Shown here: positions 1 through 64,000 of the stretch, piece after piece
Position numbering within the stretch: the first letter of the stretch is position 1
Layout of the letters: every line of letters starts with the position of its first letter
Assembly (NCBI GenBank): GCA_965285935.1
Contig: OZ260661.1
Location: 139,066,001-139,130,000, forward strand
Direction of reading: 5' to 3'
DNA length: 64,000 nt
Source: Ophelia neglecta
Taxonomy: Eukaryota
Notes under the pieces: model-generated
The model's input: only the letters and a program-made list of their open reading frames with translations
What the model was told of the DNA's origin: nothing
Database searches by the model: none
Translations under genes and position numbers: made by a program

Positions 1-104
1 ATGTTCCCCATTCGATTATTGCACGCATTCGCGGATATACCCCTTGCTGTCGGCCCCCCGACAGCGTTGGCCTAGTTTATATTGATATTAATTCACTTTT
101 GTAG

Positions 105-1696
<1,592 letters not shown>

Positions 1697-2139
1697 CGAA
1701 ATTACTAGAATATAATGATATTATATGGACCCTTAACATAATAAAACAATTGAGTGGCATAGATCGTGAATGATTAAGTTCAATGACATGTGTAATACAT
1801 TAGATAATGACGGATGATTCAGCAATAAAAGCAACACAAGTCACTCAGTGGTAAGTCCTTAGTTAAGAAAATATTGGTAGTGTTCGCTGGCTTATTTAGC
1901 TATTGAGGGTCGCTAACGACAATACCAATAATTTTATACAATTCATTGTGTTTGCATTTAAGATGATAATAAGAATGCTTACACATCAACATAAATACAA
2001 CTTACAAAAATCACATATATTGTATCTAAACATACTTTATTTGAACATGCTGTCAAAAAACCATTTGGTTAATACAGCTCCAATTAAGTTACAGGCCTCC
2101 GTCTTGAAAAAATAAATAAATTTAAGTAACACATTGAAT

Positions 2140-2730
2140 TGCACTAGTAAGAGGATAGCATAATAACATTTATAACTAAGTGCAAACATTTGTCAGAGGA
2201 TAACAAAATAATATTTATAACTACATGTACATTCATTCTCTAATGAGATGATAGGATAATGAGATTTATAACAACAAACATATACTAATTAGAAGAAAAC
2301 ATAATAACATTAATAACTACGTGCATACACTAGTTAGAGAGATAGCATAATAGCATTTATAACTACATACATATATACACTAATTAAAAGGTCGCATAAT
2401 ACCGTTTATAACTACATACATACTCTAATTAGATGATTACATAATACCATTTAAAACTACATACACACACTAATTAGATATTAGCATAATAAGATTTATA
2501 ACTAAATACATACACTAGAGGATAGCATAATAGAGGATAGCATAATAAGATTTATAACAACATACATACACTAGTTAGAGGATAGCATAATAAGATTTAT
2601 AACTAAATACATAAACTTATTAGATGATAGCATAATAAGATCAATAATTACATATATACAAAAGTAAGTGGATAACATGATAACACTTATAACTACATAC
2701 AAACACTAGTAAGATGATAGAATAATAACA
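2140..2730. repeat. Degenerate ~40-bp minisatellite (actagttagaggatagcataataagatttataactacatacatac)
   Basis: Many diverged tandem units are visible. The array is duplicated at ~4816-5406. Confidence 0.85.
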
Positions 2731-2911
2731 AAATAGTGCAATATAAAGAAGACATAAAAAACTTTATACTATCACACCCAATTTAAGATGAATATGATGA
2801 ATAGTTTGACATGATATTATAAGAACATCAAATGTACTAACCGTTATGGTAAGATAATTGCGAATATCGCTTTTAATTGTGGACATGGTCTTAAGAATTG
2901 ACGTGAATTGA

Positions 2912-4372
<1,461 letters not shown>

Positions 4373-4815
4373 CGAAATTACTAGAATATAATGATATTAT
4401 ATGGACCCTTAACATAATAAAACAATTGAGTGGCATAGATCGTGAATGATTAAGTTCAATGACATGTGTAATACATTAGATAATGACGGATGATTCAGCA
4501 ATAAAAGCAACACAAGTCACTCAGTGGTAAGTCCTTAGTTAAGAAAATATTGGTAGTGTTCGCTGGCTTATTTAGCTATTGTGGGTCGCTAACGACAATA
4601 CCAATAATTTTATACAATTCATTGTGTTTGCATTTAAGATGATAATAAGAATGCTTACACATCAACATAAATACAACTTACAAAAATCACATATATTGTA
4701 TCTAAACATACTTTAATTGAACATGCTGTCAAAAAACCATTTGGTTAATACAGCTCCAATTAAGTTACAGGCCTCCGTCTTGAAAAAATAAATAAATTTA
4801 AGTAACACATTGAAT

Positions 4816-5406
4816 TGCACTAGTAAGAGGATAGCATAATAACATTTATAACTAAGTGCAAACATTTGTCAGAGGATAACAAAATAATATTTATAACTAC
4901 ATGTACATTCATTCTCTAATGAGATGATAGGATAATGAGATTTATAACAACAAACATATACTAATTAGAAGAAAACATAATAACATTAATAACTACGTGC
5001 ATACACTAGTTAGAGAGATAGCATAATAGCATTTATAACTACATACATATATACACTAATTAAAAGGTCGCATAATACCGTTTATAACTACATACATACT
5101 CTAATTAGATGATTACATAATACCATTTAAAACTACATACACACACTAATTAGATATTAGCATAATAAGATTTATAACTAAATACATACACTAGAGGATA
5201 GCATAATAGAGGATAGCATAATAAGATTTATAACAACATACATACACTAGTTAGAGGATAGCATAATAAGATTTATAACTAAATACATAAACTTATTAGA
5301 TGATAGCATAATAAGATCAATAATTACATATATACAAAAGTAAGTGGATAACATGATAACACTTATAACTACATACAAACACTAGTAAGATGATAGAATA
5401 ATAACA
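4816..5406. repeat. Second copy of the ~40-bp minisatellite
   Basis: Part of the 2676-bp duplication. Confidence 0.85.
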
Positions 5407-6110
5407 AAATAGTGCAATATAAAGAAGACATAAAAAACTTTATACTATCACACCCAATTTAAGATGAATATGATGAATAGTTTGACATGATATTATAAGA
5501 ACATCAAATGTACTAACCGTTATGGTAAGATAATTGCGAATATCGCTTTTAATTGTGGACATGGTCTTAAGAATTGACGTGAATTGAATGTTTTTCGATT
5601 TTTTTTTAATGTTTTGATGTCATTAAATTACCTCCGTTGGTTAAAAAAATTAATTTAATGTCATGTTGGAATTTTAATCATCATTGATAATATCATAGTT
5701 AGTTTGTACTCAAAATTTTTAATTGTATTTTATGAATGTATTATTTTTTGAATGGTAGATTCCAGAGATAATAAAAACATTTGCACACAAATCAGTATTC
5801 AAACCTACATACTCTTGTAAGTTGGCTTAATATAGAATCTACACATTGATTTAGGTATAATCCTGAACATACATAACTAAAAGGTGTAGTTGTCGGGTGA
5901 TAACTGTTCATCTAACACCTATCTTGGACTATGCACTAATGCATAATAATTAAGTCGAGGAGCGAGTTAAGAAAGCAAGGCCCGTCCTCAACCACGAGAG
6001 ACATGTCTGATAATTCTCCCGTGCAGGCGAATCGAATGCGCCTTGCACAGCGCACGAGTTGCACAACAGGACGCTGTTGTAGGCCTATACTAGTCCAGCA
6101 TAAACGATTA

Positions 6111-8127
6111 GGGAGCGTTCATTATTTATGGCCGGGGGGGGGGGGGGCAAATTTGGGGGTGGGTTTTTTTCAACCCATTTCCATGGGGAGGGGGGGGGGT
6201 TTAACCTTTTCACATGGGGGGAACGATTTTTTTAAACCTTTTAACAAGGGGTCGCGTTTTTTAACGTATTTCTTATTGACACTTTTGGATAGCTATTTTA
6301 AAGAAATATATATTGTACAAAAGTGTGTAGGGAAACTGGTAATGCAAATAATCATACATAGACAAATTCTAGAATTTATACAGTACTGACACATGAATAG
6401 CAGGAAGATACAATTCATTTTGGCATGAAATGATACATCAAACTCATGACCCCGAATTCAGAACAAATCGTAGTGAATGATTTGTTTCTTATTTATCAAT
6501 GTGCACATTTTTTATAAGGCATGCAGTCCTATTTAATCCATTATTATCATACACTACTTATCAAAACAATGAGATAATAACCGATTTAGGACTTGTAGAA
6601 ACGTACAATATGACCAGATGTTCGCCGATACATAGGACTAGCATTCTAAAAAATCATGAATAAGTAAAAAAAAAACACATTGACAATCATAAAATGAATC
6701 ATTATAGTATCTGCTGTGCAACAGCCTGACACAAAATAATATTTATCACGCAACACTGACCAGACAGACACACTAAAACGAATCGACTAGTAAACTGAAA
6801 AATACTGAACATACAATATACAATGCAGTATGTATGAGAACCTGTCCTAATACAAATAACAAAAGTTCTTAAACAAAACAACATTAATTTTATGCACCAA
6901 TATAGCACATACTAAACTTGAAAGAATAAAGCCGGCGATTGCACAGTGATACATATATCCAATATAAATAAAATTCAAATATAATAACAGGAATTATGAG
7001 GACGTTTGAAAGAGGATGTTTTATTTGGCCACCCTCTATGGGGCCAATTGGTGCATGTATCTGCTGTCTCACTAACTTTCATATAATATATGTATTGACA
7101 TGACGTGCAATGATACATAGTACAATTTTTACAAACAATTACATTAAAAACATACAAAAGTTTGGCTATTTCAATTTGTGAGTAATAAACACACCTCAAT
7201 ATATTTCATATAAAAGCCTTTAATAGTCACTCAAAATGAGGGATAGTGATGACATGTTCGACTCTGGAAATAATCCCTGCTAGTTCAATAATATAAACGT
7301 TTCGTGACGACCCTTGACCAAATGTGGCAGCTCAGAGATTGGAGGCGAGGGGGAAGGTGGAAATCCTAGCGAGAGAGTGGCCATGGAAAGTCAGTAAATA
7401 CAGAGTAAAGAAGATGAAATCTCAAATTCTACAGAATAAATACTGCCCACGCAAAGGTTATGGAAGTCTGGCACAACATTTCGGAAAGATAAATCTGGTT
7501 AGTAAAATGAAAAATTTCCTCAAACAAAGTATGACATGTTTGGTTCCAAATTCTTCCAAATTTTCCATGGCGATGACAATATCAGAGTGCACAAAAATCG
7601 GGAGTAGGTCCATTAAATCAACGAATCAAAGACAAAATATATCTATTTGGCTCAGCTTAATTGGAGCTTTGTTATATATTAATAGCACCAGGGACATAGA
7701 ACTAAAATAAAATCATCGAAATATAGGCTAAAATGATCAAATCCTGAACAAGATCAGCTCAAAATGTTTCATACACTCTATACCTAATGACATGCTATGA
7801 CTCGAATCATTTAAAATTAATTTGGGTCCCTTCAATTGATGTTACTGTCGAGCGCATGCACAGTGCCACATGAAAGCATCCCCCTCCCATCCAAATACTC
7901 CTTTCCACTGCGCACAAGAGATGGAGGAATACCATCCAGTGAATCACAGCCTGTCTTTGATGGGGGGGGGGGGGGGGGGCGATTTTTTTCCAACTATTTC
8001 TGTGGGGGGGGGGGCAATTTTGTCCTACCTATTTTCAAGGGGGGGGGGCAATTTCGTTTGACGTATTTATTTCAAAAAATTTACCACCACCATCCCCACC
8101 CCCCGGCCAAAAATCGTGAATGCTCCC
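6111..8127. mobile_element. Putative non-autonomous TIR DNA transposon (Kolobok-like ends)
   Basis: The left end tta|gggagcgttcattattt and the right end aaaaatcgtgaatgctccc|tta form an imperfect inverted repeat. Subterminal poly-G tracts are present. Similar termini occur at ~31153, ~42890 and ~47660. Confidence 0.5.
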
Positions 8128-10713
8128 TTATCAATCGAAGGATAATCTGACACAGATTATCATATATATTTAAAATATAGAGTATTAATAATCAATAGGG
8201 AAGAGCATTTGAGTTGAGAATCAAAAAATTACAGCCGATGCCAGAAAGCACGTGGTAAATGAAAAGGAAGGTATTTGCGTGCCTAGTGTCGCCTCTCCTC
8301 ACTTGCAATCACCTGATATGCCAGCTGATTCAGGTAGTAGTAAATAATGTCGGTAACTTTAGATTGGTTCGACTCGAGTTCACGGGTTTGCCTTACACTG
8401 CGCACGCGCATGGCTAAAAAGACCTACATGTATTTAATAGCACTTTTTCGACTCCGGCCATATTATGACATATTGTGGAAATTAATCAACCATTGCGTTA
8501 TCTTTGCTGTGGAAAATATTCTTTCACGTAAATTTGCAAAATATGTCTTATTCACCTTCCCCTCGCTTTCTTAACTCCCTCCTCGACATTTTATCTCACT
8601 CCTCGCTATTTTAACTCGCTCCTCGCCGCTGAACCAATTTACACACTCATGTTCGTATGCGGTATTATGTTATCTGCTCATTTACCATGTAAGTAGAGAA
8701 ATACTCATCCAAATGCACATTAATGCATGCAATGCATATTATCTCTGCGAAAAAAATAACATTGAGGTCAGATGTGCTATCTGCGAGGTTGGTACAATGA
8801 AAATGGTTACATTCTATCAGAATAGCATTTATAATCAAAACTTATCCGACATCGACTGCTCAAGAAGCAATTATTAGCATACTACATGTGTTAGTTAAGT
8901 GGTTACTCAAATACAAACAACAACATTTAATTGCACACAAACAGGAAGTGTTTCCGAATGAATTCCGTGTATATATCGTTTATGGCAAACATAATGGGAC
9001 TGACTTGGGGAGATGAGAGGGTGCATCAATACTTATCGACAGAAAGATATGCCAGGTGTCAATGTGTAACTGTCGATTAACTGCCTTTACCCTAAACAAA
9101 GCAACGTGTCGCATTTTAATAGTTTGCAACCATGCATAAATTAACATACTACTGAATGCCAGATTGTTTATAAATGCAACCGGTTTCCAGTACCCATTGT
9201 AACTACCTATTTACGAAAAATTAAAGTGTAGACTCATATATTATCATACAATTATGTTTCAGTTTATTTTTTCTTGATAAAGGATTACTGTATATGTTAA
9301 AACACTTAAATATAGGTACAAAACTGTAGCTCCCCAAAATTGCAAAATAGCCCATCGAGCGGACCCTCCAACCACTAACCTAAACCATAGTCGCCGTAAT
9401 GCACTGCCAAACCAAAGAGTTAATGACTGAGCGCTACTTATTGGGCCATCCTTGGTCCTACTCACAGATGTTTTATCTGCCGCTCTAGTCAAAGCTGTAA
9501 AACAAATTGAGCCACTTCATCATATGATGATAAAGTCGAAAAAGCGTGTGGGAGGGATTTAAAAATGGATGTCCTCCATAAATTGTCAGGTCTTGGAATT
9601 CAGTTATGCCATATCCAATCCATTTATCGTTCGATGCTTGCCAGTGGCTTTTAGGGAAACAAGTCTCACATCCGCCGAGTCAAGTTTACACATTTATATA
9701 GCGCTCAATATGCTAAGCATGATGGGCACAAATTAAGAACGTGTTCTTCAATTAAATATACAAAACAATGAATGATGCCAACAAAAGCATTGCATAACTA
9801 ATTTATTTATACTTCCTATTTTTCGGACGCTAGTCAAGGGGGTGGTTATGATTTCCCGGTTTATTAATGATGACACGTGGTTATTATTTTGCTGAGGATA
9901 ATAGGTCTTAACCATTTGAACACTAGCAGGAATGCCCATGAAAAAGGGATTTCTCAAAAAAAAGACAGGATGAAAAGAGGTTTGTGATGCTTCGTCTCTG
10001 CACCGGAAGCTACACATTACAGCCTCTCGGTGTACTATAAAATATATGTCGGAACCCAAAGCTAGCTGATTGCCGCCCTCGCCTCCCTCCCCAGAGCGAT
10101 ATTTTCTTATAACACCCGCCCCCCCCCCTTTTTTTTCTATTCAGCTCATGCTCAAATGTGGTTGGTCTCTACACACTCCCCTCAAGACTGTTGTCCCATT
10201 TCGTATTCCCCGCTAAACCGACCTCCCCCCCCCCCCCCCCAGCTATATTCACACATCGTCCTTCTGTGAAACAGAATTTCTAATATATAAAAGTATGTAA
10301 AAACGTGTTATCGTTTTATTTATACTGTAAATGTCAGACTTTTCAATTGTCAACTTTATATATTATTTAGTAGTGGATAGTGCATTTGATTAATTTAGAT
10401 GCTGCTTATGTTCCTTACTAGACTAAATGCCAATTAAACACACAGTTTGATGGCTTGCAGGAATCGTGGGTTCCTACATCGTAGACGTGGATTCCAAACA
10501 CGGCCTTGTATTATAAATATGTACTGATTACAAGGAAACAAGACGTCAATTTTGAATGTGATAAAGGAACACAAACCGTAAACCCTTAACTTTGATTAGC
10601 CATGTCTTTCGCGCAATATCTCAAATTGTTTCCTCAAACTATGCCTTAAGGCGTTTAAAATGATATAACGACAGAATTTGCCTCGGTATCCAAACAAAAT
10701 TTGAAATAATTTG

Positions 10714-11889
10714 TTATTCAGCTGGGTCAAACTCATTCCGTTTTTCTCCCCGTTCAGTAAGATCCATGTTTTCATATTCATTTAAATTGGACGTCGCTTT
10801 TCTTGCAACCCACCAATCCGTTAAAGGGGGGATGATGTTTCCAACAATGACAAGACAGATTCCCATCACTGCCTGCCAATTATGGTGTCCAGGTTGGTAG
10901 TAAGCAAGAATAGTATACTGAAAAATTCCAAGACAAACTATCGTGGAAGTACGTAGGATGGAGAATGTAACGAGAGGAATCATTTGAACAGAATATATAA
11001 ATAAGCCTGCGCTAATCCCAACTGTCCACCCATGACTAAGAAGTAACCCCCAACAATTTATATTTGTTGGTAAAATTGGAGATTCAAGTATAAGCATCAG
11101 CACAACAGAAAGAATGAAAGCAATGAATGCAATCCAAAATGAGATGATCTGCGGATTAACTGCCGATATACACTTGTTTATGATGAACAAAACGGCAAAC
11201 ATCCCTGCGGCAGATAACGTTGTAAATACATAACCCTTGAAATCGATGTTCATGGGTTCATTTGCATGAAAAGTTGAGTTTAAACTATTGTTGTTGAGTT
11301 TGCAGTGTCTTTCACTGGGCAGTGAAAAATTAGTATCACTGGCGAAGCACGTATACTGACAGGAACCATAAGCTACATCAGGTACATCCGTAAAGCCAAG
11401 AAAGTTAGGTTGAGTTATAAAGGTCACGCCGACTGTACATAACACAGAGGCACTAGCCGTACTCACTGAGCATGCTCGTTGAGAAATAGCCTGCTGAACA
11501 GACCCAAACACAACAATAAGCGTGGTTTGGAATCCTATCAACAATGTAACCGGTAGTATTGGAGCAGCCGAATACATAAAATGATTGGTCCCCAAAGCGA
11601 GAATGGAAACAATGAATACCCATCCGAAGTATCTTCTTTCGACGCTTGGGAGTGTTCCTTGTGCAACCAAAATGATACAACTCACCAAGATTTGTGGAAA
11701 AAATCTAAAAGCATTTAACTCCTGATCAGGAATGAATCCTCCCAATGCCTGTGCACTGGCTATGCCACAAGCATGACCAATTGACCCTAGAAGGCAGGTA
11801 AGACATCCCCATACGCAGTCAGACAAGATATAGCCATAATGGTGGAGCGCTGTGTCTTCAAATATCCGGTTTATCCAAGAAGACATCAT
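10714..11889 (-). CDS. SLC35G/EamA (DMT superfamily)-like multi-pass membrane transporter, single coding exon
   Basis: Uninterrupted ~391-aa ORF from the ATG at 11889, with about 10 hydrophobic segments in two EamA-like halves (e.g. IPDQELNAFRF...Q; YTILAYYQPGHHNWQAVMGICLV). Confidence 0.7.
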   Translation of the reverse strand: MMSSWINRIFEDTALHHYGYILSDCVWGCLTCLLGSIGHACGIASAQALGGFIPDQELNAFRFFPQILVSCIILVAQGTLPSVERRYFGWVFIVSILALGTNHFMYSAAPILPVTLLIGFQTTLIVVFGSVQQAISQRACSVSTASASVLCTVGVTFITQPNFLGFTDVPDVAYGSCQYTCFASDTNFSLPSERHCKLNNNSLNSTFHANEPMNIDFKGYVFTTLSAAGMFAVLFIINKCISAVNPQIISFWIAFIAFILSVVLMLILESPILPTNINCWGLLLSHGWTVGISAGLFIYSVQMIPLVTFSILRTSTIVCLGIFQYTILAYYQPGHHNWQAVMGICLVIVGNIIPPLTDWWVARKATSNLNEYENMDLTERGEKRNEFDPAE

Positions 11890-13089
11890 CGGGAGCGATA
11901 AACTTTCATATATCACAAGTGGAAAAATTCTCAGCCGTATTTGTCACAATTAGTCTTATTAGTATGCCTTTTGAAAGTAAGTTGATACAAGCATATGTGC
12001 ATTGCCAAATATAGTTTTCAGGGTGTATTATAGCAAGCACGTTTCACCGTTAGTGAACTGGCAATGATGTTTGTGGGACTGTGGCTGACGGATCCTGATG
12101 AATTGAAATGCTTTGACAGTATGTCGTTTGCTTAAAACGGTGCTTTATATGTCGGTTAACACTCCAGCTGTTTTAATGTTGTGCATATTACATTAATTTT
12201 TAACGTGGAACCAGGCTCCCAGCATATACATGTGTATCACAGCTATTGTATATATAGATATCACTAAGTAAATCTATAAATATATGTGACGCATCAGAGA
12301 TAATAACTTGGGTAGTCCAGTAATTGTGGTCAAATAGGTTTAGGCCCGACTTTACCAACTCTACACTAGTAGATTTAGTGTTGAAATGTCAGCCTGTTAG
12401 CCACAGGCACCAGCAAATATCAACAAAGGCAGGAGCAGTTTGTAGGTGTTCAGTGGAGGACACATTGTTTTATATTTCTTACAACTTATGTAGCCCATAT
12501 AGAAGGTAAAGTTGTCAAATATGTTTAATCTAACAGTTAAAGTGTTATCAAATAATGATACATATTCTAGTTAAGTTTGGTTGTGTGTAATTTTGTAAAT
12601 CATAAGTTAAGTATATAACTTGCCAGACTGGCTCGGTGTATTGCATTGTATATGTATGTGCAATGGTGTGCAGTTTCTCAACACATGTGATTTCAAGCTG
12701 ACTGAGAGTGGTTATTAATCATATGTATGGTGTTTGAATTGACGATGTTATTATTTCGGTCCAATATATGTGTTTTATGAAGTATTAATGAGCATTTATA
12801 TCCCGACTACATAATTTAAGGCATATACATTATTCCCTTTTTTCATTTACAGTTTAACCGTGAACACTCCAACAACTGTCTACAATAGGCCTATTGTGTC
12901 AATATCTAATGACTGTATGTTCCAAAAATAATAAACAAAAAACCTTAAGACATAGTGACGCATTTAGCTTGTATCAAGGGCTACCAAAGGCTATATAAAG
13001 TTTAACTTCTAGGTTCGTTTCACCACAGAAAGCTGCCAATATTGGCTACAAGTTTCAACAAATTCGACTAGTGTTCCATATAGTGCATC

Positions 13090-13960
13090 ATGTCTTTTGT
13101 GAGACGACTTGACCAAGCTAAGAAGGCCAGGAAGGAACACAAATCTCGCATCACAAGGCTCTTAAATGAGCAAGCTGAATTTCCGATGAGTGAGACAAAC
13201 TTCAATGTCATATTTGAGAAGACGAAGCGGCTTGGAGTTGCTATTCAGAAGTTTGAAAAGGCTGACTTCCATTCTATGTTGATAAAAGAATATGACATAA
13301 TGAAATCCGATGAATATGTAAAGATAATGGATGAGAAATACACCCCTATTATGAAGATATATAAAAACTGGTTAATAACTACCAAAGCAATGTGCAGCGA
13401 AGGATAAGTTCTGATGGCAGTATCAGGACTCCCGAATTGTCACAGACTAACTTGAAAGAGGTAACAACCAAATCCAGTTCCCGGACCAGAATTTGAAGAA
13501 GACAACTTAGACTATGTTAGCAATACAGGTACAAGCAATGTTTATGCTACCTCTTCTGCCCTTTTAGCGGCGCAAAGACTTAAGTCTGAAGCGAAGGAAA
13601 TGGAGCTGATGCTAAGGAATGAGCGACAAGAAATTGAAGCAGAACGGTTCCAATTTGAATTCAAAAGGCGTCAAGAAGAAGCTAAGTTACAGCATAGACG
13701 TCATGTATTGGAGCTTCAAAAAGGGCAATGGACCTGCAGATGAAAGACCGTGAGATTCAACTCAAAGAAAAAAATATTTTTCGGTAATCGTTTGGAGAAG
13801 ATAACACAGCAATCTGATTCCTCACAGTGGAAGTATGTCAACACAGCAGACAAGGCTCCTGTTATTATTTCTCGCTGCATGGCTGCTTCCGAGCCCGTCA
13901 CATGCCCGAGAAGGATTGAAGGACCATCCTTCTTAAAGCTTCCAGAGGCCAAATGGCCAA
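13090..13960 (+). mobile_element. Internally deleted BEL/Pao LTR-retrotransposon relic
   Basis: 13090-13740 is a coiled-coil, gag-like N-terminus with stops. 13750-13960 reads FFGNRLEKITQQSDSSQWKYVNTADKAPVIISR...EGPSFL..PEAKWP, matching the Pao RNase H C-terminal motif (FVANRV..I......QWRYVPT..NPAD..SRG...W..GP.FL). Confidence 0.7.
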
Positions 13961-13962
13961 AT

Positions 13963-14033
13963 CGACCTGACGGGGAATCGAACCCCGGCCACGGCGGTGA
14001 GGGCGCCGTATCTAACCACTAGACCATCTGGGA
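13963..14033 (-). pseudogene. tRNA-Glu(CTC)-derived pseudogene
   Basis: The reverse complement TCCCAGATGGTCTAGTGGTTAGATACGGCGCCCTCACCGCCGTGGCCGGGGTTCGATTCCCCGTCAGGTCG resembles metazoan tRNA-Glu-CTC and has A and B boxes. The acceptor stem mispairs and U33 is C. Confidence 0.75.
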
Positions 14034-14049
14034 ACCATAAATATATATA

Positions 14050-15014
14050 CAGTCCCCTCCCGGATTATCCGAACCAAATCGATGTCCCCCGAATTTTCAA
14101 AATATGTGTGATTCGCTTAAATTAATTGCAATGTGTACTAGACGAAACGGTCACACCCGCACTGTTTGTTAACATGCTGCAGTCGCACATCGGTCTTTAA
14201 TTGCACTCAGCGCCTGGAACAATTGACTTATAGCCCCAATGCGATACAAAGTCAGTTTGTCTAGATAGCCGGTCCTCTTTTATGTTCAATCGTTTGATGT
14301 TTCATCCTTTAATGTGTTAATTTTACCGAGTACTAATCGTAATTCACTGCCCTTACGAAAACTAGGATGGGGAGTGAGATAAATGCTCGCGATCAACCAT
14401 CATACACAGGCCTCCGACCACTACGGGACACAGCGTTGTCCAAGCGATCCGCTTCACTCAAGCAGAAACGAATTGGTGACTTCTTTTAAAAGAAGTTAAG
14501 AATGGTGAATGGCAAGTGAAAAGATATTGACTTTTAAGACGCAGTGTATTAGTGATTATCGATTCATTGAGTGACTACGTCTTGTGAGTGATATTTTGCA
14601 TGTCCACAAGCCTCGCTTTCGATTAAAGCTGCCATGATGTTTTTATCTAAATTTAGTCTTGTTAAACGGGTCAGCGTCTATGACTTTGTAGTTTGTTTAT
14701 TGTACGGTAACCTCGTGTCATTACATTTAGTAAGCTTATTACAAAAAAGCAAACAGAATACCCGAATTTAACGGCAAGTCATAACCATTTTATAATAGAG
14801 TTCTCTGCGGTATGCTGTTCTTCGTGACCAATTTTCAACCATGCTTGGAAAATGTCAATGTGCATATTTCTACCATACGTGAATGTAATTATGCCAACTT
14901 GTCTTAAATAAGCAACATTATATATAGGATCGGCCATCCTCTCTCGTTTTTCCGACCTCCGGATTATACGAACTAATTCTTTGTCCCCGGGCGAGTTCGG
15001 ATAACCGGGAGGGA
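14050..15014. mobile_element. pogo/Tigger-like MITE
   Basis: The left end TA|cagtcccctcccggattatccgaac and the right end gttcggataaccgggaggga|tatata form a ~20-bp inverted repeat. A subterminal copy lies at ~14956. The flanks are TA repeats. Confidence 0.7.
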
Positions 15015-16989
15015 TATATATATATCGCCTAGGATAAGCCCATCACTCTAGATAGCTTCCCGAACATTATAACGATAGAAAAATATATTATGTAGTGAGC
15101 TTAAATGGGGAACTACTAAGTTATCGACAACGTATAAACAACCTATCTACAATCACTGTGTCGTCCGCTGCTGCCATGGTATTAATGGTAAAAATAGAAT
15201 GAATGATTTTGGCCCAATATCATGTTACGATGAATTTTGAATTATTAGTATTAACCAGATTTATCGAGCAAGATTAATTGGAGCATCGTGAAAACCGTCG
15301 ACTACCTCTTGAAGTGATAAATTTTTTTTTCAAATATTGTCATTACAAGTATGCTTTCTGTTAGAGAGCTTGTGATTGGGGTTTTGAGTGCCTGCAACTG
15401 GTGGTTTTTTTTATCATATTTTCCTTAGGAACTTTACATGTTCGCTGAACTGTTCATTATGTAACGATCATCAAAGGATTCAATCACAGGCCTGCATTCT
15501 GTCTACTTGCTATCTAAGCCGGACTTGCTTATTTGTTACACGGTTGACCATTTTATTTTCATGAATAGTGAGCAAGCGAACATATCTAAAAGATCAAATA
15601 TCGGTTTACCATCGGGAATTTAATCCAGTTGTGGGTATATCAGTCCACAGTTTGTTAATAAGCTGCGATCACAAGGCGTTTCTACACTCAATACATACAC
15701 ATCAGCTGTATCCGGGTATGCGGATATCACATGGGGTCGACAAGCTTCCTGTTATTGACTCAGTTTACGCTTCACGCCTACTTAGGAAATCATTTCGGCA
15801 AACCCAACCACCACAAACAAAACTAGTAGGCCAACGCGCACTCATATAAAAGGCGCTGCCGATATTAAACCATTCATAAGAGTTTCCGGGAACTGTTATT
15901 TGCCCATGACATGCACTAAAGGTTATTCGGTCAAGAATTGGAGCTTGATTTCAATTAGGCAGTTGTCCACCATACTTTCATGAAATAATGGCACCAATTT
16001 AAATCAGATGATACTAGTTGGCCCTCCAAAGGAAAATAGAATACAAGAATAACTTTACTGGGAATAATGTTTGGAAATGAGTCTGTAACCGGAAGACTCA
16101 AACATTGGTACACTCATAGAGTTCAATTTATTTGCCTAAATATGCTAATTAACAAAGAATTAAAGAATTAATTTTCATTTATTATTTACGTAGATTTTAA
16201 GATTAAGCCAAGCACTTCATATTCCTATAGTCTGAGTAATCAACATAATGAAATATATGGCTAAAAGTGCAATAATGGCAGTTAGGGATTGAAACATGGT
16301 TGTTATCATGGAAACTGTATAGTGAGTAAAGATCAGGAAATTAGCATTGATCTGCTAATCTATAAAGGGGCCGAACATTTGATAATGTAAGGGGGGGGGG
16401 GTGAGACTTGTTTTTTTCAAAACATTTTTTGGCCTCTTCCAAAACTTTCTTTTTTCCTCATAGTTGCCCTGCAAAATTTTTTTTTCCTCTTAGGTCATTT
16501 ATGATCCTTTTTTGGAGGTATTATATAAGACAAATTGGCAAGATAATAGGTTATTGATTTATTTCCTAATATATTTGCCACAACATATATGTATTTATGT
16601 ATGTATTTTCTTTATTATAGTGACATGTCAAATTCGATATAACAAATTAATACATTACGTATCAGAAGAAATTTACCCAGCCCAGCCTGAGCTTATATGT
16701 CACTTCAAATGACAGATATTTTACAATAATATAGCTGCCCCATGAGGTGCACACACCAAACGAAGAACAGAGAATCAAATCACACATAAATAGCATCTAC
16801 CAGTGACATAAGACATATTGCTGACTATATTGTAGGTAAATAGATTTACTTATTGAACAGAATCTGCTTTCTAAGAGAGAGAGAGAGCCATAAATATATA
16901 CTTTGCCAAATTTTATATTAATAATTTGGAATTTGCACTGCATATTTTGTTCATATATATCAGGGTACAATTGACTTACACTGTCTAAA

Positions 16990-18030
16990 ATTTGTTTTCA
17001 AATCTGACCACAACGTGGACAAATACATAAAAAGTGAAACTCGTCTTCCACATAATTTAAATCACACAGTTCACATAAGCGATCTTCCACCCTAACATTC
17101 CTATACCTGCCAATTTCAATGTTTAAAGGCAACACACCTGACCTGAATTGAGCCAAGCCACTCCTATATTGTTTAGTCATATTAAATTAAACATATTTTT
17201 CACAGATAAAGGACTATTTAAATTTACTATAGGTTCTAAGTTTAGGCTTGGCTTGTACCCCTGTCTTCCAGCTGTCTTCAATAATTTCGAAAAATCTTGC
17301 ATTTACTACATTTATCTCACAATGTTGTTTATCATACAATACATGTTATAATTGTAAACTTTCAAAAACTGGTCTGAATAAATTATTAACGAGTTGAAGA
17401 TCAGGAAAACTATATTCCTTGTCAGACGGTTTGGATTCATGCCTATAAACCAATTGTACAATTAACACAAAGGTTTCATGCGATAAAGTGATGGGGTCCA
17501 GGCAAAGTCTCCATGGAATCCATAAATAGGTGTACTGTGTGTTAGACAAAGGAAATATCTTTATGCCCTATTTTAAATGTTATCAATATTTTCAAATTTT
17601 TTACTCACTCCACAGTGCACCGAAATAATCTGTAATGGGGAAAACACACGAATCATACAAGTTCTTAAATGTGGCATGGCCATTATCTCGAAGAGATTTA
17701 AATTTTGAAAATAATCCCACCCAGGGACCTACCCCGGAACCCGCCAATATTTCAGAGCCATTCTTGTAAAGGTGTTCGTCTAGATACATCCCAAGGTATT
17801 TATATTTTGGAACAGTATCCAGACTTTCATGGCCATACATAAATACTGTATTAGATACTGATTTGCGTTTGCGCCTGAAATGTTCGTTTTTTTTTCTGTA
17901 TTTATAGACATTCTATTTCTTTCACACCATTCTTTCAAACAATCAATTAACTTTTAAAGCCTCATTTTAGATTCAGACGGAAGTATCATATCATCCGCAT
18001 ACTACAAAATAGAAAGTGTTAAATCATCCA
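16990..18030 (-). mobile_element. Degenerate non-LTR retrotransposon (LINE), 3' part
   Basis: YADD motif at ~17990-18002, KYKYLG, and a C-terminal LAQFRSGVLPLNIEIGRY...C..C....VEDEFHFL..C zinc knuckle. The frame is broken by frameshifts and stops. Confidence 0.85.
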
Positions 18031-18731
18031 ATGACCCTCCACTTTAAATTGCAGGGCCAAAATCCCATCAAAACTCCTATTAACACAAGATATAGTGAAA
18101 GATTTAGATACTGAATTCTTCACCAAAACACAATATAGTGCATAGCTTTGAGTGTAGCCATTTGGTGGATTTGGCCGGCATGTAGGCAGCTATCCGTTCG
18201 ACCCCGGTGGCGTCTAGGAAAAGGTCAGTGAAGATGTGATTAGTGGTCACCGCCATGGTAAGTGTTCAGTCTGGGGACACTCTGGCAAAATTTAATTGTG
18301 ATTGTTATTGGATGATAACATGATAACATAGACCCCAAGAAGAACGATGTAATTCAGACGGGGTATTTTTTCGTGACAAGGAAGTGAAAAGGTGTTTCAA
18401 GATAGATAAAAAAGAAGAAAAATTGCTGGTCTTCATGATATATTAATTAAGATGAGTATTTGACTAATGCAATATAAGATGATAATTTGTCTCCATGGCT
18501 GATTCTTATCACAAGGCACTGTAACATATGATTTGAAGAGCTGCCTTACAGGGGTCTCTTATTATTCAAAATTGACAAAGGGTACTCGTTATTCATTACG
18601 AACATAAACTGAGGAATTCAATTAGAGCGAAATCTTATTTATTTGCTATACTTGTAAATTGAAATTCGGACAAATCTTCCTCTTACCACCGTGCTAGTCG
18701 ATGTTAACGCCTCATTGCACACATACCAATG

Positions 18732-21700
18732 CTAATAAATACCTAGCGCAGCCAGCTGTTCAATTACACTGGGTAGATATCCACGCCTTTAAGAGAAATA
18801 TAGATTACTAAGAAGTAACGCTAATGTCAAATGTCTATATGATGTGATCATAGTTGCAACTATCTCAAAATTTGTTAATGTCATGACACGTGGCTGCTGT
18901 AAAAGAGGTTTTAATAAGCGGATTAATATACGGAACCTAAACCTGTGCGTTAGATTCTAACACATCTCATGCCTCATCATATAACAACATACATATTTCA
19001 TAGTAAATTATCACATCTGCTTACCAGGCTGCTTGTCCCTTGTTAGTTATAAGGTGGACCCCGTTCCATGTTATCTGGCCTCCAGCCCCAATAACGAATA
19101 ATACCCTGGCTTCAAATGCTTGTTTCAAAAGCTTCACTACTCGCTTACCCGCAGTAGTATCCTGTACGTATGCCTTGTGATGTTTACTACCGTACCTTAT
19201 GCCCTGTAAGTCAAGATGATAAAATTAGCAAAAAATACACCTGGATCTATTTAGATTAAATGAACTATTCTGAGATGATTTTCACTTTATAAGACGACAT
19301 TTATATTTAAATGTATACAGTATGTCAATAATGTTGTGGGTTCAGTTTGGATCAGCAACTAACTTTTGAATAAATATTTCAAATTATCCGTATTAGAAAG
19401 GATTGTGTTGATATGATGCAGTAGACATATCGTACCCGTTTTGTTTCTTAATATGCTCAGGAATGGATGATTAGTTTCATTCTCCGCCATCGGAGCTTAC
19501 AATTAAACATAAACACAACTCTTTACCTCGACTTCATGGTCGACATAGAAAGATACTTACTGTAGTCTTTACCCTCACCTGAACTTCAACCCGGAGGCTG
19601 TGCCTTGGTCGGACCTGTTTCTAAGGAATACAGATGTCTTTAAAATAAGTTTGATAAGTTACCTGTTGGTTTCCGGCAGGAAAATGAAATGATATTTCAA
19701 AAGTGCCGCCCTTGTTCCAGCATCCAGTAAGCTGGAGATCCATATGGTTGGTTGTCATAGTTCCATGTGGTTGTCCAGACGACCTGGTCGGCCTGGCTGT
19801 ACTGAGTTGGTTGAATAGAGAGTCTCCATACGCTCCAAAGTCGGAATCACTATACAGCCCATGATTTGGGTCGGTTGTATGTGCCTTGTACTGTGAATGT
19901 GGATATGGCAAAAACTGGTGTATGTTGTCTGTTTCGCCATGGTAATTTTCAACGCTTGGCGTTGTGTTCGGAATAAAATGTTCGTTCAATCTTGACGCCG
20001 ATCTCGTTTTGTAGTTAGCGTCTGGATGGGAATCGTCACGAAGTGTGTATAAATCAAGTTGTTGAAGTATAGAGAGGGCGGGCGATCTTCCGCTGCTTGA
20101 CTGCTCTCGTTGGTTGAGGTTTTTGACTGGAGCAAATGACAGGTTTGAGTCTTCCCTTGTACCGTACGAGTCGAAATCGTACTCTGGCTCCTGCGTAAAA
20201 TCTAGGTCTACATCATTGAAAGACCAGGTTCCTTGATTTAGAGAACTTTCATCGACATTTTGAGATTTAGGATGAGTTTGCAACATAGGACCCGGCAAAT
20301 TCTTATGGCCAGTGTGGACCAGTTTTTCGAGGAGCTCTCGCTTTGCCTGGTTTATATGCTGCTGATCGCCGATAATTTGGATTATTTCAGCATTGCAGTC
20401 AAAAACAACGTATTCATATTTTCGCTGCATGCCTCTAATCGTATCCGAGAGTTTACGTCCAGTGCACTGAAGTTTAGTGATGTCAATAGTTTCTTTGTGT
20501 ATTATGTCATTCAGTTCAGTTGCAATGAGTAAAACTTCCATCACACACTTGTCTACATCCTTCTTCGATCCTCTTATAAGTAAACCGTGCCCGTTCTCTT
20601 GTTCCACTGATTTGATTTTTACATCGCACAGCCTGCTTATTCTATCAAGGTCTGCCTTTCTAAACTGCTGTATATATTTGGACAACCGGTAATCTAAGTC
20701 TATTGTTTCGGTGATATGTTTGCTATTGAAAGATTCAGCTACATGGGTTAAAGTTTTAGATTGGAGTTTGTCAATGGTTTTCTTTGAGTTGCTGTCGACT
20801 ACCGATTTCATGGTCAAACTTGCAGCGTCATTTGTTGCCGTTACTTGTAACTTTCTCTGAAACGACTCGGCTAACTTCATCAAAGTAACCGACTGGTTAG
20901 TATCAATTATTTTCTTGTCGCTGTTGTCATCTAGGTTTATAGGGTGGGTCTGATTTGGCATAACACCCAAACAATCATGAAATTCAGAAACGATCAGTTT
21001 CTGTTGATTTATGTTATGTGATCTCTCTAATATCCGTACCACGACTGAAATATGAAAATGTACGCATATGCACAAGGTTTAGTACGATTCAATGTAATAT
21101 AACTTAATGTATACATTCCCTTTCTAATTGTTTTCATCGTTTACACACAAAAGAAACAACACAAAAAAATTCATAATAAGTACCTTCGTGGTCCTCATAA
21201 TGGATAAAAACACAATCTTGATCCGAATTCCTCTGGTATTGCACAATTTTTCCCCCTCCACTTCTTTGGCTTTCAAAATAGAGCTGGATTAAAAGGTCAT
21301 CAAGGCGTTTGACCCCTTCCACCTTGACAGCTGTAGACTTGCAAACCTTCTGTAGCCCTAGCATGTTACCCCGAAAAGGACGTACTCTCGTGAGTTCTCG
21401 CATCCTACTGAATTCTACAAATAACACAACACATATCACTGTATTCTATGTACAAATATGCAATCAGTAAAGCACCTGCTTTAATAAACGGGAGGCGAAG
21501 CAACAGTTCATTAGGACCGACTCCTAAAAAAGCACTGTTTTAAGTATGTTGTGTTTATGAAAGGAAATCTTGGGCAGATAGAAAAGGCGAGATTGTTCAT
21601 TCAATCAATGTGGAATATTGAGCAATAACTAATTAGCTATTTCAGTCCGCATACAAGAGGGGTTTGGCCTCTGTTTCTTTTCTTGTTTTTTGCCTCCCAA

Positions 21701-24700
21701 AGAACGCAGTGGCACTATTTCTTTTATATCATTATACATTTATAAAGAGACTCGTTATTGTCAAATGTTCATGTTGAATATAGTATTTTTTTCGAGAATT
21801 GGTTAATGATGTGAATCAAACGAGAGTGAAGATACACTAATTTTTATGTACATATACTGAACATAACTGTACAAAATTTTCTTTATATGTGAAGATCAAA
21901 TGATTTTTTTTCTGTCGGTACTTTTATATAAGAATTAAAAATATCTGTCTGGCTTAATATTAGATGCGTGGATTATCAGAAATGATATGCTATATATATA
22001 TATATTCTTCGAATGTTAATCATTTAGTCTAGTAGTCACATCTTTTTAAAGTGCAGTAGTCGCTTTACTCTTAAAGTCCTAATATGGTCTGGGTATTCAA
22101 TTAGGTCATTTCAATCTGTAAGGCTCCGTAGCTGAAGCGGGTCAAATCTTAACTGAGATTAAAATCAGAATTAAATTGCTTAATCGGCCTTAAATTGCTT
22201 AGGGTTTCTAAAAGCAGGATGCGCTCTTCCTATCCAATTTGGTCGTTAATTTATTCCTGATCAATAGAAACACGGATAAACGCAGTCTCAAGTAATCGGT
22301 TATAGACTAATATAATACCTACACGCAATACCGATTCCAGACACAAGGTACACGGCCCTCAAATTAAATGAAATAATCCACGAATGCTTATATTGGACAA
22401 ACCTATTGGACACTGGAAGGTCACCAAAGCTGTAGACATACTTTGACCCAGGATTACACCCTCGATAGGACTTGTAGCATGCTTCTCGAGAAATGCCTTT
22501 AGGTCCGTGAGCGTGCTGCCAAACGTAATATTAGTCACAAAAACTTTTTTATCATCAATACAACCATGTACATCTGGCATTATAATTGCAGCGGCAAGGG
22601 GTTTCACCGGTAAATGCATCTCCTTTGGCCACTGCGGGATACTAGCCACTCTTTCAGCAACTGGAACAATTGTTGAATAAATTAAAGTAAATAGCCTACT
22701 TTCCTGTTTAAAATTAATGGGATGATTGACAGAAATGAGTCCAGTTAATTTCTGGTGACACCTAGGGAAATATTCTACATAACTAATCTCTAAATATTTA
22801 ATGTCTTATAACTTTTAAAACCAATTATTAAAGACCCACATATAACATTTATTATCATATCAAAATGGCAATATTAAGATCGAATGTTTCCGAAAATGTA
22901 ATTGAAAATATTAATTTAACAATGCGAGGGTATCTTATAAACGCCTCCAAGTCCTTTTTCACATTCCCTACCTTTAGCAGATTTGAATGTGATGGTGACC
23001 GAGTTTGCAGATATCAGTTCGTCTGCATAGAATTCCTCTATTGTACCGCCTCCTGATCTGGGATCGCTCTCAAACCACCATTTGAGATACTCCCTTTCGA
23101 TAGCCTGGGGAATATTGGTAACAACGACTGCTAGGCTACAACCAGTGGTGACCGATTCTGTATATAGAGGAGATCTTTAAGAAAATTGTGTCCGGTCTAC
23201 TCGACAGATTAGAATATGCTATACAATAAACTAAAACTGTAGCAACTAAATTGTTATTATTAAGGTTCATCTTTAAACTATTCGCCGCGGTCATGTCAGT
23301 CAAATTGAAAGTGATACAGGAGGGAATCATTATAAGTGTATTCACACATTATCTTTCCCAATATTATTTTTTGTTGATAATAAAGAACCTATATAACATT
23401 GTTATAATAAGTTGAAACACTTTGTATCAGAAAGTTTTTTTTTTGTATCGCGAAAAGATATTTATTTGTATTTTATTCTATTGGTGGTTAAACATGATGG
23501 AAAATATAAGAATTACCTTCATTCCTGGCAGTGTCTCCCAAATGATTTCCGCACGAAAACCTACAATATATTAAAGCGATGACAGTTAAATATTTATTCA
23601 ACTTTATCAATTATGACGTTCTATTTCTTCCAATTTTCGTGGTTACCTGTTCGTAAGTCTGTTGAGGTATGGGTTTTGCACTGTTCTCAAAAATGAGGTA
23701 CTAAATGTGTACTCATAAAAAGTCGCAATGGCCCAAACATTTGCGCTCATTCATGCACTTTAAACAGAATTTTAATTTGCCATAATTCACGCTGCGCCTT
23801 AATTTCAAACTGATCGCCTCTTAGAGTAAATCAATGCTGACAACAAATCTTAACAAGTAATAATTTCGATTAACCTTTCCAAGATGACGATAAACGTGGG
23901 TCTTTTCGAAGGCACAAATACTAAACATCTGGTCATGATTTTCTCTGTATCCTGCACCTGCTTTCTCAGGCTGGTATAAGCCATAGAGTGCTGTGGTAAA
24001 CGTCGATCATTAAGAAATGAGGTTACACAGCGCCGAAAATCCTTCGATGTGTCAGGGTCATGCTCGAACTCTTTTTGGAATGGAAACTGAAAGTCAGGAT
24101 TCAGAAGACAATACAGTACACAGCCATAAGCCCAAACGTCAACCATTTTAAGTTCAGACATATTTGCGGATTTCAGATATCCAAGTATTGCCTCAGGGGC
24201 TTGGAACGGGATTGTTCCCCTGTCAACGTTTGCGGTGCGAGACGCTAGAATCGAATTAGTTTGAATGTTACAAGACCGTGCCTCTCCAAAGTCAGTTATC
24301 TTACACTCAATCACTATATTATCATCAAGAACTCCATTTTTGGTGTTCCCCACGAGGATATTGGACGGTTTAAGGTCTCGGTGAGCGATGTTGCTGTCGT
24401 GTAGGAATGCAAGTCCCTGAGCAGTGTTATTTGCAATAACCCTAATGATATCATACTCTTCTTGAAATAAACCAACAGCATCACATTCATGCAGCAATTT
24501 CAGAAGTTCACTTAGGTTTGTGACCACTTTGTTAATTCCGTATGGTTGTAAGTCGAAGGCCACATATTCCATTACAATGGCAAGTGGTTCAGCGACCGCG
24601 CCCAGTATTGACACTATATTAGGGTGATTCAATGCACAGAGTACATTCAACTCTTTGATCAATGTTTTAACGTATATTTCGTCATCGTCCTTTTGGTTCG

Positions 24701-25045
24701 TTTTCATTACACCTTTCGATTCTACAAATGAATAAGATAATTATTAAAACATTTGGTCAGTATCAAATTTTACTGTTATTTCGGACATACGATATGATAT
24801 AAGGATAACGTTAGTACACCCCGTTTAATAATGCACAATTAATTTGTGTTTATCAAACCCCTACCTCTTTTCAGTTTAAAAGTCACCAAATCTGCTCTAC
24901 CAAAAGAACCTGCCCCGATAGTCTTTTCAACCTTCAGGTCCTCTGGTGTCCATACTTTAACTCCAGCGCTTTCCAAAGCTTTTTTGCGGTTAATATGTTT
25001 ACACTTCAATTCGTGATAGTTCAGTTGGATTTTTGGTCTGTCCAT
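18732..25045 (-). CDS. Protein kinase - 3xRRM - KH - DTC fusion (RING-less DTX3L-like), ~1120 aa
   Basis: Nine exons form one open 3363-nt frame: 25045-24865, 24721-23875, 23560-23517, 23157-22972, 22660-22403, 21414-21184, 21044-19663, 19203-19025 and 18786-18732. All introns are GT-AG with matching phases. Kinase motifs are GAGSFG, VMK, KE, HRDLKPSN, DFG, APE and DVW. PARP14/DTX3L-type RRMs are WFESDPRSGGG and LYFESQRSGGG. The DTC reads GQPHGTM...FPAGNQQ / AFEARVLFVIG..ITWN / YLPSVIEQLAALGIY*. The kinase-to-RRM link depends on the donor AAG|gttaat and a 44-nt exon. Confidence 0.78.
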
Positions 25046-27578
25046 TTCTATAAGAAAAATGAATGATTTGACATTTCACATTGTTTCCGTAGCAATGAAA
25101 CCTATAACACTGAATCGCAACATATGATCGCCTAGTTGTTCCCGAAATATTTTCTACATTTGACTAGTTAAAAGCATCATACATTGGTCAAAAAATAAGA
25201 ATGGTAGATACGTAATGTGTTTAAACCATGCAGTGCAGAATGGGGAAATACACAAAACCGGATCACAGAAGGCATATGCATGACGTCAACACCAAATGTG
25301 CATCAAACGCCCGCGCTCTGATGAAGACATTTATGAAGCAGTTAAGTAGAAAAAAATGTTAAATTCTGCCATAAAATCTGCCCCTTAAATAACTTTGATT
25401 AACTATGTAAGGTTACTGTTTAGTAAGCCTAATTCATCAGCTATGCATCATTGTGGACTGGCTTTTCATCGCATCCTGGACTTGAGAAGTATTCACCGAA
25501 AAACGCTTAAACCAATGGAAATAAGGAATGTAGACAAATCAGTTTGCCCTCTGTAAACATATTGGCCAACTCTCAAAGCTGGCCGATTGATAGACACTGT
25601 CACACGCGATTTCAATATTTAATCAAAATTATTGCAATTAATAACTCAAAATTGGGAAAAAAACTTCTTGATATGCTATGGCTTTGATAACTTTCTCGTA
25701 GTAGTTTGCAAGAATTGAATAAATATCTCATTGCTGTAAGAGCGAATGGAACGAATCTTCTCACATTCAAAACTAATTCGAGATATGCAGTTAACCAAAC
25801 ACCTCCGGCTCAGATGCCTCAACTAGAGGTGTCTATGGAAAAAGCAGGGCATGTCAAATGAGAGGAAACGATCATGGATATAAAAGTTTGTCATGTAGGA
25901 ACACTCATTTCTTTGCCCTCTAATGATTTTGCTGCCATTTTGAAATTTGCTTTTATGTATCTAACATAATCATATGACGACTTTTCGGCTGGGACAAGTT
26001 GGAGTTTTTTTGTGTGATATATTAATCCAAGCAAATTATTATATGCCGCTTTATCAATCACTTAAACTAACGGGACATACATGGTGTCCCCTCTTGGAGC
26101 TTGTATCGCATGTATCCGCATGTATCGTCAGGGTACTCAGGTGGTGGTGGGGGCAATCTAGATGAGGGAGGCTATTTTACACTTTCCTTTATTATTTGGC
26201 GGGGCGGGGGGGGGGGGGGGGGCGGAGGGGGAGGGGTTAACGACTTTTTACCATACCCTTAGGAAAAAAAAATAGAAAATAAAGATATCTTTTGTTTATT
26301 TGCAAATGAAATTCAAACAATCATTGGCCCCTGCTTCGCGTCTCCAATCTTGTTCCCCAAATATTTGAAATTTAATCACCTTTTCTTCTTACTTTTCACA
26401 GTCTAACATATTTCTAGGTATCAGTATGTAAGGCATTATAGGCAACATTTGTAATGCAATGTGTGAAAACGGCCGGCTGACGTTCGGGGGGAGGGGGTGG
26501 GGTGTCGGTGTATGAATCTCCTGCTTTCTTTTCTGTATAGACTGGGCTGTTATGTATATTTGCATTTGTTTTGCTCAAGTTGGCGAAAAAAACCTTCTTT
26601 AAACCTTCTTTAAACCTTCATCTGTCAGAAATTCCTTGGTTCCATTATTTCGTGTAATATTTTTGGCTATGTTGCCATGGTAACCAACCATAATGCTAGT
26701 AATACACAAATTGCCGTAACTTGCTCATTATCAGTCACGAAGAGCTGGGTTTTAGCTCAAAATGATAACCTGTTTGTCAAGAACAATTTCTGGTAATAAA
26801 ATGTAGCAATCATAGCCTAATTTGCATAAATACAAGATGGCCACCATTTTCAATATTTGCTCATTTTTACCTTCTTTGGTTTGGCAAGCCAATATATTAA
26901 ACTATCATGTAATCATGTACGAAGTATGAAGATTACGATATTCATTTCTTGGTGTAAATATAAATATAAATATATGTATTAAGTGTATGAAGCTCTTATC
27001 GTGTTCATAAGGTCACGTTACCTGGCTCCATTTTTTTTTGTCAAAATTCTCAATTATTTTACTTAATTATGAAATCTTGACCAAATAGACCTTTTCAACA
27101 TAAACATTGTGTTTCAACAAAGATATCATGTGATTTAAACCTTAATTTAGTAACTTATGTTCATTATTATATTCTTAAAAAATTAAGGGAGATTGGGTCA
27201 AAAAGGTTTTGATTCTTTCAATAACAGGTGGGCGCGGGGGGGGGGGGGGGCTCGAAAAAGGTTTGAAGCTATACTTAAGGGGAAAGCAAAAATATCTGAA
27301 TAATTTTTTTCCCAAAGGATACCAAAAGACCCAGCTAAACTATTCCATTATTCAAAAGCGTGGCCGAGTTGTTAGGGCGTCCGCCTCGCAAGTTGCAGAT
27401 CGGGGAGCAAATCGCGTCAAACCCAAGACGTAACGAGACACTTAGGTGCAAAGCCCCTTTGGAATCCCGCGATAAAGTCATGGGCATAGGCCAAAAGTTT
27501 TAGCAGTCTTGTATCTCATCATTGAGTTGCTTGTCACAATCCTAAGAATACTTAATGTGAAATACTGAGGGCAAAAGT

Positions 27579-27853
27579 TAATATCGTCTGTAGAACAGTC
27601 ATTGGGTTAAATGCATTGACAAGTGTTCTGTTTTGCTAATCAACCACTCGTTTTAGATGAGCGATAATGGACGAATAAAAAAATAACAGGCGGCAACAAT
27701 GCAATGGGAATACTAGGTAATATCGTCTGTAGAACAGTCATTGGGTTAAATGTATTGACATGTGTTCTGTTTTGCTAATCAACCACTCGTTATAGATGAG
27801 CGATAATGGACAAATAAACAATAACAGGCGGCAACAATGCAATGGGAATACTG
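27579..27853. repeat. Two-copy 139-bp tandem duplication in the divergent intergenic region
   Basis: taatatcgtctgtagaacagtc...gggaatact is repeated at offset 139 with a few substitutions. Confidence 0.9.
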
Positions 27854-29524
27854 TTACCAAACTGATTTAACGAAAGCCAATGCCACACACACATATTATT
27901 TGATTCCTCAAATACGTATCTTCAGTTTAAGGACATCTAGGCCCTATCTCGTTTCTGTCATGTTAGCTTGCGAATCTTTTTCAGCCTTTTCTATGGATAA
28001 TAATTGGTCCATTGTGTTGGTCAAAGGCGATTAAAGATTATTTTATCAAATGATTATTATTTATAAGGTTCATTTGTAGATTCAACTAGAATTGCCATTG
28101 GCAGTAATGTGTCGCCACATACCTTATATGTTCGCTATTTAGGTCATGCCATATTTATCGCCTGTCAGCCAGAAAATTAGACGAGAAACAAAACACCCAT
28201 TATCCATTGGAGACTCCAGCGAGAAAGAACATCTTATTCTGGCCTAATCTGTATATGATAAGCGTATATGTAAGCTCTAATTTATGGGAATGTTGTAAAT
28301 CTGAAGGTTTGTATTGAACACCAAAGGTGGTGTGACTTTCATAGCCTACATAGCAAAATGAGGTCACGAATCTATCTCCGCTATGCTTCGCTTCGCGGGA
28401 TAAAAACAGATACTGATAGCTCCCCTGCCAGACGACCGGCATTTTCGTGGTGGTATCAGGACTGATCAACCAGTATAATGCAAACAGCGCGCACATTCCA
28501 TATGAACTAGTACACATGCACTCTTTTCACTGTAAACGCTCTATCTTCTTGAGCTATTAGTTTACAAATGTCTAGTATATACCTATATCCAGGGGCCTGG
28601 TCAAGGTGCCCTTCAGGAAAGAAAATATCGAGGGAATCTAATTTTAGTTGTAATCATATTTGGGGCCTATTTTATGGATTAAGAGGCACGAACAAGCAAG
28701 GGCCCCCACAGCCGTCGAAGTCAATTTCGTCAAAATTGCAATAAAAGGTAAAATCTGCCAAGTAACACTCGTATTTATAAATAGTTTTGAATAATGTCGA
28801 TATTAAAAATCTGTGCTTATTTGCCAACCAGCTTAAGAGGAACCAGCAGTATATATTTACTGCCCCAAGCAGCGTATACAGTACATCAGACAGATACATT
28901 GGGTCAGTAAAAGGATGTACATCACACACATCAAGGTTATGTATATGTGTCAACAAAGTAATGATTAGCAGCATAAACGAAAAGCAGTATTATAACGAGA
29001 CAGGCATTTATCGCCCAATCATTTGTTGGCCTACTAACTACTCTGGTCGCTGTATGCAGCACTGCGCTCTTAGGCGCTGCGAGAGAACAATGGAATAACC
29101 ATCGAAATGGGAATAGAATAGCGCCAGACATGATACGACATATAAAATACGAAATGAACTAGGATAGGAATACAATGCTCATCCATTTGGATCCCAGATA
29201 GCATACAAATTTTGGGCATCAGGGGACAGGCGAGTAGGGGGTCTTATAGGGCGGGGACCAAAGGAGTATGAGAAAAAACGACCAGGCCTGTTAAGAGCAA
29301 GGATTTGGCCATAAAACCAAAAATTCTGCTGGGCCTGAACGTCCTGCGCGCGCACGCGCGCTCACCCTTCTCCACCCCACGTAACAACCCGCTGTCAGTG
29401 AAGAACCAGAGGAGCAGTGCTAAATCGTGCAGTGTGGCGCTACAGCGCCGAATACGAAGACCCCAACTACCTTTTCAGGTTGATGGGGTACTAGGTCTAG
29501 ACCCTTTCTCACCAATTCTGACGT

Positions 29525-29765
29525 AAAAATAGGCACTTATAGCTCCCCTGCCAGGCGCCCGGTATTTCGGGGGTAGTATCAGGACTTGTCAACCCGATGT
29601 CAGTATAATGTGACTGGGTGGGGTTCCCTGTCTGGTGTCTACGGCAGGTACTCCAGTGAGGCAGCACTCTAAAGAGGGCATTGGGCCCACTGTCACAAGT
29701 AGGCACCGTGGCGATATGACCATATAAGTGTCAAATAAGTGTCACGTGAAACCCCAAACAACCCA
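29525..29765 (+). mobile_element. SINE body/3' fragment (Meta-SINE-like core)
   Basis: Reads ctcccctgccaggcg...gtcagtataatgtgactgggtgggg...gtgaaaccccaaacaacc. A diverged partial copy lies at ~28417-28480, and a tRNA-like A-box head at ~27360. The family assignment is from recall only. Confidence 0.55.
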
Positions 29766-31990
29766 ATTCTGATATATTCTAATCTTAACACAGTTGCTTT
29801 TATCGGCATTTAGCGACCATAGTGACAGGCTGTTCTAAAAACTATTAACTCGAAGAACCTACCTTAAGGTTGAATAAGGATATCAATAGTCGATTATCTT
29901 CACGCTAGGTGTTCTATTTGCATCAGACTTAAAATAAACTTCCCACGTATTATATCAAATCGGCCGAAATCTATCGTGTTGTATTTGCGGTGTCGTGTTT
30001 GGCGTTGTGCCACCACCAGTGCTTTGCTTTAGTACATTTGTCAGGTCATGATATGAATAGCAACACTTACGAAACTTAAATACGGAATTTGATTTGCGGG
30101 AAGAAGGGGAATTTCCAGTGTCATCTTTGGCATTGTGCCCCCCCCCCCCCCCAACACAGTTGCTTGGTCTACCATCGTCATTTTGAACCAGGTCATGTCG
30201 AGTGAGGGTCATGTCAGTTCAGGTCTATCAAGGTCAAAGGTCAAGTTCAAGGTCTTGAGAACCAATGTGAGTGAGTCAAACTATAGTGTTATCTGTTAAA
30301 CACCGCTGTCTTGCGAGTATACGTTTATATGTGAGTATAGATTTATGTCTAATTACGCATACATACGTATGCCTAGTGCACTGTAAGTCATTGAAGCACG
30401 CTTAGTACAGCAATAGCCGCTCTCCAGTTTAAGACATACATTTTATATTGGCTTCCTTGTCATAATTCTAACTAGTTAGGCATGGTGGAATAGCACATTT
30501 ATCGCTCGGGTCGTGCAACTACTAACGACTGCAGCCCTTAAACATTTATTTGTTGTTGGTGTGTGTGTTGCCCATTATAATGACGACGCTCACATTGAAT
30601 ATTAAGTGATGGGGTGGGGGGGTGGGGTGGGGTGGTGGAGGCACATCCATATCCATCAATACTAGGTAGGTGCCTCCAGAAGAGTCGTTTTGTTTTTGTA
30701 TTGTTTCTATGGGGGGGGGGGGGGTAGTTTCTTTAGCTAAGGGTCCCCAACCATGGGTCCCTTTTTCATGAAGGTATCGTTATTTTAACATTTTCCCCCT
30801 TTACCAAAAGGTTGTTTTTATGGTGAGATAAATATATTTGTGCTTGAAGAGCCCCCTGGCGATACAAGAGTCCATAACAGCCTCTATCCCCAATAAATAG
30901 GCCATATTGCGACTTCCGGAAAAAAGATTCCGTTAAAATTTGCACTTATTAACGGTAGGGTTTTAAGACTTCTGTTTTGAGGCCAGTCCCCCCCCCTCCC
31001 CGCCCCCAGGCGTTCAACTCTTAACGACTGCAAAGCTGCCTTTGAACTGAATTTTTGTTGGTTTTGTGTGTGTGTGTGTATGTGTACACAGCTCGCTGTT
31101 AAAGTTAATCTTAAGTCGACATCAACATTGAATAATAAGTACACTTCTGATGAAGGGAGCGTTCATAATTTCCTGCCTGGGGTGCTCGGGAAATAGAGGC
31201 GTATAATAGGCGATTTCCCTAGAGAGTGCACGAACATGGGAGGAGGGAGGGGGGTACTGCCATTTTCATCCTTACTAGGTTTTTATTTTTCTCTGCCTAC
31301 TACCAAATGAGGCGGAATACATAAAATAGGCCTGCTTCTTCCGCCAGACAATTAAAATACTTGTCTTGAACATATGGTCATGCATCAGCCATGTAATGTT
31401 ACAATATGTAATTGTAGCTTCAGTTTATTATAAATGACAAGCCATTAACGGGTTTGAAGTTATTGCTGGTGCAAACCATCATGGATTATGTCTCCCACTT
31501 TACTCCAGCCTGTGCTGTGTAGCTTCTAAGAATTTATTAGAAATTCAGTTCTAAATCGTCATGACTAGTTGACACTTATAAGAGGCAAACATAGTTTATT
31601 TCCAAAGGAAAGAAGGTAACAGATAAAATGTTTGGTATGTGGAGATTGTATATCATGATAGCCATATTCAACTTTTTTAATAATTGGTGAATGAAATATG
31701 TTGAGGTTTATTGTGATGTTTGACACGGAGCAGACCGATTCATTTGGCAAAAGCCATAAACATGAAAGTTATGGTTTCATGAATCATGCTAAGGTAGATC
31801 AAAAACTCTAAGCATCAAGTGATAACTTTGACAGGAATATAGTATTTAGGAACATTTAAAAGCGTTTTCTGGACAATGATAGGAAAAAGTTGTACTTCAT
31901 AAAACCAGAGGAATTCGTGTACATTGCAGTGTTATTATATTGCATATCTTCCTTTTTATCGTCAAGTTGACCACAACCTTCATCCTCGAT

Positions 31991-34900
31991 ATGGCAACTG
32001 GACGGAAGAGAATCCAACTTAAGCAGCCCGAGCCAGCTAAGTGCCCTGTTTCTGTCAAATTGGAAAACAAACTCGATATTGGCGTTCCAGTTTGGTCACT
32101 GGGAGATGTTGTAACAGAGAGTTACTTCGATGATAACAGTTTTGGAGCAGTCAAAACTGCTCATCATAAGACCGAACCAGGTATGAGATAATTGAAGACG
32201 TCTCAAACTATGCACTTACCTGTCCCAGAATATTGATGAAGTTTTTGATGTTTATTTTGATTTCCATCTGTTTATGTACTTAAAATAAAATTAAAATGGA
32301 AATGCGGTAAAATGTTAACATCCCAGTTATCATTGCAGCTAATTTTATTATATGTAAATAATTTTTTCATCGTTTAGGGTTGGCGGCCTTGTGGGCCACG
32401 ACGATAAAGCACACCAGTGATGAATGCTTTGCTAAACTGTTTTTGTCCGACATAGAACTCTGCCAGTTCAAACACAAACATATCCTTCAGATAGTAGCAT
32501 TGTCCATACAGCCACTAGTTGTTTATCATGAGGTAAATTCCTTCTCATTTGAAACGTACAACCAGCCAATTGTCGTCCACAATTTGGCAGATTTGTTGTA
32601 TCAATGTGACCGAGCAGAAGTAGTGCCCAGGATATATAACGACTACAATGTGCCAAGGACAGTTATAGACGCCGTGGTATCGGGCCTTGCGTTTTTACAT
32701 AGCAAAAGTGTCAATTGTGAACAATTAACCCCACAGAATATCATCATTGGCCAAAGCAGACTCGACAATGCTAAAGAAGAACTTGTCTGTAAAATTGGGG
32801 ACTTTTTACAAACCAGACGGTATTGCGAGCAGACACAAACTGGGTTGACCACCAAGTCCCTAGCGAACGAGCGCCAAACAGTCCCGTTTCAGCCACCGGA
32901 AAAATTAGTATATCAAGGGCGGTATTCTGATCCAGGGAAAACCGATGTTTGGTGTCTCGGTATGGTCACCTTCTGTGTCCTGAACCCTGATGTTCCATTT
33001 CCATTTTACCTAGAGTATACTCGCTCGCAGGCAAAGGATTTACGACAATTGGTAATTGAGAGTCTGAAGCAGAATAAGGTACCAGAAATGTCCCCTAAGT
33101 ATGACATTGGTAAATCAGAACCCCACCTCGTGGCACTGATGCAGCTTGCCTTGATCGATAACCCCGAAGAAAGACCGAGAGTGTCCGACATACAAAAATG
33201 GTAAGAAGTTCGTTGTTTTTTTTAAGTAAATATTGCAACTGAACCTGGAACCTATTCCAGATAAAAATAAGCCTAGGTTAATAGGTAATCCCAGATTAAT
33301 TGCTCAATAAGTGTTGATAATGACTTCATAAAAGGCACAATGCGGGTTTAGCCGCAAACCGGCTAAATAATTGGTTTATTGATGTCAAGCTTGGACTGTG
33401 AATTGAAAAATGGTGCGTGTCATAAATAACAAGCATTTTTTAATGATAATTCGGTCATTTCAGACAACCTTTGGCCAATAGTAAAGACAGATCTAGTAAT
33501 ATTTTGATACCTGGCTATTATCACCCGAGCTCTAAGAGCGTGGTCATAGGCAAAAATCTCTTTGTTAGTATAACAGGACTTTTTGTTAAGCCGAAGCTCA
33601 TTTTAAGCACGGTTTACACCAGTAAGGGCTTAGAGCACTTTTTATCTAACATGCCCCTGGTTATTGCGATAATAGTTTTGCTTTTAAAGGGATTTTTGAG
33701 GAATCGTTGTTGCTTTGGAGGCAAAGCTTTTATGTCCGGAGGTGGGGGTGCGGGTGGAGGTGGGATTGGGGGCTGGAGGCCTTTTCATATCCTTGATGGA
33801 GTTCGATTGAATTGCCTCCCGCTTTCATTGCTGAGGACAGTTTCTGAAAACGCCCTTGTGTCTTTATCTTACTTTCAGTTTGATAGATGGAACAGGACCC
33901 ACTTGTTATACACTGTCTAACAGACCAGAGTTACTGTGTGACTTACTGCGAAGCACTGAGTGCCAAGCTCTAATACGAAATGCACTAAGGAGCAAATCTA
34001 TAAAAATCACGATTGGCTCAAGGAACATAGTTGTTTACGCTCTGACCAGGAAAATGGCTGAAGATACAGTAACCTTTTTCAATGAAAATTTCATACACGA
34101 GAACATTGAAGTTGACACTGCTGGCAAACCGGTTTTAGTGTCAAAAAAATGGGAATCATTTTTAGCAAACCACTTGGAGGAAAACAAAGGTCTCTTGCAG
34201 ATGAAAACAAACCATGATCAAAGCACAGTGCACATTTGTGCTGCTAAAGTTATACAGATTGTAGACAAAATAAAGCATTTTCTGGAGGAAAACACCATAG
34301 TCGAGAAAAGAATCAGTATTCCAACTGAGAAAATGGAATTTGTGGAAACGCATCTTATAACATTTACTAAAACAATTGCTCAAATGCCAAATCTGTCTTT
34401 CCACTCAAATGGTGGCGATCCCTTTGTACAGATAAATGGTAACATGAGCGAAATCAAGACAAGTACCGACATGATCGAACGATACACAAAAGCCATTGCC
34501 ATTGTGGCATATGCCCTGGAAAAGCCCGCCCTAGTTTGGCACTTTCAACAGCGGAAAGGTGAAGCTAGCCTGTCCGAAATCAGTCGACACCACAATGCTA
34601 TCATTAGAATGGAAAGAGAGGAGGGGACTTTCCAATCGAGTAAGTCAACGTCTCATTTCACTCTGATTTCGTTCGCATCGTTCTGGTCTACATTGGAAGA
34701 CAATTCAATTATATTATACCTTTATTTCTGAGATATATATGGGTCCAATCCTTAAGTGTTCGCAAAGACTGGTTACAATTAATGAATACCGTGTGCTTGT
34801 ATTGCAAAGTATAAGGTAAGAATAAAACTTGAAAATTGACTATATTGTGAATGTAAATAGGCACATGATAAATATTCAAATATTACAAAGATAACCAGAA

Positions 34901-37900
34901 ACATGCTATTACAACCCTTACAAGTGAATGGACATGTAAAGAGAAACAACTATATCAATGGAGCCAAGCGCATTGGAACGTTCGGCATATTTATTCTGTG
35001 ACTGAGACAGTTACAGTGGCAGTAAAACATATAATAGGTCAAAAAATGTCTTCGAAACAGATCTTCAAATACACGTATTGTTTACGAGTTTTGAGGGATC
35101 TTATATACAATTATAATAAAGAATTGCATGGCTTTTGCTTGATTTTACCCCAAAATGAGGCGCACTGTGCTATGTATACCTCGCTATAGACATCTGGTTC
35201 GGTTGAAGTTAGCCTCAGTTAACCTTGTCTGGTTAGGATATATCTGATCAAATACTTTTAAATTAAAGTATTATCAATCTGGTTTTAGGTTTATCAAGCA
35301 GATGCATAATCATCACGGCAGAGTCCATCGATGTCGCAAAGACGTGTGTAGAAACATTAAAAGACTTATGCAAAAACATTTGGCTGGAAAAATCGGTCTC
35401 ATATCCAGGAGAAAAGAACACTGAAGATTGTCGCAATCAAGTAAGTGCATGGATTTTGCACTTTTGCCATTACCTGTCATTTTTCCTTTCCATCACTATT
35501 ATACTGTGTACATTGCTGGTTCTGTCTTTTTGGCATATTTATATTGTTTAGACCGTTCTAAAACCAATTGAAATGTGTTATGTTTATGACACAACATTAT
35601 CAAAGATCCATTATATTAGCTGGTGGTACAATTCCTGTACAAACTTCATCACTCAAGTTTCAATGGTATTGTGTCCTAGGTTTTGACTATAAAAAGAATG
35701 GCCGTTCGATTGCACGTAGACATGGATCTAGAAGGCGATGCTATAAAACTAAGCGGGGTAGGGGATCAGGTCAACGCTATGGCAGAGAACATTTACAAGG
35801 TGTTTATAGCCGGAATTGAAAAGGGAGCTGCTGAAAAGGAGCTTGCAGCCCTGACATTACTACATACGCAGGTGTGTTAAGGATTTATTTGCCTTCGCAA
35901 TGTGGCTTTTATCACCAGACTCTCCTTATATCAGATTACGTCTTTTATTGGCTAAATTCTGTGGCAAGCGTCGTTAGTATTTAAGCATGGCGAATTGGTA
36001 TTTAAGGGCCTACATACGACGGTAGCTGGTGATTACTGACCGATTAAACAGACTGGTAATAACTCTGTTTTGTCTTTCGCATATGCACTACAGTTGTATG
36101 AGCAAACTGGTAACATTTGTTTTGTTCAAAGGTGAAATGGTATTATGAAGTAAATGGACAGTTCGTAGAATATCTAGTCGATCATAACGCCACATTGGAA
36201 AGAGCCTATACCGAAGGAAGACATGATATTTCGTTAGTCTCAAATCAGGGTAGGGAAACCGTGAATGTTAGAAAAATGGAAGGTCACAACCAAAGTGGTA
36301 CATTTCGAGTTCTGAGGCAAATTCAAGGTAATGTAATGCAAAAAATGAAAAAAATATCCCTCCGAATTCAGCTACTATGTAAACTCACGAAATATATTCG
36401 ATCGGTTTTTTATTTAGAAACTTCATCAGAAAAATTGCCTGCTGAATGGTCCAAGATGGGTAAAACTGATGTCTTTATGTTGGTTGCCTTGTCCGCTGAT
36501 TCCAAGGAATTCAATGATGTCAAGTGTGAAATACTTAGGACTTCACAAAACAAGATCAAAGAAGTTCTCAAGGTAGCCATTATTCCTATAGTCAGTGCAG
36601 GTAACAACTCTACATTTTAATGTGGAGATGGTAAGGTATAGTAATTTACTACGAGTTAAACCTTAGTATCTTTGTTGGCGGACACGTCATGTCATGTTCT
36701 AACGAGTGGCATGTTCCAGTACTGCGTGTTGCTCATTCTTCAAAGAATATTAATTGATTAAGGCCACCAGAGGTCGAAGGCCATTTGTATTCCGCCAATG
36801 AAATACTCTTGTTGTTACATCGATCCTTCTAATATTATATACACTTGAATATTAAAATAAAGTGATTACTATTTAATCAATTAATTATAGCATTGAAACG
36901 TTCATCTGGTTACAAAAATGTCCATTGTTTATTTAGATTGAGCGAGTTCAGAATCCAGGCCTGTACCGGAAGTACAAAGTCCATAGAGAGGAGATGGTGA
37001 AGTCTGGTACTGCAAGACCGATAGAAAGGCAACTGTGGCATGGATCTGACATAAATGCTATAGCTAGCATCAACTTGTACGGATTTGACCGGGGATACTG
37101 TGGTAAAAACGGTAAGAATATTGAATAAAACAAGCTTTTTTGGTCCCATATTGAGACTTTTTTGGAGCGATTTAATGGCGTATTCCTGTTAAACAATTAC
37201 GCTCCTTGTGCTGGGGATCCACTTCTGTTTTTGTTTCATAAGATATATTTTGTGACAAGAACACTTTTACTTGTCTTAAATATAGGTTAAAATTCTGCAT
37301 TTTTATTAATCTTTGCCTAATGATAGTTCCATAAAACGACTCCCCTATATAGAATATATTTTTGTAGGATTGGGGTTTCTACTCTGTAACATGTAACTTT
37401 GTGGCTGTCTGTTAGTGTAGGAGTGAACATGTGAATTTATTGAATTTGTTAAAAAATATACATTACAAATACAAGAAGAAATACCATGATAGAATTCAGC
37501 ATGAAAGTTATTACTTTATGCATATTAACTCGATAAATATTAAGTATGTTTTGCTTACCAAATAGAGGATGTGTGGCCGCTGTATATGGTGCCGATTCTC
37601 GTTTATAATTTTATTATAGTTGATATTGATGAATGGTTGGCTTCACCCCATACATGAATAATGTGAGGGTAAAAAAATCTATAGTATAAGGTTGTTGAGT
37701 GGTTGAGCTATATAGCCCGAAAACCGTTCTGTATAAATAAGAATATAAATAGCCCAAGATAGTGTCACGCCAATCATAATACCTAAAAACTAGACCCATT
37801 ACAATTTTTTTCCTGAGAAGTAGATCAAATGTAATACCTTTTGTTAACATCTTGATAACTTGTTCGACTTGATCCAATCAACTTTTTTTTCTTTTCCTGT

Positions 37901-40152
37901 GAGCTTAGATTCTTTCTTGATTAACATGTTTTCCCGATGCCAAAATATTGGTATCATTGGCAAATATTATAGGAAATACAGCTCAAGATTCATTCATAAG
38001 TTCATTTACATATATTAAGGACACCAATGGCCCAAGTATAGAACTCTCGGGTTCTACACTTATTCTGTAGGTTAACACTCAATGATATAGAGATAATGTT
38101 CTATGTCGTGTAAGCAAACTATGTGCAATATATCTATAAGAATATCATGTGCCACCGTTTCAAAGGCTGGGTAAAGTCTATACATATACCCATTACAATA
38201 TTCCCATTGTTTATGAGAAGTTTATCTACCAGGCCAGTCAATGCCATATTTGAGCTGTGTTTTCCCCTAAACCCTAAACAAGAGTCTTCATACGTCACAC
38301 GCTCAAATATATAAGAAAACAGATCTAAGATGGCAGAACACAGACTGGGTGATAAGTGTTAAGAAATACGCTTTTTTCACATTTATGTACAGGAATAAAA
38401 GAAGCAAGTTTGCGTTCTGAAGGAAAAGTGGCAGTGGTCAATGACATGCTTGCATAAGTACCATCACAGCCATGACCTGTAGTTTGTAATGATGTGATCA
38501 TTGTTTTACTTTACTCATATCAGTTTCTTCAAAATACGTTGTGCGAGTAACACCTTGGCCAACACATATTTTTTGGATTTTTATGACGCTAGCCTGGGGC
38601 CTACATTTAAATACAATTGATTAAGAATGGATATAACCCGCCTGTTTGTATCATTTATAAAAACAACAGACTTGTTTTTAATACCTTATTTCTATTAAGA
38701 ACCTCTTTAATAGTTCTCCAGGTTGTCCTCAAATTACTTTGGTTTCCTTCATTTTATTATAATAATACTCTCTTTCTTGCATACGCAAAAGCTTATTCTT
38801 GGCTGCCTGATAATCTTTATAACATTCTTCAAAGATTAGGATTATTTCTAGGTTTTTCAATAATTTCAGAGCAAAAAAAATCAGCCAACGTTTTTTATTA
38901 CCTTAAAGGAATAGGTTCTTTATGAACCCTTCATTATAAGGTACATGCCATTTGCCAGTCATTAACCATCGGCCAATTTACACTTGATGTTTGTATAAAA
39001 TAATGCAATAATTCTAGCTAAATATTTCCTTGATTTACAATAACGAACATTGTTTAAGGGCTTGGAATTTTTGCAAATGCTAATTGTTTGAAAATGATCT
39101 AAAGCATGGTGTAACACGTATCATTTATTAACTTAATATTCCTATCATCATTACTTAATATTTTGTCAATTAATGTGGCAGAATTCCTCTGTATCTGTTT
39201 AGGCCTATTGATTAATCAAACAGATCCGTTGAACATGGTTTTGAAAATTCCAGAGTGAGAAAGTGAATATAAGCATTGAGAAAACTAATATTAATATTAA
39301 TCCTGGCAGACCTAAACCTGTTTATTGTCATGCAAATACCAGTAATGGATAAAAAGATAGCTCAGATGATCAAACATTTGTCCATTCTATCATAAGAAAC
39401 GTTAAGGTGGTGTTGTTTAATATATATGATGTGTTCATCAAACCTAAGAGCACCAAGTTCACAAAGTGAATACAGTGGTGCAATAATGAAGAAAAAGGTG
39501 CATATAGATTTTTAATCCGGAACATAAAATAAGGAACATAGAGTATATACAGGGAACATATGATGCACTGGGAACAACATAGATATAAACAACAAAGCTT
39601 ACAGGCTATCTGTAACCATGTTCACATAATTCAAATATTTACACAATGGAAATATTTTGCACAATTGGCATTTAATTTATTTAATCAAATCCTTTACATG
39701 AAGTACCATGTTTTTAATGAGGATACTTTTACCGGCAGTCCAACAGCGTTTATTTTCCTTCTTGAGGTTCGGACTTTCGTCCAGACTGTGGCTCTTTCTA
39801 TTGTCTTTAACATTAAATCAAATTGTTCACCCTAAACACGACTGTTATGATTTCTGATAACAATTCTGTTTTACTTTCAGCTACTGCATTTGGCAGTGGA
39901 GTTTATTTTGCTGCCAACGCGTCCTATTCATACAGTTATGCCAAAGCCGACAGCAGCGGAAAAAGGTACATGTACCATTGTAATGTGTTGACCGGAGATT
40001 TCGCTCAAGGACACTCATCTATGAGAGTGACGCCGATTAAGAATGGATTAATTAAATTTGATTCAGTTGTAGACAATACCAAGTCGCCAAGTATATTTGT
40101 AATATTCAACGATGCACAGGCATATCCAGGGTATTTAATCACATTCAAATAA
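31991..40152 (+). CDS. PARP14: Pseudokinase - KH - WWE - PARP catalytic (mono-ART) fusion, PARP14/15-like, ~971 aa
   Basis: Nine exons form one open 2916-nt frame: 31991-32180, 32378-33200, 33879-34639, 35289-35440, 35680-35871, 36132-36327, 36418-36572, 36937-37111 and 39881-40152. WWE reads VKWYYE...FVEY...LERAY. The ART reads IERVQNP...LWHGS...GFDRGYCGKN/ATAFGSGVYFA...FDSVVDN..SPSIFVIF..AQAYPGYLITF* (H-Y-I triad). The symbol denotes the subfamily only. Confidence 0.85.
37600..39500 (-). mobile_element. Degenerate CR1/L2-type LINE in the last PARP intron
   Basis: Minus-strand remnants include IFANDTNI (FADD-like, ~37945-37966), SILGPL (~38030-38050) and endonuclease-like segments near 39150-39400. 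Many stops are present. Confidence 0.65.
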
Positions 40153-43100
40153 ACAACCATATTCCTTGGGCCGCAATGGGGCTTCTGACTACTTTTAATA
40201 AGTATTATTGATAAGGCCAAACGGGCCTTACCCATGATTTTACAAGCAGAATATACCAAACCATGCGAGGACAATGTATCCGGTCAAACGGTTCATTTAC
40301 TGTATACCTTAGCTTTGCTTTTGTGTAATAAGTGCAGCCTAAACTCCTATAAACTTAGAAAAGTATGTAGCGAAAGTCGCCCTGGCAGAGTTTACCTGGG
40401 AAAACAACTTATTGATAAACTGGTATATTTTCTTGATTAAGGCAAGTCAGGTTTTTTATTAATTCAATCCACAGTAAAATAAGGGATTCTTTGAGTACCA
40501 CCCGCTCGGCTTGAATAACAACCGTAAATAACATTTCAACTATAAAGAGCATCTCAAGAGAGTGCGTCTTGTTCAATACTAACGCTGAGCAGGTGATTGA
40601 CAGCTTTATCATGTAATAGACATTCATTTATTTTGTAGTATCTTAATTGTCACTTGACATGGAATGAAAAGCATGGTTGTGAACCAAAGTCATGGTGACG
40701 CCTTAACCAAATGGCGTAAACATTGTATTAACAGTGTGTTCTAATAAATGTCTGTTTAACGCAGAGATTATACTATATTTTGAATAAACCATAATGGGGA
40801 AGGGGAAGCCCTTCGTCCCAAAAGTAAGCTTGGCACTTTTTAGTTGTTTTTAAGTATCAAATAGTATAACGTACCGTAGACAGTGATTGGCACAACACCA
40901 ACAATCGTCATAAAATTATATGCGCCAAATGGATTAAACGACGGAATGAAGTAATATTTAATCTCAGTTCTTTATGCTTATATGTAGTAGAAGATAATGT
41001 TTTAAGCTTCTGTTAACTAGAAAAAAATGAGCATTTCCCCCATTTTATTTTTGCAAATAAAGTTATTCAAGTAGGGAAAGGGAATGATATTCTTCAACTA
41101 AGTAACTGTTTGGTATCAAGTAGCAGGAAGGAAAGCGCATAACCAGCCCGAGATAAAAACAATATTGTGGTCCAGCTTTTTTATGTTAAACGACTTGATA
41201 TTTTGTACGATATAGCGGCATGAAGCATAGTTCAAAACAACCCGCGAATTATCCAGAATTCTGAATTAATGTTCTCAGGCTGAAACTTTCGAAGGGTTGG
41301 ATTCTATTAACTATAAACTGGACATGCTTGAAAGCAGACTTCCCAGCATAAAGAAGAAAATTTGCGTGACAGAGAATATTGATATGATAAACTGTAAAGA
41401 ATACATTGACATACAGTCGTTTCTTCACTTTCTTTAATGATTGAAAGGTTACTTATTATCACTATGCGGCTTTCGAAAACAGCATTCGACTGGGCATGTC
41501 GTGATTTAATTACTAAATCAAATGGTGGATGCAGTGTATAATATACTGCACATTTGCATTGTTACAATAAGTTACTCAAAGCAGTTGACACATAAATCAT
41601 GAAATCCTTCACACAAGGCTTTCTTATATACACCATAGATCTTAGCTCATCGCCGTCTTTGAATCTGACCTGTTTTTATTTTCAGACGATACTTATATTT
41701 GAACACGATGACCCTCTTCTACTTATAAGTGCGTTGAAAACTGAATATTGTGTATAAGTGTTGTATTCAGCTGGTATATAGTAAAGGCCTATAATGACCG
41801 TCTCAAACTTGAATGGTTTAGGCTAAAGTGTTGTCGAAAGGAAGTTCTACAATATAATATTTTTATTATAGAATGTAGGATGGTTTGCTTTATGCTTTAT
41901 CTGATGTCGTGTACGAGTATGAAAAATGCGTATGTATGTATAATTAATTGGGATATTCATGGCCACATTATAAAGTATTGCACCGAAGTCAAGTACGTTT
42001 GTAGCTGCAGCATATTAGTAGTTTTTGTAAGTGCTGAAATAAAATTGCTCCCGTCAAAACCTAAAGCCTTCATTCATTACGCCCGGTGCCGCTACAACGT
42101 TAAATACAACGCAGCGTAAAGTTTTACATTGAATGTTTATGAGTTTAGAGGCTGTTCGTCTTTTATTGGGGAGGATGGGGGCCTGGTGGTTGAATAGTGG
42201 AGTCTTATTTTTCGAAGGGGGGGGGGCACTTATTTTTGCGCAATTTATGACAGTAGGCGCACAATTTGTAATACTTAGCCAAGCTTTTGCCCTAAAGCTT
42301 ATCAAATTAGTGGTATGTTCTTCGGATCGCCATCGTCTCTTCTAATTGACAAAAGTATGAGTTTCAAATTTTCGAACGTTAATGGTAAATCTGGTTTTAA
42401 AAGACGGGCATGTTATTTATTACTGGCAAAGCTCGATCTGTTCTTTTCTTAAAATGTTGGTATTCATATGCATTAAACACAGTAAGGAGTCATTTTCAAT
42501 TTCAAGATTGCTCATTCTTTTGAAGTATCTAATTTATATCATACATACATTGCTGGCGTGTCGCTAACCCATGTAACTTGTTTCTATCTCCTACGTGTTA
42601 AATTCCCATATCGGAAATTGGATATTCAATTTTGTAAACAATATTATTTAGTGACCCCAAAAATTGCAAACTTTGTAATAATATTTTTACGCTGCCTTTT
42701 TTCGGCAAATTCTAGTATAAGCGGAACGCGCAACAATAAAGGTCAAGTAAAAATTCCCTGTTTAAAGTTTATAAAAATTCTCTGTTTTACCGTATATAAA
42801 GGTGTGTTTATCACAGACAAAATTAAAAACATTAGCCCCCCCCCCCTCACACTCCTTCCGCTCCATACCCATGAATAATGAACTGTCCCTTATATGGGTT
42901 ATGTTCTGGCTTCTTGAGGTAGGTCTTTGTACATGCCAAGGGAAGACAGGAAAAATGGGCTGACGGTGGGGGGGGGGGGGTTAACATCTGTGCACATTGT
43001 AGGTCTAAATAATCATATATTACTCGTAATTATTAGCGTAATTAACTGAGAAAAAGACAAAAATAACATTTAGCTTTTTTTTGGTCAGAAACTGTTGACC

Positions 43101-43251
43101 CCTTTAAAGAAGAATACTACGACTAACAGCATAATAGCAGCAGTAGCTTGAACCAATAATGACAAATCAGTTATGAATACAAATAAAACGGTTGGTTCCG
43201 AAAAAAAAAACAAATGAAGTACGTTTGCGATAGAGTTACAATTATAACAGT

Positions 43252-43480
43252 TTAAACAGTAGCTACAAATATCTGCACCAGCTCGGAGTTGTACACAGGG
43301 TCTTCGACATTCAGGGTCTTGTACATCATGAACGGAAATTTTAAATCAATTCGGTATTCTACTTGAAGACAGTGCAGGTCATATAGTACGGGTGTAATGT
43401 GGTCACGTATTTTAGTATGGGTAAACAATGTAGCAACAAGGTTTTGCACTTTCTGCAGCGGTTTAAGCATGGCTGCAGTA
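43252..43480 (-). mobile_element. L2-type LINE 3' fragment
   Basis: LQKVQNLVATLFTHTKIRDHITPVLYDLHCLQVEYRIDLK matches the L2 ORF2 C-terminal consensus (LQ.VQN.AAR......DHITPVL..LHWLPV..RI.FK). Confidence 0.8.
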
Positions 43481-43845
43481 ACACCAGCAGAGAATTGCAA
43501 TAGTCAATGCGGGATGTCACTAATGCACTTACCAATTTCTTCGTGGCATCAGTTGTCAGTATTTACAACATGGCCATCATTAATGTGGTTATGTTTTCAA
43601 ACAAAAAGTTTCTCTATTTTGTTTATTCGCTTAATTACATCACCGCTCATAATTTTTATACGTGTCTACCATTTGAACAAGGGATTCATTAAGGCCCTGC
43701 TTTAATTTGACAACTCTACATAACGAAAAGCTCGTCTTCCTCTATGTCATATCTCATATATACTTGCAACGAATAGAGAGCTTGTCTCAAAACATCTTCG
43801 GCCAACGGGACAACTTGATTTTTAAATATCTTCCACTGGAGTGCT

Positions 43846-44371
43846 TTAATTCAAATGAGGAAGCTTTTCATTTTCCTGTCCCTGTATCAGTATACGAAGC
43901 CAAGGAAAGTCTTTCGTATACTCTTTCACCATAGGCACGTCTCGAAAGTAAACCAGCAGTAATGTCAACAGTGAACTCACTAGCAGGGAAATCAAGACAC
44001 AGTTCATGATTTTCGAAGCAATTTCCACGACAATAAGCTGCCACGGGGTATGGGTATCTCGAGGTTGTATTTTTCCCTTTCCGGGCCGGTCTAACAGTTC
44101 ATTTCTATTAGTTACGGACTCTGCGTCAGGGCCGTCTTCTTCAGCATGTAATGCTTCATCATCTTCACTGTGCTGTCCTGCCTCTAAATCTGGATCAGTC
44201 TGCTAGAAAGATAACAACAACCAACAAAACATTATAGTTAAACATCAAATAACCGAACGCATTAATAGATAATAGTAATAGAAATTAACATGTAGTTGCC
44301 TGTCATACCAAGTAATCTTTTTCCCCTGAATTATGTTGATCGAGATCATTCCGGTCTTCATCAGTCTCCAT
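43846..44371 (-). CDS. Small acidic single-pass membrane protein, ~139 aa, unknown function
   Basis: Exons 44371-44309 and 44202-43846 are joined by a phase-0 GT-AG intron. The product has an acidic N-terminus (METDEDRNDLDQ...EDDEALHAEEDGPD) and one hydrophobic segment (IMNCVLISLLVSSLLTLLLVYF) near the C-terminus. An in-frame stop lies upstream of the ATG. Confidence 0.5.
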
Positions 44372-46918
44372 ATCTCCTAGGGGACAAAGTTGTCTTATGC
44401 TGTTTCACTGAGTTCCTGCTACGGAAACAAATTAATAAAGATTATGAATAAGTTGTGCAAGCAGGAAAATAGTATCCAAAACCACAAAAAAAAAGAAAAT
44501 AATAGAATGACTTTAAGTCGTGGAAATATGACATGTATGTGATCTATATGAACTTGACAGGGTCGTTAACGCTCTCTTATGCAACTTATAATCAGTGAAA
44601 TAAAAAAATATCTTGCCCTATTTCACACCTCATTTAGCAAGTTGTCAGAAGCGGAAACTGTAATATATTTCTCTGTTACAGATATGTATGAGCACTTGCT
44701 TGTACAAAATGCCAATGCCTCCTGACATTTATTCACTAAATAACTTAGTGATATACCCAGAACAATAGAGAATGGACCAATATAACAAATATCATCGCAC
44801 TAGATCGAAATGTATATAAATTATGATTTTGCAGTCGCAAAAGATTATCCGTTATCGCCCAGGAAATAGATAATATCTATCTTGCGTTTTTATCTTTCGA
44901 AAGGATGGCCACGTTTTTCTAGTTACCGATTCATTAAACTTACCTAGATTTTGCCCAGGGTCCTAACTAGATTTGTTATTAGTTGCTATGTCCCCTTAAA
45001 ATTTGAGATAATATCGGTCTGTCACTGGATCAGCGTCCTTGAACTGTACACAGTGTATATCTACAGTGACATTTGTGATCATAATAACGTATTTGTAGAC
45101 CTCTATGCATAAGACGACACCATTTATACATGTATGGGTATCTCTCCTTTACTTATATTATTTATTCAAGTGTGTGCAAGTGTAGAAGTCCTCCTAGAGG
45201 CGCTTGGCGGTAATGTGCGCGTATGTATAAACATTGAACCTCTTGAATTCATTCTTGAAAAAGCCCTTCTATCAGAAGGTTAATCGTGCACAAACCCCTT
45301 GTGTCGATGAAGAGTGATACTATATATTAGGCTGGCTTGTAACACCTGTAGTATCGAAGCATAACACGGTGGTGTAAGATAAATCAGCATACAAGCGTAG
45401 TTTAATGCAAAGTTTAGTTCATATTGCGAATTTAGTTGTTTAATCATGTTTATATTTATTATTACTAATACTGCGTTAAAATTCGTTTTAAAGTAAAAAT
45501 ACGCATAACGTTCCAAAATATATGCATGTGTGTGTAGAACTCTCGTGGTTATAATCAGAATTGATCAATACCCTCTACATATATATATTGTAGATTCGAC
45601 CTCACTAAGTATCGTTACCGCCTATGCAGCAAGTTTGCATACTAGTTTTTATTTATAAGTTTAAATAGTCAGTTTTTATAATCTTACAACCACCTAAGGG
45701 ATGAAATCTTCCTCGGAAAAATTCACTTACTTTTGTACTCTTGACTAATGGGAAAATAATTGTGGCCGTCGGCTGTTGAAGTCACTAAACGGGCAAAATC
45801 TGTTCAACAAATACGAGCATACGTGTTAACCATTTAAATGATGTTTTATAGTTTTTGCCTAGACAGGGTGGGCAAAGACAGCGGGAAAAAAGATAGAATA
45901 ACACGTTACTTTATATCTGGGTGTATAAGGGGGTAACCTAAAAATACATATGGATTATAACGTTACTTAATAAAGCAAAAATTGTGGAGCATACTTTCAA
46001 TTAATGTTTGCAACAAACTTTATACATATACGCCGCTGTGTTATATTAAAAGATTAACGCAAAAGGCAAAGCTGGAGAGGCCAATGACAAATTTCTCCTA
46101 GACAAAAGTATATCAAATAAATCGCAGCTGGAATTGCCCTTAAGACATACACTCCTCGGATTTAGGTAATGCTTGGACCAAACATTCATTTGGAAGAATT
46201 GATAATATTTCGAATCGCCTCATAAAAGTGCTAAATACTATAAAGAATCAATATACATAGTCCATACATAGCTATGTTATATCATTATCATAATTAAGGG
46301 TACATACTATTCTTATTAATTGTGAAACGCATCTGCCATTCTATCAATTTAGATGATCCGAATTAGTTTCGTGAAACAGTTAACTAATTTTGTTGGCTCT
46401 TTTTAGAGACAGAACACTGTAGTCCAATTGCCCCAGTATTTGGCCTTAATCTAGGAGAGCTCGAATCATATTACAAAGTTTTTTCTGTAATATTTATAAT
46501 CTTAAAACACCATGTGTTGTATGATGGACATACTTTACCAGTATACAATGCCTCTGGGTCACCACCTCCCCCTCCTAGCTTGTATTGTCCAAAGATTATT
46601 CTTCCTTGGGTGAAATGCATATAGTACTTACTTCTTTGTGGAACATATTGCTTTTAGACAATATAAGCAAGAATAGAATTTTAGGTACTTATTAAATCTA
46701 AAGTTTTAGAACATTCTGGAACATTTATTTCATTAGTATAGTTTAAGCTCCAGCGCCAATGCCCCCTATATATACTTTTATAGAGTGTCTCGACGGCAGT
46801 AAATTCTAGTAACCATTGTCATGCGACTACGTTTACCAGAGGCAATTTTACCGGTTGCAGCTGATAAAGCGGAGGGTTATTCTATGGTATTATTTATGTG
46901 TAGACACCCCATTTCCAG

Positions 46919-47163
46919 GGCATACTGGAAAACCTGATACGAAATACGAAGGAGATACGAGATACACAGATACGAAAAAAATAAGATAGAGTTGGGTTAT
47001 TTCAGGGTTAGGGGTAGGGTTAAGCTAGCAACCTAACTAAATCATATCTTACTTAACCCTTCACCCTAACCCTAACCTAGTCCATATGGCTACGTTTTAA
47101 ACACCTCGTATCTCGTATCTGCGTCTCGTATCTGGTATTTCGTATCAGCTTTTCCAGTATGCC
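46919..47163. mobile_element. MITE with 9-bp TSD (Mutator-like) containing telomere-like repeats
   Basis: TIRs ggcatactggaaaacctgatacgaaatac / gtatttcgtatcagcttttccagtatgcc. The sequence catttccag flanks both sides (46910-46918 and 47164-47172). Internal ttaggg and ccctaa tracts are present. Confidence 0.85.
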
Positions 47164-48489
47164 CATTTCCAGCATGCGGTGGTACCAATGAACAACCTAG
47201 TTGTGATTGACCTGACTAACATGGCCTAGCCCTTTTTCCTCCCGGAATGGTTCAATGGCGATGTGAGATACAAATATCTAGGTTGTTAAGTCCTAGACAG
47301 ATATGATCCAGTGGAGGCCTCGTCTTTCCCTGACATGGGGTCCTTTTACATACGTATTACCTTTCCACGACATCAATTTGCGGAACTACCGATTAATAAT
47401 GTGATGTAAGACAAAAACCTACCTCTGTAGGTGGGTTCAGTCTCTCCGTATGGAATTCAGGTTGTGGTTAAAAAGCGCTTGTATTCCTGAGAACATATGC
47501 GTACTGCCTTATATGCATGGATCCGCCTTTACATGTAGTGAAATGTGTTCGCATGTAAAGCCCTTAAACAGTGGTGTGTGTACTCAAAAAGATACATCTG
47601 TATGAATACTCCACACATCCTTTACATGATTTGACGAGGAAGGCTATAGATAATATTTAGGGACGTACCATTTGATATCTAGGGAGGGGAGGGGGGTAAT
47701 TTTGTTCTAAAAAAAAATCTGCACCAAAAACAACAATTTTTTTCCTGCATCTATGACAAACTAACTGTTTTTGTCCTTTCTTTTCATTCTGCTGTGTCCC
47801 GAGTGTGCCGAAAATCTTAAGCGGCGAAGCACCAATTCGACGAAATCCTTCATGAGTCTTTTAGATTACTATTTTGGCGACTGGGACTGAGGGAAATGAT
47901 TATGTGACTATGTATTTCCCAGACACATAAGGATAATATTTAAAAGACTGGAACAAATGTTTGTTTCTCAACCAGTGTCACATTGGTTCATCGGCTTCTA
48001 TACAAAGCCTATTATGAGGGGCGGTTGGTGGCGGGGGGGGGGGGGGGGTGGACTTTTTCCTGTAGTCAGTTTAAAAAGTAGGAAAATCCCGAATCACGGA
48101 TGTTTGAAATCTGGATTTGTCATGCCATTAGGAATTAGCTTTTTCCCGCATCCCGGTGAAAAACCTGGTCACGGGAAATTAAACAGAACATTCCCAGGTC
48201 CTCACATCTAGCTGTGTATAACGTAGTTTCGCTTGTAGATGTTAGTGAAACGCGCATAATCCACTGGGGTGGCCTTGAGGGTTCCCTGGAAGACAGCTTG
48301 TTCATTTTGCAGTGAAGCGTTAAGGGCTCTATTATATCTGTAAATGCCTATTCAAATCAAGCCCAGAAAATTGAAGTCTTTCTTCGGAATCAAAGAGAAC
48401 GTTATCTATAATCAAATTAGGAAAAAATAAGTTTTCTTTTTAGGTCTACTGAAAACATAAATTTCGTCTTTTTAAATTTAATGATAGTT

Positions 48490-49060
48490 TGACGGACAGG
48501 TGATTATGAGGGAAAACTCCCAAGCCCATGCAGACCGGTGATTTTCGAATGTTACTCCGAAGCCCAGACATGCGATTTTTAAGTGTTACCACAAGTGTGT
48601 CCCCCGAACCCGGAAAGATAAATTTGTCTAGACAGGTGACTTTCAGGTTTAACCCGAAAGCACGGACAGGGGATTTCGTGTTGTTACGCCCAAGCCCGGA
48701 GAGGTGATTTTTCGGTGTTACCCCAAAGTCCAGACAGGTGATTTTTATGTTACCCCAAGCCCAGCTAGCTGATTTTTTTATGTTTCCTCCAGACTGTTGG
48801 TTTTCAGGTGCTACCCCTAAGCCCAAACACGTGATTTCCTGATGTTACCCCGAGGCCCACAAGGGAAATTTCCAGGTGCTACCCCAAGACAAGACATATG
48901 CTTTTTAAGTGTTTCCCCCAATACCAAGACAGTGTGGCAGGTGTTACCTCCTGCCCCTACAGACAGGTGATTTTCAGGTGTTACCGCTAAGCCCATGTAG
49001 ACAGGAGTTACCCCCAAGGCCACACAGGTGAATTTTAGTTGCTATCCAAACAGGCGAATT
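48490..49060. repeat. Degenerate ~34-bp minisatellite (gacaggtgattttcaggtgttaccccaagccca)
   Basis: The recurring core gacaggtgattt...gttacccc is visible across many units. Confidence 0.8.
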
Positions 49061-49479
49061 TGCACCGTCATCGATCATCATAATTCTCAATTATTCCCTC
49101 AGAAACAGACGCTATTTCCTTATTATGCTTCATACCCAGCTCCGAAATGAACTGTGTCACGGATATGTGCTATTGATAAGATTTGTGTAATGATAAGAAT
49201 AGATAAGTTATTAAGTCCATATGTATAAATGAACAGTTTTCATTTATGTAGTTTTAAGATTCATTTACCTGTTGTAGAGATTTATAGTTTTACCATGTTT
49301 GTATGGCAATTATTCAACTCACCTATGAAGTTGTTAGTATTATTTGTATAGAGCGCAGTTATCGTATTGCGAACGGTGTGTCAACATGTAATGAGCGAAC
49401 CCAGACCACATACATCTATAAATACATTGGCACAATTATTTGGTCCGACCCGACCTTAATAAGGAACAGTGCATCCAAT

Positions 49480-49564
49480 CACAGGGGCTTGTGTCAAAGC
49501 CTATGTATTTATATATAAAACCACTACGTTTTATAGTATAGGTATGTTGACACAAGCCCCTGTG
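49480..49564. mobile_element. 85-bp mini-MITE with 18-bp TIRs and an 8-bp TSD (P or hAT-like)
   Basis: cacaggggcttgtgtcaa ... ttgacacaagcccctgtg, flanked by catccaat on both sides. Confidence 0.85.
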
Positions 49565-49969
49565 CATCCAATAAACGTAGGCAGACCTCATTAAACAGCC
49601 AAAAGGCTGTAGGCCTTAGCTGTAGCTGGGTATTTCCTTCTTTTCCGACTCTCGTGGCATTATTTCCCAGAATAAGAAAGTGTGGTATAGCAACAGAGTA
49701 TTGTGATCTAGGATATTTAAAATACAGTGATATCCAGTACATTGTACACTTATCCCCTGTATAGTATACAATCATTTACGATAATCATAACACTGTACAT
49801 AAAGGATATTGCTGATTACAGCTGACACTGTAAAACAGCTATTCAGCGACAACATATGCACCTTTTTACTAGGAAAACTAGACACATTACATACAAATAT
49901 CATCCTCATAAACATCAAGCGGATTTGTTCATGCCTATTATACCTCTTGGCTTCTTTTTGGCACTTTGT

Positions 49970-50062
49970 TATCCCGCACCAGTGTTTTACAGCTATGGCA
50001 GAGTATGAGGCTCTGGAGGAGAGCCTGCAGGAGCTGAAGCTGGAGGACTATACTGATCAGAG
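49970..50062 (+). other. Second, diverged Nup98 GLEBS-like coding segment
   Basis: Translates as IPHQCFTAMAEYEALEESLQELKLEDYTDQR and ends at AG|GCTAGT, the same phase-2 GC-type donor position as the 52854-53004 exon. Confidence 0.6.
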
Positions 50063-51159
50063 GCTAGTAAACGTATATCACTTTCTATACATGTAAATCA
50101 GGGCATTAATAGGGCTCACCCTGCATAGATGGAGGCTGGATAACCATACTGGTGAGGGTTTAATAAACACACATTACACTCTATACTTGTAATTCAAGGG
50201 TAATAGTACTATAAGATGCCAGAGAGAAAAAAGGCTAGAGGATTATGCTTCTAAGAGGAGCTGTAGATGGCATTATCATTAAGTAACAATTTGTAATTAT
50301 TTTTCTCCAGCTGGTAATTATTACATTTAGTTAGAGCTATTTCAATGAAGTAAATTCAACCCATGTATTACTGGTGGGTTAAGGGTTCCCCTATATCTGA
50401 ATGCATATTGGTCAGTGTTAAGCATGCTAAATTCTAAAAAAATGAAGATGAGCAGCAAAAACTAATTTGTCAAGTCCGGTCATTCGTGATTTCGATGGAC
50501 ACTAGTACTTCAGCCGGGTTGACGCGTAAAAAGAATCATAATAAAGACCCCATGGATGCAATTAAGTCCCTTATTTCGCCAGTTTCGTGAGATGGGTCAA
50601 AACGCGAAATCTAAATTCTTGTGGATGCGTCTAAAGCGCAGTTTATGGGTCGCTTAATAACGCGTGTGCCTTAACCGCGAATATTAAGTGACCCGACATG
50701 AAATGGATTTGGAGTATAACCGTGTTAAAATGATTAGATCCAATGACAAATGTTATACAGATTCTTATGCCCACAACATAATTTTTATTTTGTAGCGTTT
50801 TTGACTTGATGACAAGTGTGTATATCTTTAAACCAGTGTCAGCACAGACAGCATAGGCTTAATCAAGCAAAAGGTGACAATGATGATGACACATGTGATG
50901 ATGAATTGACAGAGGAAGGACAATGCTGTAAAATGCAACCAAATGGACTGCCTATGTGGTAGATGAGTAGATGTGGCGAGGTGACTCATAGACGAAGTGC
51001 CCCTTATTCGAAATAACATCCGTCTGTGTCAGTTCCATATTCCTGCAAACAAAAATAGATTTGACAGTTGACATTCTTACTATATGAAAATGCCACCTGA
51101 AGCTCCTGCCTGCGCCGCCTGTGGTTTACAACGTTACATGGTTTTGTTCTGTGAAATGG

Positions 51160-51345
51160 AGGTGCCACCATCTATAACTTCCACCTACACGCCCTGCAAC
51201 TTTCCCCTAACTTCCAACTGCATCACATGCATGTTCAACCTGCACCACCTGCAACTTGCACCTGCATGAGCTGCACCAGCTGCAATTTCCACCTGCAACA
51301 CTTGCAACTTCCACCTGCACAGCTGCACACCTGCCGCCTGCATTT
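51160..51345. repeat. Low-complexity tgcacc/tgcaac repeat
   Basis: Dense, degenerate 6-8-bp units. Confidence 0.7.
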
Positions 51346-52421
51346 AACACATGACCCTCAACTCGTATTGCATTTTTCAGGTGCATGATTTCACATATCT
51401 ACCACCAATTCTAAGCTGTTCTGCAGTTTAAGCGGCCAACTTTTAATCGATGGACGGTGTTTTGTTTGTAGCAGCTTTCACCATGCCAATCATTTGCTGA
51501 TTCAGTTTATTTCCGAAGGTGATCATGGCTATACATAGTACCACGTTATTAATGAACATGTAAATGGCCTGCTTGGTCAAAGAGTCGGCCTTGTTTTTCT
51601 CATTCATATTGCGTTATTATTGATACTAAGGACCACAAGACTATTGTCAAATATGTCCAGACTTATCATTTATAACCCTTCAAACTCTGCTCCTTATATG
51701 AGTATACATCTTTTCCCAAAAGAAAGTATAGGGTAGAATTAAAACTGATATGAAAAGCAGTATATGATAGAGTATTTCTTGGTGTTAAACTGCCTTTACA
51801 TTCTTATGCTGAAACCAGTGTTTTTGCAATACCAGGTGCTGAATAAAGAGAAGCACTCAGAATCACTTATCATATGCATTATGGCCGACACATTTTATTG
51901 TTATAATGAATTCAAAAGCCATAAATAATATTTTTATTCAACCCTGGTACACCAATCTTAGCATCTGCACTATGGTTATAATTTTCATTATGTCCGTTAT
52001 ATTACAAAATAATGGCGGACTTATCTATACCATTAATTATTTGTATGAAGAAAACATAGTTTAAATAATCCACACTATTTTTGTCTATAACAACGGCATC
52101 CCTTACATCGGGCACAAATTCGGGCTGGCCTATTTGATTAGGGAAACCCGTATATTTAGGTGTATTGTACCAACAGAAGGAAAACAGAGTTGGGGAGGGA
52201 AAATATCCTTAAGAATAATAAGATTAACCTAGAACAGAACCTTTAATTTAATTTAATTTATTTATGTACAAATATGTAGACATGCATAACTGTATTTATT
52301 CAAAGCTTATGATCGCATTTTGTATTTATGGAACAATTTGTTTCTACACACTGCTGAGGAAAATCTACAAATATAGAATTAATTTTGTAATATTCTTCAG
52401 CTTTTCGTTCTGATATTGCAG

Positions 52422-55400
52422 AAGTTCCTTCGGAGCTCCCTCTGTCCAGAGTTCTCAACATAACAAAACAGACAGCGGTCGGATTTTCGGTGGCGTCTCT
52501 AATACAACGGGTGTCTCCAATAGACTGTTGGAAAACCCAAGAAGTACCACCTTGTTGAGCGGAGAGCCAAATTGCAAACCAACGAGTTCATTCAGAAACA
52601 TTTTCAATTTGGACTCGTCTGGTAAGGCCTAATATTGTTATTATTTATGTTCTATGTAAATGCTTGCATATTTTAGTTTCAGTGTTAAATGAAACATATA
52701 TTAATTTAATAAACTAATTGAAATGGAAGTGTGTTTAAAAAATTCAAATAATTAATAGCAAGTCATAATGAATTCTAATAATATGAATTATAATAATAAA
52801 CAAATCACTTAACAGTAACATCAAATCGCGTTCAATCTTTTACGAATTATCAGGAACGATCTTTAAGTTTTACCCTCTTTATGGGACTGACCTAACGACA
52901 ACGAATGTGTCGATTAAAACCCTTCATCAGTGTATAACGGCTATGCCGCTCTACGAGAACAAAAGCTTGGAAGAACTGAGGCTTGAGGACTATAACAAAG
53001 AAAGGCCAGTTTGCAGTTTGTCAACTTTTCAAAGTTTAACCACAGTACCTACTTTGCCGCTTTTATGAACATAAATGTTCACTTTGACGTTTATTACAAG
53101 CTCGTTTGATACTTTGACCGATGCATGCAAGTCTTTTTATTTTAAAGTTATAATAACATGAGCAATTAAACAGTGTCCAATTCCTTTTCAAATACTTTTT
53201 TTCTAAATAAATGAAAACGTCTGTCAACTCAAGCATAAATCAACGGTTTCGTTTTAGTCAATGGATAACTGGGATGACTTCTTAAATAGTAATTACAGTG
53301 AAACCTGTAAATTAAGACCACCTCGTCTGATTTTGGAGCTGGTCTGTTTAGACAGGTTGGTAAACATTGAAAGTATACATCAACATACTCATATTGGTGG
53401 TCTGAATTTACAGGTGGTCTTATTAGAGAGGTGGTCTTTAAGGCAGGTTTCACTGTACTACTTTATCCACATTATCATTAGATTTGTGTAAAAGGGACCA
53501 CAACACATTTAATAATTGAATACATTAGGGGTCATAAACGCAGCCGACTCACAAAACATTCAGTTCCCAGTAGACAATTGACAGAAGAAGTTGACATTAA
53601 ATTTTGCGCGATGTGAGTCAACTGTCAAAGAAAGGACTTTGTGGCCCTGGCAGTATAATAAATTTCGTTTCTGGGATTTTATGGAACAGGTAGCATAAAC
53701 CATTCATCATGTTACTGGGGTTTTCTCATGTTAAGTATATATTGTACTATCCTCATGACAACCACTTATTTTTTCATTTTAGGAAGGGTCCTCAGAGCGG
53801 AAGTACAAAAAGTCTGTTTGTAATTGGCAGAATGCCCGAGAAAGGTTGTAGTCGTGTGGGTCATAAAAAGTAAGTTTACTGACATTAATATTTATGACTT
53901 ATTCGTTATTACATTTTTTTGCTTGGTCGGGCAATTTTATCGAGAACTAAAAATATTTTGCAGAAATGATTAATCGGGGTACAACTATTTTAGCTTATTT
54001 GGATTTGGTTCCAAATACTGCCATTACTTAAGGGATGACCGCAAGTTAAAAGCGCCTGCCCAAGATGCGGTAAAACGAACAGAAAAAGGTATACATTTAG
54101 GGAATTTAATTCCACTATTGCGCTGTACACACGTTATTAAATTTTTTTTTTTTTGAAGTTCCATAGAAATTTGGGAACTATTTTGGCCTCTTTGTGATTA
54201 CTTTGAAATTCTTACCCTAATGGAACCTTTTTGAATCGTGGTAAACCTGATACGATTTTTGAGGGAAATCAAATTCACGGATCAAGTAACATAGCCTAAT
54301 TAATTCAATTAACGAGGTTGGATAGTTTTTGCTTCATACTCCTCTCCCCATTTCGAGTTACCAATATCTGCGGATGAATTGGTCTCCAAAACTACCTGTA
54401 AACCCTACCGAACCTGCTAAACACATGGCATTTTAATAAGCAACAAAAAATACTGGAAACAAACTTCTAATTGTTGAGCGATCTCATTCACTGACTGTAC
54501 TAGATAGTGTTCATTATAACCATTGGTCAACGAGGTTTTAAATGAATTTCATAATGTGAGTTTGGTGTTACGAGATTGACGATGAATACCCGATAATTGA
54601 ATGCTTCACACGTATAAGGTGCCACCCCTATTACAATCATTTACAAGGAACTACCGTTCTTGAATTAATTTTAAATCAATCTAATCACATTTTTCACTTT
54701 CATTATCACTCATGCACATTTCAGGAGTCGTACTAGACGAATAAAACGGCCTTGCGGGAAACAGGATAAAGAGTTAGCACTTGGATCCAAAGGTAATTCC
54801 AGGCCTATGTAAGAAATAATCGGTATAATATCAAAAGATATTTCTGGCCACCTAGTTTCTAGTTATATATTTATATATATTTATATAATGCTGACCCCTT
54901 GTCTGTTGTATTTACATGCTACATAGGGATTCACGAGGCCTCGGCAGTGAAACAGGATAAAGAGTCAGCACTTAGACCCAAAGGTAGTACTAGGCCTATG
55001 TAAGAAATAATCGATATAATATCAAAAGATATTTTGTGGCCACCTAGTTTCTATATTTTTATATTATCATATTTATATATATATATATATATATTTTTTT
55101 ATATATATTTATATAATGCTGACCCCCTGTCTGTTGTATTTACATGCTACATAGGGACTCACGAGGCCTCGGCTGTGAAACAGGATAAAGAGTCAGCACT
55201 TAGACCCAAAGGTAGTACTAGGCCTATGTAAGAAATAATCGATATAATATCAAAAGATATTTTGTGGCCACCTAGTTTCNNNNNNNNNNNNNNNNNNNNN
55301 NNNNNNNNNNNNNNNNNNNNNNNNNNNNNNNNNNNNNNNNNNNNNNNNNNNNNNNNNNNNNNNNNNNNNNNNNNNNNNNNNNNNNNNNNNNNNNNNNNNN

Positions 55401-56021
55401 NNNNNNNNNNNNNNNNNNNNNNNNNNNNNNNNNNNGTCCGTTGTATTTACAGGCTGCTTACGGACTCGCGAGGCCTCAGCATTGCTGGGATCGTGTGACT
55501 CTCGCCACCGCCCCTTATTCAGCCACAGAAACTTGGTAAGTCATACATTGTATATCTCAATCATAACAACATTCAGTATGTCAATGATTGTTAATTTTTA
55601 GTAGCTCCTCGATGTTTTGTTGATTTAAAATCAAATCATGATTTTTATCTATATGTTCACCAAATAAATAAAATACTTTTACACGCCGAAAATGAAATTA
55701 AAGGAGGTGATGATATTTCTTTTCCACTTGAGGATCATTTCCCCAAACATTTGTTTTTTCAAGACACAGCAGCAAGACACGGTGAGGCCAAAGCCATCTA
55801 AGTTCAATGGGTTTAAAGGATGCTACATTGCCCCGAAAGGTACTGTTGGTACACCGGTCAAAGAGAAAACAGTGACTGACGACAGACACTGGAAAGTCGA
55901 TTCCCGCGGGACAGACCCTGTCCATGGCTCTACAATGACCATCAACGTGTCAGATGCGAATGTTGAGAAGACCGTTCCACTCAATAGTAGCAAAACCATT
56001 AATAGGAACGGAAGTAAATAA
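52422..56021 (+). CDS. Nup98 N-terminus-derived protein (degenerate FG + GLEBS) with a repeated-exon C-terminus; start codon not located
   Basis: Phase-consistent exons are 52422-52621, 52854-53004 (GC donor), 53783-53869, 54725-54792, 54927-54983, 55155-55211, [gap], 55453-55535 and 55764-56021. The translation includes [55 protein letters not shown], compared with Nup98 GTTIKFNPPTGTD...[34 protein letters not shown]. Confidence 0.65.
53296..53455. mobile_element. Tc1/pogo-type MITE
   Basis: TA|cagtgaaacctg ... caggtttcactg|TA. Confidence 0.85.
54758..55480 (+). repeat. Tandem exon-intron repeat (~190-230-bp units) running into an assembly gap
   Basis: gaaacaggataaagagt..cactt..cccaaag|gta...ggccacctagtttc occurs three times, with a diverged further unit after the gap. 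Confidence 0.9.
55280..55435. other. Assembly gap (156 N)
   Basis: Run of N. Confidence 1.
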
Positions 56022-58689
56022 TTTACTACCCGATATCAAGCTTATTTCACTGAATGGAACAATTTACTTGATGCCGACCATAATGCCTTTCGAATATTAG
56101 CTCAGCCCTTACATGAGACATGAAGTTTTCGACATCGTAAATTGCTGAGTTTCAACTTCGGAATCAACCCTCATCTTCATGCCTGAGCCCGGTTCGTCAA
56201 CACGGTGTGTACATACACACTGTACATACATTTTACATAACAGCCTGCTTCCGATAATAATACACCTAGAGATCGGCATACTTATATTTGAATAAGTGTC
56301 TATTGAGAAGCTAAAGGAGAATTATAAATTATCGTAGCTCCAACATGGACATCTAATAGGTGTATACTCTGATTATATGGATGGTCACCTGAAAGCCGTA
56401 GCTAAACATGTTAGCGAAACGTAATTCATATGTTCGTCAGGCGTTAGAGATGCCGAATTGTAGCTAAAATTAGTTTCCAATGGATTGCATCTATCAGTAA
56501 ATCGGCGAGGAATGACAGTTTCCTTTTTCTCCTAAGCCAGTAAACGCTGTCTCGCTGCCCTTCTCGCCACCATCTTAAACCAAAAATGTAAGTCCAAAGA
56601 CACCTCCATAGCAGTGCAGAAAAGCCCAAGTCGAAGTCTGAAATCAGTCCTGTCTTAAGTCTAAGAATCTTTCAACAACTGCCTTCACAAAGTCCAAGTA
56701 TAAGCCGATTTCTCTCAAGTCCAAAGTGAAAATCTAAAGCATATATCCATGGAAACTGAATTGGGCTTGAAGTCACGAATCTTTTAACAAGCGGCCCCAG
56801 GTTCATGTGTAGGGTATGTATAGGGTGCCGTGGTGAAATTTATTGATAATTGAATATATTTTCTTCATTGCTATATAAATATCTTCTTTATAAATCTGAT
56901 TTCTTTGTAACGTGACATATATTGAGGGGCAATAGGAGGAAGTTTGAGGAATTAGCAAATATATTAATGAAAATCTTGGCAATCTTGTTCTTTCCAATGG
57001 GTTATGTACGCTGTAGTGTTTCCCAGCCTTTACATCTGTTTTCCTAAATGATACTTACTTAAACGTTACAAATGGGAAACGAATAGTCATTGGCAGATCT
57101 AGTTAGTCATTGGCAGATCGTGAGTTGACGTATTATGCCCCTAAATGTCTATATATTATGGTGCGCAGCTTTTGAACATTGATTTTGCATTATCATAAAG
57201 TAATTTCCAGGTCTTTTTTCCTTTGGCTATTTGTGTGTTTATTTAAAGGCATATATATTTTAGCTGTTTCGTCTTTTGTGATTATTTGCAACATCAGCAT
57301 TATATTGCACTTTTACCTGAAACTGTGCTTCATACTAGATATTATCTGTGGTTTATGTTTCATAAATTTTGAATGATCAATGACTGTAAGTATCAAATAC
57401 GTACCAGTACAATTGCCTGTTAAATATAGTTATTAATTGTTGCCCTTTACTTTACAACTATATTTTGATGTCAGCCTATTGGTTTAGACCACCCTTTTTC
57501 CTTTTGGTAAATAGACGTCTAAAAGGAAATGGGTAAGCAAGAAACATACAGATGGACATGGTCAACTTAATTTTTTCTGCTTCCAAGCTATGTTAAAAGT
57601 TGTAAAAGTGCCCATAAAAAAAATGAATCACGGCATTACACTCTGTTATTTGGGAAATATTTCATTTTAATAAGTATTTGGGCTATGAGCATATACAAAC
57701 AAGGAGTAAACATTTCGGCATTTGTACTTGGAACAAACAATATATGACAGGCCTGACTGTTCAAGAAGAAACTTCTGCCTTTATAATTGAATGAGTCAAC
57801 GACAGTAATGTCCATAGTGTATGTGACTAGCATTAAATCAGAAAAAAAGCTTGTTTTCTTTGGAACTGCATTAACGGAAAGCAACGTTATGCATTGGGAT
57901 TAATTCTCAGAGCGAAAAAATAATGGTTGACATATTTATACTTTTACACATACTACATTATTCGCCTTCTGATTGTTGTAGAAATTATAGTAACCAGGTT
58001 AAGTGCATCTAGGTTTATTGAAATGACCTTGATAATAATAGGTTCAGTAAGATTTTCCTTGTGGGGTCATATCTCTATAAAGTGTTGATGTGTTTTGAAA
58101 TAGCGATGTTGAGTGCAGGACTCATTAGTAGTTTTTACATATGTTAGTAGTTGGTATTGTGCTTAAATAGTTTGGGACTGTTTGTGCAGAGGTCATGCTC
58201 AAGGAGATTCTGTAATTTAGCCGGAAACGGAAGTGAAGACTTGTAGGAAATTGTATCTAGTACCATGGGCGTTGCGGACGTGTTGTTTCTAGGAGCAGTA
58301 TTTGGTGGTCGTAATACTATGGCAAATTTAGTTTAAGTTTGTCGTTAATGTATTTCAGAATGAACCTTTGTTGCTGGGGTTGTGTACCGCTGGAAACGTG
58401 AAAACTAAAAGAAAAGATTTTTGTACAAGCACAAGCGTCTCAGTTTATTGGGCTGTCAAAGTCCGCAATGTACACGCATTGACAGTACATAAATCACTCG
58501 TATAGCCATCAGTTCCCTGTTGTTGTTTTTTAGACAAATGCGAACTAGGTTTACATGTGAACAAGCCCTAGGGAGGACCAGGCACATGTAAACCACTATG
58601 ATTTTTGTAGGCCACTATATTTTTTTATGTATATATATTAGCCTCAATAGTTTCTCAGCAAAATTTGCTGACTACATATGAAACATTTA

Positions 58690-58905
58690 ATTGTGATCCA
58701 AAATTATTTATATAATCCAAAATGGTTTTGGAACCAATCCATATATAACATTTATAAATGGTGATCCAAAATGGTTGTTTACATATTGATGAGCCAAAAA
58801 CGTCTCTGGGCCAAAATAGCTGTTGATATATGAAGCATATATGTGGTGATCTAAAATAGTTATTGATATATTCATGAGCCAAATGGTGTCTGAGCCAAAA
58901 TAGCT
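58690..58905. repeat. Degenerate tandem repeat (tgatccaaaat.../gagccaaaat core)
   Basis: Recurrent ccaaaat-containing units. Confidence 0.55.
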
Positions 58906-59359
58906 ACATATTTACAAAACTTGTACAATGACTGACACTGCAGGGACAAAAATTTAGATCAAAGTTTGGCCCTCCGGTAGATCTAGGTCAAGGAAACTGA
59001 AATTCGAATCAGTTTGAGGTCTTTCCAAATGAACCTGATAAAGGTAAGTAAATTTGAATTGGCTTGAGCATGTTTCACAATGCAAAAAACCATTTGAGAA
59101 CAGTATGAGCTAATATGCTTGACATTTGTTCCAATTCGGTAGGATATCTAAATACATCCACAGGGTGCAAAGAAGGTATATGTTTTGCATGAACATTGGT
59201 CGCTTACTATTGGCTCATCCTATATATATATATGTATATGTATATATGTATATATTTATTCAGATAAACTTGGGCGCCTTCGTATTCTCTTAGGGTGACT
59301 TTAATAAAATATTCAAAATCATCACTGACAAGTTATTGTTGGAGTTTTTTTTAAGTATA

Positions 59360-62300
59360 TTAGTTAATCCCTTTAGCTGCTAGCTCTTCTTTCACCCTCC
59401 CTAGATAAGCTGCATCCGGATAACCATATCTGTGTTCAAAGAAAACATAATTCATGAGCCAGCTTTGCTTCATTCCTTAGAATCATGTTTCCCAGGCAAT
59501 GAAGGTCGATAGTTTTGTGCTTATACCTTAAATGTTATATTCATATGATAATCGACTATGCCCACTTGTTCTTTATTCTTAGGAATAATAACATTTTCTC
59601 AGGAACATACCTGGCAGGCCCGCCTGACATGCTAGTTTTGTGATGAATGTCATTCCAAGTGATTTGATCGTCCTGTCCCGTAGTTGTAGACCTCCCGATG
59701 GTAAATATTAGTCTGGCGTCAAAGGCACGCTTCAGCAGGCGAAGGACTTGGTTACCTTCTTCAGAATCGGGTAGGTAGGCTGTCCGTCTGGTGCCATGGA
59801 ATCGATGGCCCGGATGGGGATGGCAATCCTGAAATAAGTAAGTAATAATAACGGCATTCATGTCGAGACTACTACTTTGTGTGAAGTTAGTGTGGCAATT
59901 TACATGATCACAATTTTGACAGCTAGAATGGGGATGCTGTGAAAACGCGAGTAAATTTAACATATTATTACCAAAATGACACGCTATTGTAGTTCTCTGG
60001 ATGCATAAAGGAATCCAACGCTGCATTTCTACACTCATTTATTAATATTTTATTTTTAAAAAAGAAATACGAATCTGACCAGCGGCAAGATTGAACTATA
60101 TCGATAAAGGCATTTTAATCAGGATACCTTAATTTAAGATTTAAATCTCGCGATCTAGGGCAGCCAAACTTTATTATTTAGTTCAGCTAAAAGATTATTT
60201 ATATTAAAATTGCTAAGGTTTCCAGTGAGGCAGTTTGGGAGAAATATGCAACATCCAATATCGGTAAAAACTGCTGTGGTATTTGTTTAATGCGTGATTT
60301 GAAACAATTCCAATAAACATTATCTCGAACCAGAGCTACAGAATTGTGTTACCTTTTGCCTGCCTCCTGGAAACTCATAGTGTATGACAATAGTTCCGCG
60401 GCATTCCTCATAGCCAGGAAGATGGGCTGGTGATCCGTTGGTTGTCATGGTGCCGTCTGGTTGGTCCCCCTTTACTTCCCCGTGGATCTGACCACAGTTA
60501 GGGCAGGTTGGTTTATTCCTAAACCAAGTCTCTATACATGCCTTGCAAAACACGTGTTTACATATTTGAAGTACCACCTTATTGCTCGGGATTTCCATAC
60601 ATATGGAGCAGGTTTCATCTTTTGTTTGTATCCGTAGAAAATCGGTTCTGCTAAGTATTTTGAATTGCGTTACATGGTTAGCCGATTCTATGCTGGTGTG
60701 TTGAAGCGAATTCAGCGCGGTATAATCCGTTGGCCGGTCAATTATTTCATGACGGTATCCCTCTTTCGTAGTGTATCCTGAGGCTGAAGGGCGGCTGGCA
60801 GCCTCAAACTTGGAGTTATCAATCGACGAGACTCGATAGAACTGCGAAGCCCCAACAGTATGAATGATACCTTGCTCTGTGTCTTCAGCCTTTGGTCTCT
60901 GCTGTGGCTCCGGGTGGCTGATGAAATTTTCAAATTCTGCTGGAATTGACTGTAGAGTTCCCTGGAAGACCTCCTGTTCGAAATAGACCAATACGACTTC
61001 TAATAGTTCTTTATTTTTGTCAACAAGGAAAATGTCCCTTATTTGTGTCTCGGCAACTTGTCCACTCACAAACTTGTAAACAGCATTGAAAATAATCTTA
61101 GCCGGGATGTCCAAGGTTCCTCCATAGAAACCTTTAGTGAGACAGAGAGAACATGTTAAATCACGTTAGCATGGCTTAAGTCGAATAATTGACAAATGTC
61201 AAATAATTGCCTTTGTTCTCCAAATAGTGTGTGATTTAGATTGCAATTTAATTCTTTGTTGTATTACTGCAATAATCGCCAATAATAAAGAGGCCCCATT
61301 TAAAGATAGCTGACTGTTAACATGACGACACAAAGCCACATTAATTGTATCATTAAGAATGAGTTGCGTACTTCCCAGGTTCAACGTGTAAACGTCATTT
61401 ATCATTATTAATACCATTACCTTGAAACGTGCTTACAGCGGCCATAATCAAACAATTTAATTGTATTTTTATAAATCATAATATTCAAAATGGAAGGCAT
61501 TTATCAAATGCGTCCTAAAACATAGAACTTTCAGATGTTGGATATTTTATCAATCAGAGTAACTCAAAAGTGAAAGCAAGGACAGTCTCATATTAGGGAA
61601 CAAAAGATGAAGGTCCCAGGAGGTGTATAAACTTAAATACTTCAAGCAATTGGCCATTTAGGCTTGAGAAATCACATTTTAATAAATTCTGAGAAAACCA
61701 GGAAGCAAACAAATGTAATTTAATGTTTTAATTAAAGTTTTCTACTGTTCTTGCCTAACTGTATGATGGTTACATACTATAAATGCAAGGCCAGAGTTAA
61801 TTTGGGCCAGGGGCAAAGTGGACACGACGTATTTCAATATATCACATATAATATTGCATTCTTAACCAATAGCGATGAATATTGACTTGAAAATAGCCAT
61901 AGACGTCACCAAATAAGAACTTGATTTTCACCGCTATTTGGTTCATTTTAAACATCCGTGAAGATAACGAATAGAGTATGAACGGGATTTTTGACGATTT
62001 ATTTTTTTGAGATGTCTTGGTGCAACAAAAACGGATATGGATATCATTGATTTGCATTTATTAACTTTATTTGACATTGCCATGGCCCACATTTGTGTGG
62101 CAAAAGAGCCATATATGTTGACGTGAATAAACATATACAGTATTACTAATAATAAAATAGTATACTACCTGAGCCCATTGTTGGTATTGCAATGGATGGT
62201 AGATTGCGACAATCTGCTTCAGCCAATACATTTATGAAGACAGCGTTAAGGCAGGCTTCAGCCTTCAGCTTGTCTGTGTAATCCGCCCACCTAGGTGCGT

Positions 62301-62646
62301 TCACGTGGATGATACAGTGACAGGGCATGTTGTAGGCTTCAGATGTATATAATTGGAACTTTTTCAGTTTCCCGTTCTTTGTGATGTATCGAGTACATTC
62401 AGTCTGTAGCTGGGATCCGGCTGCTTTACTGATTGCCCCCGCCACACCTCCAGCGAGCTGAAATTCGGCACTAGCTCGATTGACCACGGCACCCACAAAT
62501 AATCTCGTTATATCTCTTTTGCCAATGTGGATCTTTATTCCGTTCTTTGACCTATAGGTGGCGCTTATGTCGACATCAGTAGGATATGCCAAGGAAGGAG
62601 GCAAAAGGCGCCGATTCCTCCTGTATTTCCGAAGCAAATTCAACAT
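59360..62646 (-). CDS. DTX3L: Macrodomain-RING-DTC Deltex-family (DTX3L-like) E3 ligase
   Basis: Exons are 62646 (or acceptor 62620)-62169, 61131-60353, 59828-59611 and 59429-59360, in phase. The macrodomain reads RDIT...VVNRAS...LAGGVAGAISKAAG...IIHVNAPRW...SIAIPTMGS|GFYG. The RING is CSIC...CKHVFCKAC...CPNC. The DTC reads HPHPG...YLPD...[10 protein letters not shown]...[22 protein letters not shown]. Phase-compatible but speculative 5' exons are 63891-63841 and 63673-63639. Confidence 0.9.
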
Positions 62647-64000
62647 AAATAACTAGTTGATCACGTATTGTGATTATACATAATGTAGCTAAACCAATCC
62701 ATAGTTGAAGCATTTAAGCCAAATATTTACTATACCTGAAACCAACACTCATTAACAATAGATCCGTAGATAATTCTACCTCTATAACTTGTAATTCTCA
62801 GGTTATTGGTAATGTTTGCCCAAACTTCGAAAGGTCTTCCTTGCATTGGTAACAAAGCAGCGATTTATACTGTTTGCTTTAAGGTAAAGAGTTCTCCAAG
62901 GCACAATTCAAACATTTAGCTTTTAAGTATGAATGGCTCTCCTGTTGACATTATCATACCCGGATGTGTATAATATATGCCAGTGTACAGCTGATTGAAA
63001 GCTGGTTAGCTAATGAAGAGGAAAGGTAACCTCAAGTAGCAATGCCTACGTGTTTTGGTACAAGGCTGATATTGTGCACTGTCACATGTAAACATACTCT
63101 GTACTAACATCGATAGAACGATATTGACGAATCGAATGTTACAATCTTTTAAGAACATCAGCCTGTATTTGCGGTTCAAACAAGAGACACCTCATGGTGA
63201 CAACATTATAACTTCCAAAAACCACCGTGCCCGATCTCAGCATTCATTCACTGCCGATGAGAAGCATCAGTGCTTGGGCATGGCGGTTTATTTTTTTCTG
63301 TCACTGGTTTCATAGACCTTTGGCACCCCGTTGACGAAACGACATTCTAATATCTCATATATGTGCATAGCCCACAAGGCAAAACTTCTGTATTTTACTT
63401 CCTTTTGTCCTGATTTACCAGTATAGCTCGGTGAATTATGACAAGTTTAAGGTTAACTTAGTACATACTTGACGTAAAGCGTATCTCCGATATAGAAGTT
63501 AGGTTCGGTTTTGTTCGTTATACCTCTTATAACAAACTTCAAAGTATTATACTTGTATGATAAATAAGGACATGCATATATTGAAATTACTAGGAGAGAA
63601 ATGCTTCTCTTAGTCTCGAAATACACAATATAAATTACCTACTTTGGCTGTTGCATCGTTGGTCCGAGTCAACCTAAGGATCTATATGCACAGAACAATT
63701 GAAATGGGTCTATTTGAGTCGAGCGACTATGATATCAACGCCAATTGAATAATATACTGATAAAATCACATACAACATAGGCATTTAGCTATGTACAATC
63801 CCTACACCATAGTATGATTGGAAATGATTTTCTTTCTGACCTGACCTAAATGGCGCTCGCTATCGATACGCACCCAGAAGTCTACTTTCATAGCCAACGA
63901 GTTGTCAGTCTAGGCTGATGGTTGGTATTCCCCCTTATTCCTGTTGATACAACAGTGTTTCCCAGAGCACGAATATGCCGCGTTGTGATTACGTATTAAA

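Follow-up and report, generated by a model that had tools for sequence, protein, structure and literature searches.

The window analysed here, 64,000 nucleotides of the Ophelia neglecta genome (assembly GCA_965285935.1, contig OZ260661.1, positions 139,066,001 to 139,130,000), contains a predicted gene of nine exons whose 3' end lies at 18732..20300; it runs on the minus strand from 25045 to 18732 and codes for 1120 amino acids. The predicted product consists of a kinase, three RRMs, two KH folds, a 179-residue linker without cysteine and a DTC (Deltex C-terminal domain), in this order. All introns of this kinase-DTC model are GT-AG and the 1120 codons contain 0 stops. The initial annotation of the locus was restricted to the 3' part: the gene reaches 25045, and the macrodomain is missing besides the RING. 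The features of the model are:

24865..25045, minus strand: exon 1, the first coding exon, with start codon and GT donor; start of the kinase N-lobe with the Gly loop GAGSFG (motif at amino acid 44)
23875..24721, minus strand: exon 2, remaining Ser/Thr-type kinase with beta3 Lys, alphaC Glu, HRDLKPSN, DFG and APE; phase-2 donor after ILER
23517..23560, minus strand: exon 3, 44-nucleotide connector, phase 2 to phase 1
22972..23157, minus strand: exon 4, first part of RRM 1, PARP14/DTX3L type; PF23085 26.1 bits (cut-off 24)
22403..22660, minus strand: exon 5, end of RRM 1 and RRM-like domain 2; 35-46% identity to the matching paralog exon
21184..21414, minus strand: exon 6, first part of RRM 3; PF23085 26.4 bits
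20317..20697, minus strand: tandem KH folds, DTX3L-like, within exon 7 (21044-19663), from AlphaFold2 model and Foldseek
19777..20313, minus strand: low-complexity Cys-free linker of 179 amino acids, within exon 7; paralogs have macrodomain, intron and RING here
19663..19776, minus strand: N-terminal part of the DTC at the end of exon 7, GQPHGTM ... FHFPAGNQQ; phase-0 donor
19025..19203, minus strand: exon 8, middle of the DTC; HPNP and S-T-T-T loops deleted, Arg replaced by His, Trp/His/Thr kept
18732..18786, minus strand: exon 9, last DTC helix, catalytic Glu replaced by Gln, stop codon

The kinase domain is readily recognised by Pfam (Pkinase, E 1.8e-36) and has the complete motif set of an active Ser/Thr kinase (Gly loop, beta3 Lys, alphaC Glu, HRD..N, DFG and APE); the encoded enzyme is predicted to be active. 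Its closest solved structure is CDK2 (E 1e-13), and it has no close relative among the solved ones. N-terminal of the DTC, PF23085 is found above cut-off twice (exons 4 and 6); exon 5 had no match in the Pfam scan and its RRM assignment is putative. The tandem KH region was modelled with AlphaFold2 from an 8-row alignment (pLDDT 89) and the named Foldseek matches of this model are the tandem-KH proteins Dim2 and IMP1/IMP3; the KH_DTX3L profile matches at E 0.0064, which is under its cut-off.

The kinase-to-RRM splice donor is at the same codon in 39 of the 40 other kinase copies of this genome. RRM exons are found downstream of the kinase in 32 of these 40, and 18 of the 32 have a 44-nucleotide candidate exon between the kinase and the first RRM. 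The introns of the DTC have the positions and phases of the paralogs (0 and 2), GT-AG ends and an open frame, as originally annotated. We infer that all nine exons are probably spliced as modelled. The donor of exon 2 (GTTAAT) is weak and intron 2 contains AATAAA/ATTAAA, thus a kinase-only transcript is possible.

Loss of the RING and the macrodomain

The O. neglecta genome has about 50 loci of the DTC family. Filtering 52 other DTC loci by RING and exons left 37, of which the 36 distinct ones served as canonical set; among those left out, two gave no model and the others had been extracted wrongly, were broken or lacked a RING. In all 36 RING-bearing paralogs (clean three-exon DTC models), the RING lies in the exon of G.QP, with its last Cys 8 residues ahead of that motif, in line with what the initial annotation had described for the other Deltex genes. 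In the kinase-DTC gene it had described a Cys-free stretch rich in S/N/D/H instead, and this is correct too: the stretch before G.QP (20313-19777) has 179 residues, 0 Cys and 35% S/N/D/H, although the pre-RING linkers of the paralogs have 29%, so that this percentage is not unusual.

On the spliced protein, a RING profile made from the 36 paralogs reached 0.1 bits, and nothing in the six frames of 12,001-31,000 exceeded 3.2 bits, whereas a control paralog scored 107 bits; on this result and the Pfam scan, a hidden RING in this gene was rejected. A macrodomain signal is likewise absent from it. The 179-residue linker has no Pfam match at E<=1, U-box included, and an Atlas search also returned none; exon 7 modelled as single sequence reached a pLDDT of 39, too poor for judging a U-box fold.

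Of 20 kinase copies followed downstream, five run into macrodomain, RING and DTC, while other copies of the kinase-RRM head carry FN3-array, ankyrin-repeat or PARP-type tails. The kinase-RRM-KH-macrodomain-RING-DTC layout seen in paralogs is ancestral, and the kinase-DTC gene has lost macrodomain and RING together, the one a reader of ADP-ribose and the other a writer of ubiquitin. Macrodomain-RING-DTC is also described as the state before PARP9 in the accessible text of bioRxiv 10.64898/2026.04.23.720386, and the O. neglecta paralogs show that state. The proposed switch of output from ubiquitination to phosphorylation holds in one half: the ubiquitin output is lost, but the kinase predates the loss, as the five RING-bearing copies have it. 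Since the kinase is already on RING-bearing relatives, the gene has given up one of its two outputs and kept the other, instead of exchanging them.

The DTC fold and its ADP-ribose pocket

Exon 8 alone is identified as DTC by Pfam (PF18102, 36.3 bits, cut-off 25) and its best PDB match is DTX3L (3PG6, E 5.3e-6). The DTC is shortened by 18 codons, in frame: exon 8 has 179 nucleotides (218 in 46 of 50 paralog models) and exon 9 has 55 (70 in 44 of 50). Mean identity to the DTCs of the RING-bearing paralogs is 41%, compared to 69% among those paralogs, and the domain has the longest branch of the family.

Deletions have removed both HP(N/H)P and the S-T-T-T loop, and VHLIT stands in place of IHHKT, in agreement with the initial annotation. 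The reported loss of GYPD applies to its surroundings only: when exons are aligned by their junction, R-G-Y is kept and the next five residues are deleted. Residues were numbered according to PMC7500938 and PMC7442474, fitted to the motif spacing; these studies list Trp/His/Thr, Ser, Thr, Arg, an aromatic residue and Glu as NAD+/ADP-ribose contacts in DTX1 and DTX2. Pocket Trp, His and Thr are invariant (36/36 paralogs) and all kept in the kinase-DTC gene. The pocket Ser (36/36) is replaced by Gly, the Thr of the pocket loop (36/36) is deleted, the Arg (34/36) is replaced by His, the second stacking aromatic residue (35/36) by Arg or a gap with a Trp adjoining the lost position, and the catalytic Glu (36/36; Glu608 of DTX2) by Gln. 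Two of these damaging changes, Arg to His and Glu to Gln, were absent from the initial annotation. The catalytic His (His582 of DTX2) is retained, with the adenine-contacting Trp and Thr; in DTX1, Trp577, His581 and Thr584 touch adenine and its ribose (PMC7500938). The diphosphate clamp (Arg534, Ser566 and the backbone of Asn567/Thr568 in DTX1) is gone: Arg is His, Ser is Gly and the loop is deleted. The DTC His and Glu have been called strictly conserved and E608Q markedly impairs DTX2 (PMC7615817). To judge from the aligned residues, the damage is one-sided: the adenosine side is kept, and the diphosphate and catalytic side is lost. The pocket is thus remodelled as claimed on the latter side only, and the ligand-contacting His and Thr are still there in VHLIT.

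The dN/dS of the DTC branch was 0.23, 0.29, 0.34 and 0.34 in four alignments or taxon sets, and dN/dS = 1 was rejected in all four (p 3.6e-5 to 4.7e-3); these values are averages over a long branch (dS 1.3-1.9) in which recent relaxation could hide. The kinase branch has a dN/dS of 0.12. All 26 aligned columns of the hydrophobic core of the DTC are still hydrophobic, which was equalled in 1 of 3000 neutral simulations, with a P value flattered by slight over-mutation (25.7 changes, 22 observed). The fourfold sites, by comparison, have almost saturated, with 30% identity where chance would give 25%. All six indels listed over 18695-21880 are intronic (three runs, one sample), and the gene shows none of the marks of a pseudogene looked for (stops, frameshifts, broken splice sites, dN/dS near 1). 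By these measures, the DTC is preserved as a folded domain under purifying selection. Two more RING-less, pocket-damaged DTCs with open frames are present in the same genome (dN/dS 0.30 and 0.40); a common origin of the three has a tree support of 56, with long branches.

Function of the kinase-DTC protein

The description of the protein as a pseudo-ligase is supported by the absence of a RING, the replaced catalytic Glu, the missing diphosphate loop and a fold under purifying selection; a scaffold role would fit. The explanation that we favour, with a little more confidence than doubt, is a kinase with three RRM-type domains, two KH folds and a ligase-dead DTC of conserved fold that likely serves protein docking. 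The best reading is an immune-type kinase and pseudo-ligase with a DTC kept for a non-catalytic job; the protein likely signals by phosphorylation and its tail is likely a docking module rather than an enzyme. Ligands of the RRM/KH part may be single-stranded nucleic acid or else KH domains in partners of the PARP14/DTX3L type, as for human DTX3L: full-length DTX3L binds ssRNA (PMC10810221) and its binding to PARP9/PARP14 goes via KH-like domains (PMC11080071). Such binding, or clustering, would turn the kinase on. The protein would take part in innate immunity alongside the RING-bearing paralogs and the PARP14-like gene that lies head to head with it; targets in DTX/PARP complexes could then be phosphorylated by the cell with no ubiquitin put on ADP-ribose. 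The PARP14-like neighbour has a degenerate kinase but still has His and Tyr in its PARP motif, and the KH of this putative partner spans two exons.

Human DTX3L is RRM-KH x5-RING-DTC (PDB 3PG6). Like DTX3L, the kinase-DTC gene has RRM and tandem KH before the DTC and has kept the equivalent of His707; unlike DTX3L, it has an N-terminal protein kinase, three RRMs, just two KH folds and no RING, the diphosphate loop is deleted and the equivalent of Glu733 is Gln. The DTC family of O. neglecta is large and lineage-specific, like the bivalve DTC expansion (bioRxiv 10.64898/2026.04.23.720386; PMC8382680, as far as their accessible parts go). The invertebrate DTX3L-like proteins in these accessible parts have macrodomains, in contrast to the kinase-DTC gene, which has neither macrodomain nor RING, and these parts mention no kinase fusion or RING-less member; the word 'kinase' occurs 0 times in the main text of bioRxiv 10.64898/2026.04.23.720386. 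The same source, in its accessible part, describes a bidirectional UTR common to DTX3L and PARP9. Like this pair, the locus would have a pseudo-enzyme beside an active partner, and its gene lies head to head with a PARP14-like one; unlike PARP9, which is catalytically weak or inactive, the dead part is here probably the ligase and the live part probably the kinase. According to the accessible part of PMC8195603, Crassostrea DED-TRADD-N fusions also place a signalling head on RRM/KH and PARP14-like effectors and are lineage-expanded and shuffled; the O. neglecta head differs in being a protein kinase and its tails include RING-DTC, dead DTC, FN3 arrays and ankyrin repeats.

Searches of the literature and databases found no match to the kinase plus RRM/KH plus Deltex-tail architecture; PMC13224862 and PMC10221186, searched as well, gave no passage of relevance. 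The best match in a library of 1.84 billion sequences had 47% identity and matches were mostly single-exon-sized; none of 36 longer matches scanned had an RRM, KH, DTC or PARP domain and 0 of 10 matches looked up were named. The kinase had a single match among longer proteins (37%), exon 7 gave 0 of 3955 candidates and exon 8 no candidate. Metagenome and viral scans returned 113 loci (best 41%), and neither these nor the 154 proteins fetched from these scans had similarity to RRM, KH, macrodomain, RING, DTC or PARP. The libraries contain few spliced animal proteins and these blanks are thus weak.

In its known role, the DTC is the half of a RING-DTC enzyme that holds ADP-ribose. Three RING-less, pocket-damaged DTCs under purifying selection in one genome suggest that the domain has a second task apart from catalysis, which could be sought in human DTX3L, and the locus offers natural separation-of-function proteins. 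With one kinase-RRM head on tails of RING-DTC, PARP type, FN3 or ankyrin, the wider family joins phosphorylation to ADP-ribose and ubiquitin signalling within single proteins; the literature and database searches showed no such layout. The weight of this is limited by its source: one genome, a fast-turning gene cluster and gene models predicted from DNA.

Alternative explanations

The selective survival of the adenosine side would also fit a re-tuned sensor: the trimmed DTC may bind adenosine, for example a 3'-terminal A in a nucleic acid (RNA or DNA) that the RRM/KH part holds, and control the kinase. We consider this unlikely. The adenosine-contacting Trp, His and Thr are kept while diphosphate contacts and catalytic Glu are lost, a Trp adjoins the lost stacking aromatic, and the DTX3L RING-DTC modifies 3'-terminal adenosines of nucleic acids via the same His and Glu (PMC11467253). 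The pocket His is replaced in the other RING-less DTCs (Thr in L033, Pro in L035), thus the fold does not force its retention. However, 35 of the 57 conserved columns in the alignment survive, which gives a chance of about 0.2 for three given ones to be retained, the second stacking aromatic is gone, and the RING-DTC of DTX3L alone did not bind ssRNA in EMSA (PMC10810221). Equally improbable is the wider proposal of a nucleic-acid-sensing kinase family made from DTX3L/PARP14 parts, in which this DTC, once an active site for ubiquitylating ADP-ribose, would have been re-cut to sense adenosine ends and gate the kinase; this PKR-like switch, derived from a dead ubiquitin ligase, would work alongside the facing pseudokinase-PARP gene. 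PKR-type kinases are activated by nucleic acids and carry the nucleic-acid-binding domains on the same chain as the kinase. Their likeness to the kinase-DTC protein is one of logic only: the binding domains are unrelated and RNA activation is here hypothetical.

Just as doubtful is the reading of the DTC as a relic that was under constraint through most of its past, with only kinase, RRM and KH now of importance and the frame open mainly because an earlier stop would cause nonsense-mediated decay. Its branch length and deleted pocket loops fit this, as does the related RING-less copy L031, whose DTC is interrupted by a stop right at its beginning. Linker alleles look near neutral (9 non-synonymous and 3 synonymous codons), but among the variants listed the DTC has 3 synonymous and 0 non-synonymous ones (Fisher p 0.044; a tiny count from an incomplete variant set); one contig almost wholly in exon 8 has 4 further differences that are outside this count. 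Frame-keeping alone leaves the intact core and the low dN/dS unexplained, and the two further RING-less copies show the same pattern of constraint.

Least probable of all is a wrong model or silent gene, with the kinase ending at a read-through stop, a 42-nucleotide micro-exon (19620-19579) replacing the first deleted loop, or a recent pseudogene: the exon-2 donor and the polyadenylation-like hexamers of intron 2 would permit the first, but this donor position is conserved in the kinase copies and exons 3-4 lack an in-frame Met, and the micro-exon, which has a strong donor and fits the frame, would need a 42-nucleotide intron (shortest paralog intron 92 nucleotides) and an acceptor scoring under all 53 training acceptors, while none of the alternative in-frame acceptors restores the missing DTC codons. 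Micro-exon and alternative acceptors were thus judged unlikely. A true pseudogene relative, at C1:138.17 Mb, is in contrast riddled with frameshifts and stops. This broken sister was rejected as a dated ancestor of the pocket: it is a chimera, as its DTC remnant is nearest to another paralog (13/17 fourfold sites, compared to 3/10 with the kinase-DTC gene). Broken copies within the cluster indicate a high turnover.

Gene model and domain order

The 762 Mb, intron-rich genome of this animal has about 50 loci encoding a Deltex C-terminal domain (DTC), the majority on contig C1 (OZ260661.1) between 136 and 143 Mb; the count rests on 110 exon-level matches, with 150 of 151 candidates scored. The stretch at window 18732-20300, initially annotated as a Deltex gene, forms the 3' end of a gene on the minus strand that starts with a kinase (the kinase-headed Deltex gene). 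Its nine predicted exons have GT-AG introns and would encode 1120 codons without a stop.

Predicted exons of the kinase-headed Deltex gene (window coordinates)
25045-24865, minus strand, exon 1
24721-23875, minus strand, exon 2
23560-23517, minus strand, exon 3
23157-22972, minus strand, exon 4
22660-22403, minus strand, exon 5
21414-21184, minus strand, exon 6
21044-19663, minus strand, exon 7
19203-19025, minus strand, exon 8
18786-18732, minus strand, exon 9

The predicted protein consists of a kinase (aa 1-343), an RRM, an RRM-like domain, a further RRM, two KH folds, a 179-residue linker and the DTC. All kinase motifs are there (Gly loop, beta3 Lys, alphaC Glu, HRDLKPSN, DFG and APE), and the kinase has no close solved relative (best structure match: CDK2, E 1e-13). 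Two RRM exons pass the PARP14-RRM Pfam cut-off, while the middle RRM-like domain has no Pfam match; the KH pair has a predicted fold with a pLDDT of 89, and its named fold matches are tandem-KH proteins.

Comparison with paralogs suggests that the nine exons are spliced as modelled: the model is supported because 39 of 40 other kinase copies examined share the codon at which a GT donor closes the kinase exon, RRM exons follow downstream in 32 of these 40, and a 44-nt connector exon resembling exon 3 recurs in 18 of the 32. Against the model stand a weak exon-2 donor and polyadenylation-like hexamers inside intron 2, but that the model is wrong or the gene silent appears quite improbable. Intron 7 has a 42-nt in-frame candidate micro-exon (window 19620-19579, minus strand) with a strong donor, which would require a 42-nt intron.

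Loss of the RING and of part of the ADP-ribose pocket

In all 36 canonical paralogs (RING-bearing Deltex genes of the same genome with clean three-exon DTC models) the last RING cysteine lies 8 residues ahead of the G.QP motif, in the same exon. A profile built from these 36 RINGs scored 0.1 bits on the spliced protein of the kinase-headed Deltex gene (control: 107 bits), and no frame of window 12,001-31,000 scored above 3.2 bits, confirming that the RING is absent. The Cys-free, S/N/D/H-rich stretch reported in its position is real (the linker has no Cys and 35% S/N/D/H), but its composition is not unusual, as paralog pre-RING linkers are of similar make-up (29%). The linker had no match elsewhere among the DTC loci compared and a macrodomain query on the gene returned nothing. 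The closest paralogs have the order KH pair, macrodomain, intron, linker and RING, and the kinase-headed Deltex gene joins KH pair, linker and DTC within a single exon; this layout implies that both the macrodomain, an ADP-ribose reader, and the RING were lost through one or more deletions.

In DTX1, NAD+ is described as stacking on Trp577 and His593 and being hydrogen-bonded by Thr584 and His581, with Arg534, Ser566 and the Asn567/Thr568 backbone clamping its diphosphate (PMC7500938); DTX2 and DTX4 reportedly use the same contacts (PMC7442474; PMC13714323). His582 and Glu608 of DTX2 are reported as catalytic, with a marked effect of E608Q (PMC7615817), and H707 and E733 of DTX3L as required for ubiquitylation of nucleic-acid 3' adenosines (PMC11467253). 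These residues were placed by motif spacing on Deltex alignments and the genome's own DTX1-like gene. The pocket Trp, His and Thr, invariant over the 36 canonical paralogs, are retained in the kinase-headed Deltex gene. The pocket Ser (36/36 paralogs) is Gly, a second Thr (36/36) is deleted, the Arg (34/36) is His, Arg takes the place of the aromatic residue (35/36) in an exon alignment by junction, and the catalytic Glu (36/36) is Gln. Exons 8 and 9 are 39 and 15 nt shorter than usual in the paralogs, an in-frame loss of 18 codons that no alternative acceptor restores. The loss thus affects the diphosphate side of the pocket and its catalytic Glu; the remodelled pocket of the initial annotation stands to this extent, but VHLIT, listed there as part of the change, keeps both ligand-touching residues of its motif. 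A role of the DTC as a sensor of adenosine ends is considered unlikely.

By the defining RING and Glu, the gene falls outside the Deltex E3 ligases, but it is descended from a DTX3L-type gene; older forms of DTX3L are reported to have a macrodomain (bioRxiv 10.64898/2026.04.23.720386).

Selection on the DTC and other degenerate loci

The DTC of the kinase-headed Deltex gene has the longest branch in the family (mean identity to paralogs 41% vs 69% among paralogs), with fourfold sites close to saturation (30% vs 25% at random). All 26 aligned core columns are hydrophobic (Cys counted as hydrophobic; two further columns lie in alignment gaps), a result reached in 1 of 3000 neutral, stop-free simulations, which had slightly more changes. 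With our own codon model, dN/dS of the DTC branch was 0.23, 0.29, 0.34 and 0.34 on four alignments or taxon sets, averaged over dS 1.2-1.9 and compatible with recent relaxation; dN/dS = 1 was rejected each time (p 3.6e-5, 1.7e-4, 3.0e-4 and 4.7e-3), and one run showed no difference to background (p 0.55). The kinase branch has a dN/dS of 0.12. In contigs covering 18695-21880 (three runs of one sample, possibly the assembly's source), six indels and one 72-nt skip are all intronic. Among 53 listed variants, counted without the repeat-laden rows below 18,300, synonymous and non-synonymous alleles number 3 and 0 in DTC codons and 3 and 9 in the linker; outside this count are 22 variants and four differences of one contig that lies nearly entirely in exon 8. 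Next to these data, a relic tail with its frame kept open for mRNA stability is a doubtful explanation.

RING loss is not unique to this gene. A strong RING match is present at 45 of the 52 other DTC loci; two allow no judgement. L033 (C1:137.58 Mb) and L035 (C1:137.79 Mb) have no RING and an open DTC frame; neither retains the catalytic His or the Arg, yet a dN/dS of 0.30 and 0.40, respectively, indicates that their DTCs are under purifying selection. L031 (C1:137.62 Mb) also has no RING, and a stop interrupts the beginning of its DTC. The 10-24 kb upstream of these three loci, which have low-complexity exons of 700-1400 residues, showed no kinase. L037 (C1:137.187 Mb) has a macrodomain with degenerate RING and DTC and lies on the other strand from a nearby kinase and PARP gene, and L039 (C2:35.246 Mb) has a RING with a pocket-less, degenerate DTC. 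How decay looks in this genome is seen in L103 (C1:138.170-138.175 Mb), a broken relative with frameshifts and stops at a dS of about 0.7 from the RRM/KH part of the kinase-headed Deltex gene. L103 is a chimeric pseudogene, as the gene at window 59-63 kb is the nearest relative of its DTC remnant and the kinase-headed Deltex gene that of its RRM/KH part; it adjoins an EamA paralog.

Kinase family, possible function and neighbouring genes

The genome has 62 matches to the kinase at E<=1e-20. Five of 20 copies followed 10-60 kb downstream reach a macrodomain, RING and DTC; others have ankyrin repeats, FN3 arrays or an exon of coiled-coil-like type downstream, and one copy lies upstream of macrodomain and PARP exons. 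RING-bearing paralogs with the same kinase head show that the kinase is older than the RING loss and that the kinase-headed Deltex gene retained one of two outputs. The proposed switch from ubiquitination to phosphorylation is therefore half right: the RING output is gone, but the kinase was already there.

We lean towards an active kinase joined to a dead ligase. Beyond the observed losses, motifs, family layout and selection signal, we infer that single-stranded nucleic acid, or KH domains of PARP14-type partners, would be the ligands of the RRM and KH domains, that clustering would switch the kinase on, possibly in immunity, and that the DTC would persist as a folded surface for docking. 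Full-length DTX3L is reported to bind single-stranded RNA (PMC10810221), and KH domains to mediate partner binding with PARP14-type proteins (PMC11080071). Expanded DTC families are described in bivalves (PMC8382680), and swappable heads on RRM/KH-macro-ART bodies in oysters (PMC8195603). Full-text searches, with few subscription papers covered, brought up neither a kinase-headed Deltex nor a RING-less DTC protein, and architecture tables in supplements may list such proteins. No orthologue was found in protein, metagenome and viral libraries, which are poor in spliced animal proteins.

At least 32 kinase-RRM genes (L041-L080, L116-L131) lie at C1:136-140 Mb, C5:111-116 Mb and C9:15-20 Mb, with interchangeable tails (macrodomain-RING-DTC, FN3 arrays, ankyrin repeats, coiled-coil-like repeats or PARP14-like); this family is possibly a bigger finding than the single gene. 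One kinase-Deltex paralog (L063/L049, C1:139.628-139.630 Mb) has RING segments repeated in tandem, and its frame appears to shift ahead of the DTC. The nearest outside relatives of the kinase (P0001 and further long matches) are single-ORF proteins without a name, many of which continue at the C-terminus into regions to which Pfam assigns no domain, and the kinase family itself looks unclassified.

A head-to-head neighbour (window 31991-40149, plus strand, 6.9 kb away) encodes a pseudokinase of the same family, with common exon junctions and loss of Gly loop, beta3 Lys and HRD, followed by KH-like exons, a WWE and a PARP domain with His and Tyr motifs kept. The pair is complementary, predicted live kinase and dead ligase versus dead kinase and likely live PARP, and resembles DTX3L and PARP9, which are reported to share a bidirectional UTR (bioRxiv 10.64898/2026.04.23.720386). 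A single-exon gene at window 10717-11943 (minus strand) encodes an EamA-like transporter; related genes lie downstream of L103 and of the RING-less L035, thus DTX and EamA genes were duplicated as a unit. A 2678-nt tandem duplicate (window 243-2920 and 2919-5596, plus strand; 99.5% identical) carries the RING-DTC 3' end of a Deltex gene and is either a recent duplication or an assembly artefact. Window 52787-53065 (plus strand) matches the Nup98 Gle2-binding motif (Pfam E 3e-15) and belongs to another gene.

Follow-up and report, generated by a model that had tools for sequence, protein, structure and literature searches.

The question raised by this locus is whether two divergently transcribed genes, each opening with a kinase-fold domain and continuing into a body that resembles a vertebrate Deltex or PARP protein, constitute a distinct two-gene signalling system or are members of a larger family. 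They lie in the window, a 64,000-nucleotide stretch of the Ophelia neglecta genome (contig OZ260661.1, positions 139,066,001 to 139,130,000, assembly GCA_965285935.1), and had been interpreted from its letters as the former, a candidate immune system not previously described. As that sequence-only reading had placed them, the start codons lie at 25045 on the minus strand and at 31991 on the plus strand, in divergent orientation and separated by 6,946 bases, and the junctions 23875/23560, 23517/23157, and 33200/33879 are each canonical GT-AG and in phase. Both gene models, predicted from the sequence, have consistent phases and canonical splice sites throughout, with no internal stop or frameshift (Table 1). 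Two of the proposed donors are weak, GTTAAT at 23875 in the minus gene and GTTTGG at 34533 in the plus gene, and because of the latter the 3' end of plus exon 3 is uncertain.

Table 1. Predicted exons of the two genes and the spacer between them (positions in the window)
Feature	Position	Strand	Description
Minus gene	ATG 25045	-	9 exons, 1127 codons, GT-AG throughout
Minus exon 1	24865..25045	-	ATG, G-loop IGAGSFG; phase-1 donor AGAG/GTAGGG
Minus exon 2	23875..24721	-	Intact Ser/Thr kinase core; Pfam Pkinase E 5.7e-36
Minus exon 3	23517..23560	-	44-nt bridging micro-exon, phase 2 to 1
Minus exon 4	22972..23157	-	RRM0, PARP14-type RRM; PF23085 27.3 bits
Minus exon 5	22382..22660	-	RRM-A; 40-44% identity to paralog exons, same order
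Minus exon 6	21184..21414	-	N-terminal part of RRM-B; PF23085 E 2.8e-6
Minus exon 7	19663..21044	-	End of RRM-B, KH_DTX3L-like stretch, low-complexity ~150 aa, start of DTC
Minus exon 8	19025..19203	-	DTC core; Pfam DTC 36.9 bits (cut-off 25)
Minus exon 9	18732..18786	-	DTC tail RGYLPSVIEQLAALGIY, then stop; read directly against paralog tails
Inter-ATG spacer	25046..31990	.	6.9 kb, dispersed-repeat insertions
Plus gene	ATG 31991	+	8 exons, 885 codons, GT-AG throughout
Plus exon 1	31991..32180	+	ATG, degenerate G-loop FDDNSFG; phase-1 donor
Plus exon 2	32378..33200	+	Pseudokinase core; Pfam Pkinase E 5.4e-13
Plus exon 3	33879..34533	+	Three tandem KH-like domains; good acceptor
Plus exon 4 (tentative)	35680..35871	+	64 codons; basis: open frame and splice sites only
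Plus exon 5	36132..36327	+	WWE; Pfam E 3.3e-6, 27.8 bits (cut-off 21.1)
Plus exon 6	36418..36572	+	Linker and start of ART (LPAEW...); aligns with locus E exon
Plus exon 7	36937..37111	+	ART, catalytic His (LWHGS); 50% identity to locus E exon
Plus exon 8	39881..40152	+	ART with Tyr (GVYFA), Ile (PSIFVIF), stop; Pfam PARP E 2.2e-11

The two heads are related, as had been proposed: the kinase exons are 30% identical (E 1e-40), the first exons are also alike, and two intron positions are common to both heads, the first following the G-loop in phase 1 and the second opening with a phase-2 donor where the kinase ends. This donor reads AG/GTTAAT in the minus gene, where the in-frame stop at 23850 falls within the intron, and TG/GTAAGA in the plus gene, where it is homologous to the family donor. 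Inspection of the motifs agreed with the earlier description of one kinase as catalytically intact and of the other as dead. The set expected of an active kinase (G-loop, beta3 Lys, alphaC Glu, HRD Asp, DFG Asp, and APE) is complete in the minus gene, being read as IGAGSFG in exon 1 and as VMK, LIKEL, HRDLKPSN, DFG, and APE in exon 2. In the plus gene, the G-loop, the beta3 Lys, HRD, and DFG are lost (FDDNSFG, Thr at the beta3 Lys position, CEQLTPQN, and DFL; PPE was also read), while a fold-level match to kinases is kept. Because the catalytic motifs are lost while the Pkinase match is retained, the plus head is assigned as a pseudokinase. Against solved structures, the best match of the kinase heads was CDK2 (E ~1e-13), and IRE1 was among the better matches for both.

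For the minus gene, the proposal of a DTX3L-like body held for the RRMs, for the DTC domain and, weakly, for the KH-like stretch, and failed for the RING and the macrodomain. The three RRM exons are of the PARP14 type (PF23085 at 27-28 bits), RRM0 being 52-58% identical to the paralog exons, and the DTC domain, which is divided among exons 7-9, has human DTX3L (3pg6) as its best solved match (E 5e-6). Exon 7 covers the full KH_DTX3L profile (PF21718) in a weak match (E 0.23), shares 27-35% identity with the KH region of the Macro-RING-DTC paralogs, and gave a weak Pfam match to DTC profile positions 4-40. Neither a RING nor a Macro match was found by Pfam in the minus gene exons, and exon 7 contains no Cys-rich stretch; its low-complexity segment occupies the place of the Macro and RING of the paralogs. 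Both domains are present in paralogs A-D, and the RING match is strong there and in the neighbouring gene.

The DTC domain of the minus gene is the weakest and most diverged among the ~52 DTC exons of the genome. In exon 8, HHKT is changed to HLIT and six residues are deleted, and in exon 9 GYPD is lost and the KEEL of the paralogs reads IEQL; exon 9 is considered very diverged, since tblastx gave no match for it. The catalytic residues of the DTX3L DTC are H707 and E733 (PMC10810221). The first His of HHKT is retained in the minus gene (VHLIT, aligned to DTX3L 3pg6). The Gln of IEQL stands at the position that we tentatively map to Glu733, and the catalytic Glu appears to be lost. The minus gene has no RING and is therefore not an E3 ligase, and the name "kinase-DTX" overstates what remains. 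Because the macrodomain and the RING are lost and the DTC is degraded, the output of this gene is likely to be phosphorylation, perhaps together with the reading of ADP-ribose or nucleic acid, and not ubiquitin ligation.

For the plus gene, exon 3 was modelled by AlphaFold2 as three beta-alpha-alpha-beta-beta-alpha units, with pLDDT values of 81-93 over approximately residues 11-150 and of 56-82 up to approximately residue 205, and the top fold matches of this model are the multi-KH proteins GLD-3, FMRP, and Dim2/Pno1. The exon is 19-23% identical to exons of seven PARP-like paralogs, in which the KH exon begins ~50 residues before the start of plus exon 3, as expected for a rearranged chimera. 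Exon 4 is in phase 0 at both ends, and the frame survives its skipping. No paralog of this exon was found genome-wide, and no paralog or ortholog supporting it or the kinase-to-KH junction was found. The WWE exon matches that of a PARP-tailed paralog, locus E. The PARP14-like mono-ART that had been proposed was confirmed by an H-Y-I triad aligned in position with the best solved matches, PARP15 and PARP14 (E ~1e-21), and the domain is apparently an active PARP14/15-type mono-ADP-ribosyltransferase. No Macro match was detected anywhere across 31991-40152; macrodomains are present at locus E and in the paralog exon L032. Compared with locus E and the paralogs, the plus gene is without RRMs, macrodomains, and the first KH unit, and it stands as a singleton at the end of a very long branch, the terminal branch of the pseudokinase measuring 3.6 substitutions per site.

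The idea of a distinct two-gene system did not survive the genome-wide comparison. The window pair is part of a larger family: at least 45 genes in this genome are kinase-headed and carry PARP14-type RRM/KH scaffolds, and the kinase head is a module found throughout the family in combination with several tails. The usual order of the head is a first exon, the kinase exon, a short bridging exon, and the RRMs, and first exons homologous to minus exon 1 are present in paralogs A-D and L003-L012. The tails comprise Macro-RING-DTC, Macro-WWE-PARP and, in another species, ankyrin repeats; fn3 arrays are possibly a further tail. Paralogs A-D are collinear with one another (first exon, kinase, RRM0, RRM-A, RRM-B, KH, Macro, RING, DTC), and locus E follows the order kinase, RRMs, KH, Macro, WWE, PARP. 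Each of the 85 RRM0-type exons in the genome has a kinase exon upstream, and an RRM0-type exon accompanies 45 of the 59 kinase exons. In the other species, contig L038 encodes the same head, with a kinase identity of 46%, followed by a 56-nt bridging exon and then by Macro and ankyrin repeats. The literature search found no published kinase-Deltex or kinase-PARP14 architecture, in agreement with the earlier reading, which knew of neither a kinase-Deltex nor a pseudokinase-PARP14 protein.

Many database relatives of the kinase are ~340 aa long and end just past the kinase domain, and RRM, DTC, and PARP parts are absent from all of the best 150. This would fit stand-alone two-exon kinases ending at the stops at 23850 and 33204, with the RRM-DTC and KH-PARP parts as separate genes under their own promoters, and both frames do meet a stop 1-8 codons from the proposed donor. 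However, all 15 family loci compared place the donor GT at one and the same codon position. The stop beyond it is not conserved: it has shifted in the window gene, and L009 and L011 lack it and read past the donor for 28 and 12 codons, respectively. In addition, the exact length and the AG/GT boundaries of the 44-nt bridging exon are kept in 10 loci with differing peptides. A pyrimidine tract marks the acceptor of this exon, whose only open frame is the one that the kinase donor dictates, and the exon delivers the correct phase for RRM0 at each of the five loci examined (paralogs A-D and the window gene), as does the 56-nt exon of the second species, which has the same phase. RRM0 and the KH exon start at acceptors with no in-frame ATG nearby, and RRM0-type exons never occur without an upstream kinase exon. 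On these comparative grounds, splicing of the kinase to the RRMs is strongly supported for the minus gene. For the plus gene, the proposed fusion draws on a homologous donor and a phase-compatible acceptor, and a separate kinase is excluded less firmly there; for the locus as a whole, we consider stand-alone kinases very unlikely.

It is also quite unlikely that the two genes form a dedicated, co-regulated pair, in which the active and the pseudokinase heads would heterodimerise and gate mono-ADP-ribosylation, or in which the pseudokinase would act as a decoy for pathogen effectors. The genes lie head to head with homologous heads and common intron positions, but with a head common to at least 45 genes the pairing would not be specific to this neighbour. 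Judged by coordinates, several places in the genome repeat the arrangement of a DTC exon on the minus strand and then a PARP exon on the plus strand, but convergent DTC/PARP adjacencies are about as frequent as divergent ones, and other kinase-headed genes are arranged in tandem arrays rather than as divergent pairs. The losses are complementary, with an active kinase and a dead DTX part on one side and a dead kinase and an intact-looking ART on the other, and the pair would parallel vertebrate DTX3L and PARP9, whose divergent orientation is present in the window and which have a bidirectional promoter in common (PMC13224862). The 6.9-kb repeat-bearing spacer, however, is not a compact bidirectional promoter of that type: it contains repeats at ~27355-28470 and ~29520-29766, with thousands of candidate copies genome-wide, and its ORFs (25046..31990) gave no Pfam match. 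This spacing is measured from ATG to ATG, and upstream non-coding exons are possible for either gene. The same losses raise the alternative that one gene or both no longer function and are remnants of turnover in the cluster, as chimeras of partial duplication and deletion that are decaying or unexpressed. The minus gene is without the Macro and RING of the paralogs, and no DTC in the genome is more diverged than its own; the plus gene is without the RRMs, macrodomains, and first KH unit, and has a long branch and a kinase with all catalytic motifs lost; some donors are weak, and plus exon 4 has no relative. We regard this alternative as unlikely, because a neutral copy at such divergence would be expected to bear many stops, whereas all 1127 and 885 codons are open with canonical splice sites, and the ART triad, the WWE, and the minus kinase motifs are intact.

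We therefore favour, as the probable explanation, two real genes from an animal family that is specific to its lineage and has expanded heavily, and in which an orphan Ser/Thr kinase fronts a PARP14/PARP9/DTX3L-type RRM/KH scaffold, although the domain and catalytic losses in both genes and the branch of the pseudokinase also fit a drift to pseudogenes. The window holds two reduced members of this family, head to head, at the PARP-rich/DTX-rich border of a ~4 Mb cluster. With the paralogs (A-D, E, and the C5/C9 arrays) and L038 they share the first exon, the kinase exon, and the intron phases, and the minus gene also shares the bridging exon and the RRM0/A/B order. Tails of the Macro-RING-DTC or Macro-WWE-PARP kind and active-type kinase motifs are retained by the paralogs. 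The macrodomain is missing from both window genes; in addition, the minus gene has lost the RING, and the plus gene has lost the RRMs and the kinase motifs.

The minus gene resembles human DTX3L in its DTC, in its N-terminal RRM and, weakly, KH-like modules, and in its divergent placement next to a gene of the PARP family within a cluster of PARP and DTX genes. It differs in the absence of a RING, and hence of E2 recruitment, in HLIT for HHKT and the loss of GYPD, in the length of the spacer, and in an N-terminal kinase with intact motifs; to our knowledge, an active protein kinase at the N-terminus has not been described for any Deltex protein. The plus gene is closest to PARP14 and PARP15 in its ART, whose H-Y-hydrophobic triad has Ile in place of the Leu of PARP15, in the WWE directly before the ART, and in its tandem KH-like domains. 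Unlike them, it has no macrodomains or RRMs and bears an N-terminal pseudokinase, and at ~885 aa it is shorter than PARP14 (~1800 aa). PKR, in which dsRNA-binding domains are joined to a kinase, offers a functional analogy only, as a binding array with a dimerising kinase, and so do RNase L and IRE1, in which dimerisation of a kinase or pseudokinase controls an effector; the homology is that of the general kinase fold, and domain order and effectors differ.

PARP14, PARP9, and DTX3L have RRM/KH/macro layouts in common, are interferon-induced, and interact via KH-like domains (PMC13224862; PMC11080071), and homology to vertebrate PARP14 and DTX3L is the sole ground on which an immune role would be assigned to the family. 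In such a role, the RRM/KH array would bind a ligand and cluster the proteins, as with PKR or RNase L, and the clustered kinase heads might trans-phosphorylate and tune effectors of ADP-ribosyl or ubiquitin signalling in a pathway of the antiviral type, with docking or regulation as the role of the pseudokinase head. If the window proteins interact, KH-KH contacts, as between human DTX3L and PARP14/PARP9, would be at least as likely as kinase-pseudokinase pairing. A bolder proposal, which we hold to be improbable, is that the family is a new class of nucleic-acid-triggered immune sensors and that the window genes are an obligate complementary pair, divergently expressed and assembling via their heads or KH domains. 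If true, this pair would combine an active kinase/dead ligase with a dead kinase/active ART, the sensor class would couple phosphorylation to ADP-ribosyl and ubiquitin signalling, and the window pair would correspond, in an invertebrate, to PARP9/DTX3L with a kinase switch added.

The eukaryotic genome studied is 762 Mb in size, and the window lies on one of its chromosome-scale contigs, 149 Mb long. It contains two genes transcribed away from each other, a kinase-headed DTX3L-like gene with its ATG at 25045 (-) and a pseudokinase-headed PARP14-like gene with its ATG at 31991 (+), hereafter the minus and plus genes. Exon models were derived from open frames, splice sites, and comparison with paralogs, with phases verified arithmetically and single exons used as search queries. 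The minus gene was modeled with nine exons (1127 codons plus stop) and the plus gene with eight (885 codons plus stop). In both models, all introns are GT-AG, the phases agree, and no exon contains an internal stop. The ATGs, the junctions 23875/23560, 23517/23157, and 33200/33879, and the gene ends 18732 and 40152 proposed in the sequence-only reading are all compatible with these models. A frameshift considered in the plus-gene ART was rejected, as 36937-37111 is a single continuous frame matching a paralog exon. Three indexed sequencing runs from one study, considered as RNA evidence, hold 76-97% of the words including introns; they are therefore DNA, probably from the source sample, and unable to show splicing.

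Coordinates of the exon models and of further features (window positions unless a contig, C1 or C9, is named)
Feature	Coordinates	Strand	Content
Minus gene exon 1	25045-24865	-	ATG, G-loop
Minus gene exon 2	24721-23875	-	protein-kinase core, Pfam Pkinase E 5.7e-36
Minus gene exon 3	23560-23517	-	44-nt bridging exon
Minus gene exon 4	23157-22972	-	RRM0
Minus gene exon 5	22660-22382	-	RRM-A
Minus gene exon 6	21414-21184	-	RRM-B
Minus gene exon 7	21044-19663	-	part of DTC
Minus gene exon 8	19203-19025	-	part of DTC
Minus gene exon 9	18786-18732	-	part of DTC, then stop
Plus gene exon 1	31991-32180	+	ATG, degenerate G-loop
Plus gene exon 2	32378-33200	+	kinase-type core, Pfam Pkinase E 5.4e-13
Plus gene exon 3	33879-34533	+	predicted KH-like units
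Plus gene exon 4	35680-35871	+	open exon without relatives
Plus gene exon 5	36132-36327	+	WWE
Plus gene exon 6	36418-36572	+	linker and ART start
Plus gene exon 7	36937-37111	+	ART
Plus gene exon 8	39881-40152	+	ART, then stop
Tandem gene ends	131-1195; 2912-3871	+	RING and DTC start 131-775 and 2912-3451; DTC exons about 974-1195 and 3650-3871
Macro-RING-DTC gene	59354-62646	-	
Open frame	10714-11916	-	EamA-like match
N run	55280-55435		156 N
Spacer repeats	about 27355-28470; 29520-29766		dispersed repeats
Divergent DTC/PARP adjacencies	C9:62.54-62.58 Mb; C9:64.55-64.59 Mb; C1:137.79-137.82 Mb; C1:137.15-137.19 Mb		

Each gene begins with a head, composed of a first exon and a kinase exon. 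Exon 2 of the minus gene is 30% identical to that of the plus gene (E 1e-40), the first exons are also similar, and two intron positions are common to both, one intron, in phase 1, following the G-loop and the other having its phase-2 donor where the kinase domain ends. The minus head carries the G-loop IGAGSFG, the beta3 Lys (VMK), the catalytic loop HRDLKPSN, DFG, and APE; the plus head reads FDDNSFG, Thr at the Lys position, CEQLTPQN, DFL, and PPE, respectively. These motif losses indicate that the plus head is a pseudokinase, and the comparison bears out the earlier proposal of one intact and one catalytically dead kinase. The kinase is of an orphan type; among solved structures, CDK2 matches it best, though only at E 1e-13. 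A maximum-likelihood tree places the minus head within a clade of its own genome (branch 0.35), and the terminal branch of the pseudokinase is 3.6 substitutions per site, versus a median of 0.17. The pseudokinase has no close relative in this genome (best, 34% identity), and a word-indexed search of the protein collection found no homologs. An atlas look-alike search returned only generic kinase clusters. Joint structure prediction for the two kinase exons gave a score of 0.02, which speaks neither for nor against binding.

The kinase exon occurs in about 60 copies in the genome. The readable loci compared were both genes of the window plus 13 paralogs from contigs C1 and C5; in 15/15, a GT comes directly after base 2 of one shared codon (...E-R/W). 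The in-frame stop past the kinase is not conserved and mostly just belongs to the donor sequence (GTAG or GTAA). Loci L009 (GTGG) and L011 (GTAT) lack it, and the frame there stays open for 28 and 12 further codons, respectively; in the minus gene, it lies 8 codons past the donor. Downstream of the kinase, 10 loci contain an exon (pyrimidine tract, AG, GT) of exactly 44 nt with widely different peptides, which is open solely in the frame set by the kinase donor and hands phase 1 to the PARP14-type RRM exon RRM0. The RRM0 acceptor phase matches this exon in the window gene and in paralogs A-D, the kinase-headed Macro-RING-DTC loci. Because the remaining introns of the window gene and paralogs A-D are unalignable, the donor, bridging-exon, and phase features have been preserved by selection rather than left over from a recent duplication. 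In addition, all RRM0-type exons detected (85/85) sit 0.5-8.5 kb downstream of a same-strand kinase exon, and 45 of 59 kinase exons have an RRM0-type exon downstream. The conserved donor, the 44-nt exon, and the RRM0 linkage establish the kinase-RRM fusion in the minus gene as far as sequence alone allows, in keeping with the splicing to a DTX-like body proposed earlier.

For the plus gene, the evidence for a kinase-KH fusion is thinner. The proposed junction is consistent with the donor TG/GTAAGA at 33200, which is the family donor, and with the acceptor at 33879, which has a good pyrimidine tract and the correct phase for a 218-codon open exon; on the other side, the gene is without a bridging exon, and no paralog has the same kinase-to-KH junction. 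Exon 3 ends at a weak donor (GTTTGG). Exon 4 is without relatives in the whole genome, and skipping it also preserves the frame.

The minus-gene body contains three PARP14-type RRM exons (RRM0 and RRM-B pass the PF23085 cut-off), a weakly KH_DTX3L-like stretch with 27-35% identity to the KH region of the paralogs, and about 150 low-complexity residues, followed by a DTC split over exons 7-9. No match to Macro or RING was found in this gene, whereas paralogs A-D have KH, Macro, RING, and DTC at this place. The absence of a RING indicates that the predicted protein cannot be a Deltex-type ligase. The DTC (36.9 bits, above the Pfam cut-off) has human DTX3L (3pg6) as its best solved match and is the weakest among about 52 DTC exons in the genome, with a 6-residue deletion, HLIT replacing HHKT, and a tail shortened to GYLPSVIEQLAALGIY versus longer-reading paralog tails. 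The catalytic His is retained, and by our mapping a Gln appears to stand at the position of the catalytic Glu (E733) of DTX3L. Catalysis by DTX3L involves residues H707 and E733 (PMC10810221). The description of this body as DTX3L-like holds for the DTC and the RRMs, may hold for the weak KH_DTX3L stretch, and does not hold for RING and Macro.

For the plus-gene body, exon 3 is predicted to encode three tandem KH-like units, with pLDDT of 81-93 at about residues 11-150 and 56-82 on to about residue 205, and the best fold matches of the model are multi-KH proteins. Its relatives are exons of PARP-like paralogs that start about 50 residues earlier and contain one unit more. The KH-like exon is followed by a WWE and then by an ART whose nearest matches are PARP15 and PARP14 (E about 1e-21); its triad residues are His, Tyr, and Ile. 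Neither macrodomains nor RRMs were found in the plus gene; its likeness to PARP14 lies in the ART, the WWE, and the predicted tandem KH-like units.

The window lies at the meeting point of a PARP-rich (C1, 137.1-138.95 Mb) and a DTX-rich region (139.0-139.67 Mb). In paralogs A-D, kinase heads precede Macro-RING-DTC tails. At locus E (L021-L025, G000:C1:138728000-138770999, in this genome), a head and, after it, RRM, KH-like, Macro, WWE, and PARP exons lie in collinear order along 37 kb; this locus has a twin about 57 kb away and is a candidate for a kinase-PARP14-like gene that is full-length and retains an intact kinase. The C5 heads (L026-L030, G000:C5:113091000-113134999) have six RRM exons, after which lie at least 10 same-strand exons with one fn3 domain each (Pfam fn3 E 1e-10 to 1e-12); in the same transcript, these would unite cytosolic with extracellular-type modules, an unusual combination. 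The closest public kinase (46% identity) lies on a 71-kb contig of another organism (L038; ENA ERZ25069296, contig ctg22641, 9632-15284), in the order first exon, kinase, a 56-nt bridging exon of the same phase class, RRM0, RRM-A, and RRM-B, with a macrodomain and an ankyrin-repeat exon after the RRMs. None of the best 150 database relatives of the kinase has RRM, DTC, or PARP parts, indicating that the fusion is confined to a lineage barely sampled by public protein sets.

Carriage of the kinase by a transposon found no support here, where the copies sit in segmental arrays with RRM exons. Three long predicted proteins among the database relatives of the kinase (P0054, P0095, and P0111) combine this kinase type with SWIM or MULE transposase domains and may represent merged gene calls or transposon association in other organisms. 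Elsewhere in the window, two tandem near-identical RING-plus-DTC gene ends suggest that a DTX3L-like 3' part was duplicated locally. The Macro-RING-DTC gene, with a well-conserved DTC and a canonical tail, probably runs beyond the window end; no kinase exon for it was seen within the window. Inside the PARP/DTX cluster lies one open frame of 400 codons that weakly matches an EamA-like transporter (28.6 bits), and the N run is an assembly gap or masked.

The 6.9-kb spacer between the ATGs contains dispersed repeats present in very many copies on all chromosomes (82-94% identity), and no compact shared promoter is visible in it. The minus ATG is preceded by TTCTTATAG/AA (25046-25060, -), a plausible acceptor with AG two bases before the ATG; a noncoding first exon may lie upstream within the spacer, which would bring the transcription starts of the two genes nearer to each other. 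By exon coordinates, divergent DTC/PARP adjacencies, with the DTC exon and the PARP exon on opposite strands and 25-39 kb from each other, occur at several more places, and no tandem-oriented DTC-PARP adjacency was found within 75 kb. This pattern may go back to an old DTX/PARP arrangement in head-to-head orientation.

The architecture, the minus-gene splice logic, the catalytic status of the domains, the family's size, and its occurrence in a second species are all demonstrated at the sequence level. The best reading is that the two genes belong to a kinase-headed PARP14/DTX3L-like family, of which they are reduced members placed head to head. Decaying chimeras would also account for the lost domains and motifs; they are unlikely, as the frame is intact over 2,000 codons and the splice sites are canonical. 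A dedicated complex gated by kinase-pseudokinase pairing, as the sequence-only reading had it, would draw on the intriguing complementarity of the activities retained by the two genes; with a head common to dozens of genes and no compact shared promoter visible between the two, we consider it quite improbable. It is very improbable that the kinases are stand-alone genes: the conservation of the donor, the presence of a bridging exon, and a kinase-RRM0 linkage without exceptions all contradict this, although the exclusion is less firm for the plus gene.

For the kinase-headed family, the vertebrate literature suggests an antiviral-type role, in which the RRM/KH array would bind nucleic acid and KH domains may mediate contacts between DTX3L-like and PARP14-like proteins (PMC13224862, PMC11251020, PMC11080071). 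More speculatively, the kinase heads could, like PKR, be activated by ligand-driven clustering, with the pseudokinase as a possible docking module.

Open-literature searches covering such fusions and invertebrate expansions found no kinase-Deltex or kinase-PARP14 architecture, and the sequence-only reading likewise knew of none; a kinase domain is unmentioned in a PARP14 review and in a DTX3L-PARP9 co-evolution preprint. Clustered duplications of PARP14-like genes are known in invertebrates (Perina et al. 2014, as cited in PMC13224862). The interest lies mainly in the family and less in this particular pair.

PARP14, PARP9, and DTX3L are central to, and poorly understood in, interferon-induced ADP-ribosylation and ADP-ribose ubiquitylation. 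A natural kinase fusion, found in two species and many-fold expanded, argues for direct phosphorylation-ADP-ribosyl/ubiquitin wiring in at least one animal lineage, and the family is a testable handle on the ligands of the RRM/KH array and on how these enzymes are switched on. In the family, the sensor head stays constant while the tails are swapped as modules, a pattern typical of immune repertoires that evolve fast, and dozens of natural variants are available for comparison in this genome. Within it, the window pair is predicted to provide two separation-of-function versions that occur naturally: in one, only the kinase would be active, and in the other, only the ART.

Follow-up and report, generated by a model that had tools for sequence, protein, structure and literature searches.

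Question raised by the locus

On the minus strand of the window (the whole 64,000-nt stretch of Ophelia neglecta DNA analyzed here), a protein kinase lies directly upstream of exons coding for RRMs of the DTX3L/PARP14 type, and the question is whether the two belong to one gene or to two. The first-pass annotation had joined them through a 44-nt bridging exon, and its coordinates and phases are reproduced here: the kinase donor at 23875 is in phase 2, the small exon spans 23560-23517, the acceptor at 23157 is in phase 1, and no stop interrupts the joined frame. Judged above all by comparison with paralogs, this exon very probably links the intact kinase to an RNA-binding protein of the Deltex/PARP14 kind. 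The region 25045-18732 (-) as a whole is likely to be a single 9-exon gene for a predicted protein of ~1120 aa, consisting of a kinase, a linker, three RRMs, a KH-like region, and a DTC domain without a RING.

Gene model and domain content

The joined model has an open frame of 1120 aa that runs from the ATG at 25045 to the TAG at 18734-18732 over nine AG/GT exons, all on the minus strand. Domain and database searches were run exon by exon, and the joined model was used for frame checks and local comparisons.

Coding exon 1 (24865..25045, 181 nt) contains the start ATG, the beginning of the N-lobe, and the glycine loop GAGSFG, and ends with the donor GAG/gtaggg; according to tblastn and the paralog ORFs, both this exon and its start Met are conserved in paralogs. 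The kinase exon (23875..24721, 847 nt) continues from the VMK Lys and the alphaC Glu through HRDLKPSN, DFG, and APE to the phase-2 donor AAG/gttaat, and scores 124.7 bits (E = 5.7e-36) with Pfam PF00069 (Pkinase), whose curated cut-off is 31.7. The complete set of catalytic motifs that had been claimed (G-loop, VMK Lys, alphaC Glu, HRD..N, DFG, and APE) is indeed seen in the translations as GAGSFG, VMK, IKELNVL, HRDLKPSN, DFG, and APE. By these motifs the Ser/Thr kinase is catalytically intact; it is of an orphan type, and its best relatives among solved structures are CDK2, STK33, IRE1, MLK1, and LRRK2 (E = 1e-13 to 1e-11).

RRM exon A (22972..23157) opens with the phase-1 acceptor atacag/AATCGG and carries the first part of RRM1, exon B (22403..22660) the end of RRM1 and the start of RRM2, and exon C (21184..21414) the end of RRM2 and the start of RRM3. 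The RRM_PARP14_3 model scores above its curated cut-off in exons A (26.9 bits, E = 5e-6) and C (27.7 bits, E = 2.8e-6) and matches exon B weakly, and a VAERV motif common to the paralog ORFs spans the A/B junction. These RRMs do not have the canonical RNP aromatic residues. In exon D (19663..21044, 1382 nt) RRM3 is completed and a KH-like region of the DTX3L type follows; after a low-complexity stretch the DTC domain begins (E = 0.069 according to Pfam). The paralog stretch with which this KH region shares 36% identity (E = 3e-24) itself matches KH_DTX3L only weakly (E = 0.004), so that the KH assignment is weaker than the RRM assignment, which appears solid.

Exon E (19025..19203) codes for the core of a divergent Deltex C-terminal (DTC) domain, and exon F (18732..18786) for the DTC tail and the stop codon. 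In the search of the own genome PF18102 matches window positions 19039-19203 with 33.7 bits against a 25-bit cut-off; the E-value of 2e-5 compares with ~1e-30 in other copies of the same genome. With E-values up to 0.1 admitted, Pfam detects no RING family in exon D, and the same tool reports three RINGs in a paralog ORF (E down to 3.5e-25); E3 ligase activity is therefore not expected. Nor does Pfam detect a macrodomain, WWE, ART, or dsRBD among the exons of the kinase-RRM gene.

Probable connection between the kinase and the RRM exons

The bridging exon (23517..23560, ttgtag/.../gtaatt) is entered in phase 2 and left in phase 1, and adds a linker of 14 residues. As the first-pass annotation had stated, exon A has no in-frame ATG; an in-frame stop is located at 23179, 7 codons upstream of its acceptor, and the sole ATG inside the 44-nt exon lies in another frame. 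A different first exon feeding 23157 is not apparent either, as none of the 14 ATG-to-GT candidates between the kinase and exon A has an acceptable donor. Taken alone, the in-frame join is weak and not significant, because several open 3n+2 candidates occur by chance in the same intron (four between the kinase and exon A under loose splice-site filters). What validates the 44-nt exon among these candidates is its homology with the small exons of the paralogs.

Paralogs in the same genome

The family is defined by a two-exon kinase, a phase-2 donor in the codon that follows ...RPxFxxIxx, a 3n+2 bridging exon, and a phase-1 RRM exon; the donor codon and phase, the bridging exon, and the RRM exon of the window locus all agree with this definition. 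The own genome contains at least 45 kinase paralogs with RRM exons downstream on the same strand, and among kinase paralogs with at least 56% identity all but one have same-strand RRM exons 0.3-1.9 kb downstream. Clusters of paralogs, with kinases 56-65% identical, lie at 136-140 Mb (C1), 111-116 Mb (C5), and 15.8-19.8 Mb (C9). Their C-termini vary: Macro-3xRING-DTC at 139.63 Mb in C1, FN3 arrays in C5, and ankyrin in C9.

The junction is the same in every paralog locus examined. In all 27 the kinase ends in a phase-2 donor at one and the same codon and is followed by an AG..GT exon that is open and always 44 nt long (intron lengths vary over 317-1362 nt), and then by a phase-1 RRM acceptor. 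A direct kinase-to-RRM splice is out of frame in all 27, and in paralogs a stop follows the kinase donor at once. Since the C5 array is near-identical, these loci count as ~6 independent lineages. Stop codons are found in none of the 85 exon-A-related RRM exons of the genome, and HRD, DFG, and APE are intact in 30/30 paralogs as well as in a contig of another species (L031). Small exons were compared anchored at their splice sites, as a whole-intron MAFFT alignment put them out of register owing to differences in intron length. The window's small exon shows low sequence conservation, its identity to the paralogs being 36-57% vs 30-39% for the flank upstream of it; its position, its length, and its initial GTTT..., however, mark it as homologous to the paralog exons.

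L031 extends the comparison beyond this genome. Its kinase is 46% identical and is followed by a phase-2 donor, a 56-nt exon (also 3n+2), and a phase-1 RRM exon with no stop; downstream of the first RRM exon it codes for another RRM, for a Macro domain, and for ankyrin repeats. According to these comparisons, the window gene, which occupies its own long branch among the paralogs, belongs, as an old and divergent copy, to a lineage-specific family of which the genome contains 45 copies or more. The kinase, the small 3n+2 exon, and the RRM appear as the constant N-terminal head of this family, and the C-terminal modules are lineage-variable. The proposal of a kinase-RRM fusion at this locus thus gains strong comparative support, but the fusion is not unique to it.

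Among public proteins no kinase plus RRM was found in the relatives searched. RRM, KH, and DTC are absent from the best 150 kinase relatives (local phmmer) and from 18 long kinase relatives (Pfam). Homolog searches whose length window excludes a fusion of ~1100 aa returned no matches for exon D and only ORF-level or distant proteins for the kinase exon. Protein Atlas yielded no more than generic kinase clusters, and cross-species look-ups (P0003, P0006, P0007, P0154, and P0155) led to short contigs or distant kinases without RRM exons. In the literature searched, with incomplete coverage, no paper describing a kinase fused to DTX3L/PARP14-type modules was found.

Strength of the junction in the window copy

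The two-exon kinase with its phase-2 donor, the bridging exon of 44 nt, and the phase-1 RRM exon are common to the window copy and its paralogs, but the kinase donors of the paralogs are stronger. In the window the donor reads AAG/GTTAAT, which is off consensus at +3 and +5 and is the weakest in the family, in comparison with GTAGGC, GTAAGC, GTATGC, or GTAGGT in paralogs. The proposed splice via the 44-nt exon has the 27 paralog loci and L031 behind it and its own donor against it, and this donor leaves room for a kinase-only product.

Were GTTAAT no longer used, the fusion would have lapsed here, and the kinase would be a stand-alone protein of ~350 aa ending at TAA 23850. It would be read through a tail (23850..23874; 8 codons and the TAA at 23850-23852) that is translated only when donor 23875 is unused, and the RRM-KH-DTC remainder would either have a transcript of its own, with translation starting at a Met inside exon B or C, or stay untranslated. 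We consider this unlikely. It is in line with the weak donor, with a stop only 8 codons past it, with AATAAA- and ATTAAA-like hexamers read by eye downstream of that TAA, with the enlarged first bridging intron (314 nt vs 117-141 nt in paralogs), and with distant kinase relatives (~35% identity) being stand-alone proteins of 360-410 aa. It would, however, leave exon A without a start codon, yet this exon is open and RRM-scoring, and the 44-nt exon has retained its length to the nucleotide, both splice dinucleotides, a pyrimidine-rich acceptor, and an open frame despite the long branch. T at +3 is also present in the donor of exon B (TAG/GTTTGT) and in the kinase donor of L031 (GTTAGT). Moreover, three DNA runs of one sample, compared at the level of their contigs, show no variation at the donor, in the small exon, or at either acceptor.

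The small exon might also act as a cassette, giving kinase-RRM-KH-DTC when included and, through a frameshift, the kinase only when skipped. Indeed, the direct 23875^23157 join yields 7 codons and then TAG 23136-23138, the 3n+2 length class is common to all lineages, the other species among them, and very short exons are often regulated. A constitutive exon, however, accounts for this conservation equally well, and the production of both forms seems quite improbable.

The same three runs bear on whether the copy is a decaying pseudogene, or its splice-like sites are due to chance, so that no fused protein is made. The C-terminal half has a high number of nonsynonymous variants (13 vs 9 synonymous), which speaks for such a reading together with the divergent DTC, the missing RING, and the many 3n+2 candidates expected by chance. 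On the other hand, the kinase has 3 synonymous and 0 nonsynonymous variants with its motifs intact, a stop or indel is found in 0 exons across the runs, the nine exons have canonical sites and keep the 1120-aa frame open, and the small exon has its counterparts in paralogs, all of which makes decay or chance extremely improbable. For annotation, the 44-nt frame-correcting exon settles the choice between one gene and two at dozens of loci.

Possible function

As for function, the RRM/KH part may serve for docking, either to single-stranded nucleic acid or to partners from a PARP9/PARP14/DTX3L-type hub of ADP-ribose and ubiquitin, and the resulting local concentration would then activate the kinase and lead to signalling of the innate-immune type. 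Because the RING is absent, the window copy is probably a kinase with a reader or adaptor role and not an E3 ligase. In vertebrates, DTX3L, PARP9, and PARP14 form an antiviral immunity hub that links ADP-ribosylation, ubiquitin, and nucleic acids, and an innate-immune role is likely for the present family as well. What the RRM/KH regions of these three proteins do is still an open question (PMC13224862, PMC11460948). The addition of a kinase to an RRM/KH head and its multiplication to dozens of genes with varied tails suggest a portable recognition or docking unit, and in this natural system the phosphorylation read-out could show what the head recognizes.

A wider reading, which we regard as rather a long shot, is that the cassette is the signalling head of an unrecognized, fast-expanding family of invertebrate innate-immune sensors. 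The swappable C-terminal modules (Macro-RING-DTC, FN3 arrays, ankyrin repeats, and RING-less DTC) would then set ligand or partner specificity, and the RRM/KH part would serve as the sensor of single-stranded nucleic acid or of ADP-ribosylated targets. Switching between a free kinase and a tethered sensor-kinase would fall to the small exon, which is conserved and shifts the frame, and the window gene with its pseudokinase-PARP neighbour would represent a kinase/pseudokinase version of the DTX3L-PARP9 heterodimer.

Comparison with known systems

Vertebrate DTX3L (Deltex E3 ligase 3L) consists of an RRM, KH-like domains, a RING, and a DTC. The window gene resembles it in the order of a PARP14/DTX3L-type N-terminal RRM, a KH-like region, and a C-terminal DTC, but differs in having an active-type N-terminal kinase, three RRMs instead of one, no detected RING, and a divergent DTC. 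To our knowledge, no described DTX3L has an active kinase at its N-terminus. The likeness extends to gene arrangement, since the window gene and a PARP-type gene are arranged head-to-head, which is also the arrangement of human DTX3L and PARP9 (PMC13224862; bioRxiv 10.64898/2026.04.23.720386). This neighbour is a plus-strand pseudokinase-PARP gene with its PARP match at 39874-40002. The surrounding cluster also codes for proteins of the PARP9/PARP14/DTX3L type.

Vertebrate PARP14 has 3 RRM, 8 KH, 3 macrodomains, WWE, and ART. In common with it, the window gene has three tandem RRMs matching the Pfam RRM_PARP14 models and a KH-like region after them, and a macrodomain is present in paralogs and in the other-species locus. 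The window gene, in contrast, has no macrodomain, WWE, or ART, and bears a kinase at its N-terminus.

PKR (EIF2AK2), to which the first-pass annotation likened the locus as a possible nucleic-acid-responsive kinase, combines two dsRNA-binding domains with a kinase. The window kinase shows no specific similarity to it, PKR not being among the best 60 solved-structure matches listed, so the likeness is one of analogy: in both cases a Ser/Thr kinase would be linked to modules that bind nucleic acid, within an antiviral context. The order of modules, however, is reversed, and the window gene carries RRM/KH modules of the single-strand type where PKR has dsRBDs.

Predicted gene structure and open frame

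The 5' part of the predicted kinase-RRM gene consists of four segments on the minus strand (25045-22972): coding exon 1 (25045-24865), which opens with ATG and has a canonical splice signal, and three exons with canonical splice signals, namely the main kinase exon (24721-23875), a 44-nt exon (23560-23517) and the RRM exon A (23157-22972). The first-pass annotation had proposed that the donor at 23875, the 44-nt exon and the acceptor at 23157 join in frame, and both coordinates and phases were reproduced: the cumulative phases are 1, 2, 1, and 1, respectively, with no stop in the joined frame. Its remarks on the separate kinase ORF and on exon A also hold. The ORF track lists the kinase on its own because the unspliced exon runs into a TAA at 23850, 8 codons further on, and exon A has no in-frame Met, with an in-frame stop 7 codons upstream of its acceptor. 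As for the catalytic motifs it had described as complete, all are found in the translation (GAGSFG, VMK, IKELNVL, HRDLKPSN, DFG, and APE). The kinase has a Pfam Pkinase match with E = 5.7e-36, and the RRM_PARP14_3 match to exon A exceeds the curated cut-off.

According to AG/GT sites and long-ORF frames, the gene continues on the minus strand with exons B (22660-22403), C (21414-21184), D (21044-19663), E (19203-19025), and F (18786-18732). Once spliced, the model reads as one open frame, 1120 codons long, between the ATG at 25045 and the TAG at 18734-18732; its order is kinase, 14-residue linker, three RRM units, KH-like region, low-complexity stretch, and divergent Deltex C-terminal domain (DTC). 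Each of the three RRM units is interrupted by a phase-1 intron, and the VAERV motif, also kept in the paralogs, is restored across the A/B junction. The KH-like region shares 36% identity (E = 3e-24) with the KH_DTX3L-matching part of a paralog; neither a RING nor a macrodomain was found in the exons of this copy. Database searches were performed with separate exons, while the joined frame was used for frame checks and local comparison to fetched sequences.

Conservation of the junction

Under loose filters, the 717-nt gap between kinase and RRM exons holds four open candidate exons of length 3n+2. The in-frame join alone is thus not beyond chance, and the test must be comparative. The genome searched is the window's own (762 Mb, with the window at C1:139066001-139130000) and contains 62 matches to the kinase exon and 85 to the RRM exon. 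All but one of the kinase copies with at least 56% identity are followed, at a distance of 0.3-1.9 kb and in the same orientation, by RRM exons, and the order of first exon, kinase exon, and RRM exon is the same in 30 of 30 fetched loci.

The junction was compared in the 27 loci with an RRM exon within reach. In every one of them the kinase exon stops at one shared codon, where its donor is in phase 2 (AG/GTAGGC, GTAAGC, GTATGC, or GTAGGT) and the RRM exon acceptor is phase 1, so that a direct kinase-RRM splice would be out of frame. All 27 also contain an open exon of exactly 44 nt, flanked by AG and GT, 117-141 nt past the donor, with the whole gap ranging from 317 to 1362 nt. The linker sequence is loosely conserved (F/L-K/N-x5-E-D/N-x4-T), the window copy's 44-nt exon being the most divergent, with 36-57% nucleotide identity to the others versus 30-39% in the upstream flank. 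The kinase tree places the window copy alone on a long branch. It also shows the C5 copies to be recently duplicated and near-identical, so that the 27 loci amount to about six deep lineages. Each of the 30 paralog kinases, and the kinase of L031, a contig of a different organism (ENA ERZ25069296), retains HRD, DFG, and APE. The L031 kinase is 46% identical and its junction is arranged as in the window copy: the phase-2 donor (AA/GTTAGT) precedes a small exon of 56 nt, likewise 3n+2, and then an RRM exon in phase 1, all read without a stop. Downstream lie one more RRM exon, a macrodomain, and ankyrin repeats. A frame-correcting length kept across lineages while introns vary would make little sense if the kinase and the RRMs were not translated as one chain. 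For the window copy, a pseudogene or a chance join is very improbable.

Fused or kinase-only product

Judging from sequence, the window copy probably makes a fused kinase-RRM product. Its kinase donor (AAG/GTTAAT), however, is the poorest in the family, off consensus at +3 and +5, the first bridging intron (314 nt) is larger than in the paralogs, and AATAAA- and ATTAAA-like hexamers follow the read-through stop. Given these features, a kinase-only product is possible; that fusion has lapsed altogether in this copy seems unlikely. A T at +3 is found too in the exon B donor of the same gene and in the L031 kinase donor, and the 44-nt exon is unaltered in length and frame and has kept its two splice sites through a long separate history. 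Without fusion, moreover, exon A would be left with no start codon. The sequencing runs found to contain the stretch are three DNA runs of one sample, with no RNA run among them, and their contigs show no joints. Across these three runs the donor, the 44-nt exon, and both acceptors are invariant, and no exon of the window copy contains a stop or indel.

Skipping of the 44-nt exon (23875 joined to 23157) shifts the frame and leads to a stop after 7 codons (23136-23157), so this exon might, speculatively, be a switch between kinase-only and full-length protein; regulated inclusion or skipping is quite improbable beside the fused product.

The same runs give 3 synonymous and 0 nonsynonymous variants in the kinase, versus 9 and 13, respectively, in the rest of the gene. 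Exon D (19663-21044), which covers the KH region, the low-complexity stretch, and the DTC start, differs between the reference and the runs by 10 nonsynonymous and 7 synonymous changes. Next to a kinase without any nonsynonymous change, this pattern suggests that selection in the C-terminal half is relaxed or diversifying.

Family and genomic arrays

The window copy would read as a protein of the DTX3L/PARP14 type to which an active kinase has been added, part of a large expanded family. The C-terminal portion varies by lineage: behind the RRMs, a paralog at C1 139.63 Mb carries KH, Macro, three RINGs, and DTC, the C5 copies carry many FN3 repeats, and the C9 copies carry ankyrin repeats. In the C1 paralog (L033:4300-5320, i.e., C1:139630800-139631820, minus), ORFs that resemble a retroelement insertion in translation lie between the KH-Macro and RING-DTC exons. 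Tandem kinase-RRM arrays occupy C5:111.3-115.9 Mb, C9:15.8-19.8 Mb, and C1:136.2-140.5 Mb. Copies of the C5 array have tree branch lengths of 0.003-0.02 and long FN3 arrays, and those of the C1 array carry Macro/RING/DTC. DTC (PF18102) has 110 genome matches, nearly all within C1 136-140 Mb, a 4-Mb stretch that includes the window.

In a representative library of 1.8 billion proteins, about 95 match the kinase at E < 1e-30, and RRM, KH, and DTC are absent from the best 150 kinase relatives. The reviews, evolutionary studies, and other literature searched, whose coverage is incomplete, contain no mention that we found of kinase-bearing DTX3L/PARP9/PARP14 relatives.

Proposed function and comparison with known systems

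The RRM/KH regions of vertebrate DTX3L and PARP14 are believed to mediate PARP14-DTX3L contacts and to bind nucleic acids in single-stranded form, which DTX3L is also able to ubiquitinate (PMC11460948, PMC11467253, PMC13224862). The domain content and its conservation are observed, and the mechanism we favour is inferred: the RRM/KH head would recruit the kinase either to nucleic acid or to ADP-ribose-ubiquitin machinery whose genes lie in the surroundings, and clustering there would switch it on. Having no RING, the window copy would act as a kinase and as a reader or adaptor rather than as a ligase.

The likeness to PKR raised by the first-pass annotation holds as an analogy only, since the domains come in the opposite order, the binding modules differ in kind, RRM1 (VVVTNI, SVTITF) is without the canonical aromatic RNP residues, and the kinase is not PKR-like, its nearest solved-structure relatives being distant ones (CDK2, STK33, IRE1, MLK1, and LRRK2, at E = 1e-13 to 1e-11).

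Elsewhere in the window, 55280-55435 consists of 156 N, either an assembly gap or masked sequence, and a second kinase module (31991-33202, plus strand) lies head-to-head with the window copy, about 6.9 kb apart. It is a pseudokinase, with NCEQ for HRD, DFL for DFG, and PPE for APE. Its phase-2 donor (ATG/gtaaga), at the same codon position as in the window copy, can join a phase-2 acceptor at 33880 directly, with no need of a bridging exon, and the join would lead into a gene that contains WWE (36117-36617) and a PARP match (39874-40002). The window copy and the pseudokinase-PARP gene recall the vertebrate DTX3L-PARP9 bidirectional pair.

What the first reader, a model, noticed from the sequence alone, without database searches (positions are those of the whole stretch)
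31991..33900. Pseudokinase N-terminally fused to a mono-ADP-ribosyltransferase
Compared with its neighbour, every catalytic motif is altered: GAGSFG>DDNSFG, VMK>ALW, KE>SD, HRDLKPSN>CEQLTPQN, DFG>DFL and APE>PPE. The C-lobe scaffold is kept (DVW, C.LNPD..FPF..E, RP) and the frame is open. A strong donor TG|gtaaga (33200) matches the phase-2 acceptor at 33879. Loss of catalytic residues with a preserved fold points to a selected regulatory pseudokinase, in the manner of MLKL or JAK JH2, controlling the ART domain (inference).
Basis: partly seen in the sequence, partly recalled or inferred. Interest (0 to 1): 0.85.

Follow-up and report, generated by a model that had tools for sequence, protein, structure and literature searches.

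The report
Dead kinase domain heading a PARP14-like gene
An unnamed animal genome carries a fast-evolving, catalytically dead kinase-fold domain that most likely forms the N-terminus of a trimmed PARP14-like mono-ADP-ribosyltransferase. This domain combination did not turn up in four literature searches, but no RNA data exist to prove the two parts are spliced together.

Summary
Two exons (31991-32180, 32378-33200) encode a kinase-fold domain (Pfam Pkinase 49 bits; AF2 pLDDT 90). The G-loop, beta3 Lys, alphaC Glu, HRD, DFG Gly and APE Ala are all altered, while C-lobe scaffold residues remain.

It is the only fully degenerate copy among 54 aligned paralogs of a family with at least 59 members. 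It also has by far the longest tree branch (4.8 versus a median of 0.014).

Fusion to the downstream KH-like/WWE/PARP (H-Y-I) exons is likely but unproven:
- The family's conserved phase-2 donor is kept.
- A nine-exon GT-AG model chains in phase to 971 codons.
- No poly(A) signal lies in the 678-nt gap.
- Two paralogous loci show intact kinase, RRM, KH, macro, WWE and PARP exons collinear on one strand.
- No RNA run exists, so no junction was seen.

"Selected regulator in the manner of JAK JH2 or MLKL" is not supported:
- The open frame and retained scaffold argue for past constraint.
- Present SNP density in these exons equals that of flanking non-coding DNA, and pN/pS is 0.45 (not significantly below 1).
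- No ortholog was found, and the fold shows no specific JH2 or MLKL likeness.

First-stage notes of this scan had already flagged this gene pair on this same window.

The parts
31991..32180 (+). Exon 1: start Met, N-terminal KIQLK-type leader and degenerate glycine-rich loop (FDDNSFG). Ends in phase 1 at donor G|GTATGA.
   Evidence: Homologous to exon 1 of the neighbour kinase and of paralog regA. The intron position and phase match the neighbour's.
32181..32377 (+). Intron 1 (197 nt), GT-AG. Carries a 9-nt deletion polymorphism at 32320.
32378..33200 (+). Exon 2: the rest of the kinase fold, from beta3 to alphaI, with catalytic motifs lost (no beta3 Lys; SD; CEQLTPQN; DFL; RQT; PPE) and the scaffold kept (DVW, LNPD..P, RP).
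   Evidence: Pfam Pkinase 49.2 bits. Alignment to 53 paralogs. AF2 pLDDT 90.2, pTM 0.90. Foldseek matches to kinases.
33201..33878 (+). Putative intron 2 (678 nt). Donor GTAAGA sits at the family's conserved phase-2 position. Its TAA (33202-33204) would end the protein if the intron were not spliced. No AATAAA or ATTAAA inside. Holds a G-rich dispersed repeat and a 4-nt deletion polymorphism at 33282.
33879..34639 (+). Exon 3: tandem KH-like repeats homologous to the KH-like region of the PARP14-like paralogs. The first in-frame ATG lies about 66 codons in.
   Evidence: Paralog hits and alignment. The AF2 model has low confidence (pLDDT 65) but a repeated beta-alpha-alpha-beta-beta-alpha pattern, and its best Foldseek match is 3n89 'KH domains', E 1.8e-4. 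This is weak evidence.
35289..35440 (+). Exon 4: small linker/KH-like exon, phase 1 to 0. An alternative in-phase acceptor lies at 35301.
   Evidence: Similar by eye to the pre-WWE region of regA and regB.
35680..35871 (+). Exon 5: KH-like exon before the WWE domain, phase 0 to 0.
36132..36327 (+). Exon 6: WWE domain.
   Evidence: Pfam WWE 3.3e-6, 27.8 bits against a cutoff of 21.1. tblastn to the regA WWE exon.
36418..36572 (+). Exon 7: start of the PARP catalytic domain.
36937..37111 (+). Exon 8: PARP catalytic domain, carrying the His of the triad (LWHGS).
   Evidence: PDB sequence search: PARP10, 14 and 15, E 8e-10.
39881..40152 (+). Exon 9: end of the PARP catalytic domain, with the Tyr (GVYFA) and the third triad residue Ile (SIFVIF), then the stop codon.
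   Evidence: Pfam PARP 2.2e-11. PARP15 and PARP14 at E 1e-21, with the alignment placing Ile on PARP15's Leu.
23853..25045 (-). Comparator and possible partner: the intact two-exon kinase module of the divergently oriented kinase-RRM-DTX3L-like gene. Its start lies 6.9 kb from ours.

Best explanation
The locus encodes a pseudokinase. It is a two-exon kinase-fold module descended from a lineage-specific family of at least 59 active kinases. In this genome those kinases form the N-terminal module of RRM-containing PARP14-like, DTX3L-like and other genes.

This copy has lost its G-loop glycines, beta3 Lys, alphaC Glu, the HRD triplet and catalytic-loop Lys, the DFG Gly and the APE Ala. It cannot work as a conventional phosphotransferase and probably binds nucleotide poorly (inference).

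It is most likely spliced (33200 to 33879) onto KH-like, WWE and H-Y-I PARP catalytic exons. That gives a 971-codon protein: a PARP14-like mono-ADP-ribosyltransferase that lost its RRMs and macrodomains but kept a non-catalytic kinase fold at its N-terminus.

The likeliest role (inference) is a fast-evolving protein-interaction or targeting module. It would bind what the active paralogs bind, or the paralogs themselves, and so place or gate the ART. It is unlikely to be a nucleotide-driven switch.

Shown: the fold, the motif loss, the open frame, the conserved splice sites, the in-phase exon chain and the paralog architecture. Inferred: the transcript, the inactivity and the function.
For: Kinase identity:
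- Pfam Pkinase 49.2 bits.
- At least 59 paralogous exons in the same genome at E down to 3e-35, none more than 34% identical.

Motif loss:
- Alignment of 54 paralogs shows 52 with every catalytic motif, one with HRY, and only this copy with all motifs changed.
- 27 of 45 family-invariant columns are retained: 2 of 9 catalytic against 25 of 36 others (Fisher p = 0.019).

Fold and frame:
- AF2 pLDDT 90.2, pTM 0.90, with kinase matches in the PDB.
- The frame stays open despite about 70% residue change. Chance of that is about 1e-7.
- Three DNA runs show no frameshift or stop; all listed indels fall in introns.

Fusion:
- The donor G|GTAAGA sits at the position and phase conserved in most paralogs.
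- Intron 1 shares position and phase with the neighbour.
- A nine-exon GT-AG chain runs in phase with no internal stop.
- No poly(A) signal lies in 33205-33879.
- Exon 3 begins with a strong acceptor and has no nearby ATG.
- Two paralogous loci have kinase, RRM, KH, macro, WWE and PARP exons collinear on one strand.

ART domain:
- The H-Y-I triad and the PARP15/14/10 matches come.

Disproportionate divergence of the kinase part:
- Identity to regA is 30.5% in the kinase against 59.8% in the PARP exon. For regA against regB the figures are 41.8% and 53.3%.
- The terminal branch is 4.78 against a median of 0.014 (quick tree).
Against: - No RNA evidence of any kind. The three runs holding the locus are DNA contigs with no joints.
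- No ortholog exists, so long-term conservation cannot be tested. The best hit among 1.84 billion representatives is 32% identical.
- SNP density in exons 1-2 (1.5%) equals that of flanking non-coding DNA (1.2%) and is about 25 times that of exons 3-8. With 8 non-synonymous and 5 synonymous events, pN/pS is 0.45, not different from neutral (p = 0.18). One allele changes the residue next to the former beta3 Lys position, W to L. Thirteen further differences were not listed by the tool.
- The AF2 confidence leans on an alignment made of active paralogs.
- The paralog architectures are themselves inferred from collinearity, not from transcripts.
Confidence: 0.6

Rival explanations
1. Decaying relic. 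The kinase exons lost their function when the catalytic residues went, and they now drift under relaxed constraint. They are still carried, or sometimes skipped, at the 5' end of the PARP14-like gene, have no role of their own, and are on the way to loss, as the RRM and macro exons already were.
For: - SNP density equals non-coding DNA, and pN/pS is not distinguishable from 1.
- The branch is extreme.
- The W-to-L polymorphism sits next to the former beta3 Lys position.
- The gene has already shed its RRMs and macrodomains.
- Broken kinase fragments with stops exist elsewhere in the family.
Against: - 336 codons stay open after about 70% residue replacement, with chance about 1e-7 for exon 2 alone.
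- 25 of 36 non-catalytic invariant positions are kept.
- The start codon and both splice sites are intact.
- All listed indels avoid the exons.
Confidence: 0.2
2. Two separate genes. A stand-alone 337-residue pseudokinase ends at the TAA at 33202-33204. An independent PARP14-like gene has its first coding exon at 33879, fed by an unseen non-coding 5' exon.
For: - An in-frame TAA follows the last kinase codon at once.
- No junction read exists.
- Frame compatibility alone has a one-in-three chance.
- The relatives found in the protein collections showed no PARP domain; many are single-exon ORF calls and only a few long ones were scanned.
Against: - The TAA is part of the GTAAG donor consensus, found at the same place in paralogs that clearly continue into RRM exons.
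- No AATAAA or ATTAAA lies in the 678 nt.
- Exon 3 starts with a strong acceptor and has no ATG for about 66 codons.
Confidence: 0.12
3. An atypical but active enzyme. The domain still binds nucleotide and catalyses phosphotransfer or another reaction using relocated residues, as WNK kinases or SelO do.
For: The catalytic-loop Asn and the DFG Asp, both metal ligands, are retained, and a Lys lies three residues after the beta3 position.
Against: - The catalytic base Asp is Gln.
- The catalytic-loop Lys is Thr.
- Two G-loop glycines are Asp and Asn.
- The alphaC Glu is Asp, with its preceding Lys lost.
- The nearby Lys aligns with a non-catalytic loop Lys of the neighbour.
Confidence: 0.05

Closest known systems
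Human PARP14 / PARP15 / PARP10 (clade 3 mono-ADP-ribosyltransferases)
   Same: - The catalytic exons match PARP15 and PARP14 at E 1e-21 and PARP10 at 8e-10. The triad is H-Y-I, as in PARP10.
- A WWE domain precedes the catalytic domain.
- KH-like repeats lie upstream, as described for PARP14, PARP9 and DTX3L (PMC11080071; weak support here).
- The gene sits in a tandem cluster of at least 25 PARP14-like copies next to DTX3L-like genes. PARP14 duplications in clusters are known (PMC13224862).
   Different: - No macrodomain and no RRM.
- An N-terminal kinase-fold domain. It did not appear in the PARP14/DTX3L reviews and comparative study I read (PMC13224862; 10.64898/2026.04.23.720386) or in my literature searches.
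JAK JH2, MLKL
   Same: A kinase fold without the catalytic Asp, placed in the same chain as an effector module.
   Different: - No specific sequence or structural kinship; the best structural matches are FAK, RIPK1 and TrkA at TM about 0.65.
- JH2 and MLKL are conserved across vertebrates and bind ATP. This domain has no known ortholog, and its G-loop carries acidic residues.
- The effector here is an ADP-ribosyltransferase, not a kinase or a four-helix bundle.
RNase L and receptor guanylyl cyclases (kinase-homology domain upstream of a different enzyme)
   Same: A non-phosphorylating kinase fold lies N-terminal to an unrelated catalytic domain. RNase L is also an antiviral innate-immunity protein (my own knowledge).
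   Different: Those domains bind nucleotide and drive dimerisation. Neither property was tested here, and the motif state argues against nucleotide binding. There is no sequence relationship beyond the kinase superfamily.
The same genome's kinase-PARP14-like and kinase-DTX3L-like paralogs (C1:138.73-138.77 Mb, C1:137.15-137.17 Mb; window 18.7-25.0 kb, minus strand)
   Same: - The same two-exon kinase module with the same intron positions and phases.
- The same downstream KH-like, WWE and PARP exon order.
   Different: Those copies keep every catalytic motif and carry RRMs, and in the PARP14-like ones macrodomains too. This copy alone is fully degenerate and trimmed.

Membership tests
Eukaryotic protein kinase superfamily (Pfam PF00069) | Profile match above the curated threshold | tested here: met
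   49.2 bits against a cutoff of 31.7, E 6e-13. Own-genome paralogs reach E 3e-35.
Eukaryotic protein kinase superfamily (Pfam PF00069) | Bilobal kinase fold | tested here: met
   AF2 on exon 2 gives pLDDT 90.2, pTM 0.90. At least 500 PDB kinase chains match at E <= 1e-3. Exon 1 (beta1-beta2) was not included, because the exons were not joined.
Pseudokinase (lacks at least one of the beta3 Lys, HRD Asp or DFG Asp) | Catalytic Asp of HRD absent | tested here: met
   HRD becomes CEQ. All but one of the 53 aligned paralogs keep the Asp.
Pseudokinase (lacks at least one of the beta3 Lys, HRD Asp or DFG Asp) | beta3 (VAIK) Lys absent | tested here: met
   No Lys in any of the three registers: LWA, WAT or ALW. 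The nearest Lys aligns with a loop Lys of the neighbour.
Pseudokinase (lacks at least one of the beta3 Lys, HRD Asp or DFG Asp) | No phosphotransfer activity; nucleotide-binding class | not testable with these tools
   Needs recombinant protein, a thermal shift with ATP and Mg, and a kinase assay.
PARP14/15/10-type mono-ADP-ribosyltransferase | PARP catalytic domain with an H-Y-hydrophobic triad | tested here: met
   Pfam PARP 2.2e-11. His in LWHGS, Tyr in GVYFA, and Ile aligned to PARP15's Leu.
Macro-PARP (PARP9/14/15) | One or more macrodomains N-terminal to the catalytic domain | tested here: not met
   The macro exons of two paralogs give no tblastn hit at E < 1e-3 in 31-41 kb on the plus strand. 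The only macro hits are at 62.2-62.5 kb on the minus strand, in another gene.
Single fused gene (pseudokinase plus ART in one transcript) | Splice junctions 32180^32378 and 33200^33879 seen in RNA | not testable with these tools
   No RNA run holds the locus. The three runs are DNA contigs with no joints. Only indirect support exists.
JAK JH2 / MLKL-type regulatory pseudokinase | Specific kinship to those families | tested here: not met
   PDB sequence hits are weak and mixed: STK16, STK33, IRE1, ULK1. Structural hits are generic.
JAK JH2 / MLKL-type regulatory pseudokinase | Long-term purifying selection on the non-catalytic fold | tested here: inconclusive
   The open frame and retained scaffold speak for it. 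The lack of any ortholog and polymorphism close to neutral speak against it.

The most novel reading that the evidence does not exclude
The pseudokinase is an integrated bait, a non-catalytic copy of the family's immune kinases wired to an ADP-ribosyltransferase. A pathogen factor, or an active paralog such as the divergently transcribed kinase-DTX3L-like neighbour, engages the dead kinase fold and so triggers or directs mono-ADP-ribosylation. The high allelic diversity and extreme rate of the domain would then reflect an arms race rather than decay. More broadly, this animal would own a previously undescribed family coupling phosphorylation, ADP-ribosylation and ubiquitination modules in one gene cluster.
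Probability: 0.15. Interest if true: 0.8.

Novelty: new variant of a known kind. Interest (0 to 1): 0.55.

Why it matters
PARP14, PARP9 and DTX3L form a fast-evolving antiviral axis whose regulation is poorly understood. A lineage in which PARP14-like and DTX3L-like genes carry N-terminal kinases would give a natural experiment on how phosphorylation modules were coupled to ADP-ribosylation and ubiquitination. In this lineage one PARP14-like copy has turned that kinase into a dead fold and dropped its RRMs and macrodomains. If the domain proves functional, it would add ADP-ribosyltransferases to the short list of enzymes governed by a kinase-homology domain. If it is only decaying, it documents a snapshot of domain loss in an immune gene cluster.

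Tried and rejected
- RNA evidence: the run search returned only three runs of one sample. Laid on 31700-37600, they are DNA contigs with no joints.
- Orthologs: an exhaustive HMMER search of 1.84 billion representatives gave no hit above 32% identity and only 307 hits at E <= 1e-3. Long hits carry no PARP, WWE or macro domain.
- Long proteins sharing the kinase domain of P0098: a region-restricted search found 5 proteins, none with PARP.
- Exon 3 as a query found nothing.
- A 400-residue ORF at 10717-11916 on the minus strand, tried for taxonomic placement, found nothing at E <= 1e-10.
- Complex prediction of exon 2 with the neighbour's kinase exon gave no answer (score 0.02). This is no evidence for or against binding.
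- PDB sequence search gave only weak, mixed kinase hits.
The exon 3 model therefore rests on 4 sequences and has low confidence.
- The careful tree did not finish, so the quick tree was used.
- The idea that the pseudokinase is simply a recent inverted copy of the neighbour was not upheld. Intron positions match, but the tree does not place it with the neighbour, and it is no closer to the neighbour (30.9%) than to other paralogs.
- The joined 971-codon protein was not built, printed or searched. The exons were searched one by one by reference. The only joined handling was codon bookkeeping for exons 1 and 2 inside one script, and nothing of it was printed or saved.
Full report
**Setting.** The window is G000:C1:139066001-139130000 of a 762-Mb animal genome. 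It lies inside a cluster of PARP14-like and DTX3L-like genes. At least 25 PARP14-type catalytic exons lie on C1 between 137 and 140.5 Mb. RING-DTC exons and a macro plus RING-DTC gene lie in the window itself. The organism could not be named.

**The observation.**
- Exon 1 (31991-32180) starts at an ATG and ends in phase 1 at G|GTATGA.
- Exon 2 (32378-33200) follows TTTAG and ends in phase 2 at TG|GTAAGA.
- The acceptor CTTACTTTCAG at 33878 restores the frame.
- Exon 2 is open for 274 codons, while its other two frames hold 18 and 19 stops. By base composition the chance of that is about 1.4e-7.
- Pfam calls exon 2 a protein kinase domain (49.2 bits, cutoff 31.7). That is much weaker than the neighbour kinase on the minus strand at 23853-24707, which scores 124.7 bits.

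**Motif state.** I aligned exon 2 with 53 paralogous kinase exons from the same genome. All but two of the 54 aligned copies, 52 in all, keep the beta3 Lys, the alphaC K-E, HRDLKxxN, D[FL]G, RGT and APE. One copy has HRY. Only this copy has all of them changed: no Lys at beta3, SD, CEQLTPQN, DFL, RQT and PPE. Exon 1 is homologous to the neighbour's exon 1, and its glycine loop reads FDDNSFG where the neighbour has IGAGSFG.

Anchored on the shared phase-1 intron the register is LWA, and MAFFT gives WAT. No register offers a Lys, and the Lys three residues later matches a non-catalytic loop Lys of the neighbour. The catalytic-loop Asn and the DFG Asp are kept. Among 45 columns invariant in 12 diverse paralogs, 27 are retained. 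That is 2 of 9 catalytic or ATP-site columns against 25 of 36 others (Fisher p = 0.019).

**Fold.** AlphaFold2 on exon 2, with an alignment of paralogs and database relatives, gives pLDDT 90.2 and pTM 0.90. Foldseek finds only kinases, led by FAK, RIPK1 and TrkA at TM about 0.65. There is no special likeness to JAK JH2 or MLKL. The confidence leans on an alignment dominated by active kinases.

**The family.**
- The genome holds at least 59 such kinase exons, none more than 34% identical to this one.
- A quick maximum-likelihood tree gives this copy a terminal branch of 4.78 changes per site. The median is 0.014 and the next longest branches are 2.14 and 1.51. Its placement is unresolved.
- Most paralogs end the kinase exon at the same codon with xxG|GTAAG, GTAGG or GTGAG in phase 2, and this copy keeps G|GTAAGA there.
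- Intron 1 has the same position and phase as in the neighbour.
- In the paralogs I inspected, the kinase exons are followed on the same strand by PARP14/DTX3L-type RRM exons. After those come either KH-like, macro, WWE and PARP exons (C1:138768477-138731159 with a tandem twin, and C1:137169172-137149116), a DTC-bearing large exon (the neighbour; no RING was looked for), or FN3-like exons in the one C5 copy inspected.

So a kinase at the N-terminus of PARP14-like and DTX3L-like genes is a recurring layout here. It is inferred from collinearity, not from transcripts.

**The downstream exons.** A nine-exon GT-AG model chains in phase to 971 codons plus a stop, with no internal stop. Its exons are 31991-32180, 32378-33200, 33879-34639, 35289-35440, 35680-35871, 36132-36327, 36418-36572, 36937-37111 and 39881-40152.
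- Exon 6 is a WWE domain.
- Exons 7-9 are a PARP15/14/10-type catalytic domain with His (LWHGS), Tyr (GVYFA) and Ile aligned to PARP15's Leu. That is an H-Y-I mono-ART triad.
- Exon 3 aligns with the KH-like region of the paralogs. A low-confidence model (pLDDT 65) shows repeated beta-alpha-alpha-beta-beta-alpha units, and its best PDB match is a tandem KH structure at E 1.8e-4. This fits the KH-like domains described in PARP14, PARP9 and DTX3L (PMC11080071), but the support here is weak.
- No RRM or macro relic lies between 31 and 41 kb.

I did not build or search the joined protein. The exons were handled one by one.

**Is the domain spliced to the ART?** There is no direct evidence. The only runs holding the locus are DNA contigs from one sample, and they show no joints. 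The indirect evidence favours the fusion:
- The donor conserved across the family is kept, although about 70% of the residues have changed.
- The TAA after the last kinase codon is part of that donor consensus. It occurs at the same place in paralogs that continue into further exons.
- No AATAAA or ATTAAA lies in the 678-nt gap.
- Exon 3 starts at a strong acceptor, in phase, with no ATG for about 66 codons.

I put the fusion at about 0.7-0.75.

**Is it selected?** The evidence splits between past and present.

For the past, the answer is probably yes. The frame, the start codon, both splice sites and most non-catalytic invariant residues survived a very long branch. The kinase part also diverged out of proportion to the rest of the gene. 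Identity to paralog regA is 30.5% in the kinase but 59.8% in the last PARP exon. For regA against regB the figures are 41.8% and 53.3%.

For the present, constraint looks weak. The three DNA runs carry at least three haplotypes. In exons 1-2 they show 15 SNP positions, making 8 non-synonymous and 5 synonymous codon events and a pN/pS of 0.45 (p = 0.18 against neutrality).

| Region | SNP density |
|---|---|
| Exons 1-2 | 1.5% |
| Flanking non-coding DNA | 1.2% |
| Exons 3-8 | 0.06% |

The difference between exons 1-2 and exons 3-8 is significant (p = 5e-6). One allele changes the Trp next to the former beta3 Lys position to Leu. All six listed indels lie outside the exons. The tool withheld 13 lesser-supported differences, so these counts are provisional. 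This pattern fits either relaxed constraint or diversifying selection on an immune-gene module. It does not show a conserved allosteric regulator.

**Comparison with what is known.** The ART half is an ordinary clade 3 mono-ART of the PARP14/15/10 kind, except that it lacks macrodomains and RRMs. The kinase-fold half meets the usual sequence definition of a pseudokinase.

I found no report of a kinase or pseudokinase fused to a PARP14-like or DTX3L-like protein in four literature searches. Nor was there one in a recent PARP14 review and a DTX3L-PARP9 comparative study. No such architecture appeared among the database relatives of the kinase domain. That last search is limited, because this genome's own proteins are not in the collection and exon-level queries cannot see long fusions.

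The nearest working analogies are kinase-homology domains placed upstream of another enzyme, such as RNase L and receptor guanylyl cyclases, together with JAK JH2. These are analogies only. A complex prediction with the neighbour's kinase gave no answer.

**Verdict.** The fusion is likely but unproven. The specific regulatory mechanism is unsupported. I class it as a new variant of a known kind and rate it of moderate interest, pending RNA evidence. First-stage notes of this scan (s1-734077, s1-734183, s1-734184, s1-734097) had already flagged the same gene pair on this window.

Noticed in passing
G000 C5:111.3-115.9 Mb, C9:15.8-19.8 Mb, C1:136.2-140.5 Mb, C7:11.3-11.5 Mb, C17:0.5-0.7 Mb (loci L002-L062): A family of at least 59 near-identical to divergent two-exon kinase modules with conserved intron positions. 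In the copies inspected they are followed by PARP14/DTX3L-type RRM exons, and in the C5 copy (L010/L063) by FN3-like exons. This looks like a large lineage-specific kinase-RRM family.
   Followed up: partly
L013-L017 (C1:138725001-138775000, minus strand), with a tandem twin about 57 kb away (kinase exon at C1:138824479-138825270): An apparently full-length intact-kinase, RRM, KH-like, macro, WWE and PARP14-like gene spanning about 37 kb. A 486-residue transposon-like ORF sits in an intron (C1:138739944-138738487). A second PARP catalytic exon copy lies at C1:138726052-138725681.
   Followed up: partly
L018-L022 (C1:137125001-137170000, minus strand): A more compact kinase (HRDLKPAN, DLG), RRM, KH-like, macro x3, WWE and PARP gene of about 20 kb. 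It is followed by a second PARP14-like gene without a kinase.
   Followed up: partly
L055 (C5:98922267-98923055): A paralog whose only catalytic change is HRD to HRY. It may be a second, much younger pseudokinase in the family.
   Followed up: no
window 33650-33800; also 6003-6389, 7836-8150, 27209-27433; and C1:138728224-138727844: A dispersed repeat that translates to G-rich strings (GGGGxGGGG...). One copy sits inside putative intron 2.
   Followed up: no
window 31700-33600 versus 34080-37070: Haplotype diversity drops about ten-fold between the pseudokinase block and the region downstream. Run X2 shows 17 differences in 1311 nt against 4 in 2993 nt, introns included. This may be an old haplotype block.
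   Followed up: partly
window 35040, 32970, 32972, 35069: All three runs (or run X1, otherwise identical to the reference) disagree with the assembly at these sites. At 35040 the difference is an extra A in a homopolymer. These are likely small assembly errors or a minor haplotype. None breaks an exon.
   Followed up: no
window 10714-11916 (minus strand): A 400-residue single-exon ORF, hydrophobic by eye and so perhaps a multi-pass membrane protein, has no homolog at E <= 1e-10 in the 5.8-billion-cluster protein collection.
   Followed up: partly
window 131-775 and 2912-3451 (plus strand): Two nearly identical RING-DTC (DTX3L-like) exons lie 2.8 kb apart, a very recent tandem duplication.
   Followed up: no
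window 18.7-25.0 kb (minus strand) and 31.9-40.2 kb (plus strand): A kinase-DTX3L-like gene and the pseudokinase-PARP14-like gene are arranged head-to-head, with their starts 6.9 kb apart. A recent preprint places the origin of the vertebrate DTX3L-PARP9 head-to-head pair after the lungfish split (10.64898/2026.04.23.720386). This pairing would therefore be independent.
   Followed up: partly

What the first reader, a model, noticed from the sequence alone, without database searches (positions are those of the whole stretch)
59360..62646. Macrodomain fused directly to RING-DTC: PARP9-DTX3L-like function in one chain
The macro exon (..IPTMGS G|) splices in phase to GFYGG..., which completes the macro fold and continues to the RING and DTC. 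Vertebrate Deltex proteins have WWE or RRM/KH N-termini, and DTX3L obtains macrodomains from PARP9 in trans. RING-DTC can ubiquitinate ADP-ribose. Inference: a single-chain mono-ADPr-targeted E3 acting on substrates of the neighbouring PARP. Such fusions may already exist among invertebrate annotations.
Basis: partly seen in the sequence, partly recalled or inferred. Interest (0 to 1): 0.7.

Follow-up and report, generated by a model that had tools for sequence, protein, structure and literature searches.

The report
Short macrodomain-Deltex ligase, eroded pocket
This animal gene joins a macrodomain to a Deltex ubiquitin-ligase module in one predicted protein, a layout already known from many invertebrates and present in about 40 copies in this genome; in this copy the ligase end is intact, but the macrodomain's ADP-ribose pocket is altered and likely no longer binds or removes ADP-ribose normally.

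Summary
Four minus-strand exons with GT-AG introns give a stop-free 514-aa macrodomain-RING-DTC protein. The phase-1 splice completes the macro fold without a gap and recurs in 40 of 45 macro entries modelled from this genome. No RNA run was available, so the splice is inferred.

The fusion is not new. It occurs in 85 of 120 listed public homologues (sponges to Ciona), a 2026 preprint reports that DTX3L lost its macrodomain when PARP9 arose, and this scan noted the same layout in another genome.

1. The gene is one of about 40 macro-Deltex copies, most in a 3.5-Mb cluster.
2. Most sister copies carry KH-like domains (some also RRM) before the macro; this copy has lost them.
3. Its ADP-ribose pocket is eroded (NASN to NRAS, His64Leu, Gly117Ala; 14 of 62 conserved positions changed, against at most 6 in 25 close paralogues), while the RING and DTC catalytic His481/Glu507 are intact and under purifying selection.

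Best reading: a short DTX3L-type E3 with a likely hydrolase-dead macrodomain. A link to the neighbouring PARP is unsupported.

The parts
62169..62646 (-). Exon A: short leader and first three quarters of the macrodomain; 5' boundary uncertain (first in-frame ATG 62646; homology to paralogues begins near 62625-62560)
   Evidence: model of this exon pLDDT 91.8 with macro fold
62455..62481 (-). Altered ADP-ribose loop 1 (N56-R57-A58-S59 ... F62-Q63-L64); paralogues have N-A-S/A-N ... L-x-H
61132..62168 (-). Intron 1, 1037 nt, GT..AG, phase 1, inside macro loop 2
   Evidence: same position in paralogues
60353..61131 (-). Exon B: end of macrodomain (to about 60977), linker, C3HC4 RING (60610-60494, C334-C372), start of DTC
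59829..60352 (-). Intron 2, 524 nt, GT..AG, phase 0
59611..59828 (-). Exon C: DTC core with WNDIHHKT (catalytic His481)
59430..59610 (-). Intron 3, 181 nt, GT..AG, phase 2
59360..59429 (-). Exon D coding part: DTC end with Tyr493, Glu507 and the stop codon
59255..59305 (-). Two candidate polyadenylation hexamers 54 and 99 nt after the stop (consensus match only)
62653..64000 (.). Single-copy DNA where paralogues have the KH-coding part of their long exon; no KH or RRM remnant found here or in the next 22 kb

Best explanation
The four exons form one stop-free macrodomain-RING-DTC reading frame of the invertebrate macrodomain-bearing DTX3L type, and this copy is likely a short, still-working Deltex E3 ligase whose macrodomain has likely lost normal ADP-ribose handling. 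Shown: exon structure, domains, residues, copy number, and loss of the upstream KH/RRM region. Inferred from established Deltex chemistry: the RING would recruit E2~ubiquitin, and the DTC would bind ADP-ribose (free, on protein or on nucleic acid) and activate its 3'-OH through His481/Glu507. In the typical sister copies the macro is predicted to be an MD1-like reader/eraser that proofreads the mark in cis, the role PARP9 MD1 plays in trans in mammals. Here Arg57 at the phosphate-facing Ala, Ser59, Leu64, Ala117 and Phe161 are predicted to abolish hydrolysis and weaken binding, so the protein would write ADP-ribose-ubiquitin without its own eraser, and the macro would persist as a folded scaffold.
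For: Splice. Family: 40 of the 51 strongest DTC exon matches have a same-strand macro exon less than 4 kb upstream, and 43 of 51 lie in C1 136.2-139.7 Mb; 85 of 120 listed public homologues have macro + DTC. Ligase end: H481 and E507 in 29 of 29 models; 1 of 24 RING and 3 of 81 DTC conserved positions changed; the His-Glu spacing of 26 equals DTX2 H582/E608 and DTX3L H707/E733; dN/dS to the six nearest paralogues is 0.13-0.26 (RING) and 0.11-0.21 (DTC); 27 allelic differences in exon B are 12 synonymous and 15 nonsynonymous against 22% synonymous expected (p 0.007), with no stop or indel. Macro: 14 of 62 conserved positions changed, against a mean of 2.0 and a maximum of 6 in 25 close paralogues (Fisher p 4e-4 against its own RING+DTC); Arg at NAAN position 2 in 0 of 113 other macros; PMC7729036 says this Ala faces the phosphates and that even Val most likely destabilises binding; the hydrolase signature of PMC10221186 is met by 23 of 28 paralogues but not by this copy.
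Against: No transcript evidence. The start codon context is weak and no promoter was identified. Macro dN/dS is still 0.26-0.38, and Asp45, Gly66-Gly67 and loop-2 Gly/Tyr are kept; Ser is allowed at the second Asn position, so some ADP-ribose binding may remain. One run's contig has the usual Gly at position 44. Contigs over 61751-64000 differ from the assembly at only 0, 4 and 2 of 2250 bases, against 11, 12 and 20 of 703 in exon B. The 5' arrangement may therefore be young, and the selection signal in exon B may predate it. The three runs carry one sample label and may include the assembly's source.
Confidence: 0.58

Rival explanations
1. A recently 5'-truncated copy that is silent or decaying, as expected from birth-and-death turnover in a large tandem family.
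For: The KH/RRM region is missing and there are only 36 open codons before the macro, while 36 of 45 entries have 200 or more. The ATG context is weak. The 5' region is nearly monomorphic. Several neighbours carry stops or frameshifts, and an LTR element with 99% identical LTRs lies 7 kb upstream.
Against: All three introns and 489 codons are intact, whereas a frame of this size survives 10% neutral change in 0.2% of simulations. Allelic pN/pS in RING-DTC is about 0.21. The upstream DNA is single-copy with no coding remnant and is followed by old repeats at 70-75% identity. The erosion is confined to the macro. No orphan 5' half of this clade was found. Single-macro-first proteins of 527-980 aa exist in 6 of 85 public records, though these may be incomplete models.
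Confidence: 0.2
2. One reading: the macro still binds mono-ADP-ribosylated substrates, as a reader without eraser activity, and hands them to RING-DTC, possibly substrates of the neighbouring PARP.
For: Fold predicted intact. Asp45, GG and loop-2 glycines kept. Loss of only the hydrolase residues would turn an eraser into a reader, as in PARP14 MD2/MD3. A WWE-PARP gene lies 19 kb away and many PARP14-like genes lie in the same cluster.
Against: Arg57 sits where a Val is already predicted to clash with the phosphates, and Gly117 is invariant in 28 of 28 paralogues. Nothing links this gene to that PARP beyond proximity.
Confidence: 0.17
3. The macro exon belongs to a separate transcript.
For: No RNA evidence for the junction was obtainable.
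Against: Exon A alone lacks the last helix and strand of the fold, and exon B supplies them in register. The intron position is conserved across paralogues over lengths of 141-1451 nt. One-chain records exist in many phyla.
Confidence: 0.02

Closest known systems
Macrodomain-bearing DTX3L orthologues of non-vertebrate animals (bioRxiv 10.64898/2026.04.23.720386; e.g. Asterias amurensis P0004, RRM-KH-macro-RING-DTC)
   Same: Macro, linker, C3HC4 RING and DTC in one chain; DTX3L-type DTC.
   Different: This copy lacks RRM/KH, has an eroded macro pocket, and belongs to an array of about 40 copies.
Human DTX3L / PARP9 heterodimer
   Same: RING-DTC with catalytic His/Tyr/Glu (H481/Y493/E507 match H707/Y719/E733 by spacing); macro related to PARP14 MD1 and PARP9 MD1.
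   Different: One chain, one macro, no ART domain, no RRM/KH. PARP9 MD1 is an active hydrolase; this macro is predicted not to be.
PARP14 macrodomain 1 and its independently inactivated mammalian versions (PMC10221186)
   Same: Same MacroD-like class; the sister copy L039 matches PARP14 MD1 at E 3e-28; loss of catalytic residues in an immune macrodomain has precedent.
   Different: Here the macro is attached to an E3 ligase, not a PARP, and the loss affects one paralogue among many.
RNF146 and WWE-type Deltex (DTX1/2/4)
   Same: ADP-ribose-linked E3 logic; shared RING-DTC for the Deltex proteins.
   Different: They use WWE domains for poly-ADP-ribose. No WWE was found in the three exons scanned here.

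Membership tests
Deltex E3 ligases | C-terminal RING followed by DTC | tested here: met
   Pfam; eight zinc ligands C334-C372
Deltex E3 ligases | DTC catalytic His-Glu pair | tested here: met
   H481 and E507, spacing 26 as in DTX2 and DTX3L
Deltex E3 ligases | Ubiquitylation of ADP-ribose | not testable with these tools
   needs an in vitro assay
Macrodomain-bearing DTX3L of invertebrates | DTX3L-type RING-DTC | tested here: met
   DTX3L DTC E 3e-27 against DTX1/DTX2 E about 3-6e-19; 3 of the 4 exon B hits are named DTX3L-like. No family tree with all five Deltex clades was built.
Macrodomain-bearing DTX3L of invertebrates | Macrodomain in the same chain before the RING | tested here: met
   (splice inferred from DNA)
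Macrodomain-bearing DTX3L of invertebrates | N-terminal RRM/KH (usual, 'with few exceptions'; not obligatory) | tested here: not met
   none within about 23 kb upstream; present in sister copies
MacroD / PARP14-MD1-type ADP-ribosyl hydrolases | Macro fold | tested here: met
   TM-score 0.84-0.92 to macroH2A, PARP9 MD1 and PARP14 macros
MacroD / PARP14-MD1-type ADP-ribosyl hydrolases | NAAN motif and His before the glycine loop | tested here: not met
   NRAS and Leu64
MacroD / PARP14-MD1-type ADP-ribosyl hydrolases | Asn/Ser + Gly flanking loop 1; aliphatic + aromatic in loop 2 | tested here: not met
   Ser59, Gly67 and Tyr162 fit; Phe161 does not. 23 of 28 paralogues and 40 of 85 public proteins fit
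MacroD / PARP14-MD1-type ADP-ribosyl hydrolases | ADP-ribose binding and hydrolysis | not testable with these tools
   needs ITC and a hydrolase assay
PARP9 | Two macrodomains plus ART domain | tested here: not met
   one macro and no ART in the 514-aa model

The most novel reading that the evidence does not exclude
The array of about 40 macro-Deltex genes, interleaved with PARP14-like genes, is a diversified invertebrate immune repertoire of ADP-ribose-ubiquitin writers. This member dropped its RNA-binding domains and rebuilt the macro pocket under selection to recognise a new ligand (a pathogen protein or a modified nucleotide), making it an eraser-free, retargeted E3; the nearly monomorphic 5' haplotype would be a recent sweep.
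Probability: 0.13. Interest if true: 0.65.

Novelty: new member of a known kind. Interest (0 to 1): 0.3.

Why it matters
The fusion itself is known in outline, and I saw no biochemical test of it in the papers I read. This genome offers a natural panel: dozens of single-chain macro-RING-DTC proteins, most with a hydrolase-type pocket and one with an eroded pocket. Comparing them would test directly whether a macrodomain next to RING-DTC recruits substrate, proofreads the ADP-ribose-ubiquitin mark, or is dispensable. PMC10810221 calls this coupling of synthesis and removal paradoxical for PARP9:DTX3L. An expansion of this size did not appear in my paper searches.

Tried and rejected
RNA evidence: no RNA holder listed. 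The three runs laid cover the introns and show no splice joint, so they say nothing on expression.

Upstream exons: tblastn with paralogue long exons and RRM exons, a KH-region profile and shuffled DNA alignments found nothing between the macro and the next paralogue. The protein-like text in frame 2 upstream is not homologous to paralogues.

Orphan 5' half: none of this clade in the genome. Transposon at the 5' break: none found, the DNA is single-copy.

Promoter: one CpG-richer stretch about 2.7 kb upstream, no ISRE match; not claimed.

Orthologues with the same altered pocket: the homologue search returned only 2 distant proteins, which is weak evidence either way.

Single-sequence fold was uninformative (pLDDT 35.5); the alignment-based fold worked. 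No complex prediction was run.

A first splice model was off by one base and was corrected. Branch-specific dN/dS was not obtained; pairwise and relative-rate values stand in. Sixteen of 45 entries failed my automatic model; some are pattern or locus-end failures, so I do not count them as pseudogenes.

Full report
1. Observation. The minus strand holds four exons: 62646-62169, 61131-60353, 59828-59611 and 59429-59360. GT-AG introns of 1037, 524 and 181 nt separate them, and the product is 514 aa without a stop. Pfam gives Macro in exon A, RING and the DTC start in exon B, and DTC in exon C. The first intron is phase 1 inside macro loop 2. A profile made only from 85 public macrodomains aligns the spliced product with no gap at the junction; exon A covers positions 5-133 and exon B 136-184. 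Exon A folds as a macrodomain (pLDDT 91.8; TM-score about 0.9). No RNA holder was listed, so splicing is inferred. DNA contigs of three runs confirm the arrangement, including the DNA upstream of the macro.

2. It is one of many. The genome gave 110 DTC matches and 83 macro matches. Of the 51 strongest DTC matches (main exon), 43 lie in C1 136.2-139.7 Mb, and 40 have a same-strand macro exon within 4 kb upstream, using the 55 best macro matches. Of 45 macro entries modelled, 40 gave the same phase-1 donor and an in-frame acceptor, and 29, this gene included, gave complete four-exon models; one locus was counted twice and one entry is an unrelated macro. PARP14-like RRM, macro and PARP exons lie in the same cluster. 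The nearest paralogues are 60-64% identical in exon A, with dS about 0.8-1.1, so this lineage is old.

3. The layout is widespread and in print. A search with the starfish protein P0004 (RRM-KH-macro-RING-DTC) gave 497 hits, of which 120 were listed. Of these, 85 have macro plus DTC. Their source names span a sponge, cnidarians, molluscs, a brachiopod, a bryozoan, echinoderms, a hemichordate, amphioxus and Ciona; none is a vertebrate and some are unnamed. Of the 35 without a macro, 31 are vertebrate by name. Six of the 85 begin with a single macro within 30 residues of the start. [quoted passage not shown] Its Figure 1d and supplements were not visible.

4. This copy is short. In 36 of 45 entries the macro ends an exon with 200 or more open codons before it, coding KH-like domains; RRM exons lie further upstream of some. 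Here only 36 codons are open. DNA likeness to paralogues ends near 62560, with a few more similar codons to about 62625 by eye. No KH or RRM signal lies in the next 23 kb. The DNA from 62540 to 64000 is single-copy, followed by old repeats and an LTR element. The ATG at 62646 has a weak context. The age of the loss is not settled.

5. The macro pocket is eroded and the ligase is not. Against positions at least 85% conserved among paralogues, this copy differs at 14 of 62 in the macro, 1 of 24 in the RING and 3 of 81 in the DTC (Fisher p 4e-4). The 25 close paralogues differ at 0-6 macro positions; the three most distant differ at 16-25 but also diverge in RING and DTC. The changes include Gly44Arg, Ala57Arg, Asn59Ser, Leu62Phe, His64Leu and Gly117Ala. 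Arg at position 57 occurs in 0 of 113 other macros. PMC7729036 (passages) places this Ala facing the phosphates, where Val already most likely destabilises binding, and gives the second Asn and the His roles in holding the distal ribose. The hydrolase signature of PMC10221186 (section 14) is met by 23 of 28 paralogues and 40 of 85 public proteins, but not here. A sister macro matches the hydrolase PARP14 MD1 best (activity in PMC10499325, passages). Against this reading, Asp45, Gly66-67 and loop-2 Gly/Tyr remain, and one run has Gly44. His481 and Glu507 match the DTX2 and DTX3L catalytic pair by spacing (PMC7615817 passages).

6. Selection. dN/dS to the six nearest paralogues is 0.26-0.38 (macro), 0.13-0.26 (RING) and 0.11-0.21 (DTC). 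Macro dN to five outgroups exceeds that of the sisters in 30 of 30 non-independent comparisons, with no such excess in RING or DTC. Exon B shows 27 allelic differences, 12 of them synonymous against 22% expected (p 0.007), with no stop or indel. Caveats: the runs share one sample label, and the 5' region is nearly monomorphic, so this signal could predate the truncation.

7. Mechanism. Inferred: the RING binds E2~ubiquitin and the DTC activates the ADP-ribose 3'-OH. In typical family members the macro would read or erase the mark in cis, as PARP9 MD1 can in trans (PMC10810221 passages). In this copy that function is likely lost, leaving an eraser-free Deltex ligase without nucleic-acid-binding domains. 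The neighbouring gene (WWE 36114-36617; PARP exons 36937-40152) has His-Tyr and no Glu at the third position by my reading, which fits a mono-ADP-ribosyltransferase. It lies tail to tail 19 kb away, and nothing else links the two. PMC13224862 and PMC11251020 (passages) gave background only.

8. Verdict. Real and correctly spliced on paper, and a new member of a known kind. The size of the array and the pocket contrast within it are the parts worth following. Interest 0.3.

Noticed in passing
G000 C1 136.2-139.7 Mb (window lies at 139.066-139.130 Mb); smaller clusters on C9: 43 DTC exons, about 40 macro-Deltex genes genome-wide, interleaved with many PARP14-like genes. A very large expansion that my paper searches did not turn up.
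   Followed up: partly
window 19024-24740 (-): A divergent Deltex-like gene: RRM exons (22970-23137, 21137-21445) and a KH-containing long exon (19624-21078) with no macro and no RING; its DTC reads WNGVHLIT instead of WNDIHHKT. An intronless protein-kinase ORF (23853-24740) lies directly upstream on the same strand; whether it is spliced in was not tested.
   Followed up: partly
window 32362-40152 (+): Degenerate kinase ORF (32362-33201), then a KH-like ORF (33835-34728, by eye), WWE (36114-36617) and PARP catalytic exons; a possible kinase-PARP14-like gene without macrodomains. Another kinase ORF lies about 118 kb beyond the window end.
   Followed up: partly
window 92-4369 (+): 3' end of another macro-Deltex gene (its macro exon lies just before the window, L038), followed by a tandem partial duplicate of its RING-DTC exons.
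   Followed up: partly
L054 (C1 139.63 Mb): A paralogue with repeated RING units in its second exon: four RING hits, two of them identical complete RINGs.
   Followed up: no
L001-L002, 5.7-13.3 kb beyond the window end: LTR retroelement with 716-bp LTRs at 99% identity, a recent insertion between this gene and the next paralogue.
   Followed up: no
window 61751-64000 versus 60011-61027: Run contigs differ from the assembly at 0-0.2% over the macro exon and its upstream DNA, but at 1.6-2.8% in exon B and 6.7% for one allele of intron 2; a 221-nt deletion allele lies in intron 1. Possibly a sweep at the 5' end or old balanced alleles at the RING exon.
   Followed up: partly
G000 C5 111-116 Mb and C9 15.8-19.9 Mb: Large arrays of RRM exons closely similar to the Deltex RRM exon, in regions with no DTC or macro match; their genes were not examined.
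   Followed up: no
window 10717-11943 (-): Intronless 409-codon EamA-like transporter ORF.
   Followed up: no
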